Shown here: piece by piece, positions 1 through 64,000 of the stretch | Numbering within the stretch: the stretch's first letter is position 1 | Layout of the letters: each line of letters begins with the position of its first letter | Source of the DNA: a virus | Reading direction: 5' to 3' (one strand) | Virus record (IMG/VR): IMGVR_UViG_3300030085_001980 | Length of the DNA: 64,000 nt | Notes under the pieces: model-generated | The model's input: the letters and a program-made list of their open reading frames with translations, nothing else | Databases searched by the model: none | What the model was told of the DNA's origin: nothing | Program-made: the position numbers and the translations under genes

Positions 1-356
1 ATCTCTCTAGCGGTTGCTGCTTTGTTTGCGAGGATTGCGACATTGACGTTATCATTAAAAATTACGTACCACAAAAGATATGCGGTAACAATAGTAGACT
101 TACCAGACTGACGAGGCAACTTGGCGATGTTAAACCTGTTCTCGTGAAAAGACATCACCATCTTTTCTTGGAAGTCATACATCTTGAATGGGATAACACC
201 CTCATCAAGAGACACGATTTTAATATAATTCCTAATAAAGTAAACAGGATTATTCGCGCACTTGATAAACTCTTGCACCTGTTCAGGTGTAAAGTCAGTA
301 GCAACGTTTGCTTTCTTTAGATTAGGATTACCAAGGTACGCAGATTGTTCAGCCAT
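1..356 (-). CDS. gp17: Terminase large subunit, N-terminal part (runs off the window)
   Basis: Hand translation from ATG 356: MAEQSAYLGNPNLKKAN...YDFQEKMV...RFNIAKLPRQSGKSTIV; T4-type gp17 N-terminus with Walker A; lies downstream of gp15-gp16. Confidence 0.95.
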   Translation of the reverse strand, partial: MAEQSAYLGNPNLKKANVATDFTPEQVQEFIKCANNPVYFIRNYIKIVSLDEGVIPFKMYDFQEKMVMSFHENRFNIAKLPRQSGKSTIVTAYLLWYVIFNDNVNVAILANKAATARE

Positions 357-546
357 TATCAAAGTTGTATTGTGTGATCATTGCAAAGAGTCGCATCTTC
401 AAATTCTGTAGATACTCTTGCTCTTCAGCGGGTCTTCGCGGTGCACCTGGCCAGATTTCTATGGAATAGCACACGTGCGAGTAGAGAGCACGAATTTCGT
501 CGATACCCATAGGGATTTCGACGTACCAATCATACTCGTCAGACAT
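349..546 (-). CDS. Hypothetical protein (65 aa)
   Basis: ORF tightly overlapping both neighbours. Confidence 0.7.
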   Translation of the reverse strand: MSDEYDWYVEIPMGIDEIRALYSHVCYSIEIWPGAPRRPAEEQEYLQNLKMRLFAMITQYNFDNG

Positions 547-1022
547 TAGACTAAGGTACCGTACGATCGTCGAATCTCACGGAGTTCTTCAAAGTCTTTC
601 TGCTTAGTGCCACCATCATATGCCCAGGCATATCCTTCTTCAATCATTGCTTCGTTGAGAGACACGTCTCCGTCCCCAATATAAAGCCACCCAAGAAGAC
701 GCCCATATTTGCCGACACCCCCAACAAGTTCAGTGCGGATAACAAGATCATCATCACCAGCCACCGCTCCTTCCAGTTTTTCTTTGAGCCAGTTTGTTGC
801 GTCGATTCCAAGAGCTTTCTCCTCTAAGTCTCTAGTACGTTTTTCTGGTGTGTCTACACCTGCAACTCTTACACGTTCTTTTTTGTATAGATCAAAACCG
901 AGATCGATTGTTACATCAATCGTGTCTCCGTCAAGGACTCGGTTGATCTCGATCACTCGGAAGTTGTAGCAACTCTTCCGATTCGGGGGTACCATTGCTC
1001 CCATTAGATTCTCTTTCATCAA
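546..1022 (-). CDS. Thermonuclease (staphylococcal nuclease-like) family endonuclease; true start probably at MGAMVPP
   Basis: Motifs RVLDGDTID, RVRVAGVDTPE, KYGRLLG, LNEAMIEEGYA. Confidence 0.9.
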   Translation of the reverse strand: MMKENLMGAMVPPNRKSCYNFRVIEINRVLDGDTIDVTIDLGFDLYKKERVRVAGVDTPEKRTRDLEEKALGIDATNWLKEKLEGAVAGDDDLVIRTELVGGVGKYGRLLGWLYIGDGDVSLNEAMIEEGYAWAYDGGTKQKDFEELREIRRSYGTLV

Positions 1023-1137
1023 TACCTAGTATATAGACAATCACGTAAAAGACTGCTGACAGAAGAATCACGAGACACCAGATAATACTCCAGGTGACAT
1101 CATTTACATCTTCAAGTGGTCTAAGAATGAGGTTCAC
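931..1137 (-). CDS. Small membrane protein (GTG start, NLILRPLEDVND..., one TM segment)
   Basis: Hydrophobic stretch WSIIWCLVILLSAVFYVIVYILG; packed between neighbours. Confidence 0.55.
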   Translation of the reverse strand: MNLILRPLEDVNDVTWSIIWCLVILLSAVFYVIVYILGIDERESNGSNGTPESEELLQLPSDRDQPSP

Positions 1138-1282
1138 GATTAAAAGGCTCCCAGTGTTCCCACCCATACTTATGCACCAAGTGCATCCCTATGATAGGAA
1201 CGAAGACAAGAAAAAACCCCATAACGCCCAAGGCAGCAGGGGTTTGCATTGTATGACGGACAAACAGTTGGATGATATGCAT
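1121..1282 (-). CDS. Small membrane protein, 53 aa (not in ORF track)
   Basis: Hand translation MHIIQLFVRHTMQTPAALGVMGFFLVFVPIIGMHLVHKYGWEHWEPFNREPHS; fills the gap exactly. Confidence 0.7.
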   Translation of the reverse strand: MHIIQLFVRHTMQTPAALGVMGFFLVFVPIIGMHLVHKYGWEHWEPFNREPHS

Positions 1283-1283
1283 C

Positions 1284-1907
1284 TTAGATTCCGTTGTATT
1301 TGTGGATTAGTGTATGATTACCGTAACACTGACCAAGGAATGGACGCTCTCCACTCTTATTCACTTTGATATTCATACCAATAGAAATCTTAAAGAAGTC
1401 ACTTTCGTTTGGTGTTGTGGAATGTTCTAACCAAGATGGGAATATAATCAACGTACCTGATTCGGTTGGCACTGCCATTTGTTGATATGTTCCATAACAA
1501 TCCAACTGCGCTTCTCTAAGTGGACTGTGAAAATTAATTACTCCTTGCTCAGGACTTGTATGATGGTAATAGCAGGCAGACAAATCATAACCAGCGTGGA
1601 GATGTTTATCTTGATTAGCTCCTCTAGGATACAAGTTTAACCAAGAAGACCAAAGTTCCCATCCATCATTACCAACGTACTTATCAATACCATCTGAGAT
1701 AAATTGATTTAGTTTTGGTAATTGATAGTTACCAAAAAAATGCAACCAAGATTGATCATTGGGAATATTCACTCCCATATGTAGAGTTACATTCTCATTT
1801 TTTTCAATCGCTTTAACACATTCCTCCAACTCATCAAAGATCTCTTGATCTTCGTGCTTAAATTTTAAGACTGTTGATGGGAATAAATCAATTACTTCAG
1901 GATCCAT
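1284..1907 (-). CDS. 2OG-Fe(II) oxygenase (TIGR02466-like)
   Basis: HLH...LSACYY, GTLIIFPSWLEH, ISIGMN. Confidence 0.85.
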   Translation of the reverse strand: MDPEVIDLFPSTVLKFKHEDQEIFDELEECVKAIEKNENVTLHMGVNIPNDQSWLHFFGNYQLPKLNQFISDGIDKYVGNDGWELWSSWLNLYPRGANQDKHLHAGYDLSACYYHHTSPEQGVINFHSPLREAQLDCYGTYQQMAVPTESGTLIIFPSWLEHSTTPNESDFFKISIGMNIKVNKSGERPFLGQCYGNHTLIHKYNGI

Positions 1908-1921
1908 AACAAGGTTTATTT

Positions 1922-2200
1922 TTATTTATCCCACCATTGGGACTCACCTTCTCCGTATTTTTTACCGAAGACTTCTAAGTCCTCCATACGCTTATCCCAA
2001 CTGTCGCCACCTTCAGCGCCTTTCTTTGGATTGATACAACTTTCATCTCCGTGCTTATTACAAACAAGACCAGCAAGATCTATCTCACTGCCTTTTACAC
2101 CAGTGCCGCTCCAGCGATGCTCCCCGTTAATCCAGGTGGCACCACACTTAGGGCATTCCGTTCTGCTCATAAACAGATCGGACAGCTCTTTTTCAGCCAT
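1922..2200 (-). CDS. Hypothetical Cys-rich protein (CPKC...C...C)
   Basis: ORF directly downstream of a sigma70-type promoter. Confidence 0.7.
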   Translation of the reverse strand: MAEKELSDLFMSRTECPKCGATWINGEHRWSGTGVKGSEIDLAGLVCNKHGDESCINPKKGAEGGDSWDKRMEDLEVFGKKYGEGESQWWDK

Positions 2201-2232
2201 AGTTGAGTCTCGTATTAGGACAGATTGATTGT

Positions 2233-2260
2233 ATTATAATACTACAATTTAATTTGTCAA
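2233..2260 (-). promoter_or_regulatory. sigma70-type promoter TTGACA-N16-TATAAT
   Basis: Plus strand ATTATA 2233-2238 and TGTCAA 2255-2260. Confidence 0.75.
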
Positions 2261-2262
2261 TT

Positions 2263-2796
2263 TCAGCACTTCCACTTTCTAAGTGCTAGTGCTTTACGGG
2301 TCGGTCTTCCTTTCTCATCCTTCATCGGACCTTTATTGCCCGACATTCGAGCACAAAAAGATCTCTTTCGAGGACCACCTTCTGGTTGAGGTGCTTTCAG
2401 ATCCGAACCAGGATTCTCTCTTTCATAGGACTTACGTCCTTTCTCGTTCAGACCACCCTCGGGATTCTTTCCTTCCTTACGTTGCCAGGCAGCTTCGCCC
2501 ATCAACTTAGGACCCTTTGCCTTTCTTTCAGCAGCAGAACGCTCCCCTTCAGTTGCACCCTGCTTTGCAAGAGTTCTGATCTTAGCAGCACGTTGATTCT
2601 TTCTGTGTGCTTTCGGATCGATAGTGTACGATTCACTTTGTGATTCACTATGCGATTCACCTTCCATCCAAGAACCGTCAGGCATCTTGTGGCAACCACA
2701 CTCGCATTTTTTGCCGTTAGTTTTCTTACCACAGCAACCACACTTACCCCCTTTACTTTCGAGGATGAACGTACTAAAACTCTTGAGATTATTCAT
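2263..2796 (-). CDS. DUF6321-like basic protein, possible internal head protein
   Basis: C-terminal AWQRKEGKNPEGGLNEKGRKSY...RKRSFCARM...LRKWKC; N-terminal KSFSTFILE. Confidence 0.75.
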   Translation of the reverse strand: MNNLKSFSTFILESKGGKCGCCGKKTNGKKCECGCHKMPDGSWMEGESHSESQSESYTIDPKAHRKNQRAAKIRTLAKQGATEGERSAAERKAKGPKLMGEAAWQRKEGKNPEGGLNEKGRKSYERENPGSDLKAPQPEGGPRKRSFCARMSGNKGPMKDEKGRPTRKALALRKWKC

Positions 2797-2912
2797 TTTG
2801 TTTTATTGTTTTTGGGGTTTCTAGGACAGTTCTCTTCGTGCTTTGCCAACCAAGTTACAGGTCTCCAGTGACCTTTTGGTGGAGTCAAACCACAATACTT
2901 ACATTCAGGCAT
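2793..2912 (-). CDS. 39-aa putative zinc-finger peptide (not in ORF track)
   Basis: MPECKYCGLTPPKGHWRPVTWLAKHEENCPRNPKNNKTK; ATGA overlap with the next gene. Confidence 0.65.
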   Translation of the reverse strand: MPECKYCGLTPPKGHWRPVTWLAKHEENCPRNPKNNKTK

Positions 2913-3147
2913 AATGTGTCAAACCTCCATCATCAGTAAATTGTTTGAAGGAGACCATCTCCTTGTGCATCATCATATCGGTCTGTGTCTGAGAACCCTT
3001 TCCACCACCTTTCTGGTTCTGCTGTACAGTTCTACGTTGCAGTTGGAGTTTTTTGACGTTCAGCATAAGTTGACGACGTTGCAAAGTCTGCGACAGTCGC
3101 TTAATGCCAGCACCTGCTTTTTCTTTTTTGTCGTCGCCACCCATCAT
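2905..3147 (-). CDS. Hypothetical Q/K-rich protein
   Basis: ORF overlapping both neighbours. Confidence 0.6.
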   Translation of the reverse strand: MMGGDDKKEKAGAGIKRLSQTLQRRQLMLNVKKLQLQRRTVQQNQKGGGKGSQTQTDMMMHKEMVSFKQFTDDGGLTHYA

Positions 3148-3425
3148 TGTCTTGCCACCTTAGTACACTTAAGACCCGAACCATTAATGGTTTCGAGTGC
3201 ATCTTTCTCAAGATACATAACACCGCCTGACTCTACACTGACAGTGCGTGAACCCAGTGCGACATACTTGGTGCCATCACCACGGGCGCTAACAACAGCA
3301 GCATCATCAATCGTCAAAACAATAGTAGCGTTCGTGTCATTCACAACACGTACGGCAGTTGCTTTGCTCAGGTTAGTTGCACCACTGAGAGTCACCTCAG
3401 CAGCCATTACTCTTACTCTATCCAT
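3144..3425 (-). CDS. Hypothetical protein (93 aa)
   Basis: ORF with late-promoter-like GATAAATA just upstream. Confidence 0.7.
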   Translation of the reverse strand: MDRVRVMAAEVTLSGATNLSKATAVRVVNDTNATIVLTIDDAAVVSARGDGTKYVALGSRTVSVESGGVMYLEKDALETINGSGLKCTKVARQ

Positions 3426-3448
3426 TTCTTGTAAAGGTGGTGTGTGTA

Positions 3449-3898
3449 CTATTTATCATTCTGTTTCTGTTGCTTCAGAAACTTAGCAAGTTCTGCTGTG
3501 CTACCAACGAACATAGTGTTGTTGGTGACATTCTGAGCTGCCTTACCTTGCGGACCTTCTTCCAGTTCCTGCATCTTTTTCTGCAGGTCAATTAACTTAT
3601 CTGTTGCATCGGCAACGTTCTTAATTAAGTTACCAGCAACTTCAAATGCTCTAGGAGAATCTGTTTGCTGTGATAACTCAAGGATACCATCTACTGCTTC
3701 TTGACCCTTTTCAATCAGTGAATACAAGTTACCACGTGTGTACTCATAATCTTTGACAATCTGTTCTGATTGTGCAGAGGGTTTGATCGGTGTTGCTTTG
3801 ACTGGTTTAGCAACACCATCTTGTACGACGATTTCCGTTTCAACATCGAGTGCTTCTTCGATGCCTTCGTATTTACTCGTCTTGTCCTGTGGTTGCAT
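3449..3898 (-). CDS. gp16: Terminase small subunit (start uncertain, 3898 or further upstream)
   Basis: DYEYTRGNLYSLIEKGQEAVDGILEL...SPRAFEVAG.LIKNVAD..DKLIDLQKKM...TNNTMFVGSTAEL; follows gp15. Confidence 0.9.
   Translation of the reverse strand: MQPQDKTSKYEGIEEALDVETEIVVQDGVAKPVKATPIKPSAQSEQIVKDYEYTRGNLYSLIEKGQEAVDGILELSQQTDSPRAFEVAGNLIKNVADATDKLIDLQKKMQELEEGPQGKAAQNVTNNTMFVGSTAELAKFLKQQKQNDK
3450..3457 (-). promoter_or_regulatory. T4-like late promoter variant GATAAATA
   Basis: Plus strand TATTTATC, 25 nt upstream of ATG 3425. Confidence 0.6.
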
Positions 3899-4670
3899 TT
3901 CTGGACTTTCCATCATTGAATTCACTGAATAGTTCATTAAAACCGAAGTTATCATCAGGATCCGCAGTAATCGGATCAGGTTCAACTGTGTACCTCATCT
4001 CTCTTGCTGCCGTAGGCTTGCTATCGGGAGCCATATCAACGATCGCCTTACGGATGAGAGTGTCCTCACCATCAGTAACAGGACCGTAGAGATAAGTCTT
4101 ACAAGTAAAACTCAGAGAGTAAATCAGAGTACGTCTAGTGTTGTAGTCACCCTCATAGTCATCTTCATAGGTGATGGCATTGAGAGTTACAGGGAAGTCT
4201 TTCTTCTCCTGTAATTGATCTTGCAGTTGAACTGTGATGTTAAAAGATGGTTGGAAGTACGGTAAAATCTGCTCAAGAATTTGCAGACCGTCATCCTGAT
4301 TCTTTGCTAGGATTGCAAGTTCAAAATCTACATTGTAAGGAACAGGCATAAATGCCTTTTGCATATCACTACCTACAGCAGTACGTACAAGTTGTGTAGG
4401 GGATACTTTTCTCGTCGAGTCGTATTGAAACGATGCGATCTCAAACGAGATTCTAGGTAGAGTGATCTGTGTAGCATCTTTCGATGAAAGATCACCAACT
4501 TGGCGAAGGCGTGCCAAGAATTTTTGCTTTGGACCGTACGCCAAAGGCACCTTCATATATTCGTAGTTAGTCGCATCAACCTTTCTACGAATCTCAATGT
4601 TATTGAAAAGCGTACCAAAGGCGATTACCGACTTACGGAATATTTCGTTATAAGTGTATGTTCCTAGCAT
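3873..4670 (-). CDS. gp15: Tail sheath stabiliser / tail completion protein
   Basis: IRKSVIAFGTLFNNI-type N-terminus, KVPLAYGPKQKFLAR, LPRISFE, QILEQILPYFQP; synteny. Confidence 0.93.
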   Translation of the reverse strand: MLGTYTYNEIFRKSVIAFGTLFNNIEIRRKVDATNYEYMKVPLAYGPKQKFLARLRQVGDLSSKDATQITLPRISFEIASFQYDSTRKVSPTQLVRTAVGSDMQKAFMPVPYNVDFELAILAKNQDDGLQILEQILPYFQPSFNITVQLQDQLQEKKDFPVTLNAITYEDDYEGDYNTRRTLIYSLSFTCKTYLYGPVTDGEDTLIRKAIVDMAPDSKPTAAREMRYTVEPDPITADPDDNFGFNELFSEFNDGKSRNATTGQDE

Positions 4671-5536
4671 TAGTCAGCTTGTCCAAATTCTCCAAATGGA
4701 TTTCCTTCTGTAAAATCGATAATACCATCAGCGGTAGTCTCGAAGTACGAGTTGGAATCGTATTCACTCGATACATTATTTAGTGTATTGTAAGACGCAG
4801 TGGTCCAAGCAGCACCAGAAGTTTGTCCAGTAATTGTTTCTGGAATGGTAAACATTCCTGTACGGTTGTACAGTTGCAGTTGCCTGTTTGTGGAATCCCA
4901 GGACTTAACCTCAGCAGTAACGTTTGACGAACCACCTGCTACAACTTCACCAACAGTAAAGTCTCCTGTTCCACCAGTAGCAAAATTGACTGTGATAGCA
5001 ACAGAAAAGTCTTGCTCGATAACATCGATTTCCGCAACACCAGTATCGATTTGCTCGTCTCCGAACTCGAACAGTTCACACTTAAGACCCCATACGTGGA
5101 TCTTACCCAGCTGATAGAAGGGTTGTTCGTGTTCAACGTACATAATTTTGAACAACTTATTTGCTAGAGGGAAATAAATTAAGTCTCCTTCATTAGGACG
5201 ACCCTCTACAATTAACTGTGCATTATCATCTACCGCCTCAGTGAATCGAGTACGTGAAATGATGAATGTTACTTGGTCACTAATACGTACACCAAACTTA
5301 GAAAACAGATCACCGTCTCCGCCAAATCCGTTTACTGTTTCGATGTATGCTTCAATTTGATATGCGCTCTCAAACTTAGATAGGTTATCTTCAGAAAAGA
5401 CAGTATCCTCGTTCACAAGGGTTCTAGGTAAGTAATATACATCCTTACCAAACATCTTGATTTGTTCGACAACAAGATCTCCGATTAGATCCTGCTCTCC
5501 AGTTGTACCTTGAGTGAAATAGGAATTGGTTGCCAT
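4670..5536 (-). CDS. gp14: Neck protein
   Basis: EQIKMFGKDVYYLPR, GDLFSKFG, RPNEGDLIYFP, FYQLGK; synteny. Confidence 0.93.
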   Translation of the reverse strand: MATNSYFTQGTTGEQDLIGDLVVEQIKMFGKDVYYLPRTLVNEDTVFSEDNLSKFESAYQIEAYIETVNGFGGDGDLFSKFGVRISDQVTFIISRTRFTEAVDDNAQLIVEGRPNEGDLIYFPLANKLFKIMYVEHEQPFYQLGKIHVWGLKCELFEFGDEQIDTGVAEIDVIEQDFSVAITVNFATGGTGDFTVGEVVAGGSSNVTAEVKSWDSTNRQLQLYNRTGMFTIPETITGQTSGAAWTTASYNTLNNVSSEYDSNSYFETTADGIIDFTEGNPFGEFGQAD

Positions 5537-5537
5537 T

Positions 5538-6332
5538 TTATCCGATCATATCTAGGGGCGGTGTTTCATAAGTAGTACGAAGTTTTTCTTCCAGAGCACG
5601 CAACTCTTCAGTTGCATCGCCATAGATCTTCTCACCGTTTAGGGTGACACCACCAGGAAGTTGCACATTTTGGAACTTCGTCAGATTGGTACCCCAATAT
5701 TTTTTAATCAAAGCTGTCGCATAATCCTTGACCCACATCGTATTATAAATTTTTGACCAGTTTGCAGGATCAAGTGCACGTACACAATCAATGACAATGT
5801 ACTCGTCTTTGCGAATATCGGAATCAGTATCAAAATCAATGTAGAGACGATTTTGAACTTGGTTATACCTGGTGGGTTTCATACCTTCCAATAGGAAGTT
5901 GATAGTTTCCAGGTGTGTTTGAATCATATAATAATGATAGAACTGTGTCGATGTAAAATCGAACAGATCATTCAGTCTCAACTGATAGCGGATGTCAAAC
6001 ATATTTGACGTACCCTTATCAGTAAAGGAGAAAATACCATTTACCGATGTAATATGATCGGGAAGTGTAAGGTAATTATTCTGTGTCTTATAATCTGTGC
6101 TGCCAACCGTTTCTGTTGCATCGGTCTTGAGAGCAGCAACTTCAGATTCAGTGAACTGGTGTTTTAGATAAACACGCTCGGTTCCACTGTAATGAAACTC
6201 TTGAAACATCTCAATGGTGTAGTCGAGAGCATCATCAATTTGAGTATCGGAGACATTGATCTCCAAGACTGGTTTACCCAGTCTACGGAGAGCATATTCT
6301 TTCAGCTCCGTTTTAGAAGTTACAGTTGCCAT
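5538..6332 (-). CDS. gp13: Neck protein
   Basis: LRRLGKPVLEINV, WVKDYATALIK, QLPGGVTLNG; synteny. Confidence 0.93.
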   Translation of the reverse strand: MATVTSKTELKEYALRRLGKPVLEINVSDTQIDDALDYTIEMFQEFHYSGTERVYLKHQFTESEVAALKTDATETVGSTDYKTQNNYLTLPDHITSVNGIFSFTDKGTSNMFDIRYQLRLNDLFDFTSTQFYHYYMIQTHLETINFLLEGMKPTRYNQVQNRLYIDFDTDSDIRKDEYIVIDCVRALDPANWSKIYNTMWVKDYATALIKKYWGTNLTKFQNVQLPGGVTLNGEKIYGDATEELRALEEKLRTTYETPPLDMIG

Positions 6333-6338
6333 TGGTTA

Positions 6339-9300
6339 TTAGAGAGCAGCGATACGGGTCTTGAAGTCAGCGAAGCTGGTAGAAGCAGCGACAGTTGCTT
6401 TCAGGGTGGTGAGATCAATCGTCTCAGCCTGCAGAGCGGTGTCTGCCTTGGTGCCTTGTGCAGCAGTTGCATAATCAGAAGATGCTGTTGCAGCGGCAGT
6501 GCCAAGAGTGGGTTTGCCAGTCAGGTCAGCATATGCTCCAGAGAAGAGCGTAGGCAAGTTAGACAGATCATTGTAAGATCCACTCGTTGCTACAGTTGCC
6601 AGATCTCCTGGTTGTGTAGCGGAATCTGCCAGAGCACCCTGTGCAGTAGTAGCAGCGAGAGCACCGATACGAGCATCAACACGAGCCTCTGTGTAGTAAA
6701 GGTTAGTGCCTTCTGCAAGATCAGTTGTAGTCGCTGCAGCAATACGTGCATCAGCGCGAGCATCTGTATAATAAAGATTGCTACCTTCAGTCAGATCATC
6801 TGTAGTTGCGTTTGCAATACGGGCGTCAGCACGGGCATCAGTGTAATAAAGATTCGTACCTTCAGTAAGATTGGTTGTAGACTTACCTGCGAGACTTGCG
6901 TCAAAGCGTGCCTCAGTGTAGAAGATGTTTGTAGAACCTTCTGTGATATTGTCGGTGTTGATGTCAGCCTGAACTGCGGACAACGTAAGCATATTGCCTG
7001 CGTCATCGTACGTTGCCGAAATACCTGTGCCGCCATTGATCAAACTAGCAACACGATCATCAACTCTCTCATCAGTGAAGTAGAGGTTGGTGGATCCTTC
7101 AGTCAGAGCATCGGTATCGTGGTTAGCGATAGAACCAACCTGAGACTGGAAGAAGGTAATGGTTCCAGTAACGTTCAAGTTACCCTGAACCTCAAAGTTC
7201 GTTTGTGAAACGAAGTTGTTAACAGTAAGAGTGTTAGAAGATGGGTTGTAAGTAAGGTTGTTAGAGTCGGTACGAATCTCAGTGTAACCGTTGTTCGCAG
7301 AAACGAATGTTGGGTAGTACGTGAGGTTGGATGTTGGCGTGTTAGTAACGTTTGCCAGATCCGACTTATCAGCAGTACCAGTCAAGTCACCAGTTACGTC
7401 ACCAGTGATTTGTCCAGTAACACCCAGAGTGCCACCGATAGTTGCTGCTTGTGCAACGTTCAGAGTACCATCGGTGCTGATGTTACCGTTGCTTGACAGG
7501 ATAGTGGTCTTAACACCACCGCTGCCACCGACCATAAAGTTGCCGCCAACGTTCAGTCTCTTAGCAACAGAGATGCCACCAGCAGTGTACAGTGCAGCAG
7601 AAGTATTGTTATATCCAGTAGAGTCAGAAGACTTCAGGATACGTACAATACCACTAACGTTAGTGGTAGAGTTGGAGTTGCTGATAGCAATCGAGGTTCC
7701 ACTCAGAGTTGTGGTTCCAGTTGCATTGAATACGGCTGCAGTTGTAGTTCCAACAATATCCAGTGAACCAGCAATATCTGTGTTACCAGATGTAGAGTTA
7801 ACGTTAAACTTATTGGTGTTGATTGCAAGGTTACCACCAAGCAGCAAGGAAGACTGGAGGTTAGCGGTAGAAGTTGCAGTAAATCCAGCAACGGTTGTTG
7901 CCTGAGTTACATCCAACGTACCTGCAACAGCAGTGTTTCCTGTAGGTCCATCAACAGTAAAGTTGCCACTACCAACGTTAAAGTCGTCACCGATGAATGC
8001 CTTCTTGGTTACAGAAAGACCACCAGCGGTGAAGAGAGAAACATTTGTGTTGGTTGCGCTGGTTGCGTCAGTACCATTATTGAAACGTGCTTTCTCAGTG
8101 TACGTCTGAATGCCTGCATAGTTGACAGTACCGTCAATGACGGAGTTGCCATAAACGCGAACATCACCTTGAGTAACCAGATTGCCACCGATAGATGCAC
8201 CACCAGTAACTCTAAGAGCACCATCACCACTGTAAGAACCAGTCGTGGTTGCTGCAGAACCGTTAGTGAGAGTGGTGATTCCAGTAACACCCAAAGTATT
8301 ATTAACATTGGTTGCACCACTGACATCCAATGTGTTGTTTAGAGTCGTCCCAGAGGTCACTGCAAGGGTGCTGGACAGCGTTGTTGCCTGTGTTACACCC
8401 AAAGTACCACCGATAGTGGTATTACTGCTTACAGAAAGACCAGACTGGAGAGTTGCTTGACCAGCAGATGTGAACGTACCTGCAACAACAGTGTTACCAG
8501 TTGCAGATGCAACAGTAAACTTATTGGTATTGATTCTAAAATCATCGGTGAGATCAAAGTCACCAGTTACGTCAAGGTTGCCACCGATTGCTGCATCATC
8601 GCCAACTGAGAGATCATCGCCCACATAAAGATCGAGACCGATGCCAGCACCGCCACCAACGACGAGAGCACCAGAAGATGTGTTGGACGCATTGGTTGTA
8701 TCAAATAGTTTTATCGATCCTACATCAAGACCAGATCTTGTACCAGAGAATGCCTCAGAAGAATTGGTTGCATTGTGATAAAATGCAAATCTGGATTGAG
8801 AATTGTCCCAACCAAAGAAACCGCGACGTGCTTGGCTGTTGGAATAGTATCTGAACTCGATACCTCTGTCCTTAGCATCAGCCTGAGTGGGATCAGTGTC
8901 ACCACCCAAAGTGAAGATAGGATCGTCGAGGGTTTGAGTTGTGGAGTTAATAGTTGTTGTAGCACCATTAACAGTCAGGTTGCCTTCCAGTACGGTATTA
9001 CCGTCAACTGTAAAGTCACCATTAACAGTAGCGTTGTCAGTAAAGGTAGCATCGCTGTTGACTGTCAATGTGTCAGTGTTGGCATTACCAACAGTGACGT
9101 TATGTGTAAATGAGGTCGGATTATTAAAGGTTGCCTCACCGTGGACTGTAAGGGTACCAGCAGAGTTAGAACCCTGACCCACACGTCCAATCTCGGTGTT
9201 ACCAGATTCACCAAGGACACTGAACTCAACAGTGTCACCAGAATTCAGTTTACCGATGTACAGGTCATCACCAATGTGGAGGTCGGTAGCAATACCAGCA

Positions 9301-12143
9301 CCACCATAAACTCTCAGGTTGGAATTACCGTGAGTCGCATAGCTAGGCGTATAAGCAATGGTTGAACCTGCACGGAGTTTATAACGTACTCTCAGGTAGT
9401 TCTGTGTGCTGAATGTTTCAGTCGCTCCAAGGTCTTTCTGGTTGAGAGCACCGTTAAGATATAGATCTGAATTGAAGAGAGCGTCACCTTCAATGTAACC
9501 ACCACCATCAAAGCGGAAAGCACCGTAATCGCCCCCAGAGATAACAAAGTTGTCGTTGGCGTCAGTAGAAATTGTGGGGTTGTCATTGTCTTCAAGGTGG
9601 ACGAATTGAGCAACATTCAGCTGACCTTCGATGTCAGTGTTGCCGTTAGTGCTACTGACTTGGAATTTGTTTGCTGATCCATTGGTAATAGTAAATGTCT
9701 TACCAGTGGTATCCAGCAACATATTGTCGTGGAAAGTGGATGCAGCATCCACATCCAAAGTGCTGTTCAGGGTCGTAGCAAGATCAACATCCAGAGTGCT
9801 GTTGAAAGTTACGCCACCATCAACATCGAGGGTACCGTCAGTATGAGTATTGCCATTGTCAGTATCGACAACAAATTTCTCAGTAGTACCATCGGTGATA
9901 GAGAACACCGTGTTAGGACCAACAACTCTAAGATCATCTTCAAACGTACTGTCAGAGTTAACCGTAACAGTATCGCTAGAAGCATTACCCAAAGTCACAT
10001 TGCCTTGGATATTCAGGTCACCCTGAGACAAGACATTGCCATTGGTTGCAGTAACATAAAACTTACCGCTGTTTACATCCAGGTCACCAGCAATATCTGC
10101 GGTTCCACCGATGTAAACGTTTTGAGAAATACCAGCACCACCAGTAACAACCAATGTTCCAGTTGTGGTGGAAGTAGATCCAGTATTTGTAGTCAGTGAA
10201 AGTGCACCTGCCTTCAGGTAAGCATCAGTTCCACTAAAGACTTCGCCAGTGTTGGTTGCGTTATACAGGAATGAGAAACCACCTGTACCACCGTCAAGAC
10301 GAGTTACACTCTCATCCCAACCATAGAAACCAACTCTTGCTTGTGAATCATAATAAGAGAACTCAACACCACGGTCCTTACCGTCATCAGTTGTAGGAGC
10401 AGTGTCACCACCAAGAACGATGATGGGATCATCGACCGTGATTGTCGTGGAGTTTACAGTCGTGGTTGTACCGTCAACTTGGAGGTTACCACGAATCTGG
10501 ACAGTACCAGTGATACCATCGTCATCCTCAGGATCCAGAACCAACGTACCGTTGCTAGTACCAAGGTGATTCTCTTGGAAGTAGAAATCTTCTACTTGGA
10601 CCTTGGCTGCAGCATCGGTAGCGGTAAGGACAATGCCGTTGTCAGCAGTGATATTGATATTGGCGTTGCCAGAACCAGCATTATTGCTAGTAATATCAAA
10701 AGTTCTATCTGTGGCTGAACTGACGTTATGATGAATGAAGAGGGATCCAGCAGTCCTCTCGATAGTTTGGAGAGGAGAAGTACCAGGACGATCGAGAACG
10801 ATACGGGCACCACTGATGTTAGTATCAACATTAATATCAACCCCGCCACTGCCAGAGTTATCAACGTTATTAGCAGTAAATAGAAGAGCGCCAGATGTAT
10901 CATTAATATAGACGTGGTTCAGGTAGTTGAAACCGTTGGGTGCATTTGTGGCGGTCAGTTCATCATCTAAAATGAATTCCTGAGTAGTGTTTCTGTCAGT
11001 GAGAATAATACGAGTATTCTCAAGCTGAGTATTGTCAATAGCACTCGCTGCAATAGTAACGTGTCCATTTGCATCTACATCGAAATCTTCTTGTGCAAAT
11101 GATGCGAGACCCTTCTGCTCAACAGCAGCGTCATTCAGGAATCTCCAACCACTTACATCACCTGTGCTATGAGTAGGTGCACCAGCACCAGCAACGATGT
11201 CGAGATATGCTTGATATACCTTACCACCTTCTTCAATAATATCGTAACGAGAGTATGCGGTACCAGCAGCATATGCATCATACTTGCTACCTTGAGTTGC
11301 AGTAGCAATAGGTACGTTGGTTGCTTGAGTGATACGACCATAACGATCGACTGAAAACTTAGTTGCGTTTACAGTTTCTGTACCGAATGGTTCACCAGCA
11401 GGACCGTTGGCAACAACTGAATTCAGAGACTCTACGTTATAGCTACCAACAACAACTGCCGTGTCAGCAAGGTCAATGAATGGGTTCTGAGCAACACCGT
11501 CAGCATTCTGGAAGATGATACGACCAGCACCACCAACCAAGTTTCTGGTGACAATAACACCAGTTGCAGTTCTGGTGAGAGTACCAAAAGTGGTTAGGTT
11601 GGCAAGAGATGACAGATCAGTATCAAGGGGTTGAGCGTCGGTGATGCCATACTCAGCAAGGGTAGACGCCAAACTAGCGCCGACAACTCTACCACGTGAG
11701 TCAACTTGGACTCTAGAGTACAGTGCAGTGGCGTCGGGATCGTTGGGATTATAGTGAGGCAGTGAAGGAACCAACTCCAAGTTGGTTGCCAGGTTCAGGT
11801 TTGAGGATCCATCAAATGAACCAGAACCAGTGATAGAACCAGTCAACTGGATCTGTCTAGAACTTGCAAGTCTGGTGGCAGTAGAGGCATTACCAATCAG
11901 AGTTGCGCTAATAGCACCTGCTTCAAAGTTACCGTCAGCGTCTCGCTTGACTAGCGTGTTTGCAGCGTTAGATTCCGTCTCTAGCGGTCGTTCATACCTT
12001 AGAGAGTTCCAGGGGGTCACACCGTCACCGATTTTGATACGCGACGTATCGATTTCGATTCCGAGTTCGCCTTGTGCAAGGATTGGGTTGATGTTTGCCC
12101 ACTGCTGAGCACCATCACGCCTTAATTGAATTCTATTTGCCAT
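6339..12143 (-). CDS. Long tail fibre protein (1934 aa)
   Basis: N-terminal IQLRRD...NPILAQGELG.E.DT..IKIGDG (Mtd-N-like), long G/T/N/V-rich shaft, C-terminal LTEG.NLYYT repeats. Confidence 0.88.
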   Translation of the reverse strand: MANRIQLRRDGAQQWANINPILAQGELGIEIDTSRIKIGDGVTPWNSLRYERPLETESNAANTLVKRDADGNFEAGAISATLIGNASTATRLASSRQIQLTGSITGSGSFDGSSNLNLATNLELVPSLPHYNPNDPDATALYSRVQVDSRGRVVGASLASTLAEYGITDAQPLDTDLSSLANLTTFGTLTRTATGVIVTRNLVGGAGRIIFQNADGVAQNPFIDLADTAVVVGSYNVESLNSVVANGPAGEPFGTETVNATKFSVDRYGRITQATNVPIATATQGSKYDAYAAGTAYSRYDIIEEGGKVYQAYLDIVAGAGAPTHSTGDVSGWRFLNDAAVEQKGLASFAQEDFDVDANGHVTIAASAIDNTQLENTRIILTDRNTTQEFILDDELTATNAPNGFNYLNHVYINDTSGALLFTANNVDNSGSGGVDINVDTNISGARIVLDRPGTSPLQTIERTAGSLFIHHNVSSATDRTFDITSNNAGSGNANINITADNGIVLTATDAAAKVQVEDFYFQENHLGTSNGTLVLDPEDDDGITGTVQIRGNLQVDGTTTTVNSTTITVDDPIIVLGGDTAPTTDDGKDRGVEFSYYDSQARVGFYGWDESVTRLDGGTGGFSFLYNATNTGEVFSGTDAYLKAGALSLTTNTGSTSTTTGTLVVTGGAGISQNVYIGGTADIAGDLDVNSGKFYVTATNGNVLSQGDLNIQGNVTLGNASSDTVTVNSDSTFEDDLRVVGPNTVFSITDGTTEKFVVDTDNGNTHTDGTLDVDGGVTFNSTLDVDLATTLNSTLDVDAASTFHDNMLLDTTGKTFTITNGSANKFQVSSTNGNTDIEGQLNVAQFVHLEDNDNPTISTDANDNFVISGGDYGAFRFDGGGYIEGDALFNSDLYLNGALNQKDLGATETFSTQNYLRVRYKLRAGSTIAYTPSYATHGNSNLRVYGGAGIATDLHIGDDLYIGKLNSGDTVEFSVLGESGNTEIGRVGQGSNSAGTLTVHGEATFNNPTSFTHNVTVGNANTDTLTVNSDATFTDNATVNGDFTVDGNTVLEGNLTVNGATTTINSTTQTLDDPIFTLGGDTDPTQADAKDRGIEFRYYSNSQARRGFFGWDNSQSRFAFYHNATNSSEAFSGTRSGLDVGSIKLFDTTNASNTSSGALVVGGGAGIGLDLYVGDDLSVGDDAAIGGNLDVTGDFDLTDDFRINTNKFTVASATGNTVVAGTFTSAGQATLQSGLSVSSNTTIGGTLGVTQATTLSSTLAVTSGTTLNNTLDVSGATNVNNTLGVTGITTLTNGSAATTTGSYSGDGALRVTGGASIGGNLVTQGDVRVYGNSVIDGTVNYAGIQTYTEKARFNNGTDATSATNTNVSLFTAGGLSVTKKAFIGDDFNVGSGNFTVDGPTGNTAVAGTLDVTQATTVAGFTATSTANLQSSLLLGGNLAINTNKFNVNSTSGNTDIAGSLDIVGTTTAAVFNATGTTTLSGTSIAISNSNSTTNVSGIVRILKSSDSTGYNNTSAALYTAGGISVAKRLNVGGNFMVGGSGGVKTTILSSNGNISTDGTLNVAQAATIGGTLGVTGQITGDVTGDLTGTADKSDLANVTNTPTSNLTYYPTFVSANNGYTEIRTDSNNLTYNPSSNTLTVNNFVSQTNFEVQGNLNVTGTITFFQSQVGSIANHDTDALTEGSTNLYFTDERVDDRVASLINGGTGISATYDDAGNMLTLSAVQADINTDNITEGSTNIFYTEARFDASLAGKSTTNLTEGTNLYYTDARADARIANATTDDLTEGSNLYYTDARADARIAAATTTDLAEGTNLYYTEARVDARIGALAATTAQGALADSATQPGDLATVATSGSYNDLSNLPTLFSGAYADLTGKPTLGTAAATASSDYATAAQGTKADTALQAETIDLTTLKATVAASTSFADFKTRIAAL
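6660..7120 (-). repeat. Five TxxLTEGxxNLYYTxARxDxRI repeats in the fibre
   Basis: Seen in the translation; three are tandem at ~72-75 nt spacing (6670-6880). Confidence 0.85.
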
Positions 12144-12182
12144 TGTTTATATGGATCCCACGATGGGTAGTAGCCTCTTTGA

Positions 12183-12190
12183 TATTTATA
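12183..12190 (-). promoter_or_regulatory. T4 late promoter TATAAATA for the fibre-neck operon
   Basis: Perfect consensus 40 nt upstream of ATG 12143. Confidence 0.85.
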
Positions 12191-12198
12191 CGACAAAC

Positions 12199-12221
12199 AA
12201 AAAGGGGACCTTTCGGTCCCC
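12199..12221 (-). terminator. Rho-independent terminator GGGGACC-GAAA-GGTCCCC-TTTTT
   Basis: Perfect 7-bp stem, GNRA loop, U tract. Confidence 0.9.
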
Positions 12222-12227
12222 GTTTCA

Positions 12228-12431
12228 TCATTCTACGTCTGCTTCATCGACCGTATTTTGTCCTAGGTACTCCAGCGTTTCGATCGCCCCTTGGAGTTTG
12301 AGCATCTGTTGCTCATTATCACGTACCTTAGCAGCAAGTTTTTGGTTTTCTTCTCGAAGGGCAGACCAACGCCCTTTGAAGTCTTCCAGAAGTTGTTCTT
12401 CTGACATAGTTTCAGTTTCAGTTGCGGTCAT
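12228..12431 (-). CDS. Small coiled-coil protein
   Basis: Heptad-like ORF next to the fibre gene; possible fibre chaperone. Confidence 0.7.
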   Translation of the reverse strand: MTATETETMSEEQLLEDFKGRWSALREENQKLAAKVRDNEQQMLKLQGAIETLEYLGQNTVDEADVE

Positions 12432-12655
12432 TGTAAAGTCTCCAGTAATGATTTAAGTAGAGTTTTGATCTCGGTCACTTCAGATTTTAGCATATCCACG
12501 TCTTGTTTCAACGTTTCTTGCTCCTCACTCTTCTGTTTCCGCTTCTTGGCAGCAACACCAAGAGGTTTGTCGGAGGTATTTAGCACTGCTCCAGATAGGG
12601 AATCCCGAACTAATTCGGGATGTCCTTCAACTCGCAGATATTGGGGTTTTGGCAT
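12428..12655 (-). CDS. Small protein with coiled-coil C-terminus
   Basis: ORF overlapping both neighbours. Confidence 0.75.
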   Translation of the reverse strand: MPKPQYLRVEGHPELVRDSLSGAVLNTSDKPLGVAAKKRKQKSEEQETLKQDVDMLKSEVTEIKTLLKSLLETLQ

Positions 12656-15600
12656 TACAAATCGCTAAGCGCAATAACACGGAGGTTCTTGATAGTAGGT
12701 ACGTAGCACTGATTCTGAGATGTCATAACAATCTTGATCTGTGCAGTAGTAAACTCTGTACCTTCATAAGTGTATTCAAAGTCTCTGTAGATTTCATCTT
12801 CAGTCTTTTGAATAGTCTTATCTTCCAAACCATTTCCGTTAAAGTATGTATATCCAATCTCATCGACTGGCAGGGACGTACCAACAGGAACGATCTTGTA
12901 AAGAACACGAATCTCAGTAGCAGGATGTCTCCACGCTTCAAAGCGTACGCGAATTGTATTTGCAGGATTGAGCAGGTTAATCACCTTAGTGAGATAGACC
13001 GCTTCGTTCTTATCACCGCTTGCTGCTTCGGAATCATTCTGACCGAAAGCAAGGTCGTTAATTCTGTTCATCGTAGTGATGAGAGAACAACGGTCGGTGT
13101 CAACCACAGGAGAAATGTTTGCGTTCTCTGTAGTCATAACCAGTTGAACGTTCAGTGACTTAGAACCAGACAATCTAGAGTCCTCGTTAACTTGAGAACA
13201 TACCAGTTTTGGTTCTTCCAGATAGTTATCTTCGTTTGGAATCATATCGTAATAGACACCATCGTTGATGAAGGATGCCTGAGTTACATTGTTTCCATCC
13301 TGAATAGATGTACCAGAGACAGCATTGAGTCTAGGTGTAATGTCAGTTTCAGGGAAGATATTCATCTGCAGTTGAGGATACAGTTGATCGAACTGTACGT
13401 TCTGAGTTGCAGTAACGTTATCACCACCACTTACAATACCTGCTGTAGAAACTGAAGTAACACCAAGTTTGTAAGAGTCAATCGTCGGATGACCGATTGC
13501 AGTGTGGAGTTTGTTAATCTCCGTCAGAGGAATACCATCAAGGTTGTAGCACTCAACAATACTGTTGGATGCGTGAGCCAGGGCAGCAGTTCCTGCTAGT
13601 CCACGACCACCTGAGGGAATCGTAATAATCTTACCATCAGCAGAGATTGCTTGATATTCAATAATCTCAAAGTGCTGTTTGGGAATCTCAGGATCGCGAA
13701 TTACAATGAAACCTTTGTTAGAGGTGCTAATCGTAGTACCATTAACAATAGTATGGAAAGCAGTTGCATCGTTTACGTGCAGTGCGAAGGAACTGGTTAC
13801 ACCATCAGATGCTGTAATACCGTTTGTATGGTATGCAGAATCCATCAGTGTTGGTGACACCTCAGATTCAACTCCTTCAATTCTTACGCTGTTTGCCTGA
13901 TCGTGCATACAGTGGTTTGCGTGACGAACAATAACCTCAGTTGCTTCGTTGAAGTAAGAAATCGGAGCAGATGGATAATCGTTGATGTCATCGCCAGCAA
14001 GAGTGACGCCATTGGATTGAACTGTGCCAGATGCAACAACAACAGAGTTAACTGTTTGTGAGATTGCATCGCCAGCAGCAAACGTACCAGTTACGGACTT
14101 AACAGTTACAGTACCAGTACCAGAGTTCCATTCGGTAACAGTTGCTGTTGCACCTGTGCCATTAGTGATGGACTCACCTGTTTGGAACGTACCGCTAGTA
14201 CCTGTCATAACGATGGTTGCGGTAGATCTGGAGGATACCAGTCTATAAATGTATGTTGAACCAGATGCAACACCTTCACGGAACGTACCAACCAGGTCAT
14301 CAACAATGATGTATGCGTTAGAAGAACCAGATACACCTTGGACAACTTCGCGAACAATCGCAGAAGGTGCAGGTGAAGTATCGGTCTGAGTCAACTCAGC
14401 ACCAATAGTGAAGTTTGCAATGTGGTCGGAAAGAATAATCTTAACCTGAGGTTTGGTGGTTTCGATCGGGTTGTGACGGAGGCTAGCAATACCACCATTA
14501 CCGATAGCAAGTTCAGCATTGTTAAACGCTGCTGTACCACTGGTGTTTGGCGTAAATGCTGCCTTGTACAGGATAAACTTAAGGTCTTCGTACTGGTCAG
14601 CGGTCCAGGTAGATGCGTTCTGAGACTTGAACAGAACACCAGCATAAGGTTGTTCGGAGATCGTTCTGTCGCTAGTTACGTCATCTTCACCCATTCTAGA
14701 GATCCAAAGTTTGTATTCGTTGGAGTCGGAAAGGATGACCACGCAATAGTCACGGTTCTCAACCACATATACAGGGGATGGGAATGTGAACTTGGTAGGA
14801 ATTGTACCGTTCTCAGAAAGATTTACTTGAGAAGGGAGGAGGGTAACGTCAGAGAATGCCAGAACCTTGGTAGTCGGATAACCATTTGCCATCTCTCTGA
14901 TCTGACAGGAGACAGGGATTCTCTCGTCACGAGTTCTGAAATAGATGTCAACACTGGTCAGGAATGCACCACCCTTAGATTCAACCAAGAAGGATTGTGC
15001 AAGAGGGTCATACCATCCAGTATCTCTAGTAACACGTGAGAACGTGTTGCTAACTGTACGATCTTGAGTAACCGTGTCACGTACCAGCTCAGCGTTTCTA
15101 ACTGCAAGAATAGTTTGCTGCTTAGTTTCAATAACACCAGAAGCAACATAGTTATGCTGTGCAGCAGAGTCAACCTCACCAGGAACTCTGGAGTCAGTAG
15201 CAGAAGTGGTAACACGGATAACGCGAGTACCAGTCGCAAATCTTGGATTGGTGTTGACTGCGGGGTTAGGAATCCAAATGATACCTTCCAGGTCACCGTT
15301 AGTATTAGCAACCATACGCTTCGGTTTGACCACAGCACGTGCACCAGAGGTAGCACCTACAAGGATCTCACCCTCAAGGGGGTTGCCATAATACGTACCA
15401 GCAACAGTCTCAGACATTGTTTTAGTATCAATGTTGAGATATGGAGTGGTAGATGCATAGGAGGATGCAAGTTCAGTGGAGTCATATGGTGACAGACCAT
15501 CATCGAATCCATTGTTGGGATCCATCAGCTTCAGTCTGCAACCAGATGTCTGACCGACAACAGTCTCACCGACAACGAAAGGAGTGTCGTTAGTTCTAGT

Positions 15601-18600
15601 ATCTTCAACGGTGTTCTTGATAACTTCAAGAAGTTTCGGTGAAGCGTAGAAGTTAATCTCTACGTTATCAATAAATGTATAGAATCTTGTGTTTGGCTTC
15701 AGACGCTGGATCTTGAATGCGATGTTTCTAGAACGGATGAACGGAACAATAGTACGTTCAATAGTACGATCACCAAGAGACTGGCGGTCAATTCTAGGAA
15801 CAACACGAGTTCTGAGACCTTGACGTGTCTGAGAGCTAGTAGTTCTAGTTGTGGTTGTGGTAATGAAACGAATACCAGGACCACGAAGGAACTGAGTGTT
15901 GGAAGAGTTACTAGATGCAGACCAGTTAGTTCTCCATCCTTGCCATTGGGTAGGAGCAAAACCAGTGTTTTGGTCAGCACCCAAACGGAGCATAGTAGCG
16001 TTGAAGTCGCCTTCCAGGTTTACAACACGATCAGCAGCACGACGAGTATCCACCCAGTCATCAGACGATGGGAACAAGTCAAGACGACCGATGTATGCAA
16101 ACACGTTGAACGGGTTGACATTCTCAACACGGGATGCATAGGGTTGGACAATAAATCTCTTCTCACTATATGGAAGAGTAATCGTGCCAGTCTCGTGCAA
16201 AGTAACACCACTAGAAGTCGCTGCGTTGTACGTCAGCGAAATGTTTGATGTGTAGTGTGAAGGACGAAGAACACCTTCTTTGAAGTCCAGGGAACAACCA
16301 AAGTCTTCGGAGTCTCCAGCAGCGGAGTCGAATGAAGTAAAGTTGTCAACCAAGAATCCATTCTTAAACTTATCGAAACCGTCACTGTCCTTAATAGACA
16401 GGGTGCTGGTTTCCAATTCAAGCATATTCAGCGAAGTGTAATACTCCAGCTGGTCAACACGTTTTTCAATCGTACCGATGTCACGCATCGTGAAACGACG
16501 ATTGTTTTCTCTAGAAATACTTACGTCTTCTGGTGAATAACCATATGGTTGGTGAACCATAGTGGCAAGTAACATTGCATTATCAATGTTTGCAGGAAGT
16601 TCTCCATTTTCACCAGGAGTACCTTGGATAACTTTGAATTTCTGTTGATCTGTCAAGAACAGTTTATCAATACGACCCAAGTAGAAGTCGTAGTCACAAC
16701 GGAAGTCGGATTCAGGTTTCGGAATATCGACAACGGTTGCGTTGTTGGCTACACCACCAGATTGGAAACTACGATCCTTGAAGTCAAGGGATGCACAGTT
16801 TACAAAATACGGAGAACCAACTGTACCAGAACCAGATAGAACAGGAGTAACAGCAGGTCGGAAATCAAGGACATCTCTCAGTTGCTTAACAACACCGTTT
16901 TGCTTAAAGGTTGGAATGTCATCATATGAAATACCAACGTACGATTCGGAAGCAAAATAGTCACCAGTTGCTTCGTGTACGAATCTGTTAAATACAATCT
17001 TGAGTTTTCTCAGTGGTTTAGTTGACTGAGCAAAACGAATCATCTTGGAAATATCATAATGATGACCTTGCTGGTTAGCATCCAGGAAGAAGTCTGACGT
17101 GATGTTTTTACTACCATTGTTGATAGAAGAATCAGCGTCGTTAATGATACCAGTGATTACGTTGTTGTTTGCGTCAAAACCACGTACACTTTCTCCCAGT
17201 TGGAAGAAGAAATCGTTTTCATATACTAAGTGGCAAACATATGACACAGAGTTGAACTCAACAACTCTTGCCTTTGCATTTGAGGTTTGACCTTCGATGA
17301 TCGTACCTTTCTTAAAGATGGTCGCATCCTGCATCGTAATGAAGGGGACCTGTGCAGGGTTGTCATCGAGAGATTCATAGACAGCGTGCACCTTATATAC
17401 ATCAGAAGAACCAAGAGAAATCTCTTCGTCTTCAATACGGGTTCCATACAAGGAACCATAAGACAGTCCATACTTAGGAGCGTCAGAAGAAATGTTGGTC
17501 TTTTCGACCTTCATAACTTCCATCTCAGTAGCGTTCTTGAGTCTCTTCTCTGCTTGGTTCTTAGAGATAGAGGCAACAAGACGACAGGAGGTAACACCAG
17601 AGAGACCAGAAACAGTCAGAGATGTTCTGGGGGTACCAGTTGTGTTAAATGCAAGGTTGGGTTCAATATCAATCAACGTACCTGCTGTAGGAGCAAGAGA
17701 TACGAGTTGATAATGATCCTTGTCATATGCAAGGAACTGTTCGTCAGCAGGCAGGGAGATCGTAAAGTCGTTAGATCCAGTGACGGTAATATCGTCAAAG
17801 GAACGTGCAACGATTGCCGATTCGTCAGAGATTTGACGGATCGACTTCTTGGGCATTTCGATCAGAAGATCTGCTGTCTCCTTATCATAGACCTGTGCTC
17901 TACGACGTACCAGGAATGCATAGTCTCCATTAGACACACCACTTGAAACACCACCAGCAGACAATGCACCACTCACGGAGTTGGTGATACTACCAGAAGT
18001 GAGAAGGTTGTCAATCTTATAAGTGTCACTACCATTAGGTGTCAAGATGTCACCAGGACGTAAATCTAGGGTGAAGTTAGACTTGGTACCAGTAAGAGTT
18101 GTACCGTTAACGTTGAAGTTACTACCAGCGATCAGTTTCTCGTCATCGAGAACAAGGTCACCAGCAAAAACGATTGCGTTAGTATCAGGGTCTCTACCAG
18201 TTACACCTTTAGCATCGGTGATCTCAAACTGGAAGAAGTCTGTAAGAGTTCCAACCTCAACACCATCACGCTCAATAACTTCACCAGCACGGAATCTACC
18301 AAATACCTGATAGACATTGAAGATCTGGTTACCAGCCTGTGCATCTACAACGAATGCTTTAGCACGAGATGTTCTACCACGGAGAACAGCACCTTGACCT
18401 GCAGTTACACCAACTGACATATGGAACACAGTCAGTGGTTGAATATCAAACAGGTACGTCTTAAATACGGTGCCTGTTGATGTGACAGTTGTTCCAGAGT
18501 GATATTCATATGCCGCACAACGTGCATATGCAATAACCTGTCCAGATGCAGTTAAACTATTACCAGGTGCAACATCACGGAACTCCAGAACCTGGTAGTT

Positions 18601-19845
18601 ATCAGTGATGTTAGAACCATTAATAATGGGAGAACCCTTCACGTTATTCATCAGCATATAGTTGCCGAGTTCAAACGGAATGATTGAGTTCTGTAATGCT
18701 TTTGTTGTTCTGGGTTTTTGGAGATCGAGGAAAGTTGGGACTAGAGTTTCAACCTCATATCCTCTAACGTACGCTTTACCAGGAGAAATCTCAACTGCAT
18801 AATATGAAGTGCTAGAAGCAATACCACCAGGAGAAGTTTGTCCAGGAAGATATACACCACCGTTGATGCCATCATCCTGATGCTCTCTCATACGGACATC
18901 AAAGTCACGTACTGTATAGTCACCAGATTCGTCGAAGGTACGACGAGCAAGTTCTTTGGAGAATTCGTTGTAAGCAGTTCTCTCTACAAACGATTCAACT
19001 GCTGCGTTGTTAATACGCAACAGTTCGATAAAGTTCTTGTCAGTGTCATCATCGATAACCTTCTTGGTTAGCGAAACCCTGATTCTGAACCTGTGAGCAC
19101 CAGGAGCAGAATAGTTAGATGTACCAGTAGCATTGTCGTTGAGATTAGGATCATCTTCTGGCGTTACGATAGACTCGAAGATTTCCAAACCAACCCTATA
19201 AGAAGGTGTGTTTGTATATTGATCCAGGATAATCGTCTGTTCAGATACATCAACGAAGTATCCACGGATGAAATAGACACCGTTAGCAACGGTAGCAGTA
19301 GAACCAATCGCAGTTGCTGTAGTAGGAAGCAACTGTGCAAAAGGAGTTCCAATCTCAATCAGTGTGCTACCAAACGTAAGTTCAGCATCACAAACCAACT
19401 GTTCGTTTTCGACGAAAGAACGTTCGTCAGAATCATCACCACCAGATGTGATGTACTTAAGATAAAGAGTAATATATCCACGCTCAGATTCTGCAGCAGA
19501 GATCGAGAACAGAACCTTTGCCTTAATACCAGTCGTAAGACCAGTGACAATTTTACCGCTCAGTTGCTCACGATACTGCTCAACATTGGTACCCAAGAAG
19601 GATGCCTGCAGAAGCACCGCTTTAGAGTCCAGGTCATAACCAACCTGTCCAGGGATGACCATTGCGCCGTCCTTGAACATATGAGAACCCATCGACTCCA
19701 CTTGGTTCTGGAGGATGGATTGCATCGTAGTAAGTTCCCTTGCCTGAATGGGGTATCCAGGGCGATAGAGAACCTTGTAAAAATTATTGTCCTTATCGAA
19801 ATCGTCGTAATAAGGACTAATGTTTAGGTTGGTATTCTGTGGCAT
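12655..19845 (-). CDS. DUF4815 (VrlC-like) virion structural protein, 2396 aa
   Basis: N-terminal SPYYDDFD...VLYRPG.PIQARELT.MQSILQNQ; later DPLAQSF and DLKF motifs. Confidence 0.85.
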   Translation of the reverse strand: MPQNTNLNISPYYDDFDKDNNFYKVLYRPGYPIQARELTTMQSILQNQVESMGSHMFKDGAMVIPGQVGYDLDSKAVLLQASFLGTNVEQYREQLSGKIVTGLTTGIKAKVLFSISAAESERGYITLYLKYITSGGDDSDERSFVENEQLVCDAELTFGSTLIEIGTPFAQLLPTTATAIGSTATVANGVYFIRGYFVDVSEQTIILDQYTNTPSYRVGLEIFESIVTPEDDPNLNDNATGTSNYSAPGAHRFRIRVSLTKKVIDDDTDKNFIELLRINNAAVESFVERTAYNEFSKELARRTFDESGDYTVRDFDVRMREHQDDGINGGVYLPGQTSPGGIASSTSYYAVEISPGKAYVRGYEVETLVPTFLDLQKPRTTKALQNSIIPFELGNYMLMNNVKGSPIINGSNITDNYQVLEFRDVAPGNSLTASGQVIAYARCAAYEYHSGTTVTSTGTVFKTYLFDIQPLTVFHMSVGVTAGQGAVLRGRTSRAKAFVVDAQAGNQIFNVYQVFGRFRAGEVIERDGVEVGTLTDFFQFEITDAKGVTGRDPDTNAIVFAGDLVLDDEKLIAGSNFNVNGTTLTGTKSNFTLDLRPGDILTPNGSDTYKIDNLLTSGSITNSVSGALSAGGVSSGVSNGDYAFLVRRRAQVYDKETADLLIEMPKKSIRQISDESAIVARSFDDITVTGSNDFTISLPADEQFLAYDKDHYQLVSLAPTAGTLIDIEPNLAFNTTGTPRTSLTVSGLSGVTSCRLVASISKNQAEKRLKNATEMEVMKVEKTNISSDAPKYGLSYGSLYGTRIEDEEISLGSSDVYKVHAVYESLDDNPAQVPFITMQDATIFKKGTIIEGQTSNAKARVVEFNSVSYVCHLVYENDFFFQLGESVRGFDANNNVITGIINDADSSINNGSKNITSDFFLDANQQGHHYDISKMIRFAQSTKPLRKLKIVFNRFVHEATGDYFASESYVGISYDDIPTFKQNGVVKQLRDVLDFRPAVTPVLSGSGTVGSPYFVNCASLDFKDRSFQSGGVANNATVVDIPKPESDFRCDYDFYLGRIDKLFLTDQQKFKVIQGTPGENGELPANIDNAMLLATMVHQPYGYSPEDVSISRENNRRFTMRDIGTIEKRVDQLEYYTSLNMLELETSTLSIKDSDGFDKFKNGFLVDNFTSFDSAAGDSEDFGCSLDFKEGVLRPSHYTSNISLTYNAATSSGVTLHETGTITLPYSEKRFIVQPYASRVENVNPFNVFAYIGRLDLFPSSDDWVDTRRAADRVVNLEGDFNATMLRLGADQNTGFAPTQWQGWRTNWSASSNSSNTQFLRGPGIRFITTTTTRTTSSQTRQGLRTRVVPRIDRQSLGDRTIERTIVPFIRSRNIAFKIQRLKPNTRFYTFIDNVEINFYASPKLLEVIKNTVEDTRTNDTPFVVGETVVGQTSGCRLKLMDPNNGFDDGLSPYDSTELASSYASTTPYLNIDTKTMSETVAGTYYGNPLEGEILVGATSGARAVVKPKRMVANTNGDLEGIIWIPNPAVNTNPRFATGTRVIRVTTSATDSRVPGEVDSAAQHNYVASGVIETKQQTILAVRNAELVRDTVTQDRTVSNTFSRVTRDTGWYDPLAQSFLVESKGGAFLTSVDIYFRTRDERIPVSCQIREMANGYPTTKVLAFSDVTLLPSQVNLSENGTIPTKFTFPSPVYVVENRDYCVVILSDSNEYKLWISRMGEDDVTSDRTISEQPYAGVLFKSQNASTWTADQYEDLKFILYKAAFTPNTSGTAAFNNAELAIGNGGIASLRHNPIETTKPQVKIILSDHIANFTIGAELTQTDTSPAPSAIVREVVQGVSGSSNAYIIVDDLVGTFREGVASGSTYIYRLVSSRSTATIVMTGTSGTFQTGESITNGTGATATVTEWNSGTGTVTVKSVTGTFAAGDAISQTVNSVVVASGTVQSNGVTLAGDDINDYPSAPISYFNEATEVIVRHANHCMHDQANSVRIEGVESEVSPTLMDSAYHTNGITASDGVTSSFALHVNDATAFHTIVNGTTISTSNKGFIVIRDPEIPKQHFEIIEYQAISADGKIITIPSGGRGLAGTAALAHASNSIVECYNLDGIPLTEINKLHTAIGHPTIDSYKLGVTSVSTAGIVSGGDNVTATQNVQFDQLYPQLQMNIFPETDITPRLNAVSGTSIQDGNNVTQASFINDGVYYDMIPNEDNYLEEPKLVCSQVNEDSRLSGSKSLNVQLVMTTENANISPVVDTDRCSLITTMNRINDLAFGQNDSEAASGDKNEAVYLTKVINLLNPANTIRVRFEAWRHPATEIRVLYKIVPVGTSLPVDEIGYTYFNGNGLEDKTIQKTEDEIYRDFEYTYEGTEFTTAQIKIVMTSQNQCYVPTIKNLRVIALSDL

Positions 19846-19848
19846 TTC

Positions 19849-21384
19849 TTAGAACTCTACTACGATCTTAATGTCTTCAATTTGGTCACCAGCACGGGAG
19901 ATCGCTCTCCTATTGTCTATATAGATCACTTTTCCAGAGTCCTTTTTGACTTCTGGTTTTGCATAACCAGAGGTAAATGACATACCCAAATCGTACTCAG
20001 TGTTGTTAATAACACGAGTTGCTTCACCTGGGACAACTGGGAAGTTGATGTCAGGGTCAACAGACGTACCAGAACCAGAACCCACGATGGTGTTACCACC
20101 TGAGAACTCAACCTTGTTTCCAGAAATTTCGGGGAAGATACCGTCAACTCTGTTCTGATAGAACTTCAGAACTTTAGTAACAGAGTTCCAAGAAACAACA
20201 CGACCACGAGCAGTCACTTGTTGACCACCCACCGTACGAGTCTGTGTAATAATTTCGTCAGTGTTAAACGAACCTGTGAAATCTGGTGAGAAAATCACAG
20301 CGTTTGTAGCAGAAAGTGTAATAGCATCTGCTAATTCTTCTGTACCGTACTTAAGCGGGTTCAGAACCAAACCAATACGACGATAGTCGTTATCAGTTGG
20401 GAAGTCTCCAGAACCTTCAGAGTAGGTAAATTTGGTGTTGATCATTACACGGAAACCACCCATCTCAATTTGAGGGGAGGAACCGTGACCACCTTTAGGG
20501 GGAATGATAACGTCGATGGCACCACCAGATCCAGTACCAGCACCGATACCGTTCACTTCATCAATGATGACCTTACCGAATGAGTAGTTAGATCCACCAG
20601 ATGTAACAGTAGCAGATACGATCTTACCACCGTCAACAACAATAGAGATACGACCACCAGTTCCATCACCCTTGAGGGGTACGTTCTCATAGGTGCCGTT
20701 GTTGTATCCAGAACCAGAAGACTGAATAACAACAGTATCGATTTCACCACCAACAGCGTCGGACTGAACTGCAGTATCAACCAAGACAGGCATATAGTCT
20801 GCCGAGAAGAACTTCAGCACCTGTCCCACAGGGATGGTGTACATATACTTCCAACGATAACCATCAGCGGTTGTAATGATGGAAGTGGACGTACCAGTAG
20901 GTTCAACGGTGGAAGGCTTACCGTTGGGGTCTGCAGGAGACGTACCGTTGTAAATGCACTTATAGCACTGATACGAGGAGTTCACCACGTAGAAGTCTGC
21001 ATCATACAGTTTGGTAGCACCAGAAGATGCAGTTTTAGAGGATGAGTAGTCGTGACGATACATATCGTACACATAACCCAAACCACCAGTGGTTTGCTCA
21101 GGGGGAATCCAGTCAATACGACGGATAACTTGGATAGCGTCATTCGCAAGAACGCGCTTCATCGAAATCATATCGTCGTATGAATCCGAAAACTCCTGAA
21201 AGGAATCGATAGGAGTTGGAGGATTATTCTCGTTATCCCATTCTTGAGGACGCCCAATGTAAACATACAGACGATCTCGATTCGCTCCAGCAGCTACGTC
21301 ACTCTGAGTTTTATCAGGACCTTCGAGGGACTTGATAAAACGCTCAGCGGTAAAAATTCTAAATTGATCGGTTAGTAGTGCCAT
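19849..21384 (-). CDS. gp8: Baseplate wedge subunit
   Basis: LLTDQFRIFTA, VNSSYQCYKCIYNG, DGYRWKYMYTI, YIDNR. Confidence 0.9.
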   Translation of the reverse strand: MALLTDQFRIFTAERFIKSLEGPDKTQSDVAAGANRDRLYVYIGRPQEWDNENNPPTPIDSFQEFSDSYDDMISMKRVLANDAIQVIRRIDWIPPEQTTGGLGYVYDMYRHDYSSSKTASSGATKLYDADFYVVNSSYQCYKCIYNGTSPADPNGKPSTVEPTGTSTSIITTADGYRWKYMYTIPVGQVLKFFSADYMPVLVDTAVQSDAVGGEIDTVVIQSSGSGYNNGTYENVPLKGDGTGGRISIVVDGGKIVSATVTSGGSNYSFGKVIIDEVNGIGAGTGSGGAIDVIIPPKGGHGSSPQIEMGGFRVMINTKFTYSEGSGDFPTDNDYRRIGLVLNPLKYGTEELADAITLSATNAVIFSPDFTGSFNTDEIITQTRTVGGQQVTARGRVVSWNSVTKVLKFYQNRVDGIFPEISGNKVEFSGGNTIVGSGSGTSVDPDINFPVVPGEATRVINNTEYDLGMSFTSGYAKPEVKKDSGKVIYIDNRRAISRAGDQIEDIKIVVEF

Positions 21385-21406
21385 TGGACAGTTTCTGCCT
21401 TCTCTT

Positions 21407-21414
21407 TATTTATA
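21407..21414 (-). promoter_or_regulatory. T4 late promoter TATAAATA
   Basis: Perfect consensus upstream of gp8. Confidence 0.85.
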
Positions 21415-21418
21415 GTGG

Positions 21419-23290
21419 TTAGTCAGGTTCGTTTCTGACGTACGTTGGATAGTTGATAAATTGAATCACACCTTGAGCGCCAGTAGACCCTCCAGTAATA
21501 TTTTCATTCTTGTTCCAGAGGTAATTACCAGCATTAGGTGTGGGATTGTTCACTAGCAACGTTTTAGTTGCAGAGTTCCAACTCACCACAGTTCCAGTAA
21601 TGCCACTGACACTTCCAGTTACCGTTTCGGAAACTGAGAAGTTGTAAGCATTGTTCATAGTTCTAAAGATGAACTCAACCAATACAGGGTGTTCATCACC
21701 ATCACCAAGTGCACCAGCAGTTGCTACTGTTGGAGACTTTGTTGGAATGGATGCATCAGCCATCTGATCACCAACTTGGAACAGTGACGTGTTTTGACCA
21801 CCCAAAGTCTCTTCAATGCCGTACAGTGAAACAGCAATTCCACCATCGAGACTAATTTCACCTTCAAAATCAGTTCCCGTATTGATAAGATCGGGAATAC
21901 CATCACCAGCACCATCTAGTTCATCATCATCTTCAAACTTTCTGTCCTGAATCAAACCAATGGGGTCTGTTAACTGAACAATGTTGTCACCAATAGACTC
22001 TAAAAGTACGTGTGGTTCTACACCAGTAGTAGATGCTCCAGCAACACCACCGCTAAAGTCAATAACTTGTGTGGTTACATTTGAGTTTCCACCATCAATG
22101 AATGCTAGTTCATCAACTTCAAAGACCAGGAAGAGTGCTCTCTCCTCAGGTCTCCAGTCATAAACACGAGCAATTTTGTTACCAGAACTTTCGTCAGTAC
22201 GTACAAGACGATCACCAACGTTGAAAGTATATTGAGAAACACCAAATTGGTCATCCGCAAGGTTATCAACTAGAACCTTTTGATCATATCTAAAGTTGAT
22301 AGCACGATCACAACCAGTGAAAGACGAAGATGTCTTGCCTGTATATCTGATCACCTCTCTTCCGATGAGAATCTTACCAGAACCAGCGTACGGTGCCGTA
22401 GTCTCAACAAAAATGGTTGTATCTGAAATGCTAACAGGAGCAATCAGACCAGTGATGTTATATACAAATGAGTTATAAGATTGCCTATTTCTAGACTTTT
22501 TAACTAGGTCAGTTTTTCTGGTGAAAAGAACTTGAGGTGCAGAAGAGTACCCACCACCAGGATCCAGAATATCAATACCTGTAATGGCACCAAGATCAAC
22601 AGTAGCTTGTGCTCTGGCTCCACCACCGCCACCACCACTAAGAAGAATAACAGGGGGCGTTTTGAAATACTCACCAGGATTTGAGATATTAATCCTTTTG
22701 ATAATACCGAACTCGTCAACGTCAGCAACGCCTGTAGCACCGCGTCCACCACCTCCAGAAATGATAATGTTAATGTCACCATTCTCATAGTTTGCACCTG
22801 GTTCTTCTAATGAGAGACCAGTAACCAAACCAACAACAGGACGAAGTTCAGCACCAGAACCACCACCACCTTCAATTACAGCAGTAGTTTCATCACTAAA
22901 ATACTGGTCTCCATTGGACAGCATTTGAATGTACTGAATGGATCCAGCAGGTGCTAATAAGTTGCCACCAGAATCATACTGATCTTGTTCCCAAAGAACT
23001 GCCTTTGCCTCGGCACCATATCCATCACCACTCGTAGTGAGTGTAATCCTAAATGGATCATAACCTTCGCCAGGATCCAACACCTTTACAGCAGCAATCT
23101 GTCCATTCTTAATGATTGGTTCTAAGATTGCTGTTCTGAGAGGTGTTCCACAATTTGAGACTGTAAGTTCTGGCGGATCAGATTCGACATAACCTGAACC
23201 ACCATCTATTACATATACGTCTCTAATACCATACGTACTATTAAAGACGGGTTCAATAACCGCGCCTGCTCCTGGGACTACTCTCGTCAT
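21419..23290 (-). CDS. Baseplate-associated structural protein (623 aa)
   Basis: I.V..GGSGY...P repeats shared with gp7; located in the baseplate cluster. Confidence 0.75.
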   Translation of the reverse strand: MTRVVPGAGAVIEPVFNSTYGIRDVYVIDGGSGYVESDPPELTVSNCGTPLRTAILEPIIKNGQIAAVKVLDPGEGYDPFRITLTTSGDGYGAEAKAVLWEQDQYDSGGNLLAPAGSIQYIQMLSNGDQYFSDETTAVIEGGGGSGAELRPVVGLVTGLSLEEPGANYENGDINIIISGGGGRGATGVADVDEFGIIKRINISNPGEYFKTPPVILLSGGGGGGARAQATVDLGAITGIDILDPGGGYSSAPQVLFTRKTDLVKKSRNRQSYNSFVYNITGLIAPVSISDTTIFVETTAPYAGSGKILIGREVIRYTGKTSSSFTGCDRAINFRYDQKVLVDNLADDQFGVSQYTFNVGDRLVRTDESSGNKIARVYDWRPEERALFLVFEVDELAFIDGGNSNVTTQVIDFSGGVAGASTTGVEPHVLLESIGDNIVQLTDPIGLIQDRKFEDDDELDGAGDGIPDLINTGTDFEGEISLDGGIAVSLYGIEETLGGQNTSLFQVGDQMADASIPTKSPTVATAGALGDGDEHPVLVEFIFRTMNNAYNFSVSETVTGSVSGITGTVVSWNSATKTLLVNNPTPNAGNYLWNKNENITGGSTGAQGVIQFINYPTYVRNEPD

Positions 23291-23293
23291 TTA

Positions 23294-24973
23294 TCACCTA
23301 ATATCAAGGGTACCGTTCATAGAAGAGTGGATGGTGCACTGATAATACAGTGTGGCGGGCGCATCCATAGGAACTACAAAAGTTTGAGCACCAGTTGTGG
23401 ATCCAGTAAGACCAGTGGTGTAAGCAGTGCCACTAAGACCAGTAGTAGACTGAATTCTCAGAGGATGGCTACCACCTGAAAGGTTGTGGAAGACATAGGT
23501 GAATCCACGATAAAGAACCAAGGTAGGATCAGAAGATCCAGATGCTGGGAGACCAGGACCTTGTACGTTGTAATCAGAACTACCAGCACCACTGAATCTA
23601 TAAAGAAGTGCGGGAGATGGTTTGTGGATAGTTGCGTTATCGTGTCCTTTAATGATCGATGATCCTACAGGAGCATTGTTGATCTGACGACGGAATCCTT
23701 GGTCAGCGTCTTGGAACGTAGTGCCATCGTTAGCAACTTGAATTTCACCATTGGTGTCCAACTTGATACGCTTTGTACCAATCTTAATTTCTGCACTGTC
23801 AGGAAGTTCCAAGTTGTTGGAAGCATCCATCGAGAGTTTCTTAGTTCCACCAGAACCGAAACGAATTTCAGCGTTCTCTGGAACCTCAAGGTTACCACTG
23901 TTATCAAACTTGAGTGCCTTAGAAGCATCACCACCAAAGCGGATGTCAGTACCAGCAGCAAGATCGAGGTTACCACTACCGTCTATAGCAATGACTTTAG
24001 TGCTCGCCTGATCACCAAAGCGAATAGAACTATTAGAAGGCAGTTCCAAGATGCCATCACCGTCGATTTTCATCGAACGACCAGCACCAAAGTTAAGTTC
24101 CTGACCACCGAGGTCAACTTTACCTGCTTCGTCTTCAGAGACGATGCGGTTCATCGAACTAATCTTCAGAGCAGAAGTGGTGTTGAGGTCTGTGCTAGAA
24201 GATGCCCCAGCAGTAGACACCCTAATAAAACCACGAGCACCAGCATTCTCGGCAGTGAAGTCAGTAAAATCTGCATCAATTTTTGCACCTGTCGCGTCCT
24301 CAATTTCAAGTTTGGTGCCTGCCTTCATAGCACTGAAGCGAACACGGAACTTCTCTTCCTGAGTGGAATCTTCAGACGCCAGTTTCGAGCTGATTGTACG
24401 TGTTGCACCAGTGTCAATAGACTGAACAGTGTGATGCTGTCTCTTTCTACGAGTAATTTCTTGAGTTACATTATCAGTAGAAAGACCAGTGTCATCCAAC
24501 CAAATGGTAGATGCACTCAGATACAGATCACGGAACTTGAGAGAAGACGAACCAAGATCGTACGTGCTGTCACTGTTAGGCAAAAAGTGTGTATCGATAA
24601 CAACGTTACCAGAACCGTTGTTAGACAGGTTGGTGATCGAGGAGCCCCCACCCCCACCACCTTGCAAGTCATCGCCTGGTTGGAATCTGTTGTTAGCATC
24701 ATTCCACTTCAGAACCTGACCGTTGGTAATACCAGCCAGGTCAACGTTTGACATATCGCCAATCGCTAGTTGACCTTCAGTAAATACCGAACCGTTCCAC
24801 TTCAGGACTTGGTTGGTAGAGGGAGACCCGACGCTAATTTGCAGATTAGTATTGTCTCCAAGCTGAGCATACAGCTCGTTGAAAACATTATTAATCTTAA
24901 TTGCACCGTCTCTTAGAGTATCGCCTGTTCCGTCATTTGCGGATACACCGACGTTTACATTCTGCTTTGCCAT
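23294..24973 (-). CDS. gp9: gp9/gp10-like baseplate-fibre connector with C-terminal cupredoxin-like domain
   Basis: N-terminal AKQNVNVG..ANDGTGDTLRDGA.KIN..F.ELY; C-terminal H...C-x2-H-x2-M. Confidence 0.7.
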   Translation of the reverse strand: MAKQNVNVGVSANDGTGDTLRDGAIKINNVFNELYAQLGDNTNLQISVGSPSTNQVLKWNGSVFTEGQLAIGDMSNVDLAGITNGQVLKWNDANNRFQPGDDLQGGGGGGSSITNLSNNGSGNVVIDTHFLPNSDSTYDLGSSSLKFRDLYLSASTIWLDDTGLSTDNVTQEITRRKRQHHTVQSIDTGATRTISSKLASEDSTQEEKFRVRFSAMKAGTKLEIEDATGAKIDADFTDFTAENAGARGFIRVSTAGASSSTDLNTTSALKISSMNRIVSEDEAGKVDLGGQELNFGAGRSMKIDGDGILELPSNSSIRFGDQASTKVIAIDGSGNLDLAAGTDIRFGGDASKALKFDNSGNLEVPENAEIRFGSGGTKKLSMDASNNLELPDSAEIKIGTKRIKLDTNGEIQVANDGTTFQDADQGFRRQINNAPVGSSIIKGHDNATIHKPSPALLYRFSGAGSSDYNVQGPGLPASGSSDPTLVLYRGFTYVFHNLSGGSHPLRIQSTTGLSGTAYTTGLTGSTTGAQTFVVPMDAPATLYYQCTIHSSMNGTLDIR

Positions 24974-24997
24974 AATGGGGGGTCTTTTCTACAGTTG

Positions 24998-25005
24998 TAT
25001 TTATG
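24998..25005 (-). promoter_or_regulatory. Late promoter variant CATAAATA
   Basis: Upstream of ATG 24973. Confidence 0.6.
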
Positions 25006-26374
25006 TCATATCAAAGTTTTCTGACGTGTTGTCGAAGAATAAGTTCGACCTCGTAAAGTCAGGATTGTTATTGTCTCTGTCGAATTCGACAGGAGTCATA
25101 TCGTACTTACCAATACTATTGTCAAATTTTAAGATAGAGGAATAATCAATAGTAGTTCCACTACCTGTTACGGTAAGAATTGCCAGGTTGGATGATAGTG
25201 GTGAATTAACCGCTTGTTGAGCGCCACCAGCAGGACCTGTCAAAATAACTCTATATCTGTAACCCGTCATAAATGACAGGGCAGTGATAGTTAGTTGTGA
25301 TTCGTTTGCACCAATAATGTTTGACCAGGCAAATCCACCATCCGTAGATACTTGCCACTGATAATTGATCGTACCATTCTCTGGTTCGATAGTTGCAGCC
25401 ACATTAAATTGTTGTGTATTACCAGAGGTCACAGTCGCGTTGGTTGGTTGACTACCAATAACCAGAGAAAGTGGATCGTCAGATCCACCTCCACTGTCCC
25501 CGCCACCAGAATCCTCAACAATAGCAACGAACCCGTTATTATCGGGTATCACTTGTGCTTGTTTAGACGTACTACCCACCATAAATGGGAATACGGGATC
25601 ACCATTAGTATCTTCTGTAAGGAAATATGCCCAAGTTCCACTAGGGAACTCTGGGGTCACACAGTATCTACCATTGTGCACATCAAGCTTTCCAGTACCA
25701 CCAATGTACTCCCAGTCTTCCATAAACACACCTGCTGGGTACTGTGCTCCATAAGCAGGTCTACCTGGGGATGCTTCTGCCCTAACGGCATATCCTGACT
25801 CCATCCTTATTGGAGGAGTAGTGTTGTCATTGGAATCTGTATAACCATAGGGTCCATAAACAGGATACCCATCAAAGCAGAAACCAATAATTTTTGAGTG
25901 TCCGTCAGGATGACGGGTATTGTCTCCATTGAACTGAGACGTACCATAATAATCGTTGTAACCAGCGATTGCTTGGTTTGCATTCCAACAATCTAAGAGG
26001 TCGCCGTCCCTATAAGAATACTGACCACTTTGCTCAGGACGACCGCCACAACTATCTTCTCCGCGGCTAATAGACTGATTAGGACCAGCTGCCACGTAGG
26101 TAAATCCTTGCGGCGGGCTACCGCTAGTTCCACCACTAGGATTAAAGATGGCAACACCGTTTGCAGCGATACCAACAATACCCACACTGAAAGCCCCACT
26201 ATCACTCGTGTTTTCTCCACCTCTGTAAGTGAAGGCGTGATTGAAAGTATAAGGGGATATAGTGTTGGCATTATTAGCATTGGGAAAGGTACCATTAGTT
26301 ACAGGTGTTGGTAAACCATTACCTGTAACCGTTAGCACTTTCGTGGCTGGATTGTAAGAACCTTCTGCTGCCAT
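25001..26374 (-). CDS. YHYH-domain protein with C-terminal Ig-like domain
   Basis: HSKIIGFCFDGYPVYGPYGY, LDVHNGRYCVTPEFP.GTWAYF; Ig strands YQWQ...YRYRV. Confidence 0.8.
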   Translation of the reverse strand: MAAEGSYNPATKVLTVTGNGLPTPVTNGTFPNANNANTISPYTFNHAFTYRGGENTSDSGAFSVGIVGIAANGVAIFNPSGGTSGSPPQGFTYVAAGPNQSISRGEDSCGGRPEQSGQYSYRDGDLLDCWNANQAIAGYNDYYGTSQFNGDNTRHPDGHSKIIGFCFDGYPVYGPYGYTDSNDNTTPPIRMESGYAVRAEASPGRPAYGAQYPAGVFMEDWEYIGGTGKLDVHNGRYCVTPEFPSGTWAYFLTEDTNGDPVFPFMVGSTSKQAQVIPDNNGFVAIVEDSGGGDSGGGSDDPLSLVIGSQPTNATVTSGNTQQFNVAATIEPENGTINYQWQVSTDGGFAWSNIIGANESQLTITALSFMTGYRYRVILTGPAGGAQQAVNSPLSSNLAILTVTGSGTTIDYSSILKFDNSIGKYDMTPVEFDRDNNNPDFTRSNLFFDNTSENFDMT

Positions 26375-26387
26375 CTGCTTTTTTAAC

Positions 26388-26395
26388 TATTTAGT
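26388..26395 (-). promoter_or_regulatory. Late promoter variant ACTAAATA
   Basis: Overlaps the gp7 stop, upstream of ATG 26374. Confidence 0.5.
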
Positions 26396-29300
26396 TGTCG
26401 TCGAAGATCTGTGTTGGAGTGAAGTTGTCGATAACGGTAGCACCGATGTTGACGTTGAGGACCGCTGCCTGAGACAGGATCGGAACGGCACCAGCTGATG
26501 TAATACCGCAACGGAACTCGTCACGATCGTCACCTTGCGTTGCCGCGTTGGTGATGTACGTGGCGCTGGTTGCACCTGCGATGTTAGTCCAGGTGTTTGT
26601 TCCGTAGTCCTTCTTCTGCCACTGATAGGACAGAGAACCGTTGTTGACGTTGATTGCGTTGCCCATCTTGCTGTGGTTACCACAGACGTAGTAGAGAGTT
26701 GCAGGTGCGTCATCAGCAACTGTGATTTCAACGCTGCGTTGTGATGCCTCGTTGAATCCTGCTGCATATGCTGCGTAGTCTGCAACAGCGACGTTGTTAA
26801 GTTTGTAAACAACGCCAGTCTCATATCTGTCAGTTCCACCGTAAGCGGTCTCAGTCTCAGAGAAGTAGATCTGGTGCGTGGAGTTAGATGCCTCGTTCTG
26901 GTTGAATCTGTACGTAGCACCTCTAACAAAACTGAATTGAGGAGATTCAGTATTCTGCGAGAACTGACCACCGATAACGTAGTAACCTTTGCTAGATCCA
27001 TCATTGTAATAAGGATGGTTAACACTCTTATTATCAACGGTGACGGTGTAAGGAACCACGTTAGAGATCGTGACACCAGCAGAAACCGTGAACGCCGCAG
27101 TCTGACCTTGGTTGACCGTGAGACTCAAAGGTTGTTGAGTGATGCTGATGAAGTTCTCAATGGTGCCAGTACCACCAGTTTCAGGAATGAAGTTAGGATC
27201 GTAAATGTCAATACCGCCATTCAGTGCGGGACCTGTGGGTCCAAGGAAATCATCTGCAACTGTTGTGTTAGCAGTAATCTTGGGAAGTACGTAACCCTGA
27301 CCAGAGTTTGCAACGTCAATGCGTGCAACACCAACCAGTGCCTTAACACGACCACCAAAACCAGAGGAAGAAACAACATCAACCTGCGGGCGAGAATCGT
27401 AACCATCACCAGAACTTGTCAGAATTGACTCGGTAATGCGACCACTCTCAATCTCTGCCAATGCTTGAGCACCACGACCTTGAACAGCGCCCGAGTATTC
27501 AAACGTGATCAGGGAGTTGGAAGATTCAATCAGAGCAACAGTTCTGGTCTCTTCTTCACCTTCGATGATCAGATTATCACCTGCTTCAATCGGAGGAACG
27601 ACAGTTGCCGCGATAACGTCAACGTCAGAACCGATGTAGGAGAAGGCAACGAAGGTTGAACCTGCGCGAGGAATCTCAGAGAAGATGATTCTAGAACCAA
27701 CGATCTCGAAACCAATTCCAGGTTCCTGAATAACACCGTTCAACTGACAGATGATGTTGTTTTCAGGGAGAATAGTATTGGACTGTACACCGTCAGTCAG
27801 TGTAAGCGAGTAGAACACACCATTAAGTTTCAAGTTGAAGGAGTTCCTCAACGAGTCGAAGTCGAAGGAGATGTCATCCAACTGACGCAGTTTGCCCATA
27901 TAGACACCGTGGAAGGTGGATCCAACAGCAGGTGCTTCAGTGAACTGGATGTTGTCAGAGAATGCGGTGAAGGAGTAGTCTGCACCAGGAGGTTGGAGGA
28001 TACCGTTCACGAAGATCATCATATGACCTGCGGGATCGGGGAAGTATGAAGTTCCGTTATCCTGAGTAAGTTTGAAGTTGGTTTGAACACCGTCGAAACC
28101 TCTGAAGTAACGACGTACGCGACCACGGAGGTATCTTGCATTCGAGCAAGCACCACGGAATCCTTTGTCACCAATGATCTGAGCATTCTTTTGGAATGTT
28201 CCTTGAGTTCCCTCCAGTGCCAATACAGCGCGTGTACCAAACTGTGTGATCTTAGCGATCTTACCGTATGCAGATGTTGCAGTAATAGTTACTGCTCCTG
28301 CCTGGGTATATACAGACGGGAATAGGGATCCAGGTGGAATCTTCGCGAGTGTGTACGTAGAGTTGCTTGCAATATCATTAATAGTGACACCCTCAGGTGC
28401 ACCAGTGATATTACACAGATATACGTAGTTGTTATTAGTATCAAGTTCAGTCACGGTTGCAGTCCAACCAACTTGAATACCACCATTGAGGATTTGGATA
28501 GTGTCACCAACCTCAAAGGTATCAACAACACCAGTATCAGTGATCAACTGTCCATATGTAATGCGAGTGATGTCTCTACCGTGTACGTACTCACCGAAGT
28601 TGGGAAGAGTCTGGAAGGATTCGATCTCAATAATCTGATCGGTAACAGAACCGTAGATAACGTCTTGAGGTTTGAATTCTCCTGTGACAGTCTCAATATC
28701 GAAAGTAATACGACCTGCCTGATTATCAAGCAGTGCACCGTTGTTATTTCTAACAATAAGAGCAGTTGCTTTACTGCTAGTGTTGACAGAGAAGATCTTG
28801 TCTGTAGCAATAAACTTACCTTGACGGAAGTTGACCAGGATTCTATCGTGCTCAGTGACGTAATCAGCAGTTGCACCAGTAGTTACCCCTTCAAGGGTAT
28901 TGCCAGCGGTAAATGTTCCTTGAGGTGCAAGCAACTTAATGTAAGTTGCGTTGTCGGTTGCAAGGATTGTACCAGTATTAGAGGTAGCACCCTGAACCAC
29001 GACAGTTTCACCGTTCTGGAAGGAAAGACCACCAACTGTTGCAGCAGAGAAGTTGTTGAGTGCCAGATACTTGACCTGGTACATAATCTCAGCAAGATTA
29101 TCCTCAACACGTACGATTTCTGCGTAAGCACCAGTTGTAGCACCGTAGATAACGTCTGCGAGATCCATACCAGAGTTGACTGGGGTAGGAATCTCACGAA
29201 TACCATAAGTGATGGGAACACGATCAACACCAGCATCTCTTTCAACTTCCAGAGTATGAATCTGAGAAGGTGTGCCAGCAGTCAGTTCACGTACTTCACC

Positions 29301-32300
29301 GTCGATATATTCTGCCAAATAGATTCTATTTGAAGTTGTGTTCGGGTGAATCCAGTAAACCTCACGATCAAGTTCTGCAATAGCAGTACCAAGAGATGTG
29401 TACTTAACGCGATCGTATGCTTCAAACGGATGACCAGCTGCCGAGATGTAGTTGCCAGAAGTATTGACAGCAACACCTGCGTCAAATGTCTGCTTCAGAT
29501 ACAGAGTCGGGAAGGTAGATCTCTCAAGAGCAACGAAAATCAGATGGAACAGTTGATTCAGTTTATGAACCGAATATTCAGTTGCACGAAGTTCGCGATC
29601 AGTATATGTGGGTTGGTTTGAATACGTACCAGGATTAGGAGCATCTTGTCGGATGATGTTCTCCATATGAATCCTTATTCTCTGTGCGTGGAAGAGAACA
29701 CGGGTTCTAAAGAGAGTTGGGAAAGCAACGAATTGACCCTCTGAGTCAAACCATCCATTTACGAGTTGCAGAACCTTAGCATTACCATCAGTGATAAAGT
29801 CGTAGACAATAGCATTCAGAATTTCATCTGCAAATGCGATGTCACCACCATAACCAGGATACTGAGTCATTGTCTGCTCAAATGCTTCATATCTGATGTA
29901 TTGATCGTTGTACATCAGAATACGTGCAGTCTGCTTGTACTGCTCAGGACCACTTCCAAGACCTGCGATCAGGACATCGAAGAGGACGTTAGATGCAGAC
30001 GTGACGTTGTAGCACGTACCACCCTTATACTCAGTATTAGTGGTAACTGGGAGTGTTCTAGTAATACCTGCGAGGTGACTACCATTACCCTGAGCGGCAG
30101 TATCAATAGTGTCAATGAGTATATCAAACAGGGTAGTAATCGAAGCAGCTTGCACCGCGCAATTTCCATTACCAGCCTGATCGTACGTGATAGAAATGTC
30201 ACGCTCAACACCACGATCACCAGTCATTGGCCACTCAAGCGGCAGAGTTCTGGTAATACCATCCAGGTAAGTTTGATAGTTAGAAGCAGTAAACAGTCCG
30301 ATCGGAATACTCATCAGAGTGGTGATCGAAGATGCGACCGCAGCACAAGCAGGACTGTTGCTATCAACAGTAATCGTGCTGTCAGTTACCTGAGTGCCGA
30401 GAGTGCTGCTGTTAGTAGTAACAGACTGCTGACGCATTACCTCAATGGCAATGTCGCGTGCCTGCTCGAAGATATACTTGGTTTCAGTTGCAGCAGAAGT
30501 AACGTGTGCAATGGCGTTAGAGTTGCTGATATAGAACTCAGTTGCATACCAAATCTTGTTGTTACCACCGTGCTTCAGGTTGAAGATCAGATCTCTCAGG
30601 ATGTCTTTGATGTCATCGATACAGTTCTGATTACCACCAGGAACAACCAGTGAAGGATATTGGGCAAGACCACGACCCATTGCAGTAGTAGCAATAAAGG
30701 TCCAGTTTGATTCGATCAGATTCGCAGCATCATAGAAGATGTCTTGAGTTGCGTTTTCATAGTACGTATCGCGAGGTGCTGCTTGACCAAGACCTGATTG
30801 AGTGGTGTCCTCATAGGGTACGAAACCAAGTCTATTCTGGATCGCGAGGATCGCCATATCACGTGCCATCTTGAAGGCATACATTGTCTCTCCAGACTGT
30901 TGCTGGACGTGAGACAGTGCCAAATCTTCATTCAGGTACAGTGCAGCAGCATCATAGGTTTCGCTGTTACCACCAAAGCGGATGTCGTGAACAACAGACT
31001 CAAGGATGTCAACGATGTCATCTTCACAGTTAACCTTACCACCAGGAACTCGGAATCCATTGTGTTTGAATGCCGAAGTCTTGGTTGTCAGATCCACTGC
31101 CTCAGCAGCAATATTTCTTGCATTGCGAAGGATGATGTCACCAGAATCCAGATCTCTATCGGTACCAGTGTATGCCTTGGGATCGATAGTTACTGTGTGG
31201 TCTCTGTAGACAACTTCATCAGTCCATTGTGCCTGATAGTAATCAGTTGTATCCGCAGCAACATCATTCGGGTTCTCATTTCTACCGATCAGAAGACCTT
31301 GTACTGCCTTCTCAGAAAGCATCTTGGCATATTCGATAGAATCAAGCATTGCCAGGAGTTCGGTATCAACGTAATTGATATTGGTCTGGTTATCCAGATA
31401 CTTATCAATCATTGCCTGGGTTTCAAAGTTGCCACCAGTTACCAGGTCACCACCAATAGCGGGGAGAATGTGGTCTCTGAGGTCACGTACACACTTGTTT
31501 CTATTGGGGATCTGCAGTTTGCTAACTGTAGAGAATCCAACCAGAATGTTGTACTTGTCTTCGATATACGAAACTGCTTCATCAGCGATAAACGCACGGT
31601 TGAAGTAGATGGCATCAGCACCGTCACGGAAGCGATGACCAGTAGGACCGATGATGTCAAGGAGATCATCAACAGTATTTGTGATGAAGTCTTGGATGTT
31701 CTGTGCTGCAGGAGCAGCGAAGTAATTAGGTACACGTACGCCAGTGGAATATGCACCAGACAAATCAGTTTCGTCTAGAGTAATTACATCGACACAGAGT
31801 TTTGCAACTTCACGCCAAGTGTAGATGGATTGTAGTTGCTCACCACCAATGTGCTGCAAAGCACCAGATCCTTCAATATACGCTCTACCAACAACGGTAG
31901 TGTTGTAGTTACCACCTTGGATAAGATCATCGATGATAGCGGGAAGAATATAAGACTTAGTATCACGAAGACATACATTTTCACCCGCATAAGACATACC
32001 ACCGTCACCTGGGATAACGAAATCAGGATAACGATTTCTCAGGCGACCAACTGCCTCTTCAGCAATCCAGTTGATGTTCTTACGAATAACCTCAGCACAA
32101 TCTCTGAATGCCTGACGACCCAGGTCAACACCTTCAGTAGTCAGTTCAGATCTCCAGAGTTCTACCTCATCAGCAGTTGCAGAAGAAATGGTATGTGTTA
32201 CATACGTAGCGTAGATTGCGTCAGTCTCCATTGCAAACGGTGCTTCACCGTCAAGTGCGAAGGAGGTGTTATCGTCGTCTACGAAGACAGTGGGGGGAGT

Positions 32301-35300
32301 AAACGTAGAAGAGTACGTCGCGATTCCTTTACGGATAATAACGTTCTCCATCCAACCACCGAACGGACTTGCGTTGTTCCAAGCAGCACCAACTTTGATT
32401 ACCTTATCAACACTATAGTCATTAGCGTCAGTGTAGTCGCTACCAACTTGTTGACCACCAACAAACAGTTTGGTTACGTTAGTTGCGCGAGTAAGTGCAA
32501 TGTGATACCAGGTGTTAGCACCTTGATTAAGTGCTGAAGTACCAATGATAACGTCAGCACCTGCGATCGCTAATCTTACACTGTCATTCTGCAGTATCAA
32601 GGTAAGTTGAGAATCAGATCCACTCGAACGGAAGTCGAAGAGAGTCTGTGTTCCAGTCAGTGATGTGGGACGAATCCACAGTTCCAGGGTGTAGTCTCCA
32701 GTACCAAACGTTACGCGATCGGAGGTAGGGTAGGAAACATAAGAACTGGTACCAGAGAATTTCAGTGAAGCGTTGCCAGAAGCATATGTCAATGCATCCT
32801 GGGTAACGTTAGATCTAGTCAGTTTGGAGTTTGTAATATACTCATTTGCCTGCAAGGTGCCAGTAATGTCCTTGGAGTAGATCCACTTGTTACCAGCATT
32901 AGAACCGATAACGTCATAGGTTGCACCAGAGGTAATAGCGGTAATAACATCACCAAAGGCGAAGAATCCACCAGAGGACTTATCCTTATATGCGTGCTTG
33001 GTGCAGCGAAGTGTCTCACCATCTTGGAACGCATATGCTGGTTCGATACGAGGTACGTTACCGATAGCCCACTGATAAGTAGCGGGGTTTGCAGCAGTAG
33101 GATCCTGAAGAGTATCGGTGATAATCTTCATAAAGTTGGTGATAGCAGACACCTGGTTGACACAACCATTGGCGTAACCATCCAGAGCAGTTGTAGGAAC
33201 AGTTCTGGTGTAGGTTGCTTCAAAGTTTGCCAGAGTACCAGGAGATGCAGTAGTGCCAAGTGCGCCAGTAGCAATACCCATCAGGGTAGTGATAGAAGAA
33301 GCAACAGCAATACAAACAGGTGAAGTAGTATCAGCAGTGATTGTGTTGTCAGTTACCTGAACCCAATCGTGTGCGCCTTGCTTAACTATTGCATTGTTTC
33401 TCATCACTTCGATCGCCAGATCGCGTGCCTTGTTGAATGCAGTTACTGTGTCATCTTCATAACCAGCAACGTGAGCACCAACCATATACTTCCTGGTTGC
33501 ATCGTAAACAAAGTTGTTACCACCGTGTGCCAGGTTGTAAGTCATTGCTTCCAGCATATCCACGATGTCAGACAAGCAGTTGTTGTCTCCACCAGGTACG
33601 GTCAAGGAAGGATTGACAGTCTTAGCGTGATGAAGTGCTTCGTGAGCAATAAACCACTTGTTAGCAAGGATCAATGTACGAGCATCAGCGTGACTGTTAT
33701 CTACAACCGCGAACTCTTGAGTGATTTGGTTGTCGATATACTGCGTACGGGTAGTCCACAGTGGAGTATGTGCAATGTTTCTGATTGCTTTAATTGCAAG
33801 GTCACGTGCTTGATTGAAAGCATATACAGTCTGGTTTAGAGCACCATCCAGGTGATAAACCGAATTGCCCTGTACGTAAGTTGCTGCAGCATCCCAAACT
33901 TCAGAGTTGCCATCATATTCCAGTTGATATGCAACAACATTCAGGATGTCAACAATATCATCCTCACAATCACGGTCACCACCAACGGATTGAACCACGA
34001 ATGCAGGGTAGAAGTCCTTCATAATGCCCACTGCTTCTTCAGCAATGAAACGTGCATTCTTACGAATCAGATTAGCAGCATCATATGAACGCTGATCGTC
34101 TACACCTCTGAGAGAAGAGTTATTGAAGTAGATCTTCTTGTTGCGGATGTAGTCACCAGCAGCAAACTGGGAACCTGCCAGGTAGTTATAACGGATTTCC
34201 TGGTTTCTAACCTCTTCAAAGTCGAGGAAGTCTTGGTTGTTTGCAGTTTCACCATCGTACAACTCGGTCGGATTGATGACAGTCTCCGAAATATTGTCGA
34301 GAATGACGTTCGGATACGTGATAGAAGGAACACGCTGGAATACCAGACCAAAGAAAGTGGACGGAGGAGACAAATCGACCGTATCAATGATTTGCTGACT
34401 GACAGAATCCTGATAAGGAGCAATAGCTGACACAGTTGCAGCGATATTTGATCTAGCAGAGTAGATAATATCGTTGAACTTGAGTGCAAAATCACCAGTT
34501 TCGTATGCAGCAGTACCAGAAGTACGTGAAACGAGCAGTTCGTTACTGATTACGCCATTATTGAGGTTATTTTCTTCAATAACAGCAAAATTACCTGCCA
34601 AGTTTTTGATTGTTTCACCTTGTTCAAAGATGGTTTTGCTTGTCAGGTTAGTAACAGCACTCAAAACACCATCAAATCCAGTAGCAGAAGACAGAACATT
34701 GTCATTAATAGCAAATGTGCCTTCAATATTGACCACATCAATGTAATCAGTACCAGAATCAATGACAGTTGCAGTGCCTTCATTCTGCAAAGAACGTACA
34801 ATCTTACCAGCGGGGGGGAAGATGCCTGCAGTTGTGCTAAATGTATAGCGAGTAATCGCCATTTGGGTGTACGTTACCGTACGGAACTTGATTCTAGAAG
34901 GTGCTCTAGGGGGTTCATCAAACACAATGCTGGGTCCAGCAGTTGTAAATGACGTTCCAGGTGCCTGTGCAACACCGTTAATCAGAATAAGCATCTGATC
35001 ATCAGTTGCAGTAACAGATTCGCCTTCAACAGTCAGAGGGAACTGGGTCTTAATACCATTGAAATCGCTATCAATGTTATCCAGTTTCTTAACAATAGAG
35101 GTCAAAATTTCCTCAGAGTTAGTCAGACGCTTCTGTCTGAACAGAACTTCGGTATTGTTGAACTCAGTGTAGATCGGTTGTGCGTTAGCAAACGAGGTGA
35201 TCTTGTTAATATCAGTAGAACTGAAGATGTTGACCTCTTTAACAAGGTCAGAAATGACTTTACGTCCAGAAATATCCTTACCACCACTAAGTGAAAGTTC

Positions 35301-38300
35301 ACCGAACATATTGAAACCAACAGGGTGGTTAGTTTCGAGCAGTGAAGTTCTCCAATCGTTGATAGGAGTCTGAGACTTGACGACGTACGAGAAGTTCTGA
35401 TAGAAGTAGGAGTCTTGAAGCTTCTGGACAATCTCAGAAGGCTTACCCACGTCATCGATAAATTGACCAGTTGTGGTGGTCATAGAGTCGATATTCAACG
35501 TACCACGTGCGATTGAGAGGTTATCGATCAAACCAGATGCACGAGAGACCTGACCAGTAACTCTTTCACCAGGAGTCCAGGTTCCATCATAGTTTTCCAG
35601 TTTCAGGATACGAGGACCAATCTGCCAACCTTCGTTATTAGAAACGTAACCAGTTGCAGTTGCAGTTTCAATACTATTACCTTGATAGACCAGTTCGCCC
35701 TTCAGGAAGCGTGAGGTCTCAACGATTGCTTCAGCAACACCACCAAACACTTCAGTAAGAAGGATTTGACGACCTTCACCCTGCGTCAAGAATGTAATGA
35801 AGTTACCAGACTCAGCATCAACCTGAGTCAGTGCAATTCTCAACTGATCAGGTTCCAGAGAGTTTGCAGAACCTGCAATAGCATAGTACGTAGTGTTTGC
35901 ATTCAAACTGACCAAACCAGCAGAACTCGGTTTCGGCAGAATACCAACCGTAGAACCAAGATCTTCTGCTCTCAACTGAACAGCAGCACCAGTCGTGATA
36001 CCGTGCGGGAAGTTGAACTGCAGATAACCCAAGTCGAGGTTAACAACGTAGTTGAATTCGGACTTCAGGGTGACAGTCGGTTCAGAAGAGTAACCAGAAC
36101 CAGGGTTCTTGATGATAACTTCAGAAAGTCTGTTGTTCTTGACGATTGCTTCTGCTTCAGCACCAGTACCGCCACCACCTTCAATCACAACTCTAGGAAC
36201 AGAGGTGTAACCAGAACCAGGATCAGTGATCTTGATCTCTGACAAAATAGCGGTGTTAAACAGCTGGAGGTTTACAGGGAATGTAATTTCGGGTCTCAGA
36301 GTATAATCGTGAGAATAACCGAAACCAAATTCGTTGTTCTTCAGTTTCTTAATCTTACCGATGCTCTTACCTTGCAGGAAGACAGCAGCGCCTGAACCTT
36401 CATCAGGGATAACAACCTCAAGTGCTGCACCAGAACCAGCAAGCAGAGGTCCAAGGATGCCAGGAATAGCATCAACATCAATAGATGCAGTCTTATATCC
36501 TTTACCAGCAGATGTCAGAACGACATTTGTAATAGTTCCAAGCAATTCACCATCATCAGCAACTGTGATGTTACACAGAGCACCTTCACCGTCGCCCTCA
36601 ATAGGTACGTTGTAGTAGATGCCATTTACATATTCAGTACCGCCAGATGTGATACGGATTTTTTCAATCTCTCTATTGGATGCAATATCGGTAACGATAG
36701 GCAGTTTCTGATAGAATCCACCTGGGTTAACCAGTTTGATGTCAGAGATAGGTCCGATTGCCTTAGTAGAAGTCGTAGAGTACGACGCTCTGGTAAGACC
36801 CGTTTCAGTTTGACCCAAAGGTGCAGTGGATTTCTCAGGTTCGCTGCTCAACTCGAAGTTGAATTGAGTATCACTGAGGATTTCATTAATAGTGTACGTT
36901 CCCTTATATGGAGTCTGGATAACGTCAATAAACGAATCATCGCTAACAGGTGAGTTATCAGGGCTAGTTCTGGAAGGATCGAAGTAGTAGGAGATGTTAG
37001 TAACATCTTCGTTAACGATAAACTTGACCAGAGGTTTAGGTGATGTCTGATCAGTCAGTCCAGGAATACCTTCTCTAACAATGTTAACGAACGGATATTC
37101 CAGTTTGTACTGGTTATCCTTCGAGAAGGACATAAAGTATCCAAGGTTAGAAACATCATCCAAGTCAAAGATATATTGATGACCACGTACAAACAGAAGT
37201 TTGGGGTGCTTAGCGTAGATGTTTACACTACCAATAGTATTTTGTAAGAATGCAGGATCCTGTACAGCAACAGATCTCAATTTGTACGTAAACTCTCTAC
37301 TATTAAAGATTTCTTGAACAAAGAATGATCCAGCGTACTCATTTGTTGAGAATCCTTCAACAAAGATGATTTCATTGACTTCAAAGTTGTTCTTACTGCT
37401 AGAGGCACAGTAAACAAGATCAGTGTATGACAAAGCACCACTAGGAATAACATCCTTATCAAGATTAGATGTCAAGGTAAACTTCTTAACACCAACCAGA
37501 CCAGCAAATGTCGCAATCTTGTGGGTAGCATCAAATGTCAATACGAGACCAACAGCGGCAGCATCAATCGTGTCACCCTTAATATAAACAGAATCTGCGT
37601 AGATCTCATCAATTTTAATGATGTAGTCAGTAGGACTAAACTCTTTCCAAGTTGCATACTGTGCAAGAATGCCACCAGCATACGCAGTGTTATTGATGTC
37701 TACATCAAAGGAACCAGCAATTCTAGTAAACACCCAGTTAACAGAACCGTCAGAAACCGTACCTACATTGTGAGTAGGTGCAGTTACTCCAGACGTACCA
37801 GTGCTAGATGCGGTGTAGATCTTACCATCGTTATAAACCTCATCACCAGTGGTGTATGGGTTGTTATCACCCCACTGAGGAATTGTTGTTTCTACAGTAA
37901 AGACCTGTGCAATCGTATTTTCATCGTTTGCAGTAGACTTCAGTTTTTTCTGGGTATCAAAGTTACCAATGATCTTACCGATTTTTACAGAGTTAGTGCC
38001 AACTTCAACGATGGTTCCATATGCGTTAACAACATCTTGACCGCCAATGGTTTGATATTGTTGCAGGATAGAACCCTTAGTAAACGTTGCAGGTTGATTA
38101 AACGTTACTGTCTTAACAGCATCGATGCTGGTGTACAGAGCGTCTCTCAGATAGAACTTGGGAATAACTTTAGTATCCAAAAGCAATTTCTTACCCAACG
38201 GAGTGGGAACAGTTGCAGTTCTAGTCTCATAAGTCTGCTCAACAGAAGAGAACGAGAAGATACCCTCTACGTTATTGGATACAACATCGCCGTAGTCGAG

Positions 38301-41300
38301 GATTTGGATACCAGCAGGTCCAAGTTCCCAATCAGCAGCAGTGAGAACTTGTGACTGATAAGTGAAATCGTTGATTGTAGATGCAACGATAACCGACATA
38401 CCTTGCTCAACAGTGTTGAGTGCATACGTGCCAGTCTTAGTTTGTTCTCTATCGAGTTTGAAAGTGAATGCGGATACTTCCTTGTTGGAACCAGTTGCTT
38501 GTCCAGGAGTAAAGGTGTCGTCATACTTAACCACCTGAGAGATTGATACGTTATCAACCCAACCACCAAGAGAGGTTGTAACAACGGGTGAAGCAACACC
38601 CAGCATACGTACCTTCTCAAGATTGGTATCGACAGTCGTACTTGTGATGCTGATTTCTTCGTTACCAGCAACATATACCTTATAAACGTAGTTACCAACG
38701 CTAGGAGAGGACTTAACGAAAGCAACGTGTACAAATCCTTGGTTGTTAAACGCTGTCCACATAGCAGTGCTTGCGGAGTAGTACGTATTTGCACCCAACT
38801 CCAATACCAACTTACCAAAGTTGGGACTTGTGGAATCACCATCAACACTCAAAGTTGCATTGGTACCTGTGTTAGGAATAACTTGGAACAGGAGTGGTTT
38901 AGATGCTTGTGCATTGTATTGAGTGGTGCCAATAGCCATCCAAGCTTCGCAAGTCCAATCAGTTGCAACATCAGCAGATCCATAATCAAGCAGGACTGTA
39001 TTTGCAGCAGCAGTTGTTGATGCAGATTGAGCACCATACTTGAACTTAGAAGCGTCTAAGGTGGGAGCAGTACCCCAAGTAACTGTCAGATCATTGTTAT
39101 AAGTCGAATCTGCGCTATCGGTAGTCTCGAAATCAAGGATAGCGATTTCGTTAGTTTCGATCTTGTTACCAACAATGATGGTATCACCAGAGTTATCATT
39201 TGTAATAGATGTTGGTTTGAATCCAATACCCTGATCTTGCTTAACATAAGCAGCAGTCAGTACGTTGTTGGTGTTCCAAGAGACCTTGAAGATAACCGCA
39301 CGGTGATCATTATATGAATACTTAACATATGCACCGACATCAATGTTACCAAAAATATCGAACTTGCAACCAGTCGAGTGAATATCATCAAAAGTTGCAC
39401 CAGTTGGAGCAATAATCTTAGCAACTGAAGGAGTCTTGAGATCATCAGGACTAAACTTCATATAGAGAATACCGACTCTGTTACCACTAGAAACGTTGGT
39501 AGCAGTAGCAGTTACATATCTAGATCCATAATCATCCTGAGTCATCTTAGGATTGGTGAATCTATATGCAGCATTTCCAAATTGACGACTCCACTGAACC
39601 TCAATAGTTGCAGTATCGTAGTACGTTTCACCAATAATGATATTACCAACACCAGCAGGGTCACTTTCACCAACAAATACAGTCTTATCATTACCGATGT
39701 AATGAAGATCAGTTAGTTTCTCAGTGCCACTTGCAGAACAAATCTTACGCTTCTCTTTTACAGAACCATCAAGGTTCAGCAAACCGATCCACATATCATC
39801 TGGACTCGGTGAGTTGGTATCAGTAGTACCACCAACATAAATCTGACCGTCTTCGTCAATAGTGACAGAAGAGATATAGTCACGACGAGTAGCACCAGAA
39901 ATACCAGCAATCTCACGCTGCCATACAGGAACAGCAGTAGGATTGTTCAGACCATCAAAACCAGACCTATACTTAGCAACAACCAAGTCGGGGTTGTGAG
40001 TCAGGTTGGTAGAGTTTGGAATAGTCTCACCAACTACGTAGATATTGTGGGGAGTTGAGTTCTCAATGTAGATTCTATTGAAGATGCACTTCTTATCACC
40101 TGTGGCAGGTGCCAGAGGCAGCATAGTACGTGTCCAAAGCAGTCTTCCATCACTGTTGAACTTGGCAATCAGACCACCAGAGTCTCCACTTACATCATCA
40201 GCGTGACCAACAACATAGAATGTACGGTCATCTGCAATAGCGACATCAACAATCTTACAAACTCTATTTTCGCCACTGCTATTTTCTTTCAGGACTGAGA
40301 GAGCATATTGTGCTTTCTTAAATCTCTGTGGGTGTGAAACACGAATTTCTGGGGCTTCATTTTCGTCATATCCAGAACCAGAGTTGATGATATTGACTTT
40401 CTTAACAGCACCAGATTCTTCTCTCGTAATAGAGAGTGCAAAGTCCTGACCAGAACCACTAACAACCTGGTAAGTCGGAGGAATATCTTCAGAATAACCA
40501 AGACCTTCTTGAGAAACCGTTACTCTCTCCACACCAGAGACGACTTTAACTCTGTACGTCTTATTGGTTTGATCGATAATAGGAATACTATCAACGATAA
40601 TTTCATCACCAGCTCTCAGATCGTGCTCATCAACTGTAGTGATTCTGCCGTAAGGGAGATCATCAATGATGGATGAAGTATATCCAGTGATGTCAATACC
40701 TTTAACAGAATTGACCTTTGCAGATGCACCATAACCACCAGTGCCTTCATCATCAAAGTACAGTTTGTCATTGACTTTATAAGATCTACCAGCATTCTCA
40801 ACCACAAATCCACTAATTTGAGCATCCTCAAACTTAGTAGTAGTGTCAATTTCAATATCAACCTGAGATCTAGTAGAGACACGAGGGTAGTAATCGAAGA
40901 GTTGCAGCACAGGTTCTTCTGAAATCTCAATCATCGCATCGATTTCAGTCTGCTGAATAACTCCGTCTCTATTACTATCTTCGATCTCGAAGATGAAAGT
41001 ATCACCAAACTCAGTTACAAGAGTATCGGTATCTGCATTAGGTTGACGATCAATGTCAATATCAACATCTTGATATGGATCACGGAAACGAACAACATCA
41101 CCAGGAATGTTTGTTTGTACTGCATCCTGTGAATAGTTCCACTTATCAGGTGTGGAATACAGTTGAGGACCACAAACGTACGGGAAGACAGGAAGACCTG
41201 CTTCTGATGCATCAATAGCAACAAAATAAGCGTAAACACCTTCAGGGTATTCTGGTGTCTTACAATATCTACCATTATACTGGTCAAGATCACCCTGCTG

Positions 41301-44300
41301 GAAGACGTACTCGTAGTCTTCAATAAATGAACCAGCTGGTTCAGCTGTTAGCAGAGGACCGTCAGCACGGACAGGGTTGGGGTTGGTATCTTGATCGTAC
41401 AGAAGAACTGGTTTGATTCTGTAAGAAGATACAACTCTCTTGATACCAGAAGACTGGTCAGCAGCATCAATGTAACCATAAGGACCATAGATGGGGTTAC
41501 CATCATATGCCCAACCAATGATTGGAGAGTGTCTGAGACCTGTCTCAAGTTCTCTCAGATTACCAGTTGCAGGATCACGGAAAACATTATCACCAAGAAC
41601 ATACCTAAGTTGCTTGGGATCTGAGAGGTGAGCATACTCACCACCATACTGAGTGTTAAAACCAGCGAACACATAACCACGGGAGGGATCGAAGAGACCA
41701 TCCAGTTCTGTCTGAAGGTTCTTAGTCCACTCAAATACATTTGCGTTGAACACAGCATTCTCACCAATCGCCTCAAGACGAATAGTGGTAGTACCAGTTG
41801 CATAACCAACACCACGGTTTTCAACGGTAACACCGAGAACTTTACCAGCGTCCTCACCAAACTGACCGATAATTGCTTTACCGACAGCACCATAACCTTC
41901 GCCGTTGATAACAACTCTTGGGGGAGAAGTGTATCCGTTACCAGAAGCAATAATAGCGATGGATACAATACGACCATTAATGATGATCGGTTGTGCAACC
42001 GCACCTTCACCAGAGTTCAGTTTGATGTCAGGGGAAGATGTATATCCAGAACCAGATGAAGTAATAGCAATACTTTGAATAGGACCACGTACTTCTGCAG
42101 TTGCAGTTGCACCAGTACCATTACCACCAGAGATAGACACTGTGGGAGAAGAGGTGTATCCCTCACCAGGTGTCTCAACAAGAATCTTACTTACAACACC
42201 ATTGGTAATAACTGCGGTTGCAGTAGCGCCGAAACCGCCGCCACCAACAATAGATACCAGAGGTTGTGTGGTGTATCCTGTACCACCATTAGTAACGTCA
42301 ACAGAGAACAGAGAACCATTAACTGTTACATCTGCAGAAGCACCAGACCCTTCACCACCTGTGATTTCAATGAGTGGTTTATTTGCAGCGTCATAACCAG
42401 TACCAGCATTAGCAATATCGATACTGGTAACACCACCAAATTTAACTTTGGTTTGTGACTTATAAGACCAGGCAGCAACACCGTTAACCCAAGCACCGAT
42501 AGGACCGAAGTTAATATCTTCACGACGAGAGACCGTCTCAACATTCAGAGGGAAACGAGACAGTTTACGCTGGTTACCAGGAAGAAGTGCAGATCCAATA
42601 AACGGACCAACCTTATAGTTGGGAATACCAGTTGTTGCAATATAAGCGTAATCGCTATTAAAGAATGTGTTCTGTACGTTAGTAGTATAATCTTCAATAG
42701 AAGCATTAATACTTTCTACATCAGACTTACCCTTATTCAAGTCAACAGACATCAGGATATTACCCTGAGGTGCGTTAGGAGCAGGAGCAGCAATCTGATA
42801 TGAGAAAATAGTGTCGCTAATACGTGAAGTGACAGCGAACGTACCATTAAAGATCGTTGGGTTTGCACCGTAGATAGTTACGGAGTCACCAACAAGCAAA
42901 CCGTGATTATTTGTTGTATATACAGTTGCAGTTTGATTATTCAGACCACCAGGTTGGATTTCATTAACCTGAATCAGTTTTTTGACGTTATACAACCAAG
43001 AAGTGACCTTTTCATCTGTAGAAGATGAACCAAGAGACGCAACATTCAGTTTATCTGTGGGTAGGTAGTAAGAACCAGTATCATTCAGGACAGTACCAGT
43101 TGCCTCGGCAATACCAAGAATACGCATCTTGACTTCGGTATCAAGATTACGGTTGATATAAACAAAGATGTCAGATTGAATTTCGGAACCAGCATCCCAA
43201 TCTTCAACAACACCGTTCTTAGAACGAGTACACTCGATGAACTGGTTAAGGGATTTCTCTTTATATTGTACGTACTCTTCATCACCGAGGATGATTAGAC
43301 CATTTCTTTCTGGCCAACCAATGGTAGAGTCAACAGTGATGATTGAATCTGTTTGGTTAACTGGTTCTACGAGAGTCGTCTTATAGGGAATCGTGAACTT
43401 ACCCTCAAGAGTTTCCTCGGAAATGGACAGTTCGTAGATAGTTCCTACACCAGTGTTGATAGCAATAACGTTTTCAACCAGGCAGGTTGCGTTTCTAACA
43501 TTAGTATCAACAGCATCCGCGTACTGGAACAACTGTGAGTCAATGATATTGCGGGGATCACCGCTAATCAGTTCAACACGAAGAATCGTCTCAACGCTCC
43601 AAGTTGCGTCAGACGGTTTGATGAGTTCGTCTTTAGGATATGATACGTCAACATCTTCGGAGAACAGGATCTTGAAGAGATACTCTGTTGCAATCTTCGT
43701 ACCCTTGGAGAGGTAGAAGTCTTTAATGGTCTTGATGATCTGCGGAGCATTGACTTTTTTATAGTCAATCGGCGCATTAGGCAAGAATTGATTTACAAAA
43801 CGCTCATACAGGGTACGTGCAAAGAGTGCATCGAGGTTTTCGATGACTGTACCTGCCTCGTGAGAGGATTGGATGCTATCAACTTCCTGAGTGAATACTT
43901 GGTTACCTCTGATGTCGTAGTTAGCAACACCAGATACACCACGCTTACAATTCTTAAATTGTGAAGGCTTATAGTTCTCGCCGTGAGAATGCAGGGTAAA
44001 ACCAGTAATTTCACCAAAACCAACGTCACAAGACGCTGCAGCTGCCTTTGGTTCCGCAATAAAGACTGTAGGAGGTTCAGATTCGGAATATCCATCACCA
44101 AAACTGGTAATATTGATGTCAGTGATCTCTCCGTTGAAGATTGTTGCTACAGCAGTCGCGCCAGTACCACCAATGGGATTACCAGACAGATCTTTGCGAT
44201 TATCGACGATATACACGGAAGGAGCGTCTGTATAACCAGATCCGCCCGTCAAAAGTTCAATATCCGTCAATTTACCGCCAGTTACGGAAACATCGAGGAT

Positions 44301-45836
44301 TTGTGCGCCAATGGGATCAATAATTCTGCATCTAGGCGCAGAAGTGTAACCTCTACCACCAGAAATGATCGTAACGCCGTTAACTCTGCCCTGATCGTCT
44401 AAAGTTGTTACGGCAGAAGCGGAAATTGGGTTTACAGCGTCTTCAGTCGGAGGATCGATATAAACTGCAGGAGGAGTTGCATAATTAAGTCCTCTTTCAA
44501 TAACAGTGATGGAACCAGGTACAATAGATCCATCAGAGTCAATCTGAGAGTCGGAAATCTTTGCTCCGCCAGGATTTATGAATGAAATCGAAGGGATAGA
44601 GTCATATCCAGAACCAGAAGACTGTACGTTGATTGCAGTGACTTGACCACTCTCATCATCGACAGTTACAGTTGCTTTTGCAGGAATACCAGAGGGATCT
44701 GCAGGATTATCAAAGATAATGATAGGTGGGTTCACCGAAGTGTAACCCTGACCACCATCAATCAGAGTAATATCCTTAATACCATTGACAAGTGCCTCAG
44801 CAGTGGCATTTTCGCCAGTAGTATCTGCAGGAGTTAGGATTGTGGTCTTAGGAGTAAAATTAATGCGGTATCCACTACCACCATTTTTTACAATGATGTC
44901 TTTGAGTTGACCGTTCTCAATTTTACTAATTGCACTAGCTGCTTTACCAAATTCTGGAGCAATTAGTTCTACAGCACGTACTGACAGAACAGTACCAAGA
45001 GAAAGTGCTTGTTTGAGGATAATCTTATCCTCGTAGATGGTATAGTCACTAAATGGTGTTTTTACAACACCATCAACTGCTACCAAGCAAGAAATGGTAG
45101 ACAGGGGAATATAAGGTGCACCACCAAGGGTGAGAGAATATACTTTTTGATCTTGATTATCAACTGCAACAGTTAGGTGATCCAGTTTACGAACTGGCAC
45201 ACTGGTATAACCAATAAGGTACTCAATACGGGTAACAGCAGTAGAACCCTGAATAATTACTGGAGGAGTTTGGAAACGGATGTTAGATCCATCAAGGAAA
45301 TAGTCTACATCTGGTTCCAGTTGAATTCCATTGACAATAACGCGCAGATACTCGGCAGCAGAGGGCGTTACAGGAGTTCCGAGGAGTTTTAGAGGGAAAG
45401 ACGTACGACTTCCGTCAAACAACAACTTGATACTCTCAAGTTCTTGGATCTTCTTGTTAAATTCGGCAAGATTGACTCCAGGAGTGAAAACAACCTCTGG
45501 AGACTTGGAAATCTCTTCATAGTAGATGATTTCATTGTCAATCTTGATCGTACCGTCTCTTTCGAGGAAATAATCGATGTTTTCTACATCGATATTAATA
45601 TCGGAAGGTCCAACACGGTTCAGAACGATAGATTCCGACCCAATAAAGTTCGGATCGTACTCACCCGAACTAATATCGGTGTACGATAAGATGTTATTGA
45701 GAATATCGTAAGGTTTACCAGATTTCTCCTGAGATCTGTAGTATTCTACAATCAGATCAACAAAAGCTTGATCCTCTTCCTTGATAAAGGCAGGAATCTG
45801 GTCCTTTACTCTCTGGGATACCTTAATTGACTTCAT
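26391..45836 (-). CDS. gp7: Giant baseplate wedge initiator (6481 aa, multidomain)
   Basis: Follows gp6; IKDFYLSKGT, ELIKPSDATW, LQDSYFYQNFSYVVKS...HPVGF motifs; contains YHYH, LamG, propeller-like, helical repeats, cupredoxin-like and Ig-like segments. Confidence 0.85.
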   Translation of the reverse strand: MKSIKVSQRVKDQIPAFIKEEDQAFVDLIVEYYRSQEKSGKPYDILNNILSYTDISSGEYDPNFIGSESIVLNRVGPSDINIDVENIDYFLERDGTIKIDNEIIYYEEISKSPEVVFTPGVNLAEFNKKIQELESIKLLFDGSRTSFPLKLLGTPVTPSAAEYLRVIVNGIQLEPDVDYFLDGSNIRFQTPPVIIQGSTAVTRIEYLIGYTSVPVRKLDHLTVAVDNQDQKVYSLTLGGAPYIPLSTISCLVAVDGVVKTPFSDYTIYEDKIILKQALSLGTVLSVRAVELIAPEFGKAASAISKIENGQLKDIIVKNGGSGYRINFTPKTTILTPADTTGENATAEALVNGIKDITLIDGGQGYTSVNPPIIIFDNPADPSGIPAKATVTVDDESGQVTAINVQSSGSGYDSIPSISFINPGGAKISDSQIDSDGSIVPGSITVIERGLNYATPPAVYIDPPTEDAVNPISASAVTTLDDQGRVNGVTIISGGRGYTSAPRCRIIDPIGAQILDVSVTGGKLTDIELLTGGSGYTDAPSVYIVDNRKDLSGNPIGGTGATAVATIFNGEITDINITSFGDGYSESEPPTVFIAEPKAAAASCDVGFGEITGFTLHSHGENYKPSQFKNCKRGVSGVANYDIRGNQVFTQEVDSIQSSHEAGTVIENLDALFARTLYERFVNQFLPNAPIDYKKVNAPQIIKTIKDFYLSKGTKIATEYLFKILFSEDVDVSYPKDELIKPSDATWSVETILRVELISGDPRNIIDSQLFQYADAVDTNVRNATCLVENVIAINTGVGTIYELSISEETLEGKFTIPYKTTLVEPVNQTDSIITVDSTIGWPERNGLIILGDEEYVQYKEKSLNQFIECTRSKNGVVEDWDAGSEIQSDIFVYINRNLDTEVKMRILGIAEATGTVLNDTGSYYLPTDKLNVASLGSSSTDEKVTSWLYNVKKLIQVNEIQPGGLNNQTATVYTTNNHGLLVGDSVTIYGANPTIFNGTFAVTSRISDTIFSYQIAAPAPNAPQGNILMSVDLNKGKSDVESINASIEDYTTNVQNTFFNSDYAYIATTGIPNYKVGPFIGSALLPGNQRKLSRFPLNVETVSRREDINFGPIGAWVNGVAAWSYKSQTKVKFGGVTSIDIANAGTGYDAANKPLIEITGGEGSGASADVTVNGSLFSVDVTNGGTGYTTQPLVSIVGGGGFGATATAVITNGVVSKILVETPGEGYTSSPTVSISGGNGTGATATAEVRGPIQSIAITSSGSGYTSSPDIKLNSGEGAVAQPIIINGRIVSIAIIASGNGYTSPPRVVINGEGYGAVGKAIIGQFGEDAGKVLGVTVENRGVGYATGTTTIRLEAIGENAVFNANVFEWTKNLQTELDGLFDPSRGYVFAGFNTQYGGEYAHLSDPKQLRYVLGDNVFRDPATGNLRELETGLRHSPIIGWAYDGNPIYGPYGYIDAADQSSGIKRVVSSYRIKPVLLYDQDTNPNPVRADGPLLTAEPAGSFIEDYEYVFQQGDLDQYNGRYCKTPEYPEGVYAYFVAIDASEAGLPVFPYVCGPQLYSTPDKWNYSQDAVQTNIPGDVVRFRDPYQDVDIDIDRQPNADTDTLVTEFGDTFIFEIEDSNRDGVIQQTEIDAMIEISEEPVLQLFDYYPRVSTRSQVDIEIDTTTKFEDAQISGFVVENAGRSYKVNDKLYFDDEGTGGYGASAKVNSVKGIDITGYTSSIIDDLPYGRITTVDEHDLRAGDEIIVDSIPIIDQTNKTYRVKVVSGVERVTVSQEGLGYSEDIPPTYQVVSGSGQDFALSITREESGAVKKVNIINSGSGYDENEAPEIRVSHPQRFKKAQYALSVLKENSSGENRVCKIVDVAIADDRTFYVVGHADDVSGDSGGLIAKFNSDGRLLWTRTMLPLAPATGDKKCIFNRIYIENSTPHNIYVVGETIPNSTNLTHNPDLVVAKYRSGFDGLNNPTAVPVWQREIAGISGATRRDYISSVTIDEDGQIYVGGTTDTNSPSPDDMWIGLLNLDGSVKEKRKICSASGTEKLTDLHYIGNDKTVFVGESDPAGVGNIIIGETYYDTATIEVQWSRQFGNAAYRFTNPKMTQDDYGSRYVTATATNVSSGNRVGILYMKFSPDDLKTPSVAKIIAPTGATFDDIHSTGCKFDIFGNIDVGAYVKYSYNDHRAVIFKVSWNTNNVLTAAYVKQDQGIGFKPTSITNDNSGDTIIVGNKIETNEIAILDFETTDSADSTYNNDLTVTWGTAPTLDASKFKYGAQSASTTAAANTVLLDYGSADVATDWTCEAWMAIGTTQYNAQASKPLLFQVIPNTGTNATLSVDGDSTSPNFGKLVLELGANTYYSASTAMWTAFNNQGFVHVAFVKSSPSVGNYVYKVYVAGNEEISITSTTVDTNLEKVRMLGVASPVVTTSLGGWVDNVSISQVVKYDDTFTPGQATGSNKEVSAFTFKLDREQTKTGTYALNTVEQGMSVIVASTINDFTYQSQVLTAADWELGPAGIQILDYGDVVSNNVEGIFSFSSVEQTYETRTATVPTPLGKKLLLDTKVIPKFYLRDALYTSIDAVKTVTFNQPATFTKGSILQQYQTIGGQDVVNAYGTIVEVGTNSVKIGKIIGNFDTQKKLKSTANDENTIAQVFTVETTIPQWGDNNPYTTGDEVYNDGKIYTASSTGTSGVTAPTHNVGTVSDGSVNWVFTRIAGSFDVDINNTAYAGGILAQYATWKEFSPTDYIIKIDEIYADSVYIKGDTIDAAAVGLVLTFDATHKIATFAGLVGVKKFTLTSNLDKDVIPSGALSYTDLVYCASSSKNNFEVNEIIFVEGFSTNEYAGSFFVQEIFNSREFTYKLRSVAVQDPAFLQNTIGSVNIYAKHPKLLFVRGHQYIFDLDDVSNLGYFMSFSKDNQYKLEYPFVNIVREGIPGLTDQTSPKPLVKFIVNEDVTNISYYFDPSRTSPDNSPVSDDSFIDVIQTPYKGTYTINEILSDTQFNFELSSEPEKSTAPLGQTETGLTRASYSTTSTKAIGPISDIKLVNPGGFYQKLPIVTDIASNREIEKIRITSGGTEYVNGIYYNVPIEGDGEGALCNITVADDGELLGTITNVVLTSAGKGYKTASIDVDAIPGILGPLLAGSGAALEVVIPDEGSGAAVFLQGKSIGKIKKLKNNEFGFGYSHDYTLRPEITFPVNLQLFNTAILSEIKITDPGSGYTSVPRVVIEGGGGTGAEAEAIVKNNRLSEVIIKNPGSGYSSEPTVTLKSEFNYVVNLDLGYLQFNFPHGITTGAAVQLRAEDLGSTVGILPKPSSAGLVSLNANTTYYAIAGSANSLEPDQLRIALTQVDAESGNFITFLTQGEGRQILLTEVFGGVAEAIVETSRFLKGELVYQGNSIETATATGYVSNNEGWQIGPRILKLENYDGTWTPGERVTGQVSRASGLIDNLSIARGTLNIDSMTTTTGQFIDDVGKPSEIVQKLQDSYFYQNFSYVVKSQTPINDWRTSLLETNHPVGFNMFGELSLSGGKDISGRKVISDLVKEVNIFSSTDINKITSFANAQPIYTEFNNTEVLFRQKRLTNSEEILTSIVKKLDNIDSDFNGIKTQFPLTVEGESVTATDDQMLILINGVAQAPGTSFTTAGPSIVFDEPPRAPSRIKFRTVTYTQMAITRYTFSTTAGIFPPAGKIVRSLQNEGTATVIDSGTDYIDVVNIEGTFAINDNVLSSATGFDGVLSAVTNLTSKTIFEQGETIKNLAGNFAVIEENNLNNGVISNELLVSRTSGTAAYETGDFALKFNDIIYSARSNIAATVSAIAPYQDSVSQQIIDTVDLSPPSTFFGLVFQRVPSITYPNVILDNISETVINPTELYDGETANNQDFLDFEEVRNQEIRYNYLAGSQFAAGDYIRNKKIYFNNSSLRGVDDQRSYDAANLIRKNARFIAEEAVGIMKDFYPAFVVQSVGGDRDCEDDIVDILNVVAYQLEYDGNSEVWDAAATYVQGNSVYHLDGALNQTVYAFNQARDLAIKAIRNIAHTPLWTTRTQYIDNQITQEFAVVDNSHADARTLILANKWFIAHEALHHAKTVNPSLTVPGGDNNCLSDIVDMLEAMTYNLAHGGNNFVYDATRKYMVGAHVAGYEDDTVTAFNKARDLAIEVMRNNAIVKQGAHDWVQVTDNTITADTTSPVCIAVASSITTLMGIATGALGTTASPGTLANFEATYTRTVPTTALDGYANGCVNQVSAITNFMKIITDTLQDPTAANPATYQWAIGNVPRIEPAYAFQDGETLRCTKHAYKDKSSGGFFAFGDVITAITSGATYDVIGSNAGNKWIYSKDITGTLQANEYITNSKLTRSNVTQDALTYASGNASLKFSGTSSYVSYPTSDRVTFGTGDYTLELWIRPTSLTGTQTLFDFRSSGSDSQLTLILQNDSVRLAIAGADVIIGTSALNQGANTWYHIALTRATNVTKLFVGGQQVGSDYTDANDYSVDKVIKVGAAWNNASPFGGWMENVIIRKGIATYSSTFTPPTVFVDDDNTSFALDGEAPFAMETDAIYATYVTHTISSATADEVELWRSELTTEGVDLGRQAFRDCAEVIRKNINWIAEEAVGRLRNRYPDFVIPGDGGMSYAGENVCLRDTKSYILPAIIDDLIQGGNYNTTVVGRAYIEGSGALQHIGGEQLQSIYTWREVAKLCVDVITLDETDLSGAYSTGVRVPNYFAAPAAQNIQDFITNTVDDLLDIIGPTGHRFRDGADAIYFNRAFIADEAVSYIEDKYNILVGFSTVSKLQIPNRNKCVRDLRDHILPAIGGDLVTGGNFETQAMIDKYLDNQTNINYVDTELLAMLDSIEYAKMLSEKAVQGLLIGRNENPNDVAADTTDYYQAQWTDEVVYRDHTVTIDPKAYTGTDRDLDSGDIILRNARNIAAEAVDLTTKTSAFKHNGFRVPGGKVNCEDDIVDILESVVHDIRFGGNSETYDAAALYLNEDLALSHVQQQSGETMYAFKMARDMAILAIQNRLGFVPYEDTTQSGLGQAAPRDTYYENATQDIFYDAANLIESNWTFIATTAMGRGLAQYPSLVVPGGNQNCIDDIKDILRDLIFNLKHGGNNKIWYATEFYISNSNAIAHVTSAATETKYIFEQARDIAIEVMRQQSVTTNSSTLGTQVTDSTITVDSNSPACAAVASSITTLMSIPIGLFTASNYQTYLDGITRTLPLEWPMTGDRGVERDISITYDQAGNGNCAVQAASITTLFDILIDTIDTAAQGNGSHLAGITRTLPVTTNTEYKGGTCYNVTSASNVLFDVLIAGLGSGPEQYKQTARILMYNDQYIRYEAFEQTMTQYPGYGGDIAFADEILNAIVYDFITDGNAKVLQLVNGWFDSEGQFVAFPTLFRTRVLFHAQRIRIHMENIIRQDAPNPGTYSNQPTYTDRELRATEYSVHKLNQLFHLIFVALERSTFPTLYLKQTFDAGVAVNTSGNYISAAGHPFEAYDRVKYTSLGTAIAELDREVYWIHPNTTSNRIYLAEYIDGEVRELTAGTPSQIHTLEVERDAGVDRVPITYGIREIPTPVNSGMDLADVIYGATTGAYAEIVRVEDNLAEIMYQVKYLALNNFSAATVGGLSFQNGETVVVQGATSNTGTILATDNATYIKLLAPQGTFTAGNTLEGVTTGATADYVTEHDRILVNFRQGKFIATDKIFSVNTSSKATALIVRNNNGALLDNQAGRITFDIETVTGEFKPQDVIYGSVTDQIIEIESFQTLPNFGEYVHGRDITRITYGQLITDTGVVDTFEVGDTIQILNGGIQVGWTATVTELDTNNNYVYLCNITGAPEGVTINDIASNSTYTLAKIPPGSLFPSVYTQAGAVTITATSAYGKIAKITQFGTRAVLALEGTQGTFQKNAQIIGDKGFRGACSNARYLRGRVRRYFRGFDGVQTNFKLTQDNGTSYFPDPAGHMMIFVNGILQPPGADYSFTAFSDNIQFTEAPAVGSTFHGVYMGKLRQLDDISFDFDSLRNSFNLKLNGVFYSLTLTDGVQSNTILPENNIICQLNGVIQEPGIGFEIVGSRIIFSEIPRAGSTFVAFSYIGSDVDVIAATVVPPIEAGDNLIIEGEEETRTVALIESSNSLITFEYSGAVQGRGAQALAEIESGRITESILTSSGDGYDSRPQVDVVSSSGFGGRVKALVGVARIDVANSGQGYVLPKITANTTVADDFLGPTGPALNGGIDIYDPNFIPETGGTGTIENFISITQQPLSLTVNQGQTAAFTVSAGVTISNVVPYTVTVDNKSVNHPYYNDGSSKGYYVIGGQFSQNTESPQFSFVRGATYRFNQNEASNSTHQIYFSETETAYGGTDRYETGVVYKLNNVAVADYAAYAAGFNEASQRSVEITVADDAPATLYYVCGNHSKMGNAINVNNGSLSYQWQKKDYGTNTWTNIAGATSATYITNAATQGDDRDEFRCGITSAGAVPILSQAAVLNVNIGATVIDNFTPTQIFDDN

Positions 45837-45857
45837 TCTGCGTTTTCTGCCGTCTAA

Positions 45858-47954
45858 TTAGAAGCAAGCGTCGAATTCTGGGAACTCAAACACTGTCGTC
45901 GGATAATCAATGATATTTATCGAGGTTCCGTCGAAGTTAATTGGCGTAAAGTCGAACGGATCGAAGTTCGGAACTACTGTTCCGTCAATGGTGTAGTCAA
46001 TCGTGATGACTTGTGGGTTAAAGATCGTAGGATCAACACCTGTACCGATATTTACGTTTCCAGACGCAATCAAAGCAGTAATCGGAATACGATTTGTGCC
46101 ATCAGGCGTAGTTTGGACGTTAATAGGTCCAAGACAAACTTCGCCACTCTTATAGTTGACTGTTCCAACACCTTTTTTGAGGATAACCTCTTTCTCATCA
46201 AGTTTTGAGACCATAATCAGTTCACCCTTACCGTCATCACGTACATTTACAGGCAAAAGTGCCGATGTATCGTTATCGATGAACGTACTGGTGCTCAGAA
46301 CTGAGTTTGTAGTCAACTGTTGTGACTGAACTGCCAGTTCGAGAAGATTTTCGGTGTATCCAGTCGAATAGAACGTACCTGACTTAACAGAAGAGAACTT
46401 AGGATCGCAAGTTCCGCCCCCACCAGCGCCAGTACCAGTTGTACCACCAGAAATGTCACTAGGATTGACAATTTCGTTGTTAAAATCGACACATTGGGTA
46501 AACGTACTGCCAAATGGGAACCCTTCGACGTTCAAACCGAGGGTCATTGAGGTCTGATTACCAACAATCGCGTTATTTGAGTTATCTACCATCGACTGGA
46601 AGGCAGATGTGTCGATTCTGCCGTTAAATCTGTTGGAAGAACCCTGATTATTGTATTGATCGATAGCAGACAACACAGTTGTCGCCATTTCATTGTTGGA
46701 AAGGTTGGTTCTAGTGCCATCGAAGAAGACGTACGACTTCGGACGGATGTATAGAGTGGTAGGATCGATGATGACTGGTTCGATTGCCGCCATCGAATAC
46801 TTCAGAAGGTCATTCTTGATACGCTTCTTAGTTGTTTCGTTCAGTGCTGCACCACTTTTGGTTTTGACAGCAACAAATACCTTGCCATAGATCGGGGGAG
46901 CAAGTCTTTCACCACCATAGGCAGTAACAGACTTTGCCATCGGATATACCATCTTGGTGATATACTCATAGTCCGACTCAGTAACCGCTCTATTCTGCGC
47001 TGAGAATGCCCTAGGAGCGTTATATTTAATGCTAACGATGTCTTCCCCTACCTCACCGTCTTGAGAGGCGTCTACGGTCGTTACAGAGATGTTAGAGGAG
47101 GGTATGATGCGACCAGTGTTATCAACGGCGCGACCAATGAAAGTAAACTTTTTACATCCATTAGCAAGGGGACCATCTGTACGTACATACTTGAATCTGA
47201 TGATCTCACCAGCAATCAATTCTCTACCGATGATACCATCACCAAAGATGACTTTATATCTCAGGTCATCAGTCTCTTCTAGAAAATAACCACGAGTAGT
47301 ACCATCAACTCCAACAATATCAGTAATCCTATTGTACGTGTCGATCTCCTCTGATTGAGCATTAGGAGAAATACTAACGTAAAGCAGATCTGTATCAACA
47401 TTATCAACGGGAATATCATAACCACGCTTCTTGACATCCTCAACGGTGTACTTGTACGTTAACAAGTTGCCTTGATAAACGACAGTTTTATTAAATTCTG
47501 CAATGCCAGTAGTCTGATCTACAGCAACCGTCAGATCTTGAGGCAGAGTGAACAGATAAGATTCACCATCCACGGAAGATACGAAAGTATCACCCTGTGG
47601 CAAGGTTACTGTTGAGGGGAAAGTTGTGCTACTACCAACATATTGCGTCTGTACAGCGAAATGCAAACACGCTTTTGACGCTTTGATGGATCTTGGTGTA
47701 TAATTAAGTTGCTTCGCAATCTTAACAACGTTGTCTCTAATCGTTGCAGATTCAAGGAACGCCTCATTCATCGCCATATTAGCGTTGAACGCAGCATAGT
47801 AAGTGTTATATGCCAGTACGTCTAACAAATACGACGCAGCAGAACCCTCAAAGTCGTAATCAGTAAACTCAGTTCTAGTTCTCAGATACGATCTGATAGA
47901 TTCTTTGATCTCTGTAAAGTCCAGAGATGTTAAATTTGAAGGGATTGCTGCCAT
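45858..47954 (-). CDS. gp6: Baseplate wedge subunit
   Basis: LDFTEIK, DYDFEGS...LLDVLAYNTYY, QNRAVT..DY, YGKVFVAVK. Confidence 0.93.
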   Translation of the reverse strand: MAAIPSNLTSLDFTEIKESIRSYLRTRTEFTDYDFEGSAASYLLDVLAYNTYYAAFNANMAMNEAFLESATIRDNVVKIAKQLNYTPRSIKASKACLHFAVQTQYVGSSTTFPSTVTLPQGDTFVSSVDGESYLFTLPQDLTVAVDQTTGIAEFNKTVVYQGNLLTYKYTVEDVKKRGYDIPVDNVDTDLLYVSISPNAQSEEIDTYNRITDIVGVDGTTRGYFLEETDDLRYKVIFGDGIIGRELIAGEIIRFKYVRTDGPLANGCKKFTFIGRAVDNTGRIIPSSNISVTTVDASQDGEVGEDIVSIKYNAPRAFSAQNRAVTESDYEYITKMVYPMAKSVTAYGGERLAPPIYGKVFVAVKTKSGAALNETTKKRIKNDLLKYSMAAIEPVIIDPTTLYIRPKSYVFFDGTRTNLSNNEMATTVLSAIDQYNNQGSSNRFNGRIDTSAFQSMVDNSNNAIVGNQTSMTLGLNVEGFPFGSTFTQCVDFNNEIVNPSDISGGTTGTGAGGGGTCDPKFSSVKSGTFYSTGYTENLLELAVQSQQLTTNSVLSTSTFIDNDTSALLPVNVRDDGKGELIMVSKLDEKEVILKKGVGTVNYKSGEVCLGPINVQTTPDGTNRIPITALIASGNVNIGTGVDPTIFNPQVITIDYTIDGTVVPNFDPFDFTPINFDGTSINIIDYPTTVFEFPEFDACF

Positions 47955-47957
47955 CTG

Positions 47958-48368
47958 TTAGGTTCTCTCTAGGAGGAAATCAACTGTTTGTACTAAAGTC
48001 TCACCAACAATAGTGTAGTCTACCTCTATATCTAGGGTATTATCATCATCTCCAGGATTGATACGTACCTCATTCAGTACGACTCTGGGTTCAAATCTTG
48101 CTACTACGTTCTTGATCTCTTCTTTTAGATCTTCTCCCAAAAAGACATCATAGGGTTCAAATAGCATTTCTCTCAAACGAGACCCTGTGTTGGGTTGAAA
48201 GGGTCTCTCGTACATACCTGTGGATATTAAGTTGCGGATAGACTGCTTAATAGCGTTCTCATTCTTTACAACAGAAAAATCTTCAGTATTAGGATTCGCC
48301 TTGAATCCAATACTGAAGTCCTTAAATGCTCTGCTGAGCGTTCTATCTGCTCTAAATTTGTATGCCAT
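47958..48368 (-). CDS. gp25: Baseplate wedge / sheath initiation protein
   Basis: AIKQSIRNLI.T..YERPFQP..GS.L...LFEP, FEPRV. Confidence 0.93.
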   Translation of the reverse strand: MAYKFRADRTLSRAFKDFSIGFKANPNTEDFSVVKNENAIKQSIRNLISTGMYERPFQPNTGSRLREMLFEPYDVFLGEDLKEEIKNVVARFEPRVVLNEVRINPGDDDNTLDIEVDYTIVGETLVQTVDFLLERT

Positions 48369-48556
48369 TAAGTGTCAAAGCGTTCGACGTAATCATCGAA
48401 ACCACCTTCACCACCACATTGTCTAGATAAACGATCCGTAGGGGGATCGTTGGGTTTGTTTCGGTTCAAGTATTTATCAGCGCGGGGGTCGGTTATTAGA
48501 ACCATCCCACTTTTAATGAAATCTTGACTTTGATCAGGGATAGGACTGTTTGCCAT
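48368..48556 (-). CDS. Hypothetical protein
   Basis: ORF abutting gp25; late-like GATAAATA at 48610-48617. Confidence 0.65.
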   Translation of the reverse strand: MANSPIPDQSQDFIKSGMVLITDPRADKYLNRNKPNDPPTDRLSRQCGGEGGFDDYVERFDT

Positions 48557-48612
48557 TGTGCTCTGTAGATGAGGACAGAACTTTTATAGCGGTTACTATC
48601 GCTGTTTAGTAT

Positions 48613-48762
48613 TTATCGCTTACCCTGACCCCTGTAACGCTTGCGTGCCTTATTACGGGAACTTGAAGCGTACTTGGTGTGCTGACCGTTACCTTGACGA
48701 GTTTTCTTGGGAACCGATTCAATCAGCTTCTGACCAGAGAGACCAACTTTTGCGCGTGCCAT
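48613..48762 (-). CDS. 49-aa basic protein (not in ORF track)
   Basis: MARAKVGLSGQKLIESVPKKTRQGNGQHTKYASSSRNKARKRYRGQGKR. Confidence 0.75.
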   Translation of the reverse strand: MARAKVGLSGQKLIESVPKKTRQGNGQHTKYASSSRNKARKRYRGQGKR

Positions 48763-48797
48763 AGAATTGTGTGTAGGACTCGCAAATTATAGCACGA

Positions 48798-49331
48798 TTA
48801 TCCAGCGAGGACAGTAGGAGAACCATATGCAACCACTGACTTACAGGGCCAAGAAACGAATGGTTTACCAATGCCAAGAGGGTCTAGCATTCTACCAATA
48901 GGTCTCTTCAGAGCGTACACTGTAAACGTTGTTGCCTCACACATACGGAAGTGACCAACACCACCCATATCTTCCACTGTGAGCATACCGCAAGTAGTGG
49001 GTGTTGGGATAATACACATTGCCTTACCACAAGGGCACAGGTAATTAATGATGTTTGCCGTGGTTGATGTATGTGGTGTAAACGTGTCACCAAACAACAT
49101 AACGGGCAAACCGTTGACTAGCACAGTTGCTCTAAGAGGATTGACCGCTTCAAGTGGAATTAGCGGTTGAGGTGCCCACCAACAAGTAAGGTCCTTAACA
49201 ACGATGCCAAAGGGGATAGGAGGCGTGCCACAGGGTTGTTGATTGTGGATAGATGCGGGTACGGGTAGTCCGTGTCCAGAACAAGGAAGACCGTTAAGAG
49301 ACGCAACTGGTTTTAGAATTCCTAATGCCAT
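48798..49331 (-). CDS. PAAR-like spike tip protein (gp5.4-like)
   Basis: CSGHG, TVLVNGLPV...GD.FTPH, RPIGR..D, VAYGSPTVLAG. Confidence 0.8.
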   Translation of the reverse strand: MALGILKPVASLNGLPCSGHGLPVPASIHNQQPCGTPPIPFGIVVKDLTCWWAPQPLIPLEAVNPLRATVLVNGLPVMLFGDTFTPHTSTTANIINYLCPCGKAMCIIPTPTTCGMLTVEDMGGVGHFRMCEATTFTVYALKRPIGRMLDPLGIGKPFVSWPCKSVVAYGSPTVLAG

Positions 49332-52300
49332 CAGTCAAACGTAATATCGCACTCATCAAAGTACGGGTTACCATAGTTATTTAACGTTTCATCCAGCAAA
49401 CGCGCAGATCCTGTTGAGTAGTTTCTCCAAAGCATACTACCCTCGTACGGTCCCATCTCAATATGGTTGTCATCATTGATACGCTTGGGGTCAATAGCGA
49501 TAGCAGCGTGCTGCACTTCATTCAGCGCAAGGCATCCTTGGAATGGTGGATTGGAGCAAAGGTCGTTTGCGGTAATAGGATTGCCACTATTGTCATATCC
49601 AGAGTTTACAGTTAGCACACCATCTGTAACAAAGTTGTGCCAGTTGTCATTACTGAACTTACCACCGCTACAACTGTTCAATGTGACACTGTTATACGTA
49701 CCCCAACCAGCTCCACCTGTAAAATTACCCGTGTTTGACTGTGATGTGCTGGTCTGCCCTGTATTAGGATCAGTGGTAGTAGTCTCGCTGTACTCATATG
49801 AGGTCCAGGTAAACGGGGAGAACGTACCGTAGTTTCCTGATCCGATCCAAGTTTCCAACTGATCAAGCTCTGTCATACCCTGATTAAGACCATAGTCAAA
49901 GGTATTTTCGTCACCACCAAGAGGAACGAACGCATATTGACCGCTAGAAGTCTCATAGCAGCGCCCTTTAGCATCACCATTAGTGCAAGGATGCGTTTTT
50001 TCATCTCCAGTACCACCAGATTTAGGTACTTTGCGCGGTCTAGTGAGTTGTGGACGCCCCAAAGACTTCAACCAGTTCATAAAACGAGTGTTTACAGCCG
50101 CACCTGCGCCACTTACGTCACCATCTACTTGAATACTTACCTTCACTTTCGCAAGATCTAGTTTAGAAGCGCAGTATTTGTACGGCATCCACCCAAAAAG
50201 AAGTTCATTACCCTCCGAATCAAAGGATTGATACGGACAGGGGATGTCAAAGAAGCGTCGAACCCCATAAAGATTGCTCTGGGCAACCTCAACACACCCT
50301 CCAGGAAAGATTCCTGCCATACCATTGGACAGTTTTTCCTCAATCTGGTCCGCGTACGGTCTAGAACGTGAGAACAAATCACCAAGCATACCGTTGTTGG
50401 CGTTAAAGTCGCCATCTAAACCGCGTAAATTGCCAAAGAGTGCCTGTTCATCATAGTATTGCGCCCAATCTGACCACCCTTTACCAGAATCTGGTTGGAA
50501 ACACAGACCAGGAACAATCTTATCGCAGAACTTTTGCTTCTCTTCTGCGTTAACATCACCCATTTTGATGTATCCACGCGGATATATGGTTGTCTTCTCA
50601 GTGTTAAACAACTGAGAGTTCTCTAGAATGATGTCTCTATCTGCCTGCAGTGCCGCATTTGCGCTTGCATCGTTGTTACCGAACTGACTGAGAGAGCGTT
50701 TGATCTCCACTTCATAGGGGTTCATACCCTCAGCAACGTACTTGTCCTTCCTAATACCCGTCTCACGGTCTACCACAAGCACTTTAGGGCGCGTACCAGG
50801 GGAGTATCCACGACCTTTATTGGTAATAATTACGTCAATGATGGAACCATTGTCATCTAGAACCGCTTTGAACTCTGCTGCTTCGAGTGTTCCGTTGACA
50901 TCAGACTCAGTAACGAAGGATTTGTTGCTAATTTTGGATGCAGACCTACGTACTTTCTTGTCAAAGCGTTTGAAATCCGTCTCATCCTCTACATCTAGCT
51001 GTACTTTTGTCGAAAAATCATCCTCAAAGAACTCATCTACGTTAGATCCCGAGTCAGCGAATCCCTGTTCGCGCAATACCTCAGGGAATTCACAGGAAAG
51101 TTGTGGATTTACGTAGTCTTTTCCCGAATTAATGATCTTAACGCTCTGTACTCTACCCTTTTTATCGATTTTTGCTTGTAATACCGCCTCATCTATCGTA
51201 CGTTGCGGGATCAAAGCGTTCTTATCGATCTCTACACGCATATAGGAGACCTGTTTAGGGAACTCAAACACTCCCCAGAACGCTCCTTTGTTAGGAATTC
51301 CGTATCCTGCCAGTACAGTGATGACACCATTGTTAGCAGAAGTGAAGTTTTGACCGTATGTGAACGCACTTCCTTGCCCTTCTTGTTGCAAAGAAGACAA
51401 TTCCATATACCCACAGTTCATCTCATCACCAAAATAGCGACAAGCAGTGATCATCCAACCATTAATACGCTCACCAATCTTAAAGAAACCGCTACCAGTG
51501 AGGTATCTAAAGAAGATACGGTGGTCATCTGTACCTGCTGTCCAGAAAGATTCGTTTGCACCTGGTGTTAGATCAGGAGCATCAACAAACAATGTGGTCT
51601 TTTTAGTTACCCAAGCATCCTGACGGATCACATAGTTATAGTTGTGGTACGTTAGAGTGGGCTCTGGCGGTGTACTGTCATCCCTGTAAGAAGTAGGAAG
51701 ACACGGTGCATCAGTCTCAAAGAAGTTAATACCATAGATCGGTCCATTCCAGGGGTACGATGTGTCGTACAGGTAGAATACAAACTGACCTTCAAAGGCA
51801 TCGTGAAAGTTGATTGAGCGGGGCACTGCTGCCTTCACAGCGCCGTTCTTTCCATAAAACCACTCAAAGTATGCATCAGTGTCTAATAGGTCAACACTGT
51901 TGCCCCAACCACGAGAAGACGTAGCAGGCACACCATCTCTATCTTTCAGGTAATCCATAATGGTGTATGGTGTACCGTACGGTCTTCTATTACCGTTACT
52001 ATCGTTATCTGATACCCAGTCATACCAACTTGATCTATTAACTAGACCAGTGCTCTGTGGACCACCAATCTCCTCATACCGTGCAATGGCACGAGGACCT
52101 GGTGTAAGAGTTACGTACCCAATGATACCTTGATACCGATACTCTTCACCTCTTGGGTCATTACAATCTGGTACACCAGATACACCAGTCTCCAGGTTAT
52201 TTTCAACTACAGGATTGACCGTATAGAAGTCGTTAGGACCTCTTTTACTGTCTCCAGGGTGTCTATAGTGGTAAAGGGGTCTTATCGCCTCTCCAGTGAC

Positions 52301-52816
52301 CAGCAAACCGCTGCTGTTGGCGTTTGATTCACTGGTCCAGATATACCCCAGATTCTCTCCACCACCATTACCAGTCTCTAGTTTGTGATTCTTCTCACTA
52401 CTATTGTACACAGAGCGAAGACGCACTGTACCACTTACTGAATCTCTCAGTGTAGTGAAGTACCTTGCGCCTCTCTGACGTGGTTCTCTATTGTATGACC
52501 TATGCTTATGTTCGTCTTCCTTGACTTCCTTGTTCTTACTATACAGGTGGTTCCTCAACTTACCTGAATAGAACCTAAAAATAGTTCTTCTTTCACTGGC
52601 GCAGAATGCTACGCAAGTCTCTTGTCTCTCGCCAATATAAAATACCTCATCCTTTCCAAACTTATACCCACCAGGACCATTGTCCTCGTACGTTATCTGG
52701 TATCCGTTTGGAACGTTAGCAGCATCTGCTTCTGCACCCGACCAAGTTTTATTATAATCTTCGGAGTCAACGGGGTTCTCATAAGAGCGCCCCGTCTCCT
52801 GTACGTAAATTGCCAC
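49331..52816 (-). CDS. Large virion structural protein (1161 aa)
   Basis: DUF5648-like RPLYHY...DFYT...YQGIIGYV units plus V.I.N.G..Y repeats; next to PAAR. Confidence 0.7.
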   Translation of the reverse strand: MAIYVQETGRSYENPVDSEDYNKTWSGAEADAANVPNGYQITYEDNGPGGYKFGKDEVFYIGERQETCVAFCASERRTIFRFYSGKLRNHLYSKNKEVKEDEHKHRSYNREPRQRGARYFTTLRDSVSGTVRLRSVYNSSEKNHKLETGNGGGENLGYIWTSESNANSSGLLVTGEAIRPLYHYRHPGDSKRGPNDFYTVNPVVENNLETGVSGVPDCNDPRGEEYRYQGIIGYVTLTPGPRAIARYEEIGGPQSTGLVNRSSWYDWVSDNDSNGNRRPYGTPYTIMDYLKDRDGVPATSSRGWGNSVDLLDTDAYFEWFYGKNGAVKAAVPRSINFHDAFEGQFVFYLYDTSYPWNGPIYGINFFETDAPCLPTSYRDDSTPPEPTLTYHNYNYVIRQDAWVTKKTTLFVDAPDLTPGANESFWTAGTDDHRIFFRYLTGSGFFKIGERINGWMITACRYFGDEMNCGYMELSSLQQEGQGSAFTYGQNFTSANNGVITVLAGYGIPNKGAFWGVFEFPKQVSYMRVEIDKNALIPQRTIDEAVLQAKIDKKGRVQSVKIINSGKDYVNPQLSCEFPEVLREQGFADSGSNVDEFFEDDFSTKVQLDVEDETDFKRFDKKVRRSASKISNKSFVTESDVNGTLEAAEFKAVLDDNGSIIDVIITNKGRGYSPGTRPKVLVVDRETGIRKDKYVAEGMNPYEVEIKRSLSQFGNNDASANAALQADRDIILENSQLFNTEKTTIYPRGYIKMGDVNAEEKQKFCDKIVPGLCFQPDSGKGWSDWAQYYDEQALFGNLRGLDGDFNANNGMLGDLFSRSRPYADQIEEKLSNGMAGIFPGGCVEVAQSNLYGVRRFFDIPCPYQSFDSEGNELLFGWMPYKYCASKLDLAKVKVSIQVDGDVSGAGAAVNTRFMNWLKSLGRPQLTRPRKVPKSGGTGDEKTHPCTNGDAKGRCYETSSGQYAFVPLGGDENTFDYGLNQGMTELDQLETWIGSGNYGTFSPFTWTSYEYSETTTTDPNTGQTSTSQSNTGNFTGGAGWGTYNSVTLNSCSGGKFSNDNWHNFVTDGVLTVNSGYDNSGNPITANDLCSNPPFQGCLALNEVQHAAIAIDPKRINDDNHIEMGPYEGSMLWRNYSTGSARLLDETLNNYGNPYFDECDITFD

Positions 52817-53085
52817 TAATCACTAGAGAGTTTCTCTTCGATTTTATTTAGTCGCTCAAACAGATTATCAAACAGTTTTGTCAGGTTACTGTAGTCAGTA
52901 TCACCAGGGATTTTATACTGAATCATATCAGCACCGCGTGATAGCAGTTGTTCCATTCTACCAACGCGCTGTGCAAGATTCGTACAAGTCTTGGCAATCA
53001 TTTCAAATCGCCACTCGTTCTCTTCTTCTTTATTAGCAAAGTTGGGGATCTCTAGATCCTGTGGGATTTCAAAGTCTTCAGACAT
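52816..53085 (-). CDS. Hypothetical protein
   Basis: ORF abutting both neighbours. Confidence 0.7.
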   Translation of the reverse strand: MSEDFEIPQDLEIPNFANKEEENEWRFEMIAKTCTNLAQRVGRMEQLLSRGADMIQYKIPGDTDYSNLTKLFDNLFERLNKIEEKLSSD

Positions 53086-53630
53086 TAAAAATAATTGATG
53101 TTAAGGACAACACGGTACTTCTCGTTAGTAGTAGACGTACCGCTATGAGGGGTGTTCACAGGGAATTTTACCAGACGGTTGGCAACAGAGTCAACCCTTC
53201 CATTATGGAACTTGGTATATCCGTCATTACTATTAAGATAAAGGATAGCAGTCGTTGCTCCTTCAAACTCTTCACTACCATACTCACCACAATCAGTATG
53301 GAATGCATACTCTTGTAGACTATCCGTATGGTGATTCAGGTTTGCCTTAATACGGATGAGCGCACGCGGTTGTAACAGGTTGATAATAGGCAATACGTAC
53401 TCATACATCTGACTTAATGGTTGACCATTACCATACAGGTAGTTTACCATTTGCCAGTTGTAGATTTCTGCTGCTTGTAGTTCAGGATCAAACATCCGTG
53501 CTACGTGCATTACCTTCGCCTTATTCACAAACCAGGGAAAATCCTGACCCGTAAATGCTTCAGAGATACGTTCAAACTCCTCAGGAGGTAAGAAGTTATC
53601 AATGATTTCTAGATTTGCCAATGGATCCAT
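53085..53630 (-). CDS. 2OG-Fe(II) oxygenase (prolyl-4-hydroxylase-like)
   Basis: IIDNFLP, FHTD, TTAILYLNSNDG, NRLVKFP..TPHSG, RVVLNIN; start set at MDPLAN. Confidence 0.85.
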   Translation of the reverse strand: MDPLANLEIIDNFLPPEEFERISEAFTGQDFPWFVNKAKVMHVARMFDPELQAAEIYNWQMVNYLYGNGQPLSQMYEYVLPIINLLQPRALIRIKANLNHHTDSLQEYAFHTDCGEYGSEEFEGATTAILYLNSNDGYTKFHNGRVDSVANRLVKFPVNTPHSGTSTTNEKYRVVLNINYF

Positions 53631-53676
53631 AGTCTTTAGAATAGTTACGACGCTCGCGGGGGCGCGGTTTTTGAGG

Positions 53677-53868
53677 CTAGTCAATAAAGCTCGATGCATT
53701 CAGTTTGGTTTGGATACTTCGCCATAGGTTCTGTACCTTGGTGAGTTCCTTGCCGCCCTGAACATCTGCTTTGTATATGAGACACCACTGTGCTGAGTTG
53801 CACAGTAGTTTGCGTTCCGCATCAGTGAGTGTGATAGTCCACTCAGTCGGTTTCTCTGTAGGGTCCAT
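53677..53868 (-). CDS. Hypothetical protein
   Basis: Start moved to MDPTEK because the upstream part overlaps another ORF. Confidence 0.5.
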   Translation of the reverse strand: MDPTEKPTEWTITLTDAERKLLCNSAQWCLIYKADVQGGKELTKVQNLWRSIQTKLNASSFID

Positions 53869-54016
53869 AGAGGTTAACACGTTGTGCGATTTTCTGCAGG
53901 ATTGCATCGCACTCATCATAGCGATCTTTTTTGAATGGTCCAACCGTATTCGATTGGTAGTAACGAACTGCATTATATACAGTTTTGAGTTCATCAGTGG
54001 TGAGGAGTTTACTCAT
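53843..54016 (-). CDS. 57-aa hypothetical protein (not in ORF track)
   Basis: MSKLLTTDELKTVYNAVRYYQ...YDECDAILQKI... Confidence 0.65.
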   Translation of the reverse strand: MSKLLTTDELKTVYNAVRYYQSNTVGPFKKDRYDECDAILQKIAQRVNLYGPYRETD

Positions 54017-54170
54017 TAATTTTGCGAAGAATTACAGAATCATCTTGGACATCATACTCTAGGGTGTCGCCATAGTCCCATCCTGCTTCATCTAACAGAG
54101 CATCTGGTAAAGTAATGAACAGATCTCCGTGTTCATCCTCCTCCACTGGAAGAATGTATCTTTGTGACAT
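54009..54170 (-). CDS. AbrB/MazE-like small DNA-binding protein, 53 aa (not in ORF track)
   Basis: YILPVEEDEHGDLFITLPDALLDEAGWDYGDTLEYDVQDDSVILRK; matches the AbrB pattern ITLP..L....GW..GD.LE. Confidence 0.75.
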   Translation of the reverse strand: MSQRYILPVEEDEHGDLFITLPDALLDEAGWDYGDTLEYDVQDDSVILRKINE

Positions 54171-54613
54171 TAGACTTTACGAAGTACGTATCGTATATGT
54201 GGTATATAGGACTTTACGTACTCTAGACGTGAAACGTCGTTTGCTTTCTGATGTAATAGAATACCTTCCCCTAGATAGATCGCAGCGTGCTTCAGACGCC
54301 CCCTAGAGGACGTTATATGGGGTTCTGAGGAGTCGAATGACATCACTAGGACATCATACTTCTCCAACACAGACATATCGAATAATTCTTTTTCTTCTGA
54401 CTCTACGACAGACTCCCACCCTTCGCCAGTCCACAGATCTCTTACGAAGTCTCGAAGGCGAAGTGAGTAGTCTTCCTTACACGTGTGATAACCTGTACTC
54501 TTGCCAAACTCGAAGAGCAGGTTGAAACATCCACCACCTCTCTGACCACCCCAAGGGCGACCTAGAAACTCACCGTACTCCTCAGAGTATTTTTCCATCA
54601 ACTTGTCACTCAT
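54170..54613 (-). CDS. NlpC/P60-family peptidase (lambda K-like)
   Basis: GGCFNLL (Cys), KHAAIYLGEG.LLHQ (His, His). Confidence 0.8.
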   Translation of the reverse strand: MSDKLMEKYSEEYGEFLGRPWGGQRGGGCFNLLFEFGKSTGYHTCKEDYSLRLRDFVRDLWTGEGWESVVESEEKELFDMSVLEKYDVLVMSFDSSEPHITSSRGRLKHAAIYLGEGILLHQKANDVSRLEYVKSYIPHIRYVLRKV

Positions 54614-54732
54614 AATTTTTCTCCGAGAATTTTTTTGTATATGGGGGGACCCAAAGTGCGATTTCGATAATATATGCTCCCCTATACTGTTGTAGGTTAG
54701 CAGAGGGGACCCTTTTTAATATGTCGAAAGTG

Positions 54733-54921
54733 TCAACAATCGTCCCCCACATTCACAGAGTAGCAGAGCCCTTCGGTCACATAATAATCGATGAGTTGTT
54801 TATACTCAGTGTACCACGGTTCTTGTTCAGTGTCAACCAAATATTGCACCCACTCGATGATCTCTTGAGGGGGCAGATTACCCTCCTCATAGAGTTCAGC
54901 GAAGATCGAATACTTCTTCAC
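54733..54921 (-). CDS. Hypothetical protein
   Basis: Last ORF of a 3-gene operon. Confidence 0.7.
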   Translation of the reverse strand: MKKYSIFAELYEEGNLPPQEIIEWVQYLVDTEQEPWYTEYKQLIDYYVTEGLCYSVNVGDDC

Positions 54922-55067
54922 GATTGTGTAGTGTAATCGAGGTCAATATCCCCATAGGATTGATCATCAAACTCTAGGTCCTCAAATATATCTTCCGAGG
55001 TATCTTCGAGCATTTGATCAATCCAATCGTCTGCTGTAGTTAGTGACATCAACTCCTCTTCGTTCAT
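54918..55067 (-). CDS. 49-aa highly acidic protein (not in ORF track)
   Basis: MNEEELMSLTTADDWIDQMLEDTSEDIFEDLEFDDQSYGDIDLDYTTQS; stop overlaps the next ATG. Confidence 0.65.
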   Translation of the reverse strand: MNEEELMSLTTADDWIDQMLEDTSEDIFEDLEFDDQSYGDIDLDYTTQS

Positions 55068-55069
55068 TG

Positions 55070-55252
55070 TCAATAATCCTCCGAGTCTATTTGATAGTTT
55101 TTACCTTGACGGTTCTTGTTAGTTTGTGTGTCATCGAGAGTATCACTGTACGTGTCGCTCGATTTCTTTCTACTACCGTAAGCACGTTTCTCTCTCAAAC
55201 TCTTAGGACGGTTTGATCTATAAACGTCGTTCCGTTTGTATGTACGACCCAT
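55070..55252 (-). CDS. 60-aa protein with basic N-terminus
   Basis: Directly downstream of a sigma70 promoter. Confidence 0.7.
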   Translation of the reverse strand: MGRTYKRNDVYRSNRPKSLREKRAYGSRKKSSDTYSDTLDDTQTNKNRQGKNYQIDSEDY

Positions 55253-55291
55253 TGAAATGTGTTGGATAGGTGTTCTTCAGTGGACAACGGT

Positions 55292-55320
55292 AATATAGAA
55301 GATTTTTCAGAATTTGTCAA
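55292..55320 (-). promoter_or_regulatory. sigma70 promoter TTGACA-N17-TATATT
   Basis: Plus strand AATATA 55292-55297 and TGTCAA 55315-55320. Confidence 0.8.
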
Positions 55321-55352
55321 AGGTGTGTCAGAAACTGTTTCGTCCCTATGTG

Positions 55353-55381
55353 TTGACAAACCCTCGCTCGTGTGCTAACGT
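55353..55381 (+). promoter_or_regulatory. Divergent plus-strand sigma70-like promoter TTGACA-N17-TAACGT with extended -10 TG
   Basis: TTGACA 55353-55358, TG 55373-55374, TAACGT 55376-55381. Confidence 0.5.
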
Positions 55382-55500
55382 CCTAAGGTTGCAACATCTA
55401 GGAGGTTTCTAACACTTTATTCCACAGTTTAGATATACTTTTCCACAAGGATGTGGAGAGAGATAAAATACATAACTATGTTTTTTTAACCATTTATTTA

Positions 55501-55841
55501 TTACGGATTAAACCACCGTAAGTTACTATAATGGTCATTTAGTTTGTCTCCGTCGATGTGTCTAACCTGTTGGTAATACTGGTCATTAGTTGATATAAAG
55601 GCGTCTGCACATAGACGCGCAATTCTTCTTACTACTGTCTTACCATTTTGTCTTAGTGTTACTCTCCTATAACCATTTTCGTTTAGATGTGTGTTTAACT
55701 CTCTCCACTTGCCATACTTTGTGGAAAACACATTGCCGTGTTCGTTGATAAAATATTCTTCGTAATTAGGGATGGGTTTGTATAACGTACCGTCTTGATC
55801 TTTGTACGTTGTTTCATCTACTTTGGTGAATGAGTAAATCA
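55501..55841 (-). CDS. NUMOD4-HNH free-standing endonuclease
   Basis: KPIPNYEEYFINEHGNVFS, NGYRRVTL, VRHIDGDKLND...NLRW; start probably MIYSF. Confidence 0.8.
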
Positions 55842-55843
55842 TA

Positions 55844-56479
55844 TTAAAAAGGTGCAATGTTGAAGGATAATGCAATTCTATTGCCGTGACCATTGTTCTC
55901 ATATCCGTGTTGGATATTAGGGGGATGGATGATAACATCTCCTTCATTATGTGGGATCTCTGCTTCTAGTTGATTGAAGGCATTTTGTCCAGTATAGTTC
56001 ATCTGAAGCACAGGATAATGTGGCGAACCGATATAACGGCGAAACTTCATTATACTATGCTTTTGAATATCGAAGTTGATGTAATATGTGCCCGAGTATA
56101 TTACATTGCTGTGTTCGTGTGGTGCATACATTCCCCCTTCATTTGTCAATTCGATGTATGAATCAACAATGGAGATTTTATCGAGAGCATAATTGTAAGA
56201 TGACTTATTTGCCTTGTGTACAGCATCAATAATCATCTCTTTAATTGGTGCTAATTGTGGCATCTCTAGTACGTTATCTGGACCGAGTTGAGTAATACCA
56301 CGGGAGATATATGGGCGCGGTTCGTTCTTCACTTCCTGGAGTCCTTGAATATACTCCATCAGAATAGTTTTGTGCTCGATGTGATCTTTGTTGATATATC
56401 TTGCCACAGGAGTCATAAACAACCCGTACGCAGTTGCGTCAGAAATGTTTTCAAAACCGTCGCTAAGTGTCACTTCCAT
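55844..56479 (-). CDS. 2OG-Fe(II) oxygenase (TIGR02466-like)
   Basis: PHEHSNVIYSGTYY, GDVIIHP..IQH, RIALSFN. Confidence 0.85.
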   Translation of the reverse strand: MEVTLSDGFENISDATAYGLFMTPVARYINKDHIEHKTILMEYIQGLQEVKNEPRPYISRGITQLGPDNVLEMPQLAPIKEMIIDAVHKANKSSYNYALDKISIVDSYIELTNEGGMYAPHEHSNVIYSGTYYINFDIQKHSIMKFRRYIGSPHYPVLQMNYTGQNAFNQLEAEIPHNEGDVIIHPPNIQHGYENNGHGNRIALSFNIAPF

Positions 56480-56497
56480 AGTGTTAGATAAGACAAT

Positions 56498-56523
56498 AAA
56501 AAAGGAGGGGTTTTATACCCTCC
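56498..56523 (-). terminator. Terminator GGAGGG-N8-CCCTCC-TTTTTT
   Basis: 6-bp stem plus U tract at the end of the module array. Confidence 0.75.
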
Positions 56524-56552
56524 ATTATGTATCATTTTGCGTGATTTGTCAA
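56524..56552 (-). promoter_or_regulatory. sigma70-like promoter TTGACA-N17-CATAAT
   Basis: Upstream of the oxygenase; the start site would fall inside the terminator hairpin. Confidence 0.55.
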
Positions 56553-56645
56553 ATGTTTGTCAGAGGGTTGGTTATTAACAAACTTGAGACGGATAGGGCG
56601 AGAATTGATACGAATAGCGTTTGCAGTACGTTGTTCACGAGACAT
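56532..56645 (-). CDS. Possible 37-aa peptide
   Basis: MSREQRTANAIRINSRPIRLKFVNN...; abuts the upstream ORF. Confidence 0.35.
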   Translation of the reverse strand: MSREQRTANAIRINSRPIRLKFVNNQPSDKHLTNHAK

Positions 56646-56646
56646 T

Positions 56647-56778
56647 TCAAAGTTGATCGAGTTGGCGTTGAATAGTGGCGTTGCGCTCATTGATAACATC
56701 GGACAAAGTTGAGTCCATTAGTTGAATACCAAGGTTTGCACCGAGGATAACAAAGAGAGCAACAAAGAAGATACGCAT
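56647..56778 (-). CDS. 43-aa protein with N-terminal TM segment
   Basis: MRIFFVALFVILGANLGIQLMDSTLSDVINERNATIQRQLDQL. Confidence 0.65.
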   Translation of the reverse strand: MRIFFVALFVILGANLGIQLMDSTLSDVINERNATIQRQLDQL

Positions 56779-56810
56779 TTGTGTTAGTGAAGAAGGTGAA
56801 CTTAGGGTTA

Positions 56811-57158
56811 TCAGGCGAAGATGTAACCGTTGTCAAATTCTTCAGTCACAAACTTAGATTGTCCGTTGATTGCGCCTGCAAACTTACGAACAAACCACTT
56901 ATAGTTCTTCTGAAAAACACCTTCGCCATCAATACAAAACTCCTCGCAAAGTGCATTAAGACGAGATTTTGTAGTGACAGTTTGCCAACCACCATCGAAG
57001 ATTGTCATATCGTTGTCAGAAACCTCAGCAATTTTGTTGCCGTGGAGACGTACAATAGAGACGCCAGATTCTTCGTTAAAGTGAACCGAAGTGTTGCCAG
57101 ACTGCCAGTTGATGTTCTTCTGAACAGCGGCACACATTTGAGATTCGATCTTACGCAT
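56811..57158 (-). CDS. Hypothetical early protein
   Basis: MRKIESQM...LHGNKIA...DGGWQTVTTKSRLNAL; first gene after module site 1. Confidence 0.8.
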   Translation of the reverse strand: MRKIESQMCAAVQKNINWQSGNTSVHFNEESGVSIVRLHGNKIAEVSDNDMTIFDGGWQTVTTKSRLNALCEEFCIDGEGVFQKNYKWFVRKFAGAINGQSKFVTEEFDNGYIFA

Positions 57159-57220
57159 TTTGTGGTTGAAAGTGAAGTGAATTGGTGTCGGTTGGTTGGT
57201 TTCCCTCCCTCCCGATGTCT

Positions 57221-57280
57221 TTATTATAGGGCGTCAGGAGCGCCTGTAAGGGGGTTCGGTGACAGTTTATGGACTGGCAC
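57221..57280 (-). promoter_or_regulatory. Module promoter 1: GTGCCAGT-N6-ACTGTCAC plus -10 TATAAT
   Basis: Inverted repeat 57259-57280; TATAAT about 30 nt downstream. Confidence 0.75.
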
Positions 57281-57292
57281 ACCCTAGAGGCG

Positions 57293-57505
57293 TTAATTGA
57301 TACTTTTGAGCATATAATGGTAGTCAATATCTAACACAGGAAAACCGATCGCAGTTGTTATCTCCTCCACCAAATCTTCGCTGTCTGCTGCTTCCCAAAC
57401 CGTGCACAATACTTCGTCGATAATATCTTGCTGCATTTGTGGTGATGCTTCAAAGTCATCATCTTTGAAGTCGATGTTAATTGCTTCAACGCGGAAAGTG
57501 TTCAT
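57293..57505 (-). CDS. Acidic hypothetical protein
   Basis: Start set at MNTFRVE. Confidence 0.7.
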   Translation of the reverse strand: MNTFRVEAINIDFKDDDFEASPQMQQDIIDEVLCTVWEAADSEDLVEEITTAIGFPVLDIDYHYMLKSIN

Positions 57506-57539
57506 AATAGTGCGGAGAATTGGTGTACGTTGCGCGGTA

Positions 57540-57767
57540 TCAACCGCCAAACATTTCATCGAAGAGGTTTTCAGACTCTTGCAATTCTGCGTGGCGATCA
57601 AGTTCATCACGAGCAGAAACCAACGCCGCTTGCTTCATCTTAATTTTGTTAAGTTCCTCGTTGATGTAATGCAAACGAGTGTTAATTTGACAGCGGTCCA
57701 TACCATTCACGGTGGGCATATCGTAAGAAGTGCCGTTGATGATTCGTGGTTGCATAATAACAGTCAT
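57540..57767 (-). CDS. Hypothetical protein
   Basis: Start set at MTVIMQPR. Confidence 0.65.
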   Translation of the reverse strand: MTVIMQPRIINGTSYDMPTVNGMDRCQINTRLHYINEELNKIKMKQAALVSARDELDRHAELQESENLFDEMFGG

Positions 57768-57796
57768 TGTGAAAAATTGAGTGAAGTTTGTGTTAA

Positions 57797-58033
57797 TCAG
57801 GCGTCGAGATCTTGAGCAGCGTCCCACATATCGTAGAACAGATCCCACGCGGGACCATCAGCAACAAAGGAGGAACATTCTGCCTGATCGCATACCCAAT
57901 CGTACGCCATATCGATGTCGGCGTTGTTATCGAGAATGAATTCGTGCAGTCCTTGGATTGCACTAATGAAGGCAGGATCTTGAACGAGAGAGATATATTT
58001 TTTGCCTTGGTCGTTGGTCACTGTGATGGTCAT
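57797..58033 (-). CDS. Acidic hypothetical protein
   Basis: Start MTITVTND, with RBS AAAGGAA upstream. Confidence 0.7.
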   Translation of the reverse strand: MTITVTNDQGKKYISLVQDPAFISAIQGLHEFILDNNADIDMAYDWVCDQAECSSFVADGPAWDLFYDMWDAAQDLDA

Positions 58034-58054
58034 TTGGTTTCCTTTGTTCATACC

Positions 58055-58115
58055 AGTATGATGGCACAGAATCAGGGCGTTTGGGGAGAATGGTGGACAC
58101 TCTCCCGACTGTCAC
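58055..58115 (-). promoter_or_regulatory. Module promoter 2: GTGACAGT-N6-AGTGTCCA plus -10 CATACT
   Basis: Inverted repeat 58094-58115. Confidence 0.7.
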
Positions 58116-58471
58116 TGCCAACCAGTCATTTCACTAGGTTCTGAGCGAGAATCTTCGATGTAGTTTGCATCATCTAGATATGCATTAATTTCATCGTCAG
58201 TGAGCGTACCCTCAGCAAATTGTCTGAACTCGTCATCATCTGCACCGTGATAGTTGTGCACTTCGTCACACAATTCATAGTCAGATAATTGTGCCATTCC
58301 ATCAGTCAAGAGATCATAAACGAGTTGCTCCATTGTCTTATAGTCCATCCCTTCGATCATCCTTTCGGCATAAGTTTCGATGAGATCTTGACGACGATCG
58401 GAGTTGATTTCGAGCACGGGAGACATAGGATTAGGAGAGGAGAAAGGTACAAAAACAGGGTGCATATTCAT
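58112..58471 (-). CDS. Acidic hypothetical protein
   Basis: ORF; start may be MSPVLE. Confidence 0.65.
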   Translation of the reverse strand: MNMHPVFVPFSSPNPMSPVLEINSDRRQDLIETYAERMIEGMDYKTMEQLVYDLLTDGMAQLSDYELCDEVHNYHGADDDEFRQFAEGTLTDDEINAYLDDANYIEDSRSEPSEMTGWQ

Positions 58472-58663
58472 TCGCCTACACCATAATCAGCATACAACCA
58501 TTCAAATTTGGGTGCACTTTCAGGATCAACACCATCTACAACAAACTCACTGAAGATTGCTGCTGCTGTTTCAAAATTATCGTTCTCAACGTGTTGTGCA
58601 ATCATCTTGAGATATTGCTCCGTGAGGATGTCAATACCGATGTCAACATTGTCGTTTTTCATA
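58468..58663 (-). CDS. Acidic hypothetical protein
   Basis: Start set at MKNDNV. Confidence 0.65.
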
Positions 58664-58756
58664 ATCAATGGGGAACGAATGTACGTTGGAAAAATGTTAG
58701 TAGTGGGGAGATCTCGCGGCAGGAGATACAATTACATAGACCCACTATGTGATAGT

Positions 58757-59023
58757 TTAGCAGTACAGGGGCATATACTCAGAGGAAGGCATTTTGTCAG
58801 TATTGAAACCAGTAACCTTAGCACCGTTTGCGATACGTTGGTTCCAATCATATTTTGCTTCGATGCCAAGAACTGTGCTGTAGGATTTCATACCATTAGC
58901 ACGGAAAGTGACACGCTTAACGAAACGTTTGACCGTGACTTTCATACCTTTGGTGTCATCTGCCTCGGCAATAAATGCCTCAGGGAAATAATCAACAATG
59001 GTGGCGGAGTTGGTGACTTGCAT
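58757..59023 (-). CDS. Hypothetical early protein
   Basis: MQVTNSATIVDYFPEAFIAEA..., with RBS AAGGAA upstream. Confidence 0.75.
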   Translation of the reverse strand: MQVTNSATIVDYFPEAFIAEADDTKGMKVTVKRFVKRVTFRANGMKSYSTVLGIEAKYDWNQRIANGAKVTGFNTDKMPSSEYMPLYC

Positions 59024-59030
59024 TGGTTGC

Positions 59031-59105
59031 GTTCCTTTGACTCTTTTAATATACACGGGATTGGTGCCCGTGGGGAGAATAGTGGACAGTTTGTGCAACT
59101 GGCAC
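59031..59105 (-). promoter_or_regulatory. Module promoter 3: GTGCCAGT-N7-ACTGTCCA plus -10 TATATT
   Basis: Inverted repeat 59083-59105; 27-bp block identical to that in module 4. Confidence 0.75.
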
Positions 59106-59108
59106 ACG

Positions 59109-59318
59109 TCAGACGATCTCAGTCCATTTTTTATGGTTTGCTTTGGTGATTCTCCCATCTGCTAACAAGTTGTCACACACATTGCAGAAGACGTTAAACT
59201 TTTCTGTGCGGTCCAATGTATCAACGCCGTTGCAGGTCTTGATAACATCGAGGATCATTTTCTTGGAGTGAACCATTTTGCTGTAGATGGGGAAAGTTGC
59301 AGTGGTCATTGTCATCAA
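59109..59318 (-). CDS. Small protein, paralogue of 59632..59796
   Basis: D..........D.L..DG.IT.......W pattern. Confidence 0.7.
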   Translation of the reverse strand: MMTMTTATFPIYSKMVHSKKMILDVIKTCNGVDTLDRTEKFNVFCNVCDNLLADGRITKANHKKWTEIV

Positions 59319-59650
59319 ACGTACTGAAGTTTACCGACGAGAGTCTTAACCTCAAAATTATTGTAGGCACCCATTGTGATCGTACGATCGTTAGGGAGGA
59401 TGCTCAGATCTTCACGAACTTGCCAGAAGTTGTCTCCTTGAATGACAACAGCGAACCCGAAACATCCAGGCACTGGCATCATAAACAAACCGTGCTTTTC
59501 TGCCTGCTTCGCTGATGCAAATCCACGAGCATTGATGGACCATTCTTTACCTTCAGAATCCTTACCGAAGTAGACACAAATGAAGTCAGTCATTGTTGTT
59601 AATGAAGAGTGAAAAGTGTTGGTGTACGTTATCAGAAAGGGCAGGTCCAA
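59315..59650 (-). CDS. Hypothetical protein (start probably MTDFICV)
   Basis: ORF overlapping the downstream gene. Confidence 0.65.
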   Translation of the reverse strand: MDLPFLITYTNTFHSSLTTMTDFICVYFGKDSEGKEWSINARGFASAKQAEKHGLFMMPVPGCFGFAVVIQGDNFWQVREDLSILPNDRTITMGAYNNFEVKTLVGKLQYV

Positions 59651-59796
59651 GTTTCATATTGCTTCATCGTAATATAACCATCTCGGCACAACATATCGGT
59701 GTAAAGTCCCCAAGCATAACGCATTGCGGGTTTGTCGTTGAGACCTTCGGGGACAGATACTGCCAGAAAGTTTGCTTTTGCTTCGCGTTTGGTCAT
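59632..59796 (-). CDS. 54-aa protein (not in ORF track)
   Basis: MTKREAKANFLAVSVPEGLNDKPAMRYAWGLYTDMLCRDGYITMKQYETWTCPF; RBS AAGGAA. Confidence 0.75.
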   Translation of the reverse strand: MTKREAKANFLAVSVPEGLNDKPAMRYAWGLYTDMLCRDGYITMKQYETWTCPF

Positions 59797-59805
59797 TTGA
59801 GTGGT

Positions 59806-59879
59806 GTTCCTTTGACTCTTTTAATATACACGATTTTGGGGTGCTGTGGGGCAATGGTGTGCACCTTGCCGACCGTCAC
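59806..59879 (-). promoter_or_regulatory. Module promoter 4: degenerate GTGACGGT-N6-GGTGCACA plus -10 TATATT
   Basis: Inverted repeat 59858-59879; 27-bp block identical to that in module 3. Confidence 0.65.
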
Positions 59880-60436
59880 AGCACGCGGGTGCCGAATTGT
59901 TGAATCATTTTGTTTGGGATAGTATAACCCAGACGGGGATCTTTTCTCACCTTGGTTGACTCATACTGTTTTTTGAGGTTAGGTAGAAGAATTGCAATCA
60001 CGTCAAGTGCATCCATTCGCCAGATTTCTTGGATCTTGCCTGACTCATAGCGTGCATAGTAGTGATTAGCATACTTGCCAATCTTTTCCTCTTGAATATA
60101 CTCTACTTGTTTCTCCCAAGTATCCTGAACACTGATACCATTGTACGTTGCTGTTAGTTTCTTGCCAATCGTTGATTTATACTCACAGGGACCATCTTGA
60201 TCGTATGCATCAGCACCACTATAATCGTCGGCAATAGTGTGACCTAAGATGCCTGCCATATGTATTTCACGAGAGCGAGCATAAGAGAAAGGATCACCCC
60301 ACTCATTTGCCTCGCAAAGTGCATACATTTGCTCGAACAGTTGTTGATACTGTTGCTCAGGAGTCATTGTAGTAAGATCAGCAGTTTTATCGCAGAAAGT
60401 GTCAAATGCCTCTCTGATGTTTGTAAGTTCTTGCAT
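59876..60436 (-). CDS. PvuII-like PD-(D/E)xK endonuclease
   Basis: GADAYDQDGPCEYKS resembles the PvuII active site GNDAVDNAGQEYELKS; flanking segments also resemble PvuII (compared from memory). Confidence 0.65.
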   Translation of the reverse strand: MQELTNIREAFDTFCDKTADLTTMTPEQQYQQLFEQMYALCEANEWGDPFSYARSREIHMAGILGHTIADDYSGADAYDQDGPCEYKSTIGKKLTATYNGISVQDTWEKQVEYIQEEKIGKYANHYYARYESGKIQEIWRMDALDVIAILLPNLKKQYESTKVRKDPRLGYTIPNKMIQQFGTRVL

Positions 60437-60459
60437 TTGGGTGAATTGCTTTGACTCTT

Positions 60460-60520
60460 ATAGTATTGCATTAAAAAGCGCCCTCTGGGGGCGCTGGTGG
60501 ACACTTTAACGTACTGTCAC
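60460..60520 (-). promoter_or_regulatory. Module promoter 5: GTGACAGT-N7-AGTGTCCA, embedded terminator, -10 TACTAT
   Basis: Inverted repeat 60498-60520. Confidence 0.75.
60473..60495 (-). terminator. Terminator AGCGCCC-N5-GGGCGCT-TTTT
   Basis: GC-rich stem plus U tract. Confidence 0.75.
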
Positions 60521-60526
60521 ACGGTA

Positions 60527-60931
60527 TCACCAATGGGTGCCAAGGTGAGACATTGTTGATGTAAATGCTGTAAATGTTGCGGCGTCAGTGATATTTGTGG
60601 TGGAAACTCTTGCCGCTGCTTCATCCTTACCGATGTCACCATCAGATGTAACGAATCCCCAAACTTTGACGACTCCACCTCTATCAGCAGGAGCAGTTCC
60701 TACGATCTCGATGTCATCACCAGCAGCACGAGTTGCGAACGCCCAAGTAACTGAAGCGTCATCCGCTTCGATCTTACTTTTCTTCGCTTCCAGTCTAGTA
60801 TCAACACCGAAATTTGCGGTGCCGCTAGATGTCATTCTAGCGTCGATGTTTGCGAGTCTATACTGCTTTGCTTTTGCAACAAGGGCAGTACACAGTTCAC
60901 CCGCTTTGGTTGTTACTGCTTCGCTTGCCAT
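60527..60931 (-). CDS. Late-expressed hypothetical protein (134 aa)
   Basis: ORF with its own TATAAATA promoter; VWGFVTSDGDI motif. Confidence 0.75.
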   Translation of the reverse strand: MASEAVTTKAGELCTALVAKAKQYRLANIDARMTSSGTANFGVDTRLEAKKSKIEADDASVTWAFATRAAGDDIEIVGTAPADRGGVVKVWGFVTSDGDIGKDEAAARVSTTNITDAATFTAFTSTMSHLGTHW

Positions 60932-60959
60932 AACTTTCTAAAAGATTACTTTGCTGATC

Positions 60960-60967
60960 TATTTATA
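60960..60967 (-). promoter_or_regulatory. T4 late promoter TATAAATA
   Basis: Perfect consensus right after the helicase stop. Confidence 0.8.
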
Positions 60968-60968
60968 C

Positions 60969-62213
60969 TCAACGGACATACGAGTCAGGAGCAACACCTT
61001 TGACGAAGATACTATCAACAACACGCTGAAGACGCTCAACAGTATTCTTACCATAGTTTTTGTAGACAGGGACTGTCACAAATCCAGTGGATTTCTTGTA
61101 CATTTGGAGAGCACCAGCAGTGATCTTGCCTGCTTTGATGTTAGCAACGTCGTCGCGATCCATACGAATAACACGACCGATAGTTTGTGCCATCTCAACT
61201 ACATTCAGATTGCGAAGCAATACACAATGAGTGAGACCAGGCACGTTGATACCTTCAGACAGAATACTGTAGTGGAAGATGACAAATTTCTTGGTAGGAT
61301 CAGCACCCCAAGCAGTCAACGTACGGAAGAATTCTTCGCGTCCGACTTTCTTTTTGTTGACAAATGCACCGAACTTAGATGTAACGTGCAGCACATTGTA
61401 ACCACGCTCTGCAAGACGAGCGAGCAAATCTGTCTTGCCAATCATATTGCCAAGCACACGAGAAGATGGCACAGCAACCAGAATCTTTGCAGCGTGTTGT
61501 TCATCGAGATCAGCAATAATACCGTCTACAGTATCAGCATCGTTCTCGTGAGCATTGATCTTGAGTCGCTCAATATCTTGCTCGAAAGGAACAACAGTAG
61601 GAGACACGATGCAACCGTTGTTGATAAGTTCTGGTGCAGGTACGTTCTCAATAACTTGACCGTAAATCTCTGCGTTGTTCATACCCCTGCTATGAGAATT
61701 AGCAGTGCGAGGAGTAGCAGTGAAAAAATAGGTGGAATCAGAGTGAAGACTGCAAGCAGCAGTAGGAATGAAAAAATGGCGTGTGACACTGTTATGTGCT
61801 TCGTCAAAATAAGCACAATCAATATCAATCCCAGAATCGACAACACGGCGCAAAGAATGGTAAGTTGTGAAGATAATTACGGACTCACCTGCTGCACGAG
61901 CAGTGTTAGCGAACAAGGCAATCTTTTCAGACTTAGTGCTGCTGAAATACTTTGTTTCACCACTGTGGCAGTGACAGATGTGGGTCCAAGTGTTAGAAAC
62001 CTGCTGCATAAACTCATCACAGAGTTGATTAGCGAGCAGAATACGAGGAGCGACAACAACAATAGTTTTAGGACCAGTCTTCATCCTGCGGATGCAATCC
62101 TGAATCATAATGAATGTTTTACCGCCGCCAGTAGGTACAATGATTTGACCCTTATCGTGCTTGCTCATAGCAGCGAGAGCACGAACTTGATGGGGGCGAA
62201 GTGTAATGGTCAC
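60969..62213 (-). CDS. SF2 DEAH-box helicase (ResIII-like)
   Basis: PTGGGKT, FDEAH, TATPR, ILSEGINVP, QTIGRVIR. Confidence 0.92.
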   Translation of the reverse strand: MTITLRPHQVRALAAMSKHDKGQIIVPTGGGKTFIMIQDCIRRMKTGPKTIVVVAPRILLANQLCDEFMQQVSNTWTHICHCHSGETKYFSSTKSEKIALFANTARAAGESVIIFTTYHSLRRVVDSGIDIDCAYFDEAHNSVTRHFFIPTAACSLHSDSTYFFTATPRTANSHSRGMNNAEIYGQVIENVPAPELINNGCIVSPTVVPFEQDIERLKINAHENDADTVDGIIADLDEQHAAKILVAVPSSRVLGNMIGKTDLLARLAERGYNVLHVTSKFGAFVNKKKVGREEFFRTLTAWGADPTKKFVIFHYSILSEGINVPGLTHCVLLRNLNVVEMAQTIGRVIRMDRDDVANIKAGKITAGALQMYKKSTGFVTVPVYKNYGKNTVERLQRVVDSIFVKGVAPDSYVR

Positions 62214-62238
62214 AGTGGCGATTGATGTCGATGAATTA

Positions 62239-62295
62239 AATATACAGCAAAAAGACCCCGTGTGGGGTCAGAGTAGACAGTTATTCAACTGGCAG
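62239..62295 (-). promoter_or_regulatory. Module promoter 6: CTGCCAGT-N6-ACTGTCTA, embedded terminator, -10 TATATT
   Basis: Inverted repeat 62274-62295. Confidence 0.7.
62249..62269 (-). terminator. Terminator GACCCC-ACAC-GGGGTC-TTTTT
   Basis: Perfect 6-bp stem plus U tract. Confidence 0.8.
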
Positions 62296-62437
62296 CAGCG
62301 TTCTTCAGCACTGTGATTAAGTGCATTTTACCGTGGAAATATCCAGCAGCAATAACACCTAACGTACACAGTAAGAGTACACCAAGACCAATAAGTTGTG
62401 GGATTGGTGGTGTTAAATCAGACTGATTGTGGTCCAT
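62285..62437 (-). CDS. 50-aa single-TM protein (not in ORF track)
   Basis: MDHNQSDLTPPIPQLIGLGVLLLCTLGVIAAGYFHGKMHLITVLKNAAAS. Confidence 0.7.
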   Translation of the reverse strand: MDHNQSDLTPPIPQLIGLGVLLLCTLGVIAAGYFHGKMHLITVLKNAAAS

Positions 62438-62688
62438 CAGGTAGTGATACTCGTGCCAAAATCTCCTGATTCGATTGCATCCACGACTGACACTGGTGAG
62501 GATTCATACAAGGGAGATTCGTATGTTTTTGATTCGTACAAGGGGAGTCCTTCTTTTTTCCTGTGCAGTCGGTGCAACTCCCAGTACACGATTGCGAGGT
62601 GTTGTTGCAAATAGTTTTTTGTTTCAAGTTCATTAACTCTGCATCTGATTGATTCAAGATCTGCCATCAGTTGTTCTAGTTCAGTCAT
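62437..62688 (-). CDS. Hypothetical protein with 3x 5-aa YES repeat
   Basis: ORF abutting both neighbours. Confidence 0.65.
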   Translation of the reverse strand: MTELEQLMADLESIRCRVNELETKNYLQQHLAIVYWELHRLHRKKEGLPLYESKTYESPLYESSPVSVVDAIESGDFGTSITT

Positions 62689-63253
62689 AATGACATTCCA
62701 AAAGTGTTCCTCGATTCACTATACCTTGTGGCATAGCGTTAAATGATAGCGTACTGCGATGTGTGCCTGGGAGTGTATAGTGTTCCACATAAGATGGGAA
62801 CAAAATTAGATCACCCTTCACACCTTGTGCAGCATATGTCATCTGTTGATTACTGATGACACATATACCTGACTGAGCATTGATTGCAGGCGAATCAAAG
62901 TACGTTGGTGAGCAATGTGTCAGATATAATATACCTGACACGAAACTATTCGGATGTTTGTGTGGGTGGTGTTCCTCGTGTGGTTCACTTACATTAATCC
63001 ACGACAATGTGGGTTTGAAGCGATCACACTGAAACTGATACAAATCTCTATAATCATCCAGTGCCACCTGAATTTCGTTGAATAGTCTAACGAATCGTGG
63101 TAGATCGTGGAGATGAGTGTTTGCTGTTTGCTTGAGATTTCCGACATTGTACTTAGTATCAATGGCGTAATCTACGACTGATTCTACAACTTCAGGATTG
63201 ATAGTGTAACGTACAATATCTGTTGAAAGTGCAGAAGTTACTACCCTGTCCAT
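62681..63253 (-). CDS. 2OG-Fe(II) oxygenase (TIGR02466-like)
   Basis: HHPHKHPNSFVSGILYL, GDLILFPSYVEH, RSTLSFN. Confidence 0.88.
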   Translation of the reverse strand: MDRVVTSALSTDIVRYTINPEVVESVVDYAIDTKYNVGNLKQTANTHLHDLPRFVRLFNEIQVALDDYRDLYQFQCDRFKPTLSWINVSEPHEEHHPHKHPNSFVSGILYLTHCSPTYFDSPAINAQSGICVISNQQMTYAAQGVKGDLILFPSYVEHYTLPGTHRSTLSFNAMPQGIVNRGTLLECHYD

Positions 63254-63393
63254 CAGAATTTAGCGTTGACACCAATAATTTGTGCATTAGGATTTCGTGC
63301 CATTGCTACCTGTCTCGCCTCTTGATAATCGCGGGCGTGTACTTCTTCTTTAATTACTTTGCCAGCGATGAACATACTTACCTCGCATTTCAT
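63253..63393 (-). CDS. 46-aa protein (not in ORF track)
   Basis: MKCEVSMFIAGKVIKEEVHARDYQEARQVAMARNPNAQIIGVNAKF; overlaps both neighbours. Confidence 0.75.
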   Translation of the reverse strand: MKCEVSMFIAGKVIKEEVHARDYQEARQVAMARNPNAQIIGVNAKF

Positions 63394-63590
63394 AGGAGAT
63401 CTTCATCCATTTTTAAGTGCTCGGAAATAATACGCTCAATGTCAGCATTTGTCAACCCGTTGAGCATTGCCCAACGTGGATCAGTCTCGTCCCAATCAAT
63501 CACGATTGATCCATCTTCGTTGACAGTGATATTCAGACCATCATCAGGATCCGAATCCAGATCCACTGGTTTTACTTCGTTTTGCATCAA
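63390..63590 (-). CDS. Acidic hypothetical protein
   Basis: ORF; IVIDWDETDPRW. Confidence 0.7.
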   Translation of the reverse strand: MMQNEVKPVDLDSDPDDGLNITVNEDGSIVIDWDETDPRWAMLNGLTNADIERIISEHLKMDEDLL

Positions 63591-63780
63591 TAACCTCTAT
63601 TGTTTCGATGTATTGTTTGAAGTTCCACCACGCAGTTTGTACGTCAGCGTAATCTTCAAGGATCTTAACTGATCCATCAGTGCACCACACTTTGTACCAA
63701 TTCCTGTCGTAAGGTTTGTCAGAAGTGAGTGTAAAGTAACGGTCGTCGGTGGGATCAATGTTCTGATTCACGGAGATCAC
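63544..63780 (-). CDS. Hypothetical protein
   Basis: ORF; SDKPYDRNWYKVW. Confidence 0.7.
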   Translation of the reverse strand: MISVNQNIDPTDDRYFTLTSDKPYDRNWYKVWCTDGSVKILEDYADVQTAWWNFKQYIETIEVIDAKRSKTSGSGFGS

Positions 63781-63940
63781 TGAGTTGTTGTTCTAGGGTG
63801 TCAATCCTAGCACATAAACTAGAGAGAAGTATGGACAACTCCTCCCTATTTACTTTGCCAGAGATGTAATAACCATCGTCGCGTACCAATAATTTAAGGA
63901 TGTCACTTTTGTTCACTATTTCAACTCCATAATATCCCAA
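63755..63940 (-). CDS. Hypothetical protein
   Basis: ORF; start uncertain. Confidence 0.55.
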   Translation of the reverse strand: MGYYGVEIVNKSDILKLLVRDDGYYISGKVNREELSILLSSLCARIDTLEQQLSDLRESEH

Positions 63941-64000
63941 TTAGGGTCGTCAGGTGTATCGATCCAGAACCAATACTCTCTGTTTGCCTCACTAGAGACA

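Follow-up and report, generated by a model that had tools for sequence, protein, structure and literature searches.

Introduction

The 64,000-nucleotide stretch of viral DNA analysed here (IMG/VR record IMGVR_UViG_3300030085_001980; hereafter the window) holds six two-armed boxes in its 57,221–62,295 region, all on the minus strand and each ahead of a short gene module. What does such a repeated element do there? An earlier note, made from the letters alone, had proposed either an operator for a dimeric activator of an early regulon or the junction site of an integron-like cassette exchange system. The evidence set out below argues, with high confidence, that each of the six is an instance of an early-type promoter cassette shared by T4-like cyanophages (Kyanoviridae), with an upstream box read by a protein.

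Six copies of a composite cassette

Each cassette comprises, in order, a two-armed box (GTGMCAGT, a spacer of 6–7 nt, RSTGTC(C)AC), a linker of 28–31 nt in which a C-run stands at the place expected of a −35 box, then a −10 box, and last a leader that carries a ribosome-binding site (Table 1). Much of the earlier note was borne out. The six sites that it had listed were all recovered on the minus strand; a C-run and a −10-like hexamer do follow each of them, the hexamer lying 28–31 nt past the right arm; the lack of a TTGACA −35 box agrees with a sigma-70 scan, in which only one of the six cassettes had a −35-like partner; and the sites do lie at or over the stop codon of the preceding module, which falls within the box in cassettes 2, 4 and 6 and 3–12 nt ahead of the box in cassettes 1, 3 and 5.

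Three of the boxes match the consensus exactly and two carry a single mismatch. The box at 59857–59879 had been called degenerate, and it does have three mismatches, but it is not a product of decay: its variant right arm and spacer recur in phage S-SZBM1 (position 14845), there with a consensus left arm, which marks it as a conserved variant. The core CAGT-N6/7-ASTGTC, for which 1.24 chance occurrences would be expected over all 64 kb of the window, is found five times at 57–62 kb, always on the minus strand. The composite of box and −10 hexamer at 27–32 nt gives six matches with both strands counted, whereas 100 dinucleotide shuffles gave 0.21 on average and never more than 2.

Downstream of the boxes, the leader AAGAGTCAAAG is common to three cassettes, and the stretch GTGTATATTAAAAGAGTCAAAGGAAC, which covers the −10 box and leader, is shared by cassettes 3 and 4. 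Within the linkers of sites 5 and 6 there is also a G+C hairpin followed by T5, which the earlier note had missed; the two linkers fold with −13.3 and −11.6 kcal/mol, respectively. Clear terminators occur in these two of the six cassettes, and a third, cassette 3, has a hairpin that lacks a T-run.

Table 1. Cassettes and gene modules of the window, in the direction of transcription; box coordinates include a 9-nt right arm.
Feature	Position	Strand	Box	−10 box	Other contents
Cassette 6	62239..62295	−	62273-62295	TATATT, 62239-62244	Intrinsic terminator hairpin + T5, 62254-62269; heads helicase module
Module 6 genes	60527..62213	−			414-aa SF2 helicase, 60969-62213, GTG start; 134-aa ORF, 60527-60931
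Cassette 5	60460..60520	−	60497-60520	TACTAT, 60460-60465	Terminator hairpin + T5, 60477-60495; leader AAGAGTCAAAG
Module 5 gene	59876..60436	−			186-aa ORF; stop TGA within left arm of cassette 4
Cassette 4	59823..59879	−	59857-59879 (variant, 3 mismatches)	TATATT, 59823-59828	Leader AAAAGAGTCAAAGGAAC
Module 4 genes	59109..59796	−			54-aa, 92-aa and 66-aa ORFs
Cassette 3	59048..59105	−	59082-59105	TATATT, 59048-59053	6-bp linker hairpin without T-run
Module 3 genes	58112..59023	−			88-aa ORF; ~61-aa ORF; 119-aa DUF7326 ORF, stop inside cassette 2
Cassette 2	58055..58115	−	58093-58115	CATCAT/CATACT, within 58055-58063	
Module 2 genes	57293..58033	−			78-aa ORF (start 58033); ~74-aa ORF; 70-aa ORF
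Cassette 1	57223..57280	−	57258-57280	TATAAT, 57223-57228	64-nt G-rich leader follows
Module 1 genes	56504..57158	−			115-aa Kyanoviridae Gp96-family protein; micro-ORFs of 43 and 37 aa
Module 1 terminator	56504-56523	−			Hairpin + T6, closes module 1

Constraints on the box were read from a compilation of 23 cassettes drawn from the window and from phages Syn9, S-CAM22 and S-SZBM1. Their left arm, GTG[A/C]CAGT, is nearly invariant and is matched with a right arm of the form RSTGTC(C)AC; the arms stand 6 nt apart in 18 cassettes and 7 nt apart in five, and the distance from box to −10 hexamer is 28–29 nt in 18 and 30–31 nt in the other five. Covariation between the arms was looked for in all 23 and none was found, the mean complementarity being 4.74 of 8 positions against 4.84 ± 0.15 when partner arms were shuffled among sites. 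Arms that do not covary point to a site bound by protein and not to a hairpin.

Conservation in relatives and environmental contigs

A scan of related genomes, which the earlier note had suggested, recovered the cassette in Syn9, S-CAM22 and S-SZBM1, where it heads homologous genes. The genes for the helicase, the 54-aa, 88-aa and 78-aa proteins and the Gp96-like protein are each immediately preceded by a cassette in the window, and the same holds for these three relatives in nearly all cases checked. The window helicase (Pfam ResIII/DEAD/Helicase_C) is 63–70% identical to those of the three phages, each likewise preceded by a cassette, and at most 70–77% identical to any matched phage record or IMG/VR contig. 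A cassette stands immediately before the homologues of the 54-aa ORF in Syn9 (gp68), S-CAM22 and S-SZBM1, before those of the 88-aa ORF (76–78% identical) in Syn9 (gp73) and S-CAM22, and before those of the 78-aa ORF in S-CAM22 and S-SZBM1. The 115-aa protein belongs to the Gp96 family (PF23790, E = 5e-52), and the leader of its cassette also follows the orthologous cassette of S-CAM22. Conservation ahead of homologous genes extends over four phage genera. In Syn9 itself the clear composite cassettes number seven and lie on the plus strand at 43–53 kb, in a cluster of small genes around the helicase; the few other matches there, with up to two mismatches and outside 43–53 kb, look like chance.

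The 186-aa ORF of module 5 has no Pfam family and is 49% identical to an ORF of P-TIM68, a phage of high-light Prochlorococcus. The same search found no cassette in P-TIM68, which uses a different repeated element instead.

An exact-pattern scan of IMG/VR found the cassette in at least 120 stretches. Among 94 box matches in 80 of these loci, 78 have a −10-like hexamer 27–31 nt downstream. Positions that the search left unconstrained show further preferences in the environmental cassettes, namely a T flanking the left arm on both sides, a C-run at −35, and TG before the −10 box. A stable stem-loop is present in about 10 of 75 environmental linkers, and a linker hairpin was therefore rejected as a general feature of the cassette. 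The recurrence of the cassette ahead of homologous genes in three phages, and its presence in at least 120 environmental contigs, argue for a shared early-type promoter of T4-like cyanophages.

A promoter class probably described already

Such a promoter class, early in its timing, has probably been described already, by Doron et al. 2016 (ISME J 10:1437). These authors reportedly found an early-gene regulatory element in the T4-like cyanophages Syn9 and P-TIM40; they are said to have termed it novel and unlike host promoters, to have stated in the abstract that it is abundant in environmental cyanophage contigs, and to have seen Syn9 run the same programme in three different hosts. The present cassette is very probably this "novel early regulatory element", with which it has in common the phage group, its occurrence in Syn9 itself (43–53 kb), the want of a host-like −35 box, and environmental abundance. 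Of the papers citing Doron et al. 2016, those searched contain neither a motif sequence nor early-gene names. The earlier note's caution that the motif might already have been reported was probably right.

Of its two proposals, the operator for a dimeric factor at a −10 box without a −35 is the best-supported reading, on the strength of the fixed geometry, of arms conserved as sequence without covariation, and of conservation before homologues in four phage genera; the early timing that it included would follow from the findings reported by Doron et al., and activation, as opposed to repression, is our own inference, as is the position of the transcription start. Each cassette would initiate transcription of one short module of one to three genes from a −10 box lacking a host-like −35, with the two-armed box lying some 41–64 nt before the presumed start (centre near −53). 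A protein with two DNA-binding heads would bind the box in its double-stranded form and would recruit or stabilise host RNA polymerase at an otherwise weak promoter; the −35 position would be taken by the C-run, and the leader would supply the ribosome-binding site. Two cassettes hold the terminator of the upstream module in their otherwise sequence-free linker, and these copies would serve as combined stop and start signals.

Promoter cassettes and a possible exchange of modules

Could the cassettes also help to shuffle the modules that they head? In T4-type coliphages and vibriophages, promoter-early stem-loop (PeSL) cassettes are known (PMC2839356, PMC4122927). Much like these, the present cassettes are short repeated regulatory units set between small genes in a hyperplastic region, a terminator and an early promoter may be joined in some copies, and module order varies among relatives. 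They differ in that the sequences are unrelated, the stem-loop is optional and lies within the promoter, recombination at the cassettes is weakly indicated, and an upstream protein box takes the place of the sigma-70 −35 box of PeSL; a C-run lies at the −35 position, and just one of the six cassettes has a −35-like partner.

A secondary role as homology patches for general (UvsX-type) recombination would be compatible with promoter function, and we regard it as possible but doubtful. Module order is indeed permuted between phages, and a cassette begins each permuted unit: in the window and in S-CAM22 the helicase module comes before the 54-aa and 88-aa modules, in Syn9 it comes after them, and the 54-aa module is at yet another place in S-SZBM1. 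Moreover, two contigs that are 97.8% identical (L241 and L244) differ in that the one gene behind a cassette has been replaced, the left junction lying within the −10/leader, and −10/leader versions look homogenised within genomes. The clustering of gene-content breakpoints at the sites, which the earlier note had made a mark of recombination, appeared as a weak and indecisive excess: among contigs at least 90% identical, cassettes hold 14 of 166 unique breakpoints, where a crude uniform null, uncorrected for the intergenic position of cassettes or for contig relatedness, predicts 4.2. The other 92% lie elsewhere, and just two or three of the six window cassettes have a stable stem-loop.

Which protein reads the box?

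The reader of the box is most likely a host factor already present at injection. One candidate can be named. PlmA (PMM1637) binds CGRE1, a site in the promoter of the Yfr2 small RNAs of Prochlorococcus and marine Synechococcus, and activates transcription (Lambrecht et al. 2018, PMC6191309); by the coordinates in that paper, the centre of CGRE1 lies at about −45. For comparison, the host site was derived from host genomes, by locating Cyano-1/Yfr2 genes in three complete genomes of marine Synechococcus and in some smaller genomes that belong to its family. Exact GTGMCAGT occurs on the RNA strand in 17 of 30 Yfr2 upstream regions (about 0.1 expected), and ACTGKCAC-N1/2-GTGMCAGT in 13 of the 30; the exact 15-mer palindrome is found once per host genome, always just before a Yfr2 gene. 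The phage left arm equals the CGRE1 half-site GTG[A/C]CAGTT[G/A] at 8 of 8 positions, and T is preferred at position 9 (54 of 91 sites).

It is this shared half-site of 8–10 nt that makes PlmA a candidate. Phage box and CGRE1 both carry GTG[A/C]CAGT(T), in both variants, upstream of a −10 box, and the cassette can be likened to the activator-dependent CGRE1 promoters. Their geometries differ. CGRE1 is a 21–22 nt palindrome with its GTG ends inward, its halves 1–2 nt apart and their centres 9 bp apart, whereas the phage box has GTG ends outward, arms 6–7 nt apart, centres 14–15 bp apart, and an extra C in most right arms. The centre of the phage box also lies roughly 8 bp upstream of that of CGRE1, with a C-run at the phage −35. 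One rigid symmetric dimer cannot fit both sites, and the opposite order and wider spacing of the phage halves leave PlmA only a candidate reader. Three host genomes were searched for half-sites in the phage-type arrangement and gave no exact match, and the idea that the phage box is a strict copy of a host site was rejected on this ground. As a tentative proposal from sequence comparison, the cassettes may consist of CGRE1 half-sites in a rearranged form, by which the phage would make use of PlmA, the only GntR regulator of the host, to switch on its first genes; one GntR-domain gene was found in each of two host genomes. PlmA as the specific reader is held equally tentatively. No link of CGRE1 or PlmA to cyanophages was found in the literature searched.

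Rather unlikely, in our view, is a reader supplied by the phage, either injected with the DNA or made early or midway in infection and later silencing the cassettes. Such a protein would suit a half-site arrangement that the three host genomes lack, a spacing unlike that of the only known host site, and an element that Doron et al. are said to have found novel and unlike host promoters. Set against this, a search for GntR-domain genes found none in Syn9, S-CAM22 or S-SZBM1, and gp230, the sole annotated "transcriptional regulator" of Syn9, matches no Pfam family. Identity with a host operator half-site, down to the A and C variants and the flanking T, is hard to explain with a reader unrelated to the host, and the running of one Syn9 programme in three hosts, as reportedly seen by Doron et al., would fit a universal host factor.

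Readings set aside

That the repeat forms an RNA or single-stranded DNA hairpin (a 3′-end stabiliser, a processing site or an N4-kind hairpin promoter) is very improbable: it does coincide with the 3′ end of the preceding gene, and at sites 5 and 6 would be transcribed ahead of the terminator, but the arms pair no better than shuffled partners, the A or C at position 4 has no complement in the other arm at most sites, an extra base is present in most right arms, and both arms are conserved as sequence; with no covariation seen, the hairpin reading was rejected. Sites for the cyanobacterial factors NtcA (GTA-N8-TAC) and CRP (TGTGA-N6-TCACA) were ruled out by consensus and spacing. Their class II sites are likewise dyads upstream of a −10 box without a −35, but by inspection the TGTGA/TCACA-like ends of the phage box are 14 nt apart, not 6 nt, and its centre is near −53, not −41.5.

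The integron-like half of the earlier proposal, in which the sites are cores for site-specific exchange by a tyrosine recombinase, is scarcely credible and was rejected: its sole support is a superficial 8-N6/7-8 geometry and a position between gene modules, but a recombinase search of the complete genomes of Syn9, S-CAM22 and S-SZBM1 found no Phage_integrase-family gene (PF00589), their annotation names no recombinase besides UvsX, a fixed distance to a −10 box and leader is characteristic of promoters, no hairpin selection of the attC kind is seen in the arms, and breakpoint enrichment is weak, with 8% of breakpoints in the elements.

Implications for cyanophage infection

Among the main photosynthetic bacteria of the ocean, a large share is killed by T4-like cyanophages. 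These phages are not known to carry the proteins with which T4 reprogrammes transcription, and yet they start their gene programme in many different hosts. On the promoter class itself, the window adds nothing new. Its contribution is a box built from the same half-site as CGRE1, which is the only target of PlmA that we know of, set in another geometry, and it poses the question of whether a universal host regulator could be the switch for early phage genes. PlmA is a partner of the PipX-PII nitrogen/energy signalling module. If the early promoter cassettes do borrow PlmA, the start of infection would be coupled to the nitrogen and light status of the host, and PlmA might also be titrated away from the Yfr2 small RNAs.

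Architecture of the cassette array

The DNA comes from a T4-like cyanomyovirus (Kyanoviridae), and by megablast the window matches Synechococcus phages, S-CAM22 among them, only in patches of ~80–89% identity. The minus strand carries every gene of 56.5–64 kb; most of these are small ORFs that fall in no Pfam family, apart from a 414-aa helicase, a DUF7326 protein and a Kyanoviridae Gp96-family protein. For the helicase, the best identity among phage records was 70% (S-SZBM1), with ≤77% to any IMG/VR contig matched.

As the earlier note had described, six two-armed boxes occur here on the minus strand; the -10 hexamer that follows each one starts 28–31 nt past the right arm. The upstream stop codon lies inside the box or 3–12 nt ahead of it, and a σ70 scan paired a single site of the six with a -35-like element. 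The core CAGT-N6/7-ASTGTC was found five times within 57–62 kb, against 1.24 expected across the whole window, while boxes with a -10 hexamer at 27–32 nt numbered six (both strands counted) compared with 0.21 in dinucleotide shuffles. Five sites have 0–1 mismatch when the right arm is taken as 9 nt; the fourth, described as degenerate, falls outside this set, and its spacer and right arm recur in an S-SZBM1 site. Two features had escaped the earlier note, namely a G+C hairpin plus T5 within the linker of sites 5 and 6 (fold energies of -13.3 and -11.6 kcal/mol, respectively) and a leader, AAGAGTCAAAG, with a ribosome-binding site, common to three of the window's cassettes.

Two further observations concern single genes. 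The leader of the Gp96-family gene is unusually long at 64 nt and G-rich (GGGAGGGAGGGAAACC...), is kept behind the orthologous S-CAM22 cassette (L001, about 7760–7820), and may be a structured leader or translational control element. An ORF of ~112–148 aa between a 2OG-Fe(II) oxygenase gene and a host-like promoter might be a homing-endonuclease-type insertion.

Features of the window, numbered by rising coordinate where they belong to cassettes
Feature	Coordinates	Strand	Remark
Box, cassette 1	57258-57280	minus	
Box, cassette 2	58093-58115	minus	
Box, cassette 3	59082-59105	minus	
Box, cassette 4	59857-59879	minus	
Box, cassette 5	60497-60520	minus	
Box, cassette 6	62273-62295	minus	
Helicase gene	60969-62213	minus	
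Gp96-family gene leader	57159-57222	minus	
ORF, ~112-148 aa	55501-55839	minus	
Host-like promoter, TTGACA-17-TATATT / CATAAT / TACACT type	54808-54836	minus	ahead of further small ORFs
Host-like promoter, same type	55292-55320	minus	ahead of short basic ORF
Host-like promoter, same type	56524-56552	minus	inside end of module 1

Conservation among cyanophages

In three complete phage relatives, Syn9, S-CAM22 and S-SZBM1, the intergenic gaps of the homologous region are headed by the same cassette architecture. The clear composite cassettes of Syn9 number seven and lie, without exception, on its plus strand at 43–53 kb, the small-gene cluster around the helicase; the few further loose matches outside that interval look like chance. 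Tabulation of 23 cassettes shows a left arm, GTG[A/C]CAGT, that hardly varies and a right arm of RSTGTC(C)AC, with a spacer of 6 nt in 18 (7 nt in the other five) and a distance to the -10 of 28–29 nt in 18 (30–31 nt in five). The genes for the helicase, the 54-, 88- and 78-aa proteins and the Gp96-like protein each come straight after a cassette in the window and, with few exceptions among the cases checked, in the three relatives as well.

An exact-pattern scan of IMG/VR returned at least 120 stretches, of which 80 loci were examined. A -10-like hexamer stood 27–31 nt downstream in 78 of the 94 matches in these loci, so nearly all are true cassettes. Positions left free by the pattern carry a T on both sides of the left arm and an A ahead of the right arm, as well as a C-run 5–10 nt past the box, exactly the place that a -35 hexamer would take, and a TG ahead of the -10. 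A different arrangement is seen in the Prochlorococcus phage P-TIM68 (L100, 10167–15840), where some ten small-gene units are headed by another, highly repeated element, CACTAAATGTTAGTTACCTCTAAATTGA..., followed by the leader TAATGTAATCAAGGAAT; the Syn9-type box is present there as two weak copies only, near locus positions 1890 and 15540.

The box as a probable protein-binding site

The earlier note offered two readings of the sites, the first being an operator for a dimeric activator of an early regulon, and this one is the better supported. Arms conserved as sequence, together with a fixed distance to the -10, are the signature of an operator, and the box is accordingly best read, from its conservation pattern, as a probable binding site of a protein with two DNA-binding heads that acts on RNA polymerase. 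With a -35 lacking, the box would most naturally serve to activate transcription.

Selection of the inverted repeat to fold as a hairpin is very unlikely, as the arms do not covary: mean complementarity was 4.74 of 8, against 4.84 ± 0.15 with partner arms shuffled among sites. Moreover, at most sites the left arm's variable A/C base has no match in the partner arm, and most right arms hold an extra C. Among environmental linkers, 10 of 75 fold at ≤-8 kcal/mol and five have T-runs; linker hairpins are therefore optional, and the "stop-and-start" property is limited to some copies.

Possible recombination at cassettes

The second reading, a junction of an integron-like cassette-exchange system, is very unlikely, since none of the three complete cassette-carrying genomes encodes a tyrosine recombinase. 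Module order is nonetheless permuted among phages, and every moved unit starts with a cassette. Two IMG/VR contigs of 97.8% identity (L241, 10333–10600; L244, 10348–10640) differ solely in the first gene after a cassette, which is an 83-aa gene in one and has been replaced in the other by a distantly similar 88-aa gene, homologous to window 58757–59023, with the left junction inside the -10/leader. A bulk test gave a weak excess of breakpoints in the cassettes: among contigs sharing at least 90% identity, 14 of the 166 unique breakpoints fell in cassettes versus 4.2 expected under a null that ignores the cassettes' intergenic position and contig relatedness, and 92% lay elsewhere. The cassettes are not dedicated exchange sites. 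At most, they would be occasional homology patches for general recombination, a role served in T4-type coliphages by the promoter-early stem-loop (PeSL) elements (PMC2839356, PMC4122927).

The -10/leader versions look homogenised per genome, with TATATTAAAAGAG in the window (cassettes 3 and 4), TATTCTATAAGAG in Syn9 and GCAATACTATAAGAG in S-CAM22. These genome-specific versions hold even at orthologous promoters, which suggests concerted evolution among cassettes.

A host half-site and its possible reader

CGRE1 is a palindrome of 21–22 nt beginning 55–57 nt ahead of the start site of the host small-RNA gene yfr2; the GntR regulator PMM1637 (PlmA) binds it and activates transcription (Lambrecht et al. 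2018, PMC6191309). A PsbA search led to three complete marine Synechococcus genomes, whose Yfr2 genes were placed with the Rfam model Cyano-1; Yfr2 genes were also located in 58 of 61 sampled genomes of the same family (Cyano-1). The exact 8-mer GTGMCAGT is on the RNA strand in 17 of 30 Yfr2 upstream regions (~0.1 expected), and ACTGKCAC-N1/2-GTGMCAGT in 13 of 30. Each Synechococcus genome contains the exact 15-mer palindrome once, always 16–18 nt ahead of the start of the Yfr2 model match. In sequence, the phage arm is thus truly identical to the CGRE1 half-site, in its A and C forms alike and down to the T that flanks it.

The arrangement differs, however. The GTG ends point inward in CGRE1 and outward in the phage box, the gap is 1–2 nt in the host (centres 9 bp apart) and 6–7 nt in the phage (14–15 bp), and the centre of the phage box falls near -53, that of CGRE1 at about -45. 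A rigid symmetric dimer could not bind both, and PlmA therefore stays a tentative candidate for the reader of the phage box. Each of the two host genomes searched, of the three, has a single GntR-domain gene (334–339 aa frame). A reader supplied by the phage itself is slightly less likely than PlmA; the differing geometry speaks for it, as does the lack of any exact match to the phage-type arrangement in the three host genomes, while Syn9, S-CAM22 and S-SZBM1 encode no GntR-domain gene. The literature searched gave no link between CGRE1 or PlmA and cyanophages.

In four Synechococcus Yfr2 promoters (L088, L089, L090 and L092; genomes G001–G003), the CGRE1-type palindrome ends just 14–16 nt ahead of where the Cyano-1 model begins and thus covers part of the -35 region; the distance is 49–55 nt in smaller, Prochlorococcus-like genomes. 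In L088, a third half-site lies another 20 nt upstream.

A probable match to a known class of early promoters

Doron and colleagues are said to have described, in a 2016 abstract, a novel regulatory element controlling the early genes of Syn9 and P-TIM40, with middle genes reportedly driven by host-like promoters and the elements reportedly abundant among T4-like cyanophages. Both where the cassettes lie in Syn9 and how common they are fit this early element. Just downstream of the array, three canonical host-like promoters have TTGACA and 17-nt spacing, unlike the -35-less cassettes, and fit a second, middle-type promoter class. The six sites are thus very probably a further example of a promoter class that has been described before in T4-like cyanophages.

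What the first reader, a model, noticed from the sequence alone, without database searches (positions are those of the whole stretch)
59876..60436. Orphan PvuII-like restriction endonuclease in its own early module
Seen: ...GDPFSYARSREIHMAGILGHTIADDYSGADAYDQDGPCEYKS... and KYANHYYARYESGKIQEIWRM...TIPNKMIQQFGTRVL. From memory these parallel R.PvuII (NDIF...GNDAVDNAGQEYELKS; FAIYRGIAIEAIYRL; KIPVKYVMEHGTKIY), with the D and ExK catalytic residues present. No methyltransferase is in the window. CAGCTG occurs in the phage DNA (e.g. 5108-5113, 16447-16452), so specificity must differ or the DNA must be protected. Inference: a phage-borne type II-like nuclease for host chromosome degradation or for excluding competing phages, possibly modification-dependent.
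Basis: partly seen in the sequence, partly recalled or inferred. Interest (0 to 1): 0.75.

Follow-up and report, generated by a model that had tools for sequence, protein, structure and literature searches.

The report
Methylase-less PvuII-family nuclease, CATG-free cyanophage
This marine cyanophage gene encodes a genuine relative of the restriction enzyme PvuII that has lost its partner methylase, and the phage DNA contains no CATG at all, so the enzyme most likely cuts CATG in host or rival DNA while the phage itself offers no target.

Summary
The ORF at 59876-60436 (minus strand, 186 aa) is real. It is a PvuII-family PD-(D/E)xK endonuclease: a family profile hits R.PvuII over its full length (E about 1e-7), the fold match is Z 12.8 with 153 of 157 residues aligned, and D76/E85/K87 align with the PvuII catalytic triad. 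The PvuII recognition segments are replaced, and CAGCTG is not avoided.

In related phages the gene is translationally coupled to a small N6-adenine methylase, "c1" (NPPF motif, M.TaqI-like fold). The window lacks c1.

An unbiased k-mer comparison singles out CATG:
- 0/1047 in nuclease-plus, c1-minus DNA (window 0/243; one complete 182-kb genome 0/665)
- 1481/1571 in 11 nuclease-less cyanomyophages
- 113/259 in P-SSM2 and P-TIM68, which carry c1

The window's closest nuclease-less relatives have normal CATG. The nuclease is under purifying selection (dN/dS 0.07-0.2).

Best reading: an early-expressed, homodimeric, CATG-specific nuclease, with the phage protected by having no sites rather than by methylation. 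Cleavage has not been tested, and independent evolutionary contrasts are few.

This scan reached the same reading earlier on other genomes. I tested it independently here, with controls. I found no published description.

The parts
59876..60436 (-). Nuclease gene R, 186 aa from the ATG at 60436. An alternative start, M24 at 60367, would give 163 aa, as in most homologs.
   Evidence: ORF list and translation. PHROG 35715 at E 2.5e-77. Family profile against PvuII at E about 1e-7. AF2 model pLDDT 88.9. Foldseek top 11 hits are all PvuII. VIA-align Z 12.8.
60176..60211 (-). Catalytic segment: D76 ... E85-Y-K87, a PD-(D/E)xK motif.
   Evidence: Invariant in 34 close homologs and at least 90% conserved in 47 diverse ones. 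Aligned to PvuII GNDA...YELKS. The motif is kept in 84 of 85 phage copies.
60125..60148 (-). TYNGISVQ segment (residues 97-104), a candidate DNA-recognition element that replaces PvuII's shorter His-triplet segment.
   Evidence: Invariant in the cyanophage subfamily. Falls where PvuII's ...STHHHMN aligns with gaps. A second subtype, RYD-VSW, exists in distant relatives. The recognition role is inferred.
59933..59944 (-). KDPR segment (residues 165-168), a second candidate recognition element at the position of PvuII's ...DINNPK.
   Evidence: K165, D166 and R168 are invariant. Alignment to PvuII. It covaries with the first segment between subtypes. The role is inferred.
60233..60364 (-). N-terminal helices (residues 25-68) predicted to form the symmetric dimer interface.
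   Evidence: Interface residues from complex prediction. Helices H26-43 and H54-64 in the model.
60477..60495 (-). Intrinsic terminator hairpin plus T-run that ends the upstream gene and isolates the R cassette.
   Evidence: Terminator scan: 7-bp stem, 6 G-C pairs, followed by TTTTTAATGCA.
60449..60459 (-). Leader/promoter-module word AAGAGTCAAAG just upstream of the R start codon. Exact copies lie at 59810-59820 and 59035-59045.
   Evidence: Three exact minus-strand copies within 1.5 kb, two of them (60449, 59810) directly upstream of a gene start. The neighbouring copy's region, 59798-59830, is a high-depth junction point in metagenomes.
1..64000 (.). The whole window is free of CATG (0 observed, 195-243 expected). 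This is the inferred self-protection state.

Best explanation
The gene encodes an active, homodimeric Type IIP-like restriction endonuclease of the PvuII structural family. Its target is most likely the 4-bp palindrome CATG. Ancestrally it forms a two-gene operon with a small N6-adenine methylase (c1) that overlaps its stop codon. In the window's lineage c1 is absent and every CATG has been purged from the genome. The enzyme is expressed from its own early cassette and can cut host DNA, or the DNA of co-infecting CATG-containing phages, without harming the phage. Shown here: family membership, intact catalytic residues, purifying selection, absence of c1 and of CATG, and the three-way association between nuclease, methylase and CATG content. 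Inferred: cleavage activity, CATG as the cleaved word, timing of expression, and the biological target (host DNA for nucleotide recycling or host shut-off, or rival phages).
For: Family and fold:
- Profile of 47 members against PvuII chains: E 7e-8 to 1e-7 over the full length, 3e-16 on single-chain PvuII.
- Foldseek top 11 hits are all PvuII, TM up to 0.74.
- VIA-align Z 12.8, rmsd 3.7, 153 of 157 residues aligned; next is NhoI at 10.4, then generic PD-(D/E)xK folds at about 7.
- D76/E85/K87 are invariant.

Dimer: score 0.65 against a best control of 0.01. That mark was reached by 20 of 30 proteins solved as pairs of one chain and 1 of 23 solved as single chains. The runs agree in at least 91% of contacts and partner pLDDT is at least 87.

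Partner methylase:
- c1 overlaps the R stop codon in 40 of 85 loci.
- PHROG 799 'DNA methyltransferase' at E 1.5e-36; invariant SNPPF; fold closest to M.TaqI and M.BseCI.
- Among 21 whole or partial genomes, c1 occurs only in P-SSM2 and P-TIM68. It is never found without R.

Target:
- Unbiased 4- to 6-mer scan: CATG is 0/1047 in R+c1- DNA, 1481/1571 in R- DNA and 113/259 in R+c1+ DNA. All top 5- and 6-mers are CATG with any flank.
- The complete 181,945-bp genome G001 has 0 CATG against 665 expected.
- c1 is present in 35 of 49 CATG-containing loci and 5 of 36 CATG-free loci.
- The window's closest R- relatives (67-71% helicase identity) have CATG at 1.3-1.9 times expectation, and no R on their contigs.

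Functionality: dN/dS is 0.065-0.20 where measurable, and none of 85 copies has a stop codon.

Cassette: own terminator and leader motif, and the gene changes position among relatives.
Against: - No biochemical data exist. The specificity is inferred from genome composition alone.
- Independent evolutionary contrasts are few: 2-4 changes on the R and helicase trees, so the sign test cannot reach significance.
- Other words (CCGG, GGCC, AGCT) are purged in cyanomyophages with or without the gene. Purging without a phage-borne nuclease therefore clearly happens.
- Five loci have c1 and are still CATG-free (L034, L035, L070, L073, L075).
- Eleven fragmentary contigs have R and CATG with no c1 on the contig. 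They are explainable by a P-SSM2-like distant c1, but that is not shown.
- Only 64 kb of this phage is visible, so a methylase elsewhere in its genome cannot be excluded directly.
- The dimer prediction may reflect the model's memory of solved PvuII dimers.
Confidence: 0.66

Rival explanations
1. The CATG purge is imposed from outside, by CATG-specific restriction systems of this lineage's hosts (or another compositional pressure). The solitary nuclease is only a passenger, with the same or another specificity, and plays no part in keeping CATG out.
For: CCGG, GGCC and AGCT are purged in all cyanomyophages sampled, with or without R. TCGA is absent from P-TIM68 and S-SSM4. So word purging without this nuclease is common. 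There are few independent contrasts. Five c1-carrying loci are CATG-free anyway.
Against: CATG is the only word whose loss tracks R. All 11 R- isolates, and 13 R- close relatives inside the same helicase clade, have normal or high CATG. c1, which is found only together with R, tracks CATG retention. R is kept under purifying selection after c1 is lost.
Confidence: 0.13
2. The protein is a modification-dependent nuclease, like the PvuII-fold BisI-family enzymes NhoI and Eco15I, that attacks methylated or otherwise modified DNA of hosts or rival phages.
For: NhoI and the Eco15I N-domain are the next-best structural matches (Z 10.4 and 8.8; Foldseek E 1e-4). The BisI family is modification-dependent (PMC11347163).
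Against: PvuII matches better by both fold and sequence. Eco15I reaches only E 0.24 by profile. In relatives R is co-transcribed with, and overlaps, an adenine methylase gene, which would be self-destructive for a methyl-directed enzyme of matching specificity. This reading also does not explain the complete loss of CATG.
Confidence: 0.05
3. The gene is mainly a selfish mobile cassette, a free-standing homing-type nuclease like the Seg and Mob genes of T4. Cutting R-less phage genomes during co-infection promotes its own spread rather than serving the phage.
For: Patchy distribution, its own terminator and promoter-like module, and variable position in a shuffling early island. A PD-(D/E)xK homing enzyme, I-Ssp6803I, is a weak structural match at Z 7.3.
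Against: A 4-bp target is far too frequent for homing. Overlap with a methylase gene is typical of restriction-modification systems, not of homing genes. The genome-wide purge implies general cleavage pressure. This rival overlaps with the 'excludes rival phages' part of the main explanation.
Confidence: 0.08
4. The solitary copy is catalytically silent, kept only as a DNA-binding protein or as a decaying relic.
For: Solitary restriction genes in prokaryotes are often fragments or inactive (PMC3488263). No activity data exist.
Against: Full-length ORF, invariant catalytic residues, dN/dS 0.07-0.2, and none of 85 copies with a stop codon. Continued total exclusion of CATG across a deep clade whose synonymous sites are saturated implies a pressure that is still acting.
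Confidence: 0.05

Closest known systems
R.PvuII (Proteus vulgaris, Type IIP, CAG^CTG; Pfam PF09225; PDB 1pvi, 1ni0, 3ksk)
   Same: Same fold from end to end (Z 12.8, 153 of 157 residues). The D...E-x-K catalytic residues align. Similar size (about 160 aa). Predicted symmetric dimer through the N-terminal helices.
   Different: About 18-20% identity. Below Pfam's gathering score. The His-triplet and Asn-Asn recognition segments are replaced. CAGCTG is not avoided, and the inferred target is CATG. The partner, where present, is a small N6-adenine methylase, not the N4-cytosine M.PvuII. It is viral, and in this lineage has no methylase.
CviAII restriction-modification system of chlorovirus PBCV-1 (M.CviAII A251R with A252R; CATG, m6A; PMC7248222)
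   Same: A virus-encoded R-M pair, with the methylase transcribed early, acting on CATG with adenine methylation.
   Different: It belongs to a virus of eukaryotic algae. No sequence or fold relation to this protein was tested or shown here. PBCV-1 keeps its methylase and its CATG sites, whereas this cyanophage lineage has neither.
Solitary Type II restriction endonuclease genes of prokaryotes (Ershova et al. 2012, PMC3488263)
   Same: A restriction gene with no linked methylase gene.
   Different: Those cases were mostly explained by distant methylases, gene fragments or inactivity. Here the gene is intact and under selection, complete relatives' genomes lack the cognate methylase, and the explanation is total removal of the target word from a viral genome.
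BisI-family enzymes NhoI and Eco15I (PDB 8q5n, 8q5m; PMC11347163)
   Same: A PvuII-like fold; second-best structural matches.
   Different: They require methylated cytosines in GCNGC. There is no significant sequence match, and the operon with a methylase argues against methyl-dependence here.
T4 host-DNA nucleases EndoII and EndoIV (denA, denB); established knowledge, not tested here
   Same: A possible functional analogue: early phage nucleases that destroy host DNA while phage DNA is exempt.
   Different: T4 is exempt through base modification (hydroxymethylcytosine). This phage would be exempt through lack of the target word. The protein families are unrelated.

Membership tests
PvuII endonuclease family (Pfam PF09225) | Significant sequence match to the family or to PvuII itself | tested here: met
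   The window protein alone gets no Pfam hit. Homologs score 16-21 bits against a cut-off of 25, and 6 of 47 diverse members hit PF09225, best E 2.8e-6. A profile of 47 members hits PvuII chains over their full length at E 7e-8 to 1e-7. Homology is supported, but this is an outlying subfamily below Pfam's own threshold.
PvuII endonuclease family (Pfam PF09225) | PvuII fold over the whole chain | tested here: met
   AF2 pLDDT 88.9. Foldseek top 11 hits are PvuII at E about 1e-6. VIA-align Z 12.8, rmsd 3.7, 153 of 157 aligned.
PvuII endonuclease family (Pfam PF09225) | Catalytic Asp ... Glu-x-Lys (PvuII D58, E68, K70) | tested here: met
   D76, E85 and K87 are invariant and aligned with GNDA...YELKS.
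PvuII endonuclease family (Pfam PF09225) | Homodimer through the N-terminal helices | tested here: inconclusive
   The prediction supports a symmetric dimer via residues 25-68: score 0.65 against a best control of 0.01; the mark was reached by 20 of 30 solved homo-pairs and 1 of 23 single chains; at least 91% contact agreement; pLDDT at least 87. It may reflect memory of PvuII dimers, and it is not a measurement.
PvuII isoschizomer (CAGCTG specificity) | PvuII recognition residues, with CAGCTG as the target | tested here: not met
   The His-triplet segment is replaced by the longer TYNGISVQ, and the Asn-Asn segment by KDPR. CAGCTG occurs 10 times against 9.8 expected in a genome with no methylase seen.
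PvuII R-M system (R.PvuII, M.PvuII, C.PvuII) | Cognate N4-cytosine methylase (PF01555) linked to R | tested here: not met
   The PF01555 methylase of cyanomyophages occurs in many R-less phages, is absent from the complete R+ genomes G001-G003, and co-occurs with CATG-free genomes. The gene coupled to R is instead the NPPF-type methylase c1.
Classical Type IIP restriction-modification pair | Endonuclease and methylase of matching specificity encoded together | tested here: not met
   Met in relatives: c1 overlaps the R stop codon in 40 of 85 loci. Not met in this window or in complete genomes of related methylase-less phages, where neither c1 nor a remnant of it is found. The window holds the R half only.
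Classical Type IIP restriction-modification pair | Sequence-specific double-strand cleavage blocked by the cognate methylation | not testable with these tools
   Needs enzyme assays. CATG is inferred from composition.
BisI family of modification-dependent endonucleases | Sequence membership and dependence on methylated target | tested here: inconclusive
   Fold likeness at Z 10.4 and 8.8, but profile E only 0.24 against Eco15I. Methyl-dependence cannot be tested here. The operon with a methylase argues against it.
c1 as an N6-adenine DNA methyltransferase (gamma-like, NPPY/F type) | Motif IV (N/D)PP(Y/F), a SAM-binding Rossmann fold, and likeness to known DNA adenine methylases | tested here: met
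   Invariant SNPPF and VWCPFD. PHROG 799 at E 1.5e-36. Weak Pfam hits to Eco57I, EcoRI_methylase and MTS. AF2 pLDDT 78, with top folds M.TaqI, M.BseCI and PacII M. Its target motif was not tested.

The most novel reading that the evidence does not exclude
A lineage of marine T4-like cyanophages has turned a restriction-modification pair into a pure weapon. It discarded the methylase after purging every copy of the enzyme's 4-bp target, CATG, from genomes of about 180 kb. Immunity to its own nuclease is therefore written into genome composition rather than into an epigenetic mark. P-TIM68 (63% of expected CATG), P-SSM2 (26%), the CATG-free loci that still carry c1, and finally the c1-less genomes would be successive stages of that transition.
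Probability: 0.55. Interest if true: 0.8.

Novelty: new variant of a known kind. Interest (0 to 1): 0.72.

Why it matters
If the enzyme does cut CATG, this is a virus that protects itself from its own restriction enzyme by having no target sites rather than by methylation. That constraint reaches into every gene: no CATG at start codons or across codon junctions in about 180 kb.

It would give cyanomyophages, which lack T4's modified bases, a simple way to tell host or rival DNA from their own. It would also link a conspicuous compositional signature in marine viromes to a single small gene.

The predictions are sharp and cheap to test: CATG cleavage, m6A at CATG in P-SSM2 and P-TIM68, and toxicity relieved by c1. 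The work also annotates a family of more than 1,100 metagenomic proteins and PHROG 35715, which currently have no assigned function.

Tried and rejected
Searches that returned nothing or could not be run:
- The single-sequence search and the close-homolog profile (A1) against PDB sequences found nothing. Only the more diverse profile A2 reached PvuII.
- No whole genome is held for the window.
With the close alignment it found only two tiny MAG contigs.
- The c1 profile has no relative among PDB sequences.
- Literature searches for cyanophage plus PvuII or CATG found nothing relevant.

Ideas considered and rejected:
- The P-TIM68-type PF01555 methylase as the cognate partner. It is widespread in R-less phages, sits beside the core helicase as island cargo, is present in the CATG-free G005 and G007, and is absent from complete R+ genomes.
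- AGCT, CCGG or GGCC as the target. They are depleted equally in R-less phages.
- A dedicated helicase-nuclease system. The ResIII/DEAD helicase matched in 10 of the 11 R-less isolates and 20 of 21 records, and in every R-less contig recovered with it, while R is a movable cassette.

Tests that were inconclusive:
- Sign tests on the trees: too few independent pairs.
- Eleven R+ CATG-containing contigs without c1 are 2-18% fragments, with R near the upstream contig end, so they are uninformative.
- Read laying: an RNA-library run holds an identical 1,778-nt contig across R, but contigs cannot show transcription.
- The 12 CATG sites in G002 all lie in the terminal 2.4 kb of the contig, probably a chimeric end.

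Full report
**Observation.** Most of more than 1,100 metagenomic homologs begin at the equivalent of M24, the ATG at 60367. In this phage, the ATG at 60436 sits behind the same leader word that precedes the next gene, so either start is possible. The window is part of a T4-like cyanomyophage (Kyanoviridae) with no close cultured relative in the phage collection. Among isolates, only P-SSM2, P-SSM5 and P-TIM68 carry a homolog, annotated as hypothetical. The family is PHROG 35715, function unknown.

**Family.**
- The protein alone has no Pfam or PDB sequence match, and a profile of close homologs also fails.
- Several homologs give sub-threshold hits to PF09225 Endonuc-PvuII.
- A profile of 47 diverse members drawn from a 1.8-billion-protein search hits R.PvuII over residues 14-157 at E about 1e-7, and single-chain PvuII at 3e-16.
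- That alignment places D76, E85 and K87 on the PvuII catalytic Asp...Glu-x-Lys.
- The AlphaFold model (pLDDT 88.9) has PvuII as its top 11 Foldseek hits. An aligner independent of Foldseek gives Z 12.8 with 153 of 157 residues aligned, ahead of the PvuII-like BisI-family enzymes NhoI (10.4) and Eco15I (8.8) and of generic PD-(D/E)xK folds at about 7.
- A symmetric dimer through the N-terminal helices is predicted. The score is 0.65 against a best control of 0.01. That mark was reached by 20 of 30 proteins solved as pairs of one chain and 1 of 23 solved as single chains. The runs agree in at least 91% of contacts and pLDDT is at least 87. PvuII dimers are solved, so this may show likeness only.
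- PvuII's His-triplet and Asn-Asn recognition segments are replaced by the invariant TYNGISVQ and KDPR. More distant relatives carry a different pair of segments, as expected when specificities diverge.
- CAGCTG is not avoided, 10 observed against 9.8 expected.
- The subfamily is essentially viral: two hits on tiny MAG contigs among about 185,000 prokaryotic species genomes.

**The partner.** I clustered the neighbours of the nuclease (R) in 85 loci. A 182-200-aa ORF, c1, starts at or just before the R stop codon in 40 of them.
- c1 matches PHROG 799 'DNA methyltransferase' at E 1.5e-36.
- It has an invariant SNPPF motif IV and weak Pfam hits to adenine-methylase catalytic regions.
- Its predicted fold is closest to the N6-adenine DNA methylases M.TaqI, M.BseCI and PacII.

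R plus c1 is therefore a compact restriction-modification operon. The other methylase seen next to R in P-TIM68 (PF01555) is not the partner. It is common in phages without R, lies beside the core helicase as cargo of the same variable island, is missing from complete R+ genomes, and is present in some CATG-free genomes. The window has no c1, no remnant of it, and no other methylase that I could detect.

**The target.** The window has no CATG (195-243 expected) and no CCGG. GGCC and AGCT are strongly depleted, and eleven 6-bp palindromes are absent. Controls separate these signals:
- CCGG, GGCC and AGCT are depleted in all cyanomyophages sampled.
- CATG is at expectation in all 11 isolates without R (118-170 observed against about 140 expected per 40 kb).
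- CATG is zero in the window and in eight IMG/VR genomes with R and without c1.
- CATG is 34/133 in P-SSM2 and 79/126 in P-TIM68.

An unbiased scan of all 4-, 5- and 6-mers ranks CATG first by about 5 log2 units: 0/1047 against 1481/1571, with 113/259 in the R+c1+ pair. Every top 5- and 6-mer is CATG with an arbitrary flank. The complete 181,945-bp genome G001 has 0 CATG against 665 expected. G002 has 12, all within the last 2.4 kb of the contig, probably a chimeric end.

Whole-record searches find c1 only in P-SSM2 (6.6 kb upstream of R) and P-TIM68 (adjacent to R). It is absent from all CATG-free R+ genomes and from all R-less phages. At locus level, c1 accompanies 35 of 49 CATG-containing loci and 5 of 36 CATG-free loci. 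The 11 metagenomic contigs among the 14 CATG-containing loci without c1 are 2-18% fragments in which R lies close to the upstream contig end. Several of these group with P-SSM2 on the R tree, so a distant c1 is plausible but not shown. Of the other three, L001 is P-SSM2 itself, and L083 and L084 are the two small MAG contigs.

**Is this a single accident of ancestry?** A first helicase tree put all CATG-free R+ genomes in one clade. I then fetched 80 more helicase relatives.
- The window's nearest relatives after the G006 type are R-less contigs at 67-71% helicase identity, with CATG at 1.3-1.9 times expectation and no R anywhere on contigs up to 112 kb.
- On the enlarged tree, three R+/CATG-free groups are interleaved with 13 R-less, CATG-normal rows inside one clade with 94% support.
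- On the R tree, a c1-carrying, CATG-containing subclade (L018-L028) nests within the c1-less, CATG-free clade.

All contrasts go the predicted way. But only 2-4 are independent, too few for a formal test, and I report that as a limit.

**Is the solitary gene alive?** None of 85 copies has a stop codon and 84 keep the catalytic motif. Within the c1-less clade, synonymous sites are mostly saturated while dN/dS is 0.065-0.20 where it can be measured. A deep clade that stays entirely free of a 4-bp word needs a pressure that is still acting.

**Cassette and context.**
- R is preceded by a strong terminator hairpin (60495-60477) and by the word AAGAGTCAAAG (60449-60459). That word recurs in front of the next gene and once more within 1.5 kb.
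- Gene order downstream of the ResIII/DEAD helicase is reshuffled between relatives, and R changes place or is absent. This fits modular early cassettes and argues against a dedicated helicase-nuclease system.
- The stretch occurs in marine metagenomes of several studies. One metatranscriptome library holds an identical 1,778-nt contig across R, which cannot prove transcription.

**Interpretation.** The most economical reading is a CATG-specific, PvuII-fold Type IIP endonuclease whose cognate adenine methylase has been lost, with the phage safe because it has no sites. The series P-TIM68 (63% of expected CATG), P-SSM2 (26%), CATG-free loci that still carry c1, and c1-less genomes suggests that sites were purged first and the methylase became dispensable afterwards. 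That ordering is an inference. Whether the enzyme serves host-DNA breakdown, host shut-off or exclusion of rival phages is open. The main rival is that external (host) restriction drives the purge. Even under that rival, the coupling of R to c1 and the link between c1 and CATG retention point to CATG as the pair's specificity.

**Prior work.** The closest functional precedent is the chlorovirus CviAII system (CATG, m6A; PMC7248222), which keeps its methylase. Solitary restriction genes are known in prokaryotes (PMC3488263), but were not explained by a purged viral genome. I found no paper describing this in cyanophages. Earlier agents of this scan reached the same reading on three other genomes. 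I treated that as a lead and tested it here with R-less controls, whole-genome methylase searches, an unbiased k-mer scan, trees and selection analysis.

Noticed in passing
window 1-64000; also L096-L132: CCGG is absent (0 observed, 148 expected), GGCC nearly so (4), AGCT is depleted about 4-fold, and eleven 6-bp palindromes (GATATC, TTCGAA, AGTACT, CAATTG, GTATAC and others) are absent from the window. CCGG, GGCC and AGCT depletion is shared by cyanomyophages without the nuclease, so it has a different cause, presumably host restriction systems.
   Followed up: partly
L098-L099 (P-TIM68), L118-L119 (S-SSM4), L102-L103 (S-WAM2): Other lineage-specific word purges: TCGA is 0/126 in P-TIM68 and 0/142 in S-SSM4, ACGT is 13/126 in P-TIM68, and GTAC is 10/147 in S-WAM2. 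These may mark other phage- or host-encoded nucleases of the same logic.
   Followed up: no
window 59798-59830: This roughly 33-bp stretch, containing the AAGAGTCAAAG module, has about 1,660x summed contig depth in a marine metagenome. Many unrelated contigs join it with loose ends on both sides, as expected of a regulatory cassette boundary shared by many phage genomes. A second spike lies at 61172-61275, inside the helicase gene.
   Followed up: no
window 60527-60931 (-): A 134-aa Ala/Thr-rich ORF with no Pfam match lies between the helicase and R. Its family (cluster 15) was seen only in CATG-free loci (16 of 16), and it sits next to the helicase in G006-type phages. Its function is unknown, and whether it relates to R was not tested.
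   Followed up: partly
window 26391-45836 (-): A single 6,481-aa ORF, flanked by further very large ORFs of 2,396 and 1,934 aa, presumably giant structural or fibre proteins.
   Followed up: no
G002 (IMG/VR contig of L026) 185063-187347: All 12 CATG sites of this otherwise CATG-free 187-kb contig cluster in its last 2.4 kb. This is likely an assembly chimera or a very recent import from a CATG-containing phage.
   Followed up: partly
A2 alignment (P0202, P0226, P0237, P0243, P0254, P0256, P0266, P0267): A distant subgroup of the family carries RYD-VSW and KN..LYATL in place of TYNGISVQ and KDPRLG, while keeping the catalytic residues. It probably has a different specificity.
   Followed up: no
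c1 methylase, e.g. L031:5501-6064: c1 is only about 185 aa, a bare catalytic domain with no separate target-recognition domain (M.TaqI is about 420 aa). How it would read CATG is unexplained.
   Followed up: partly
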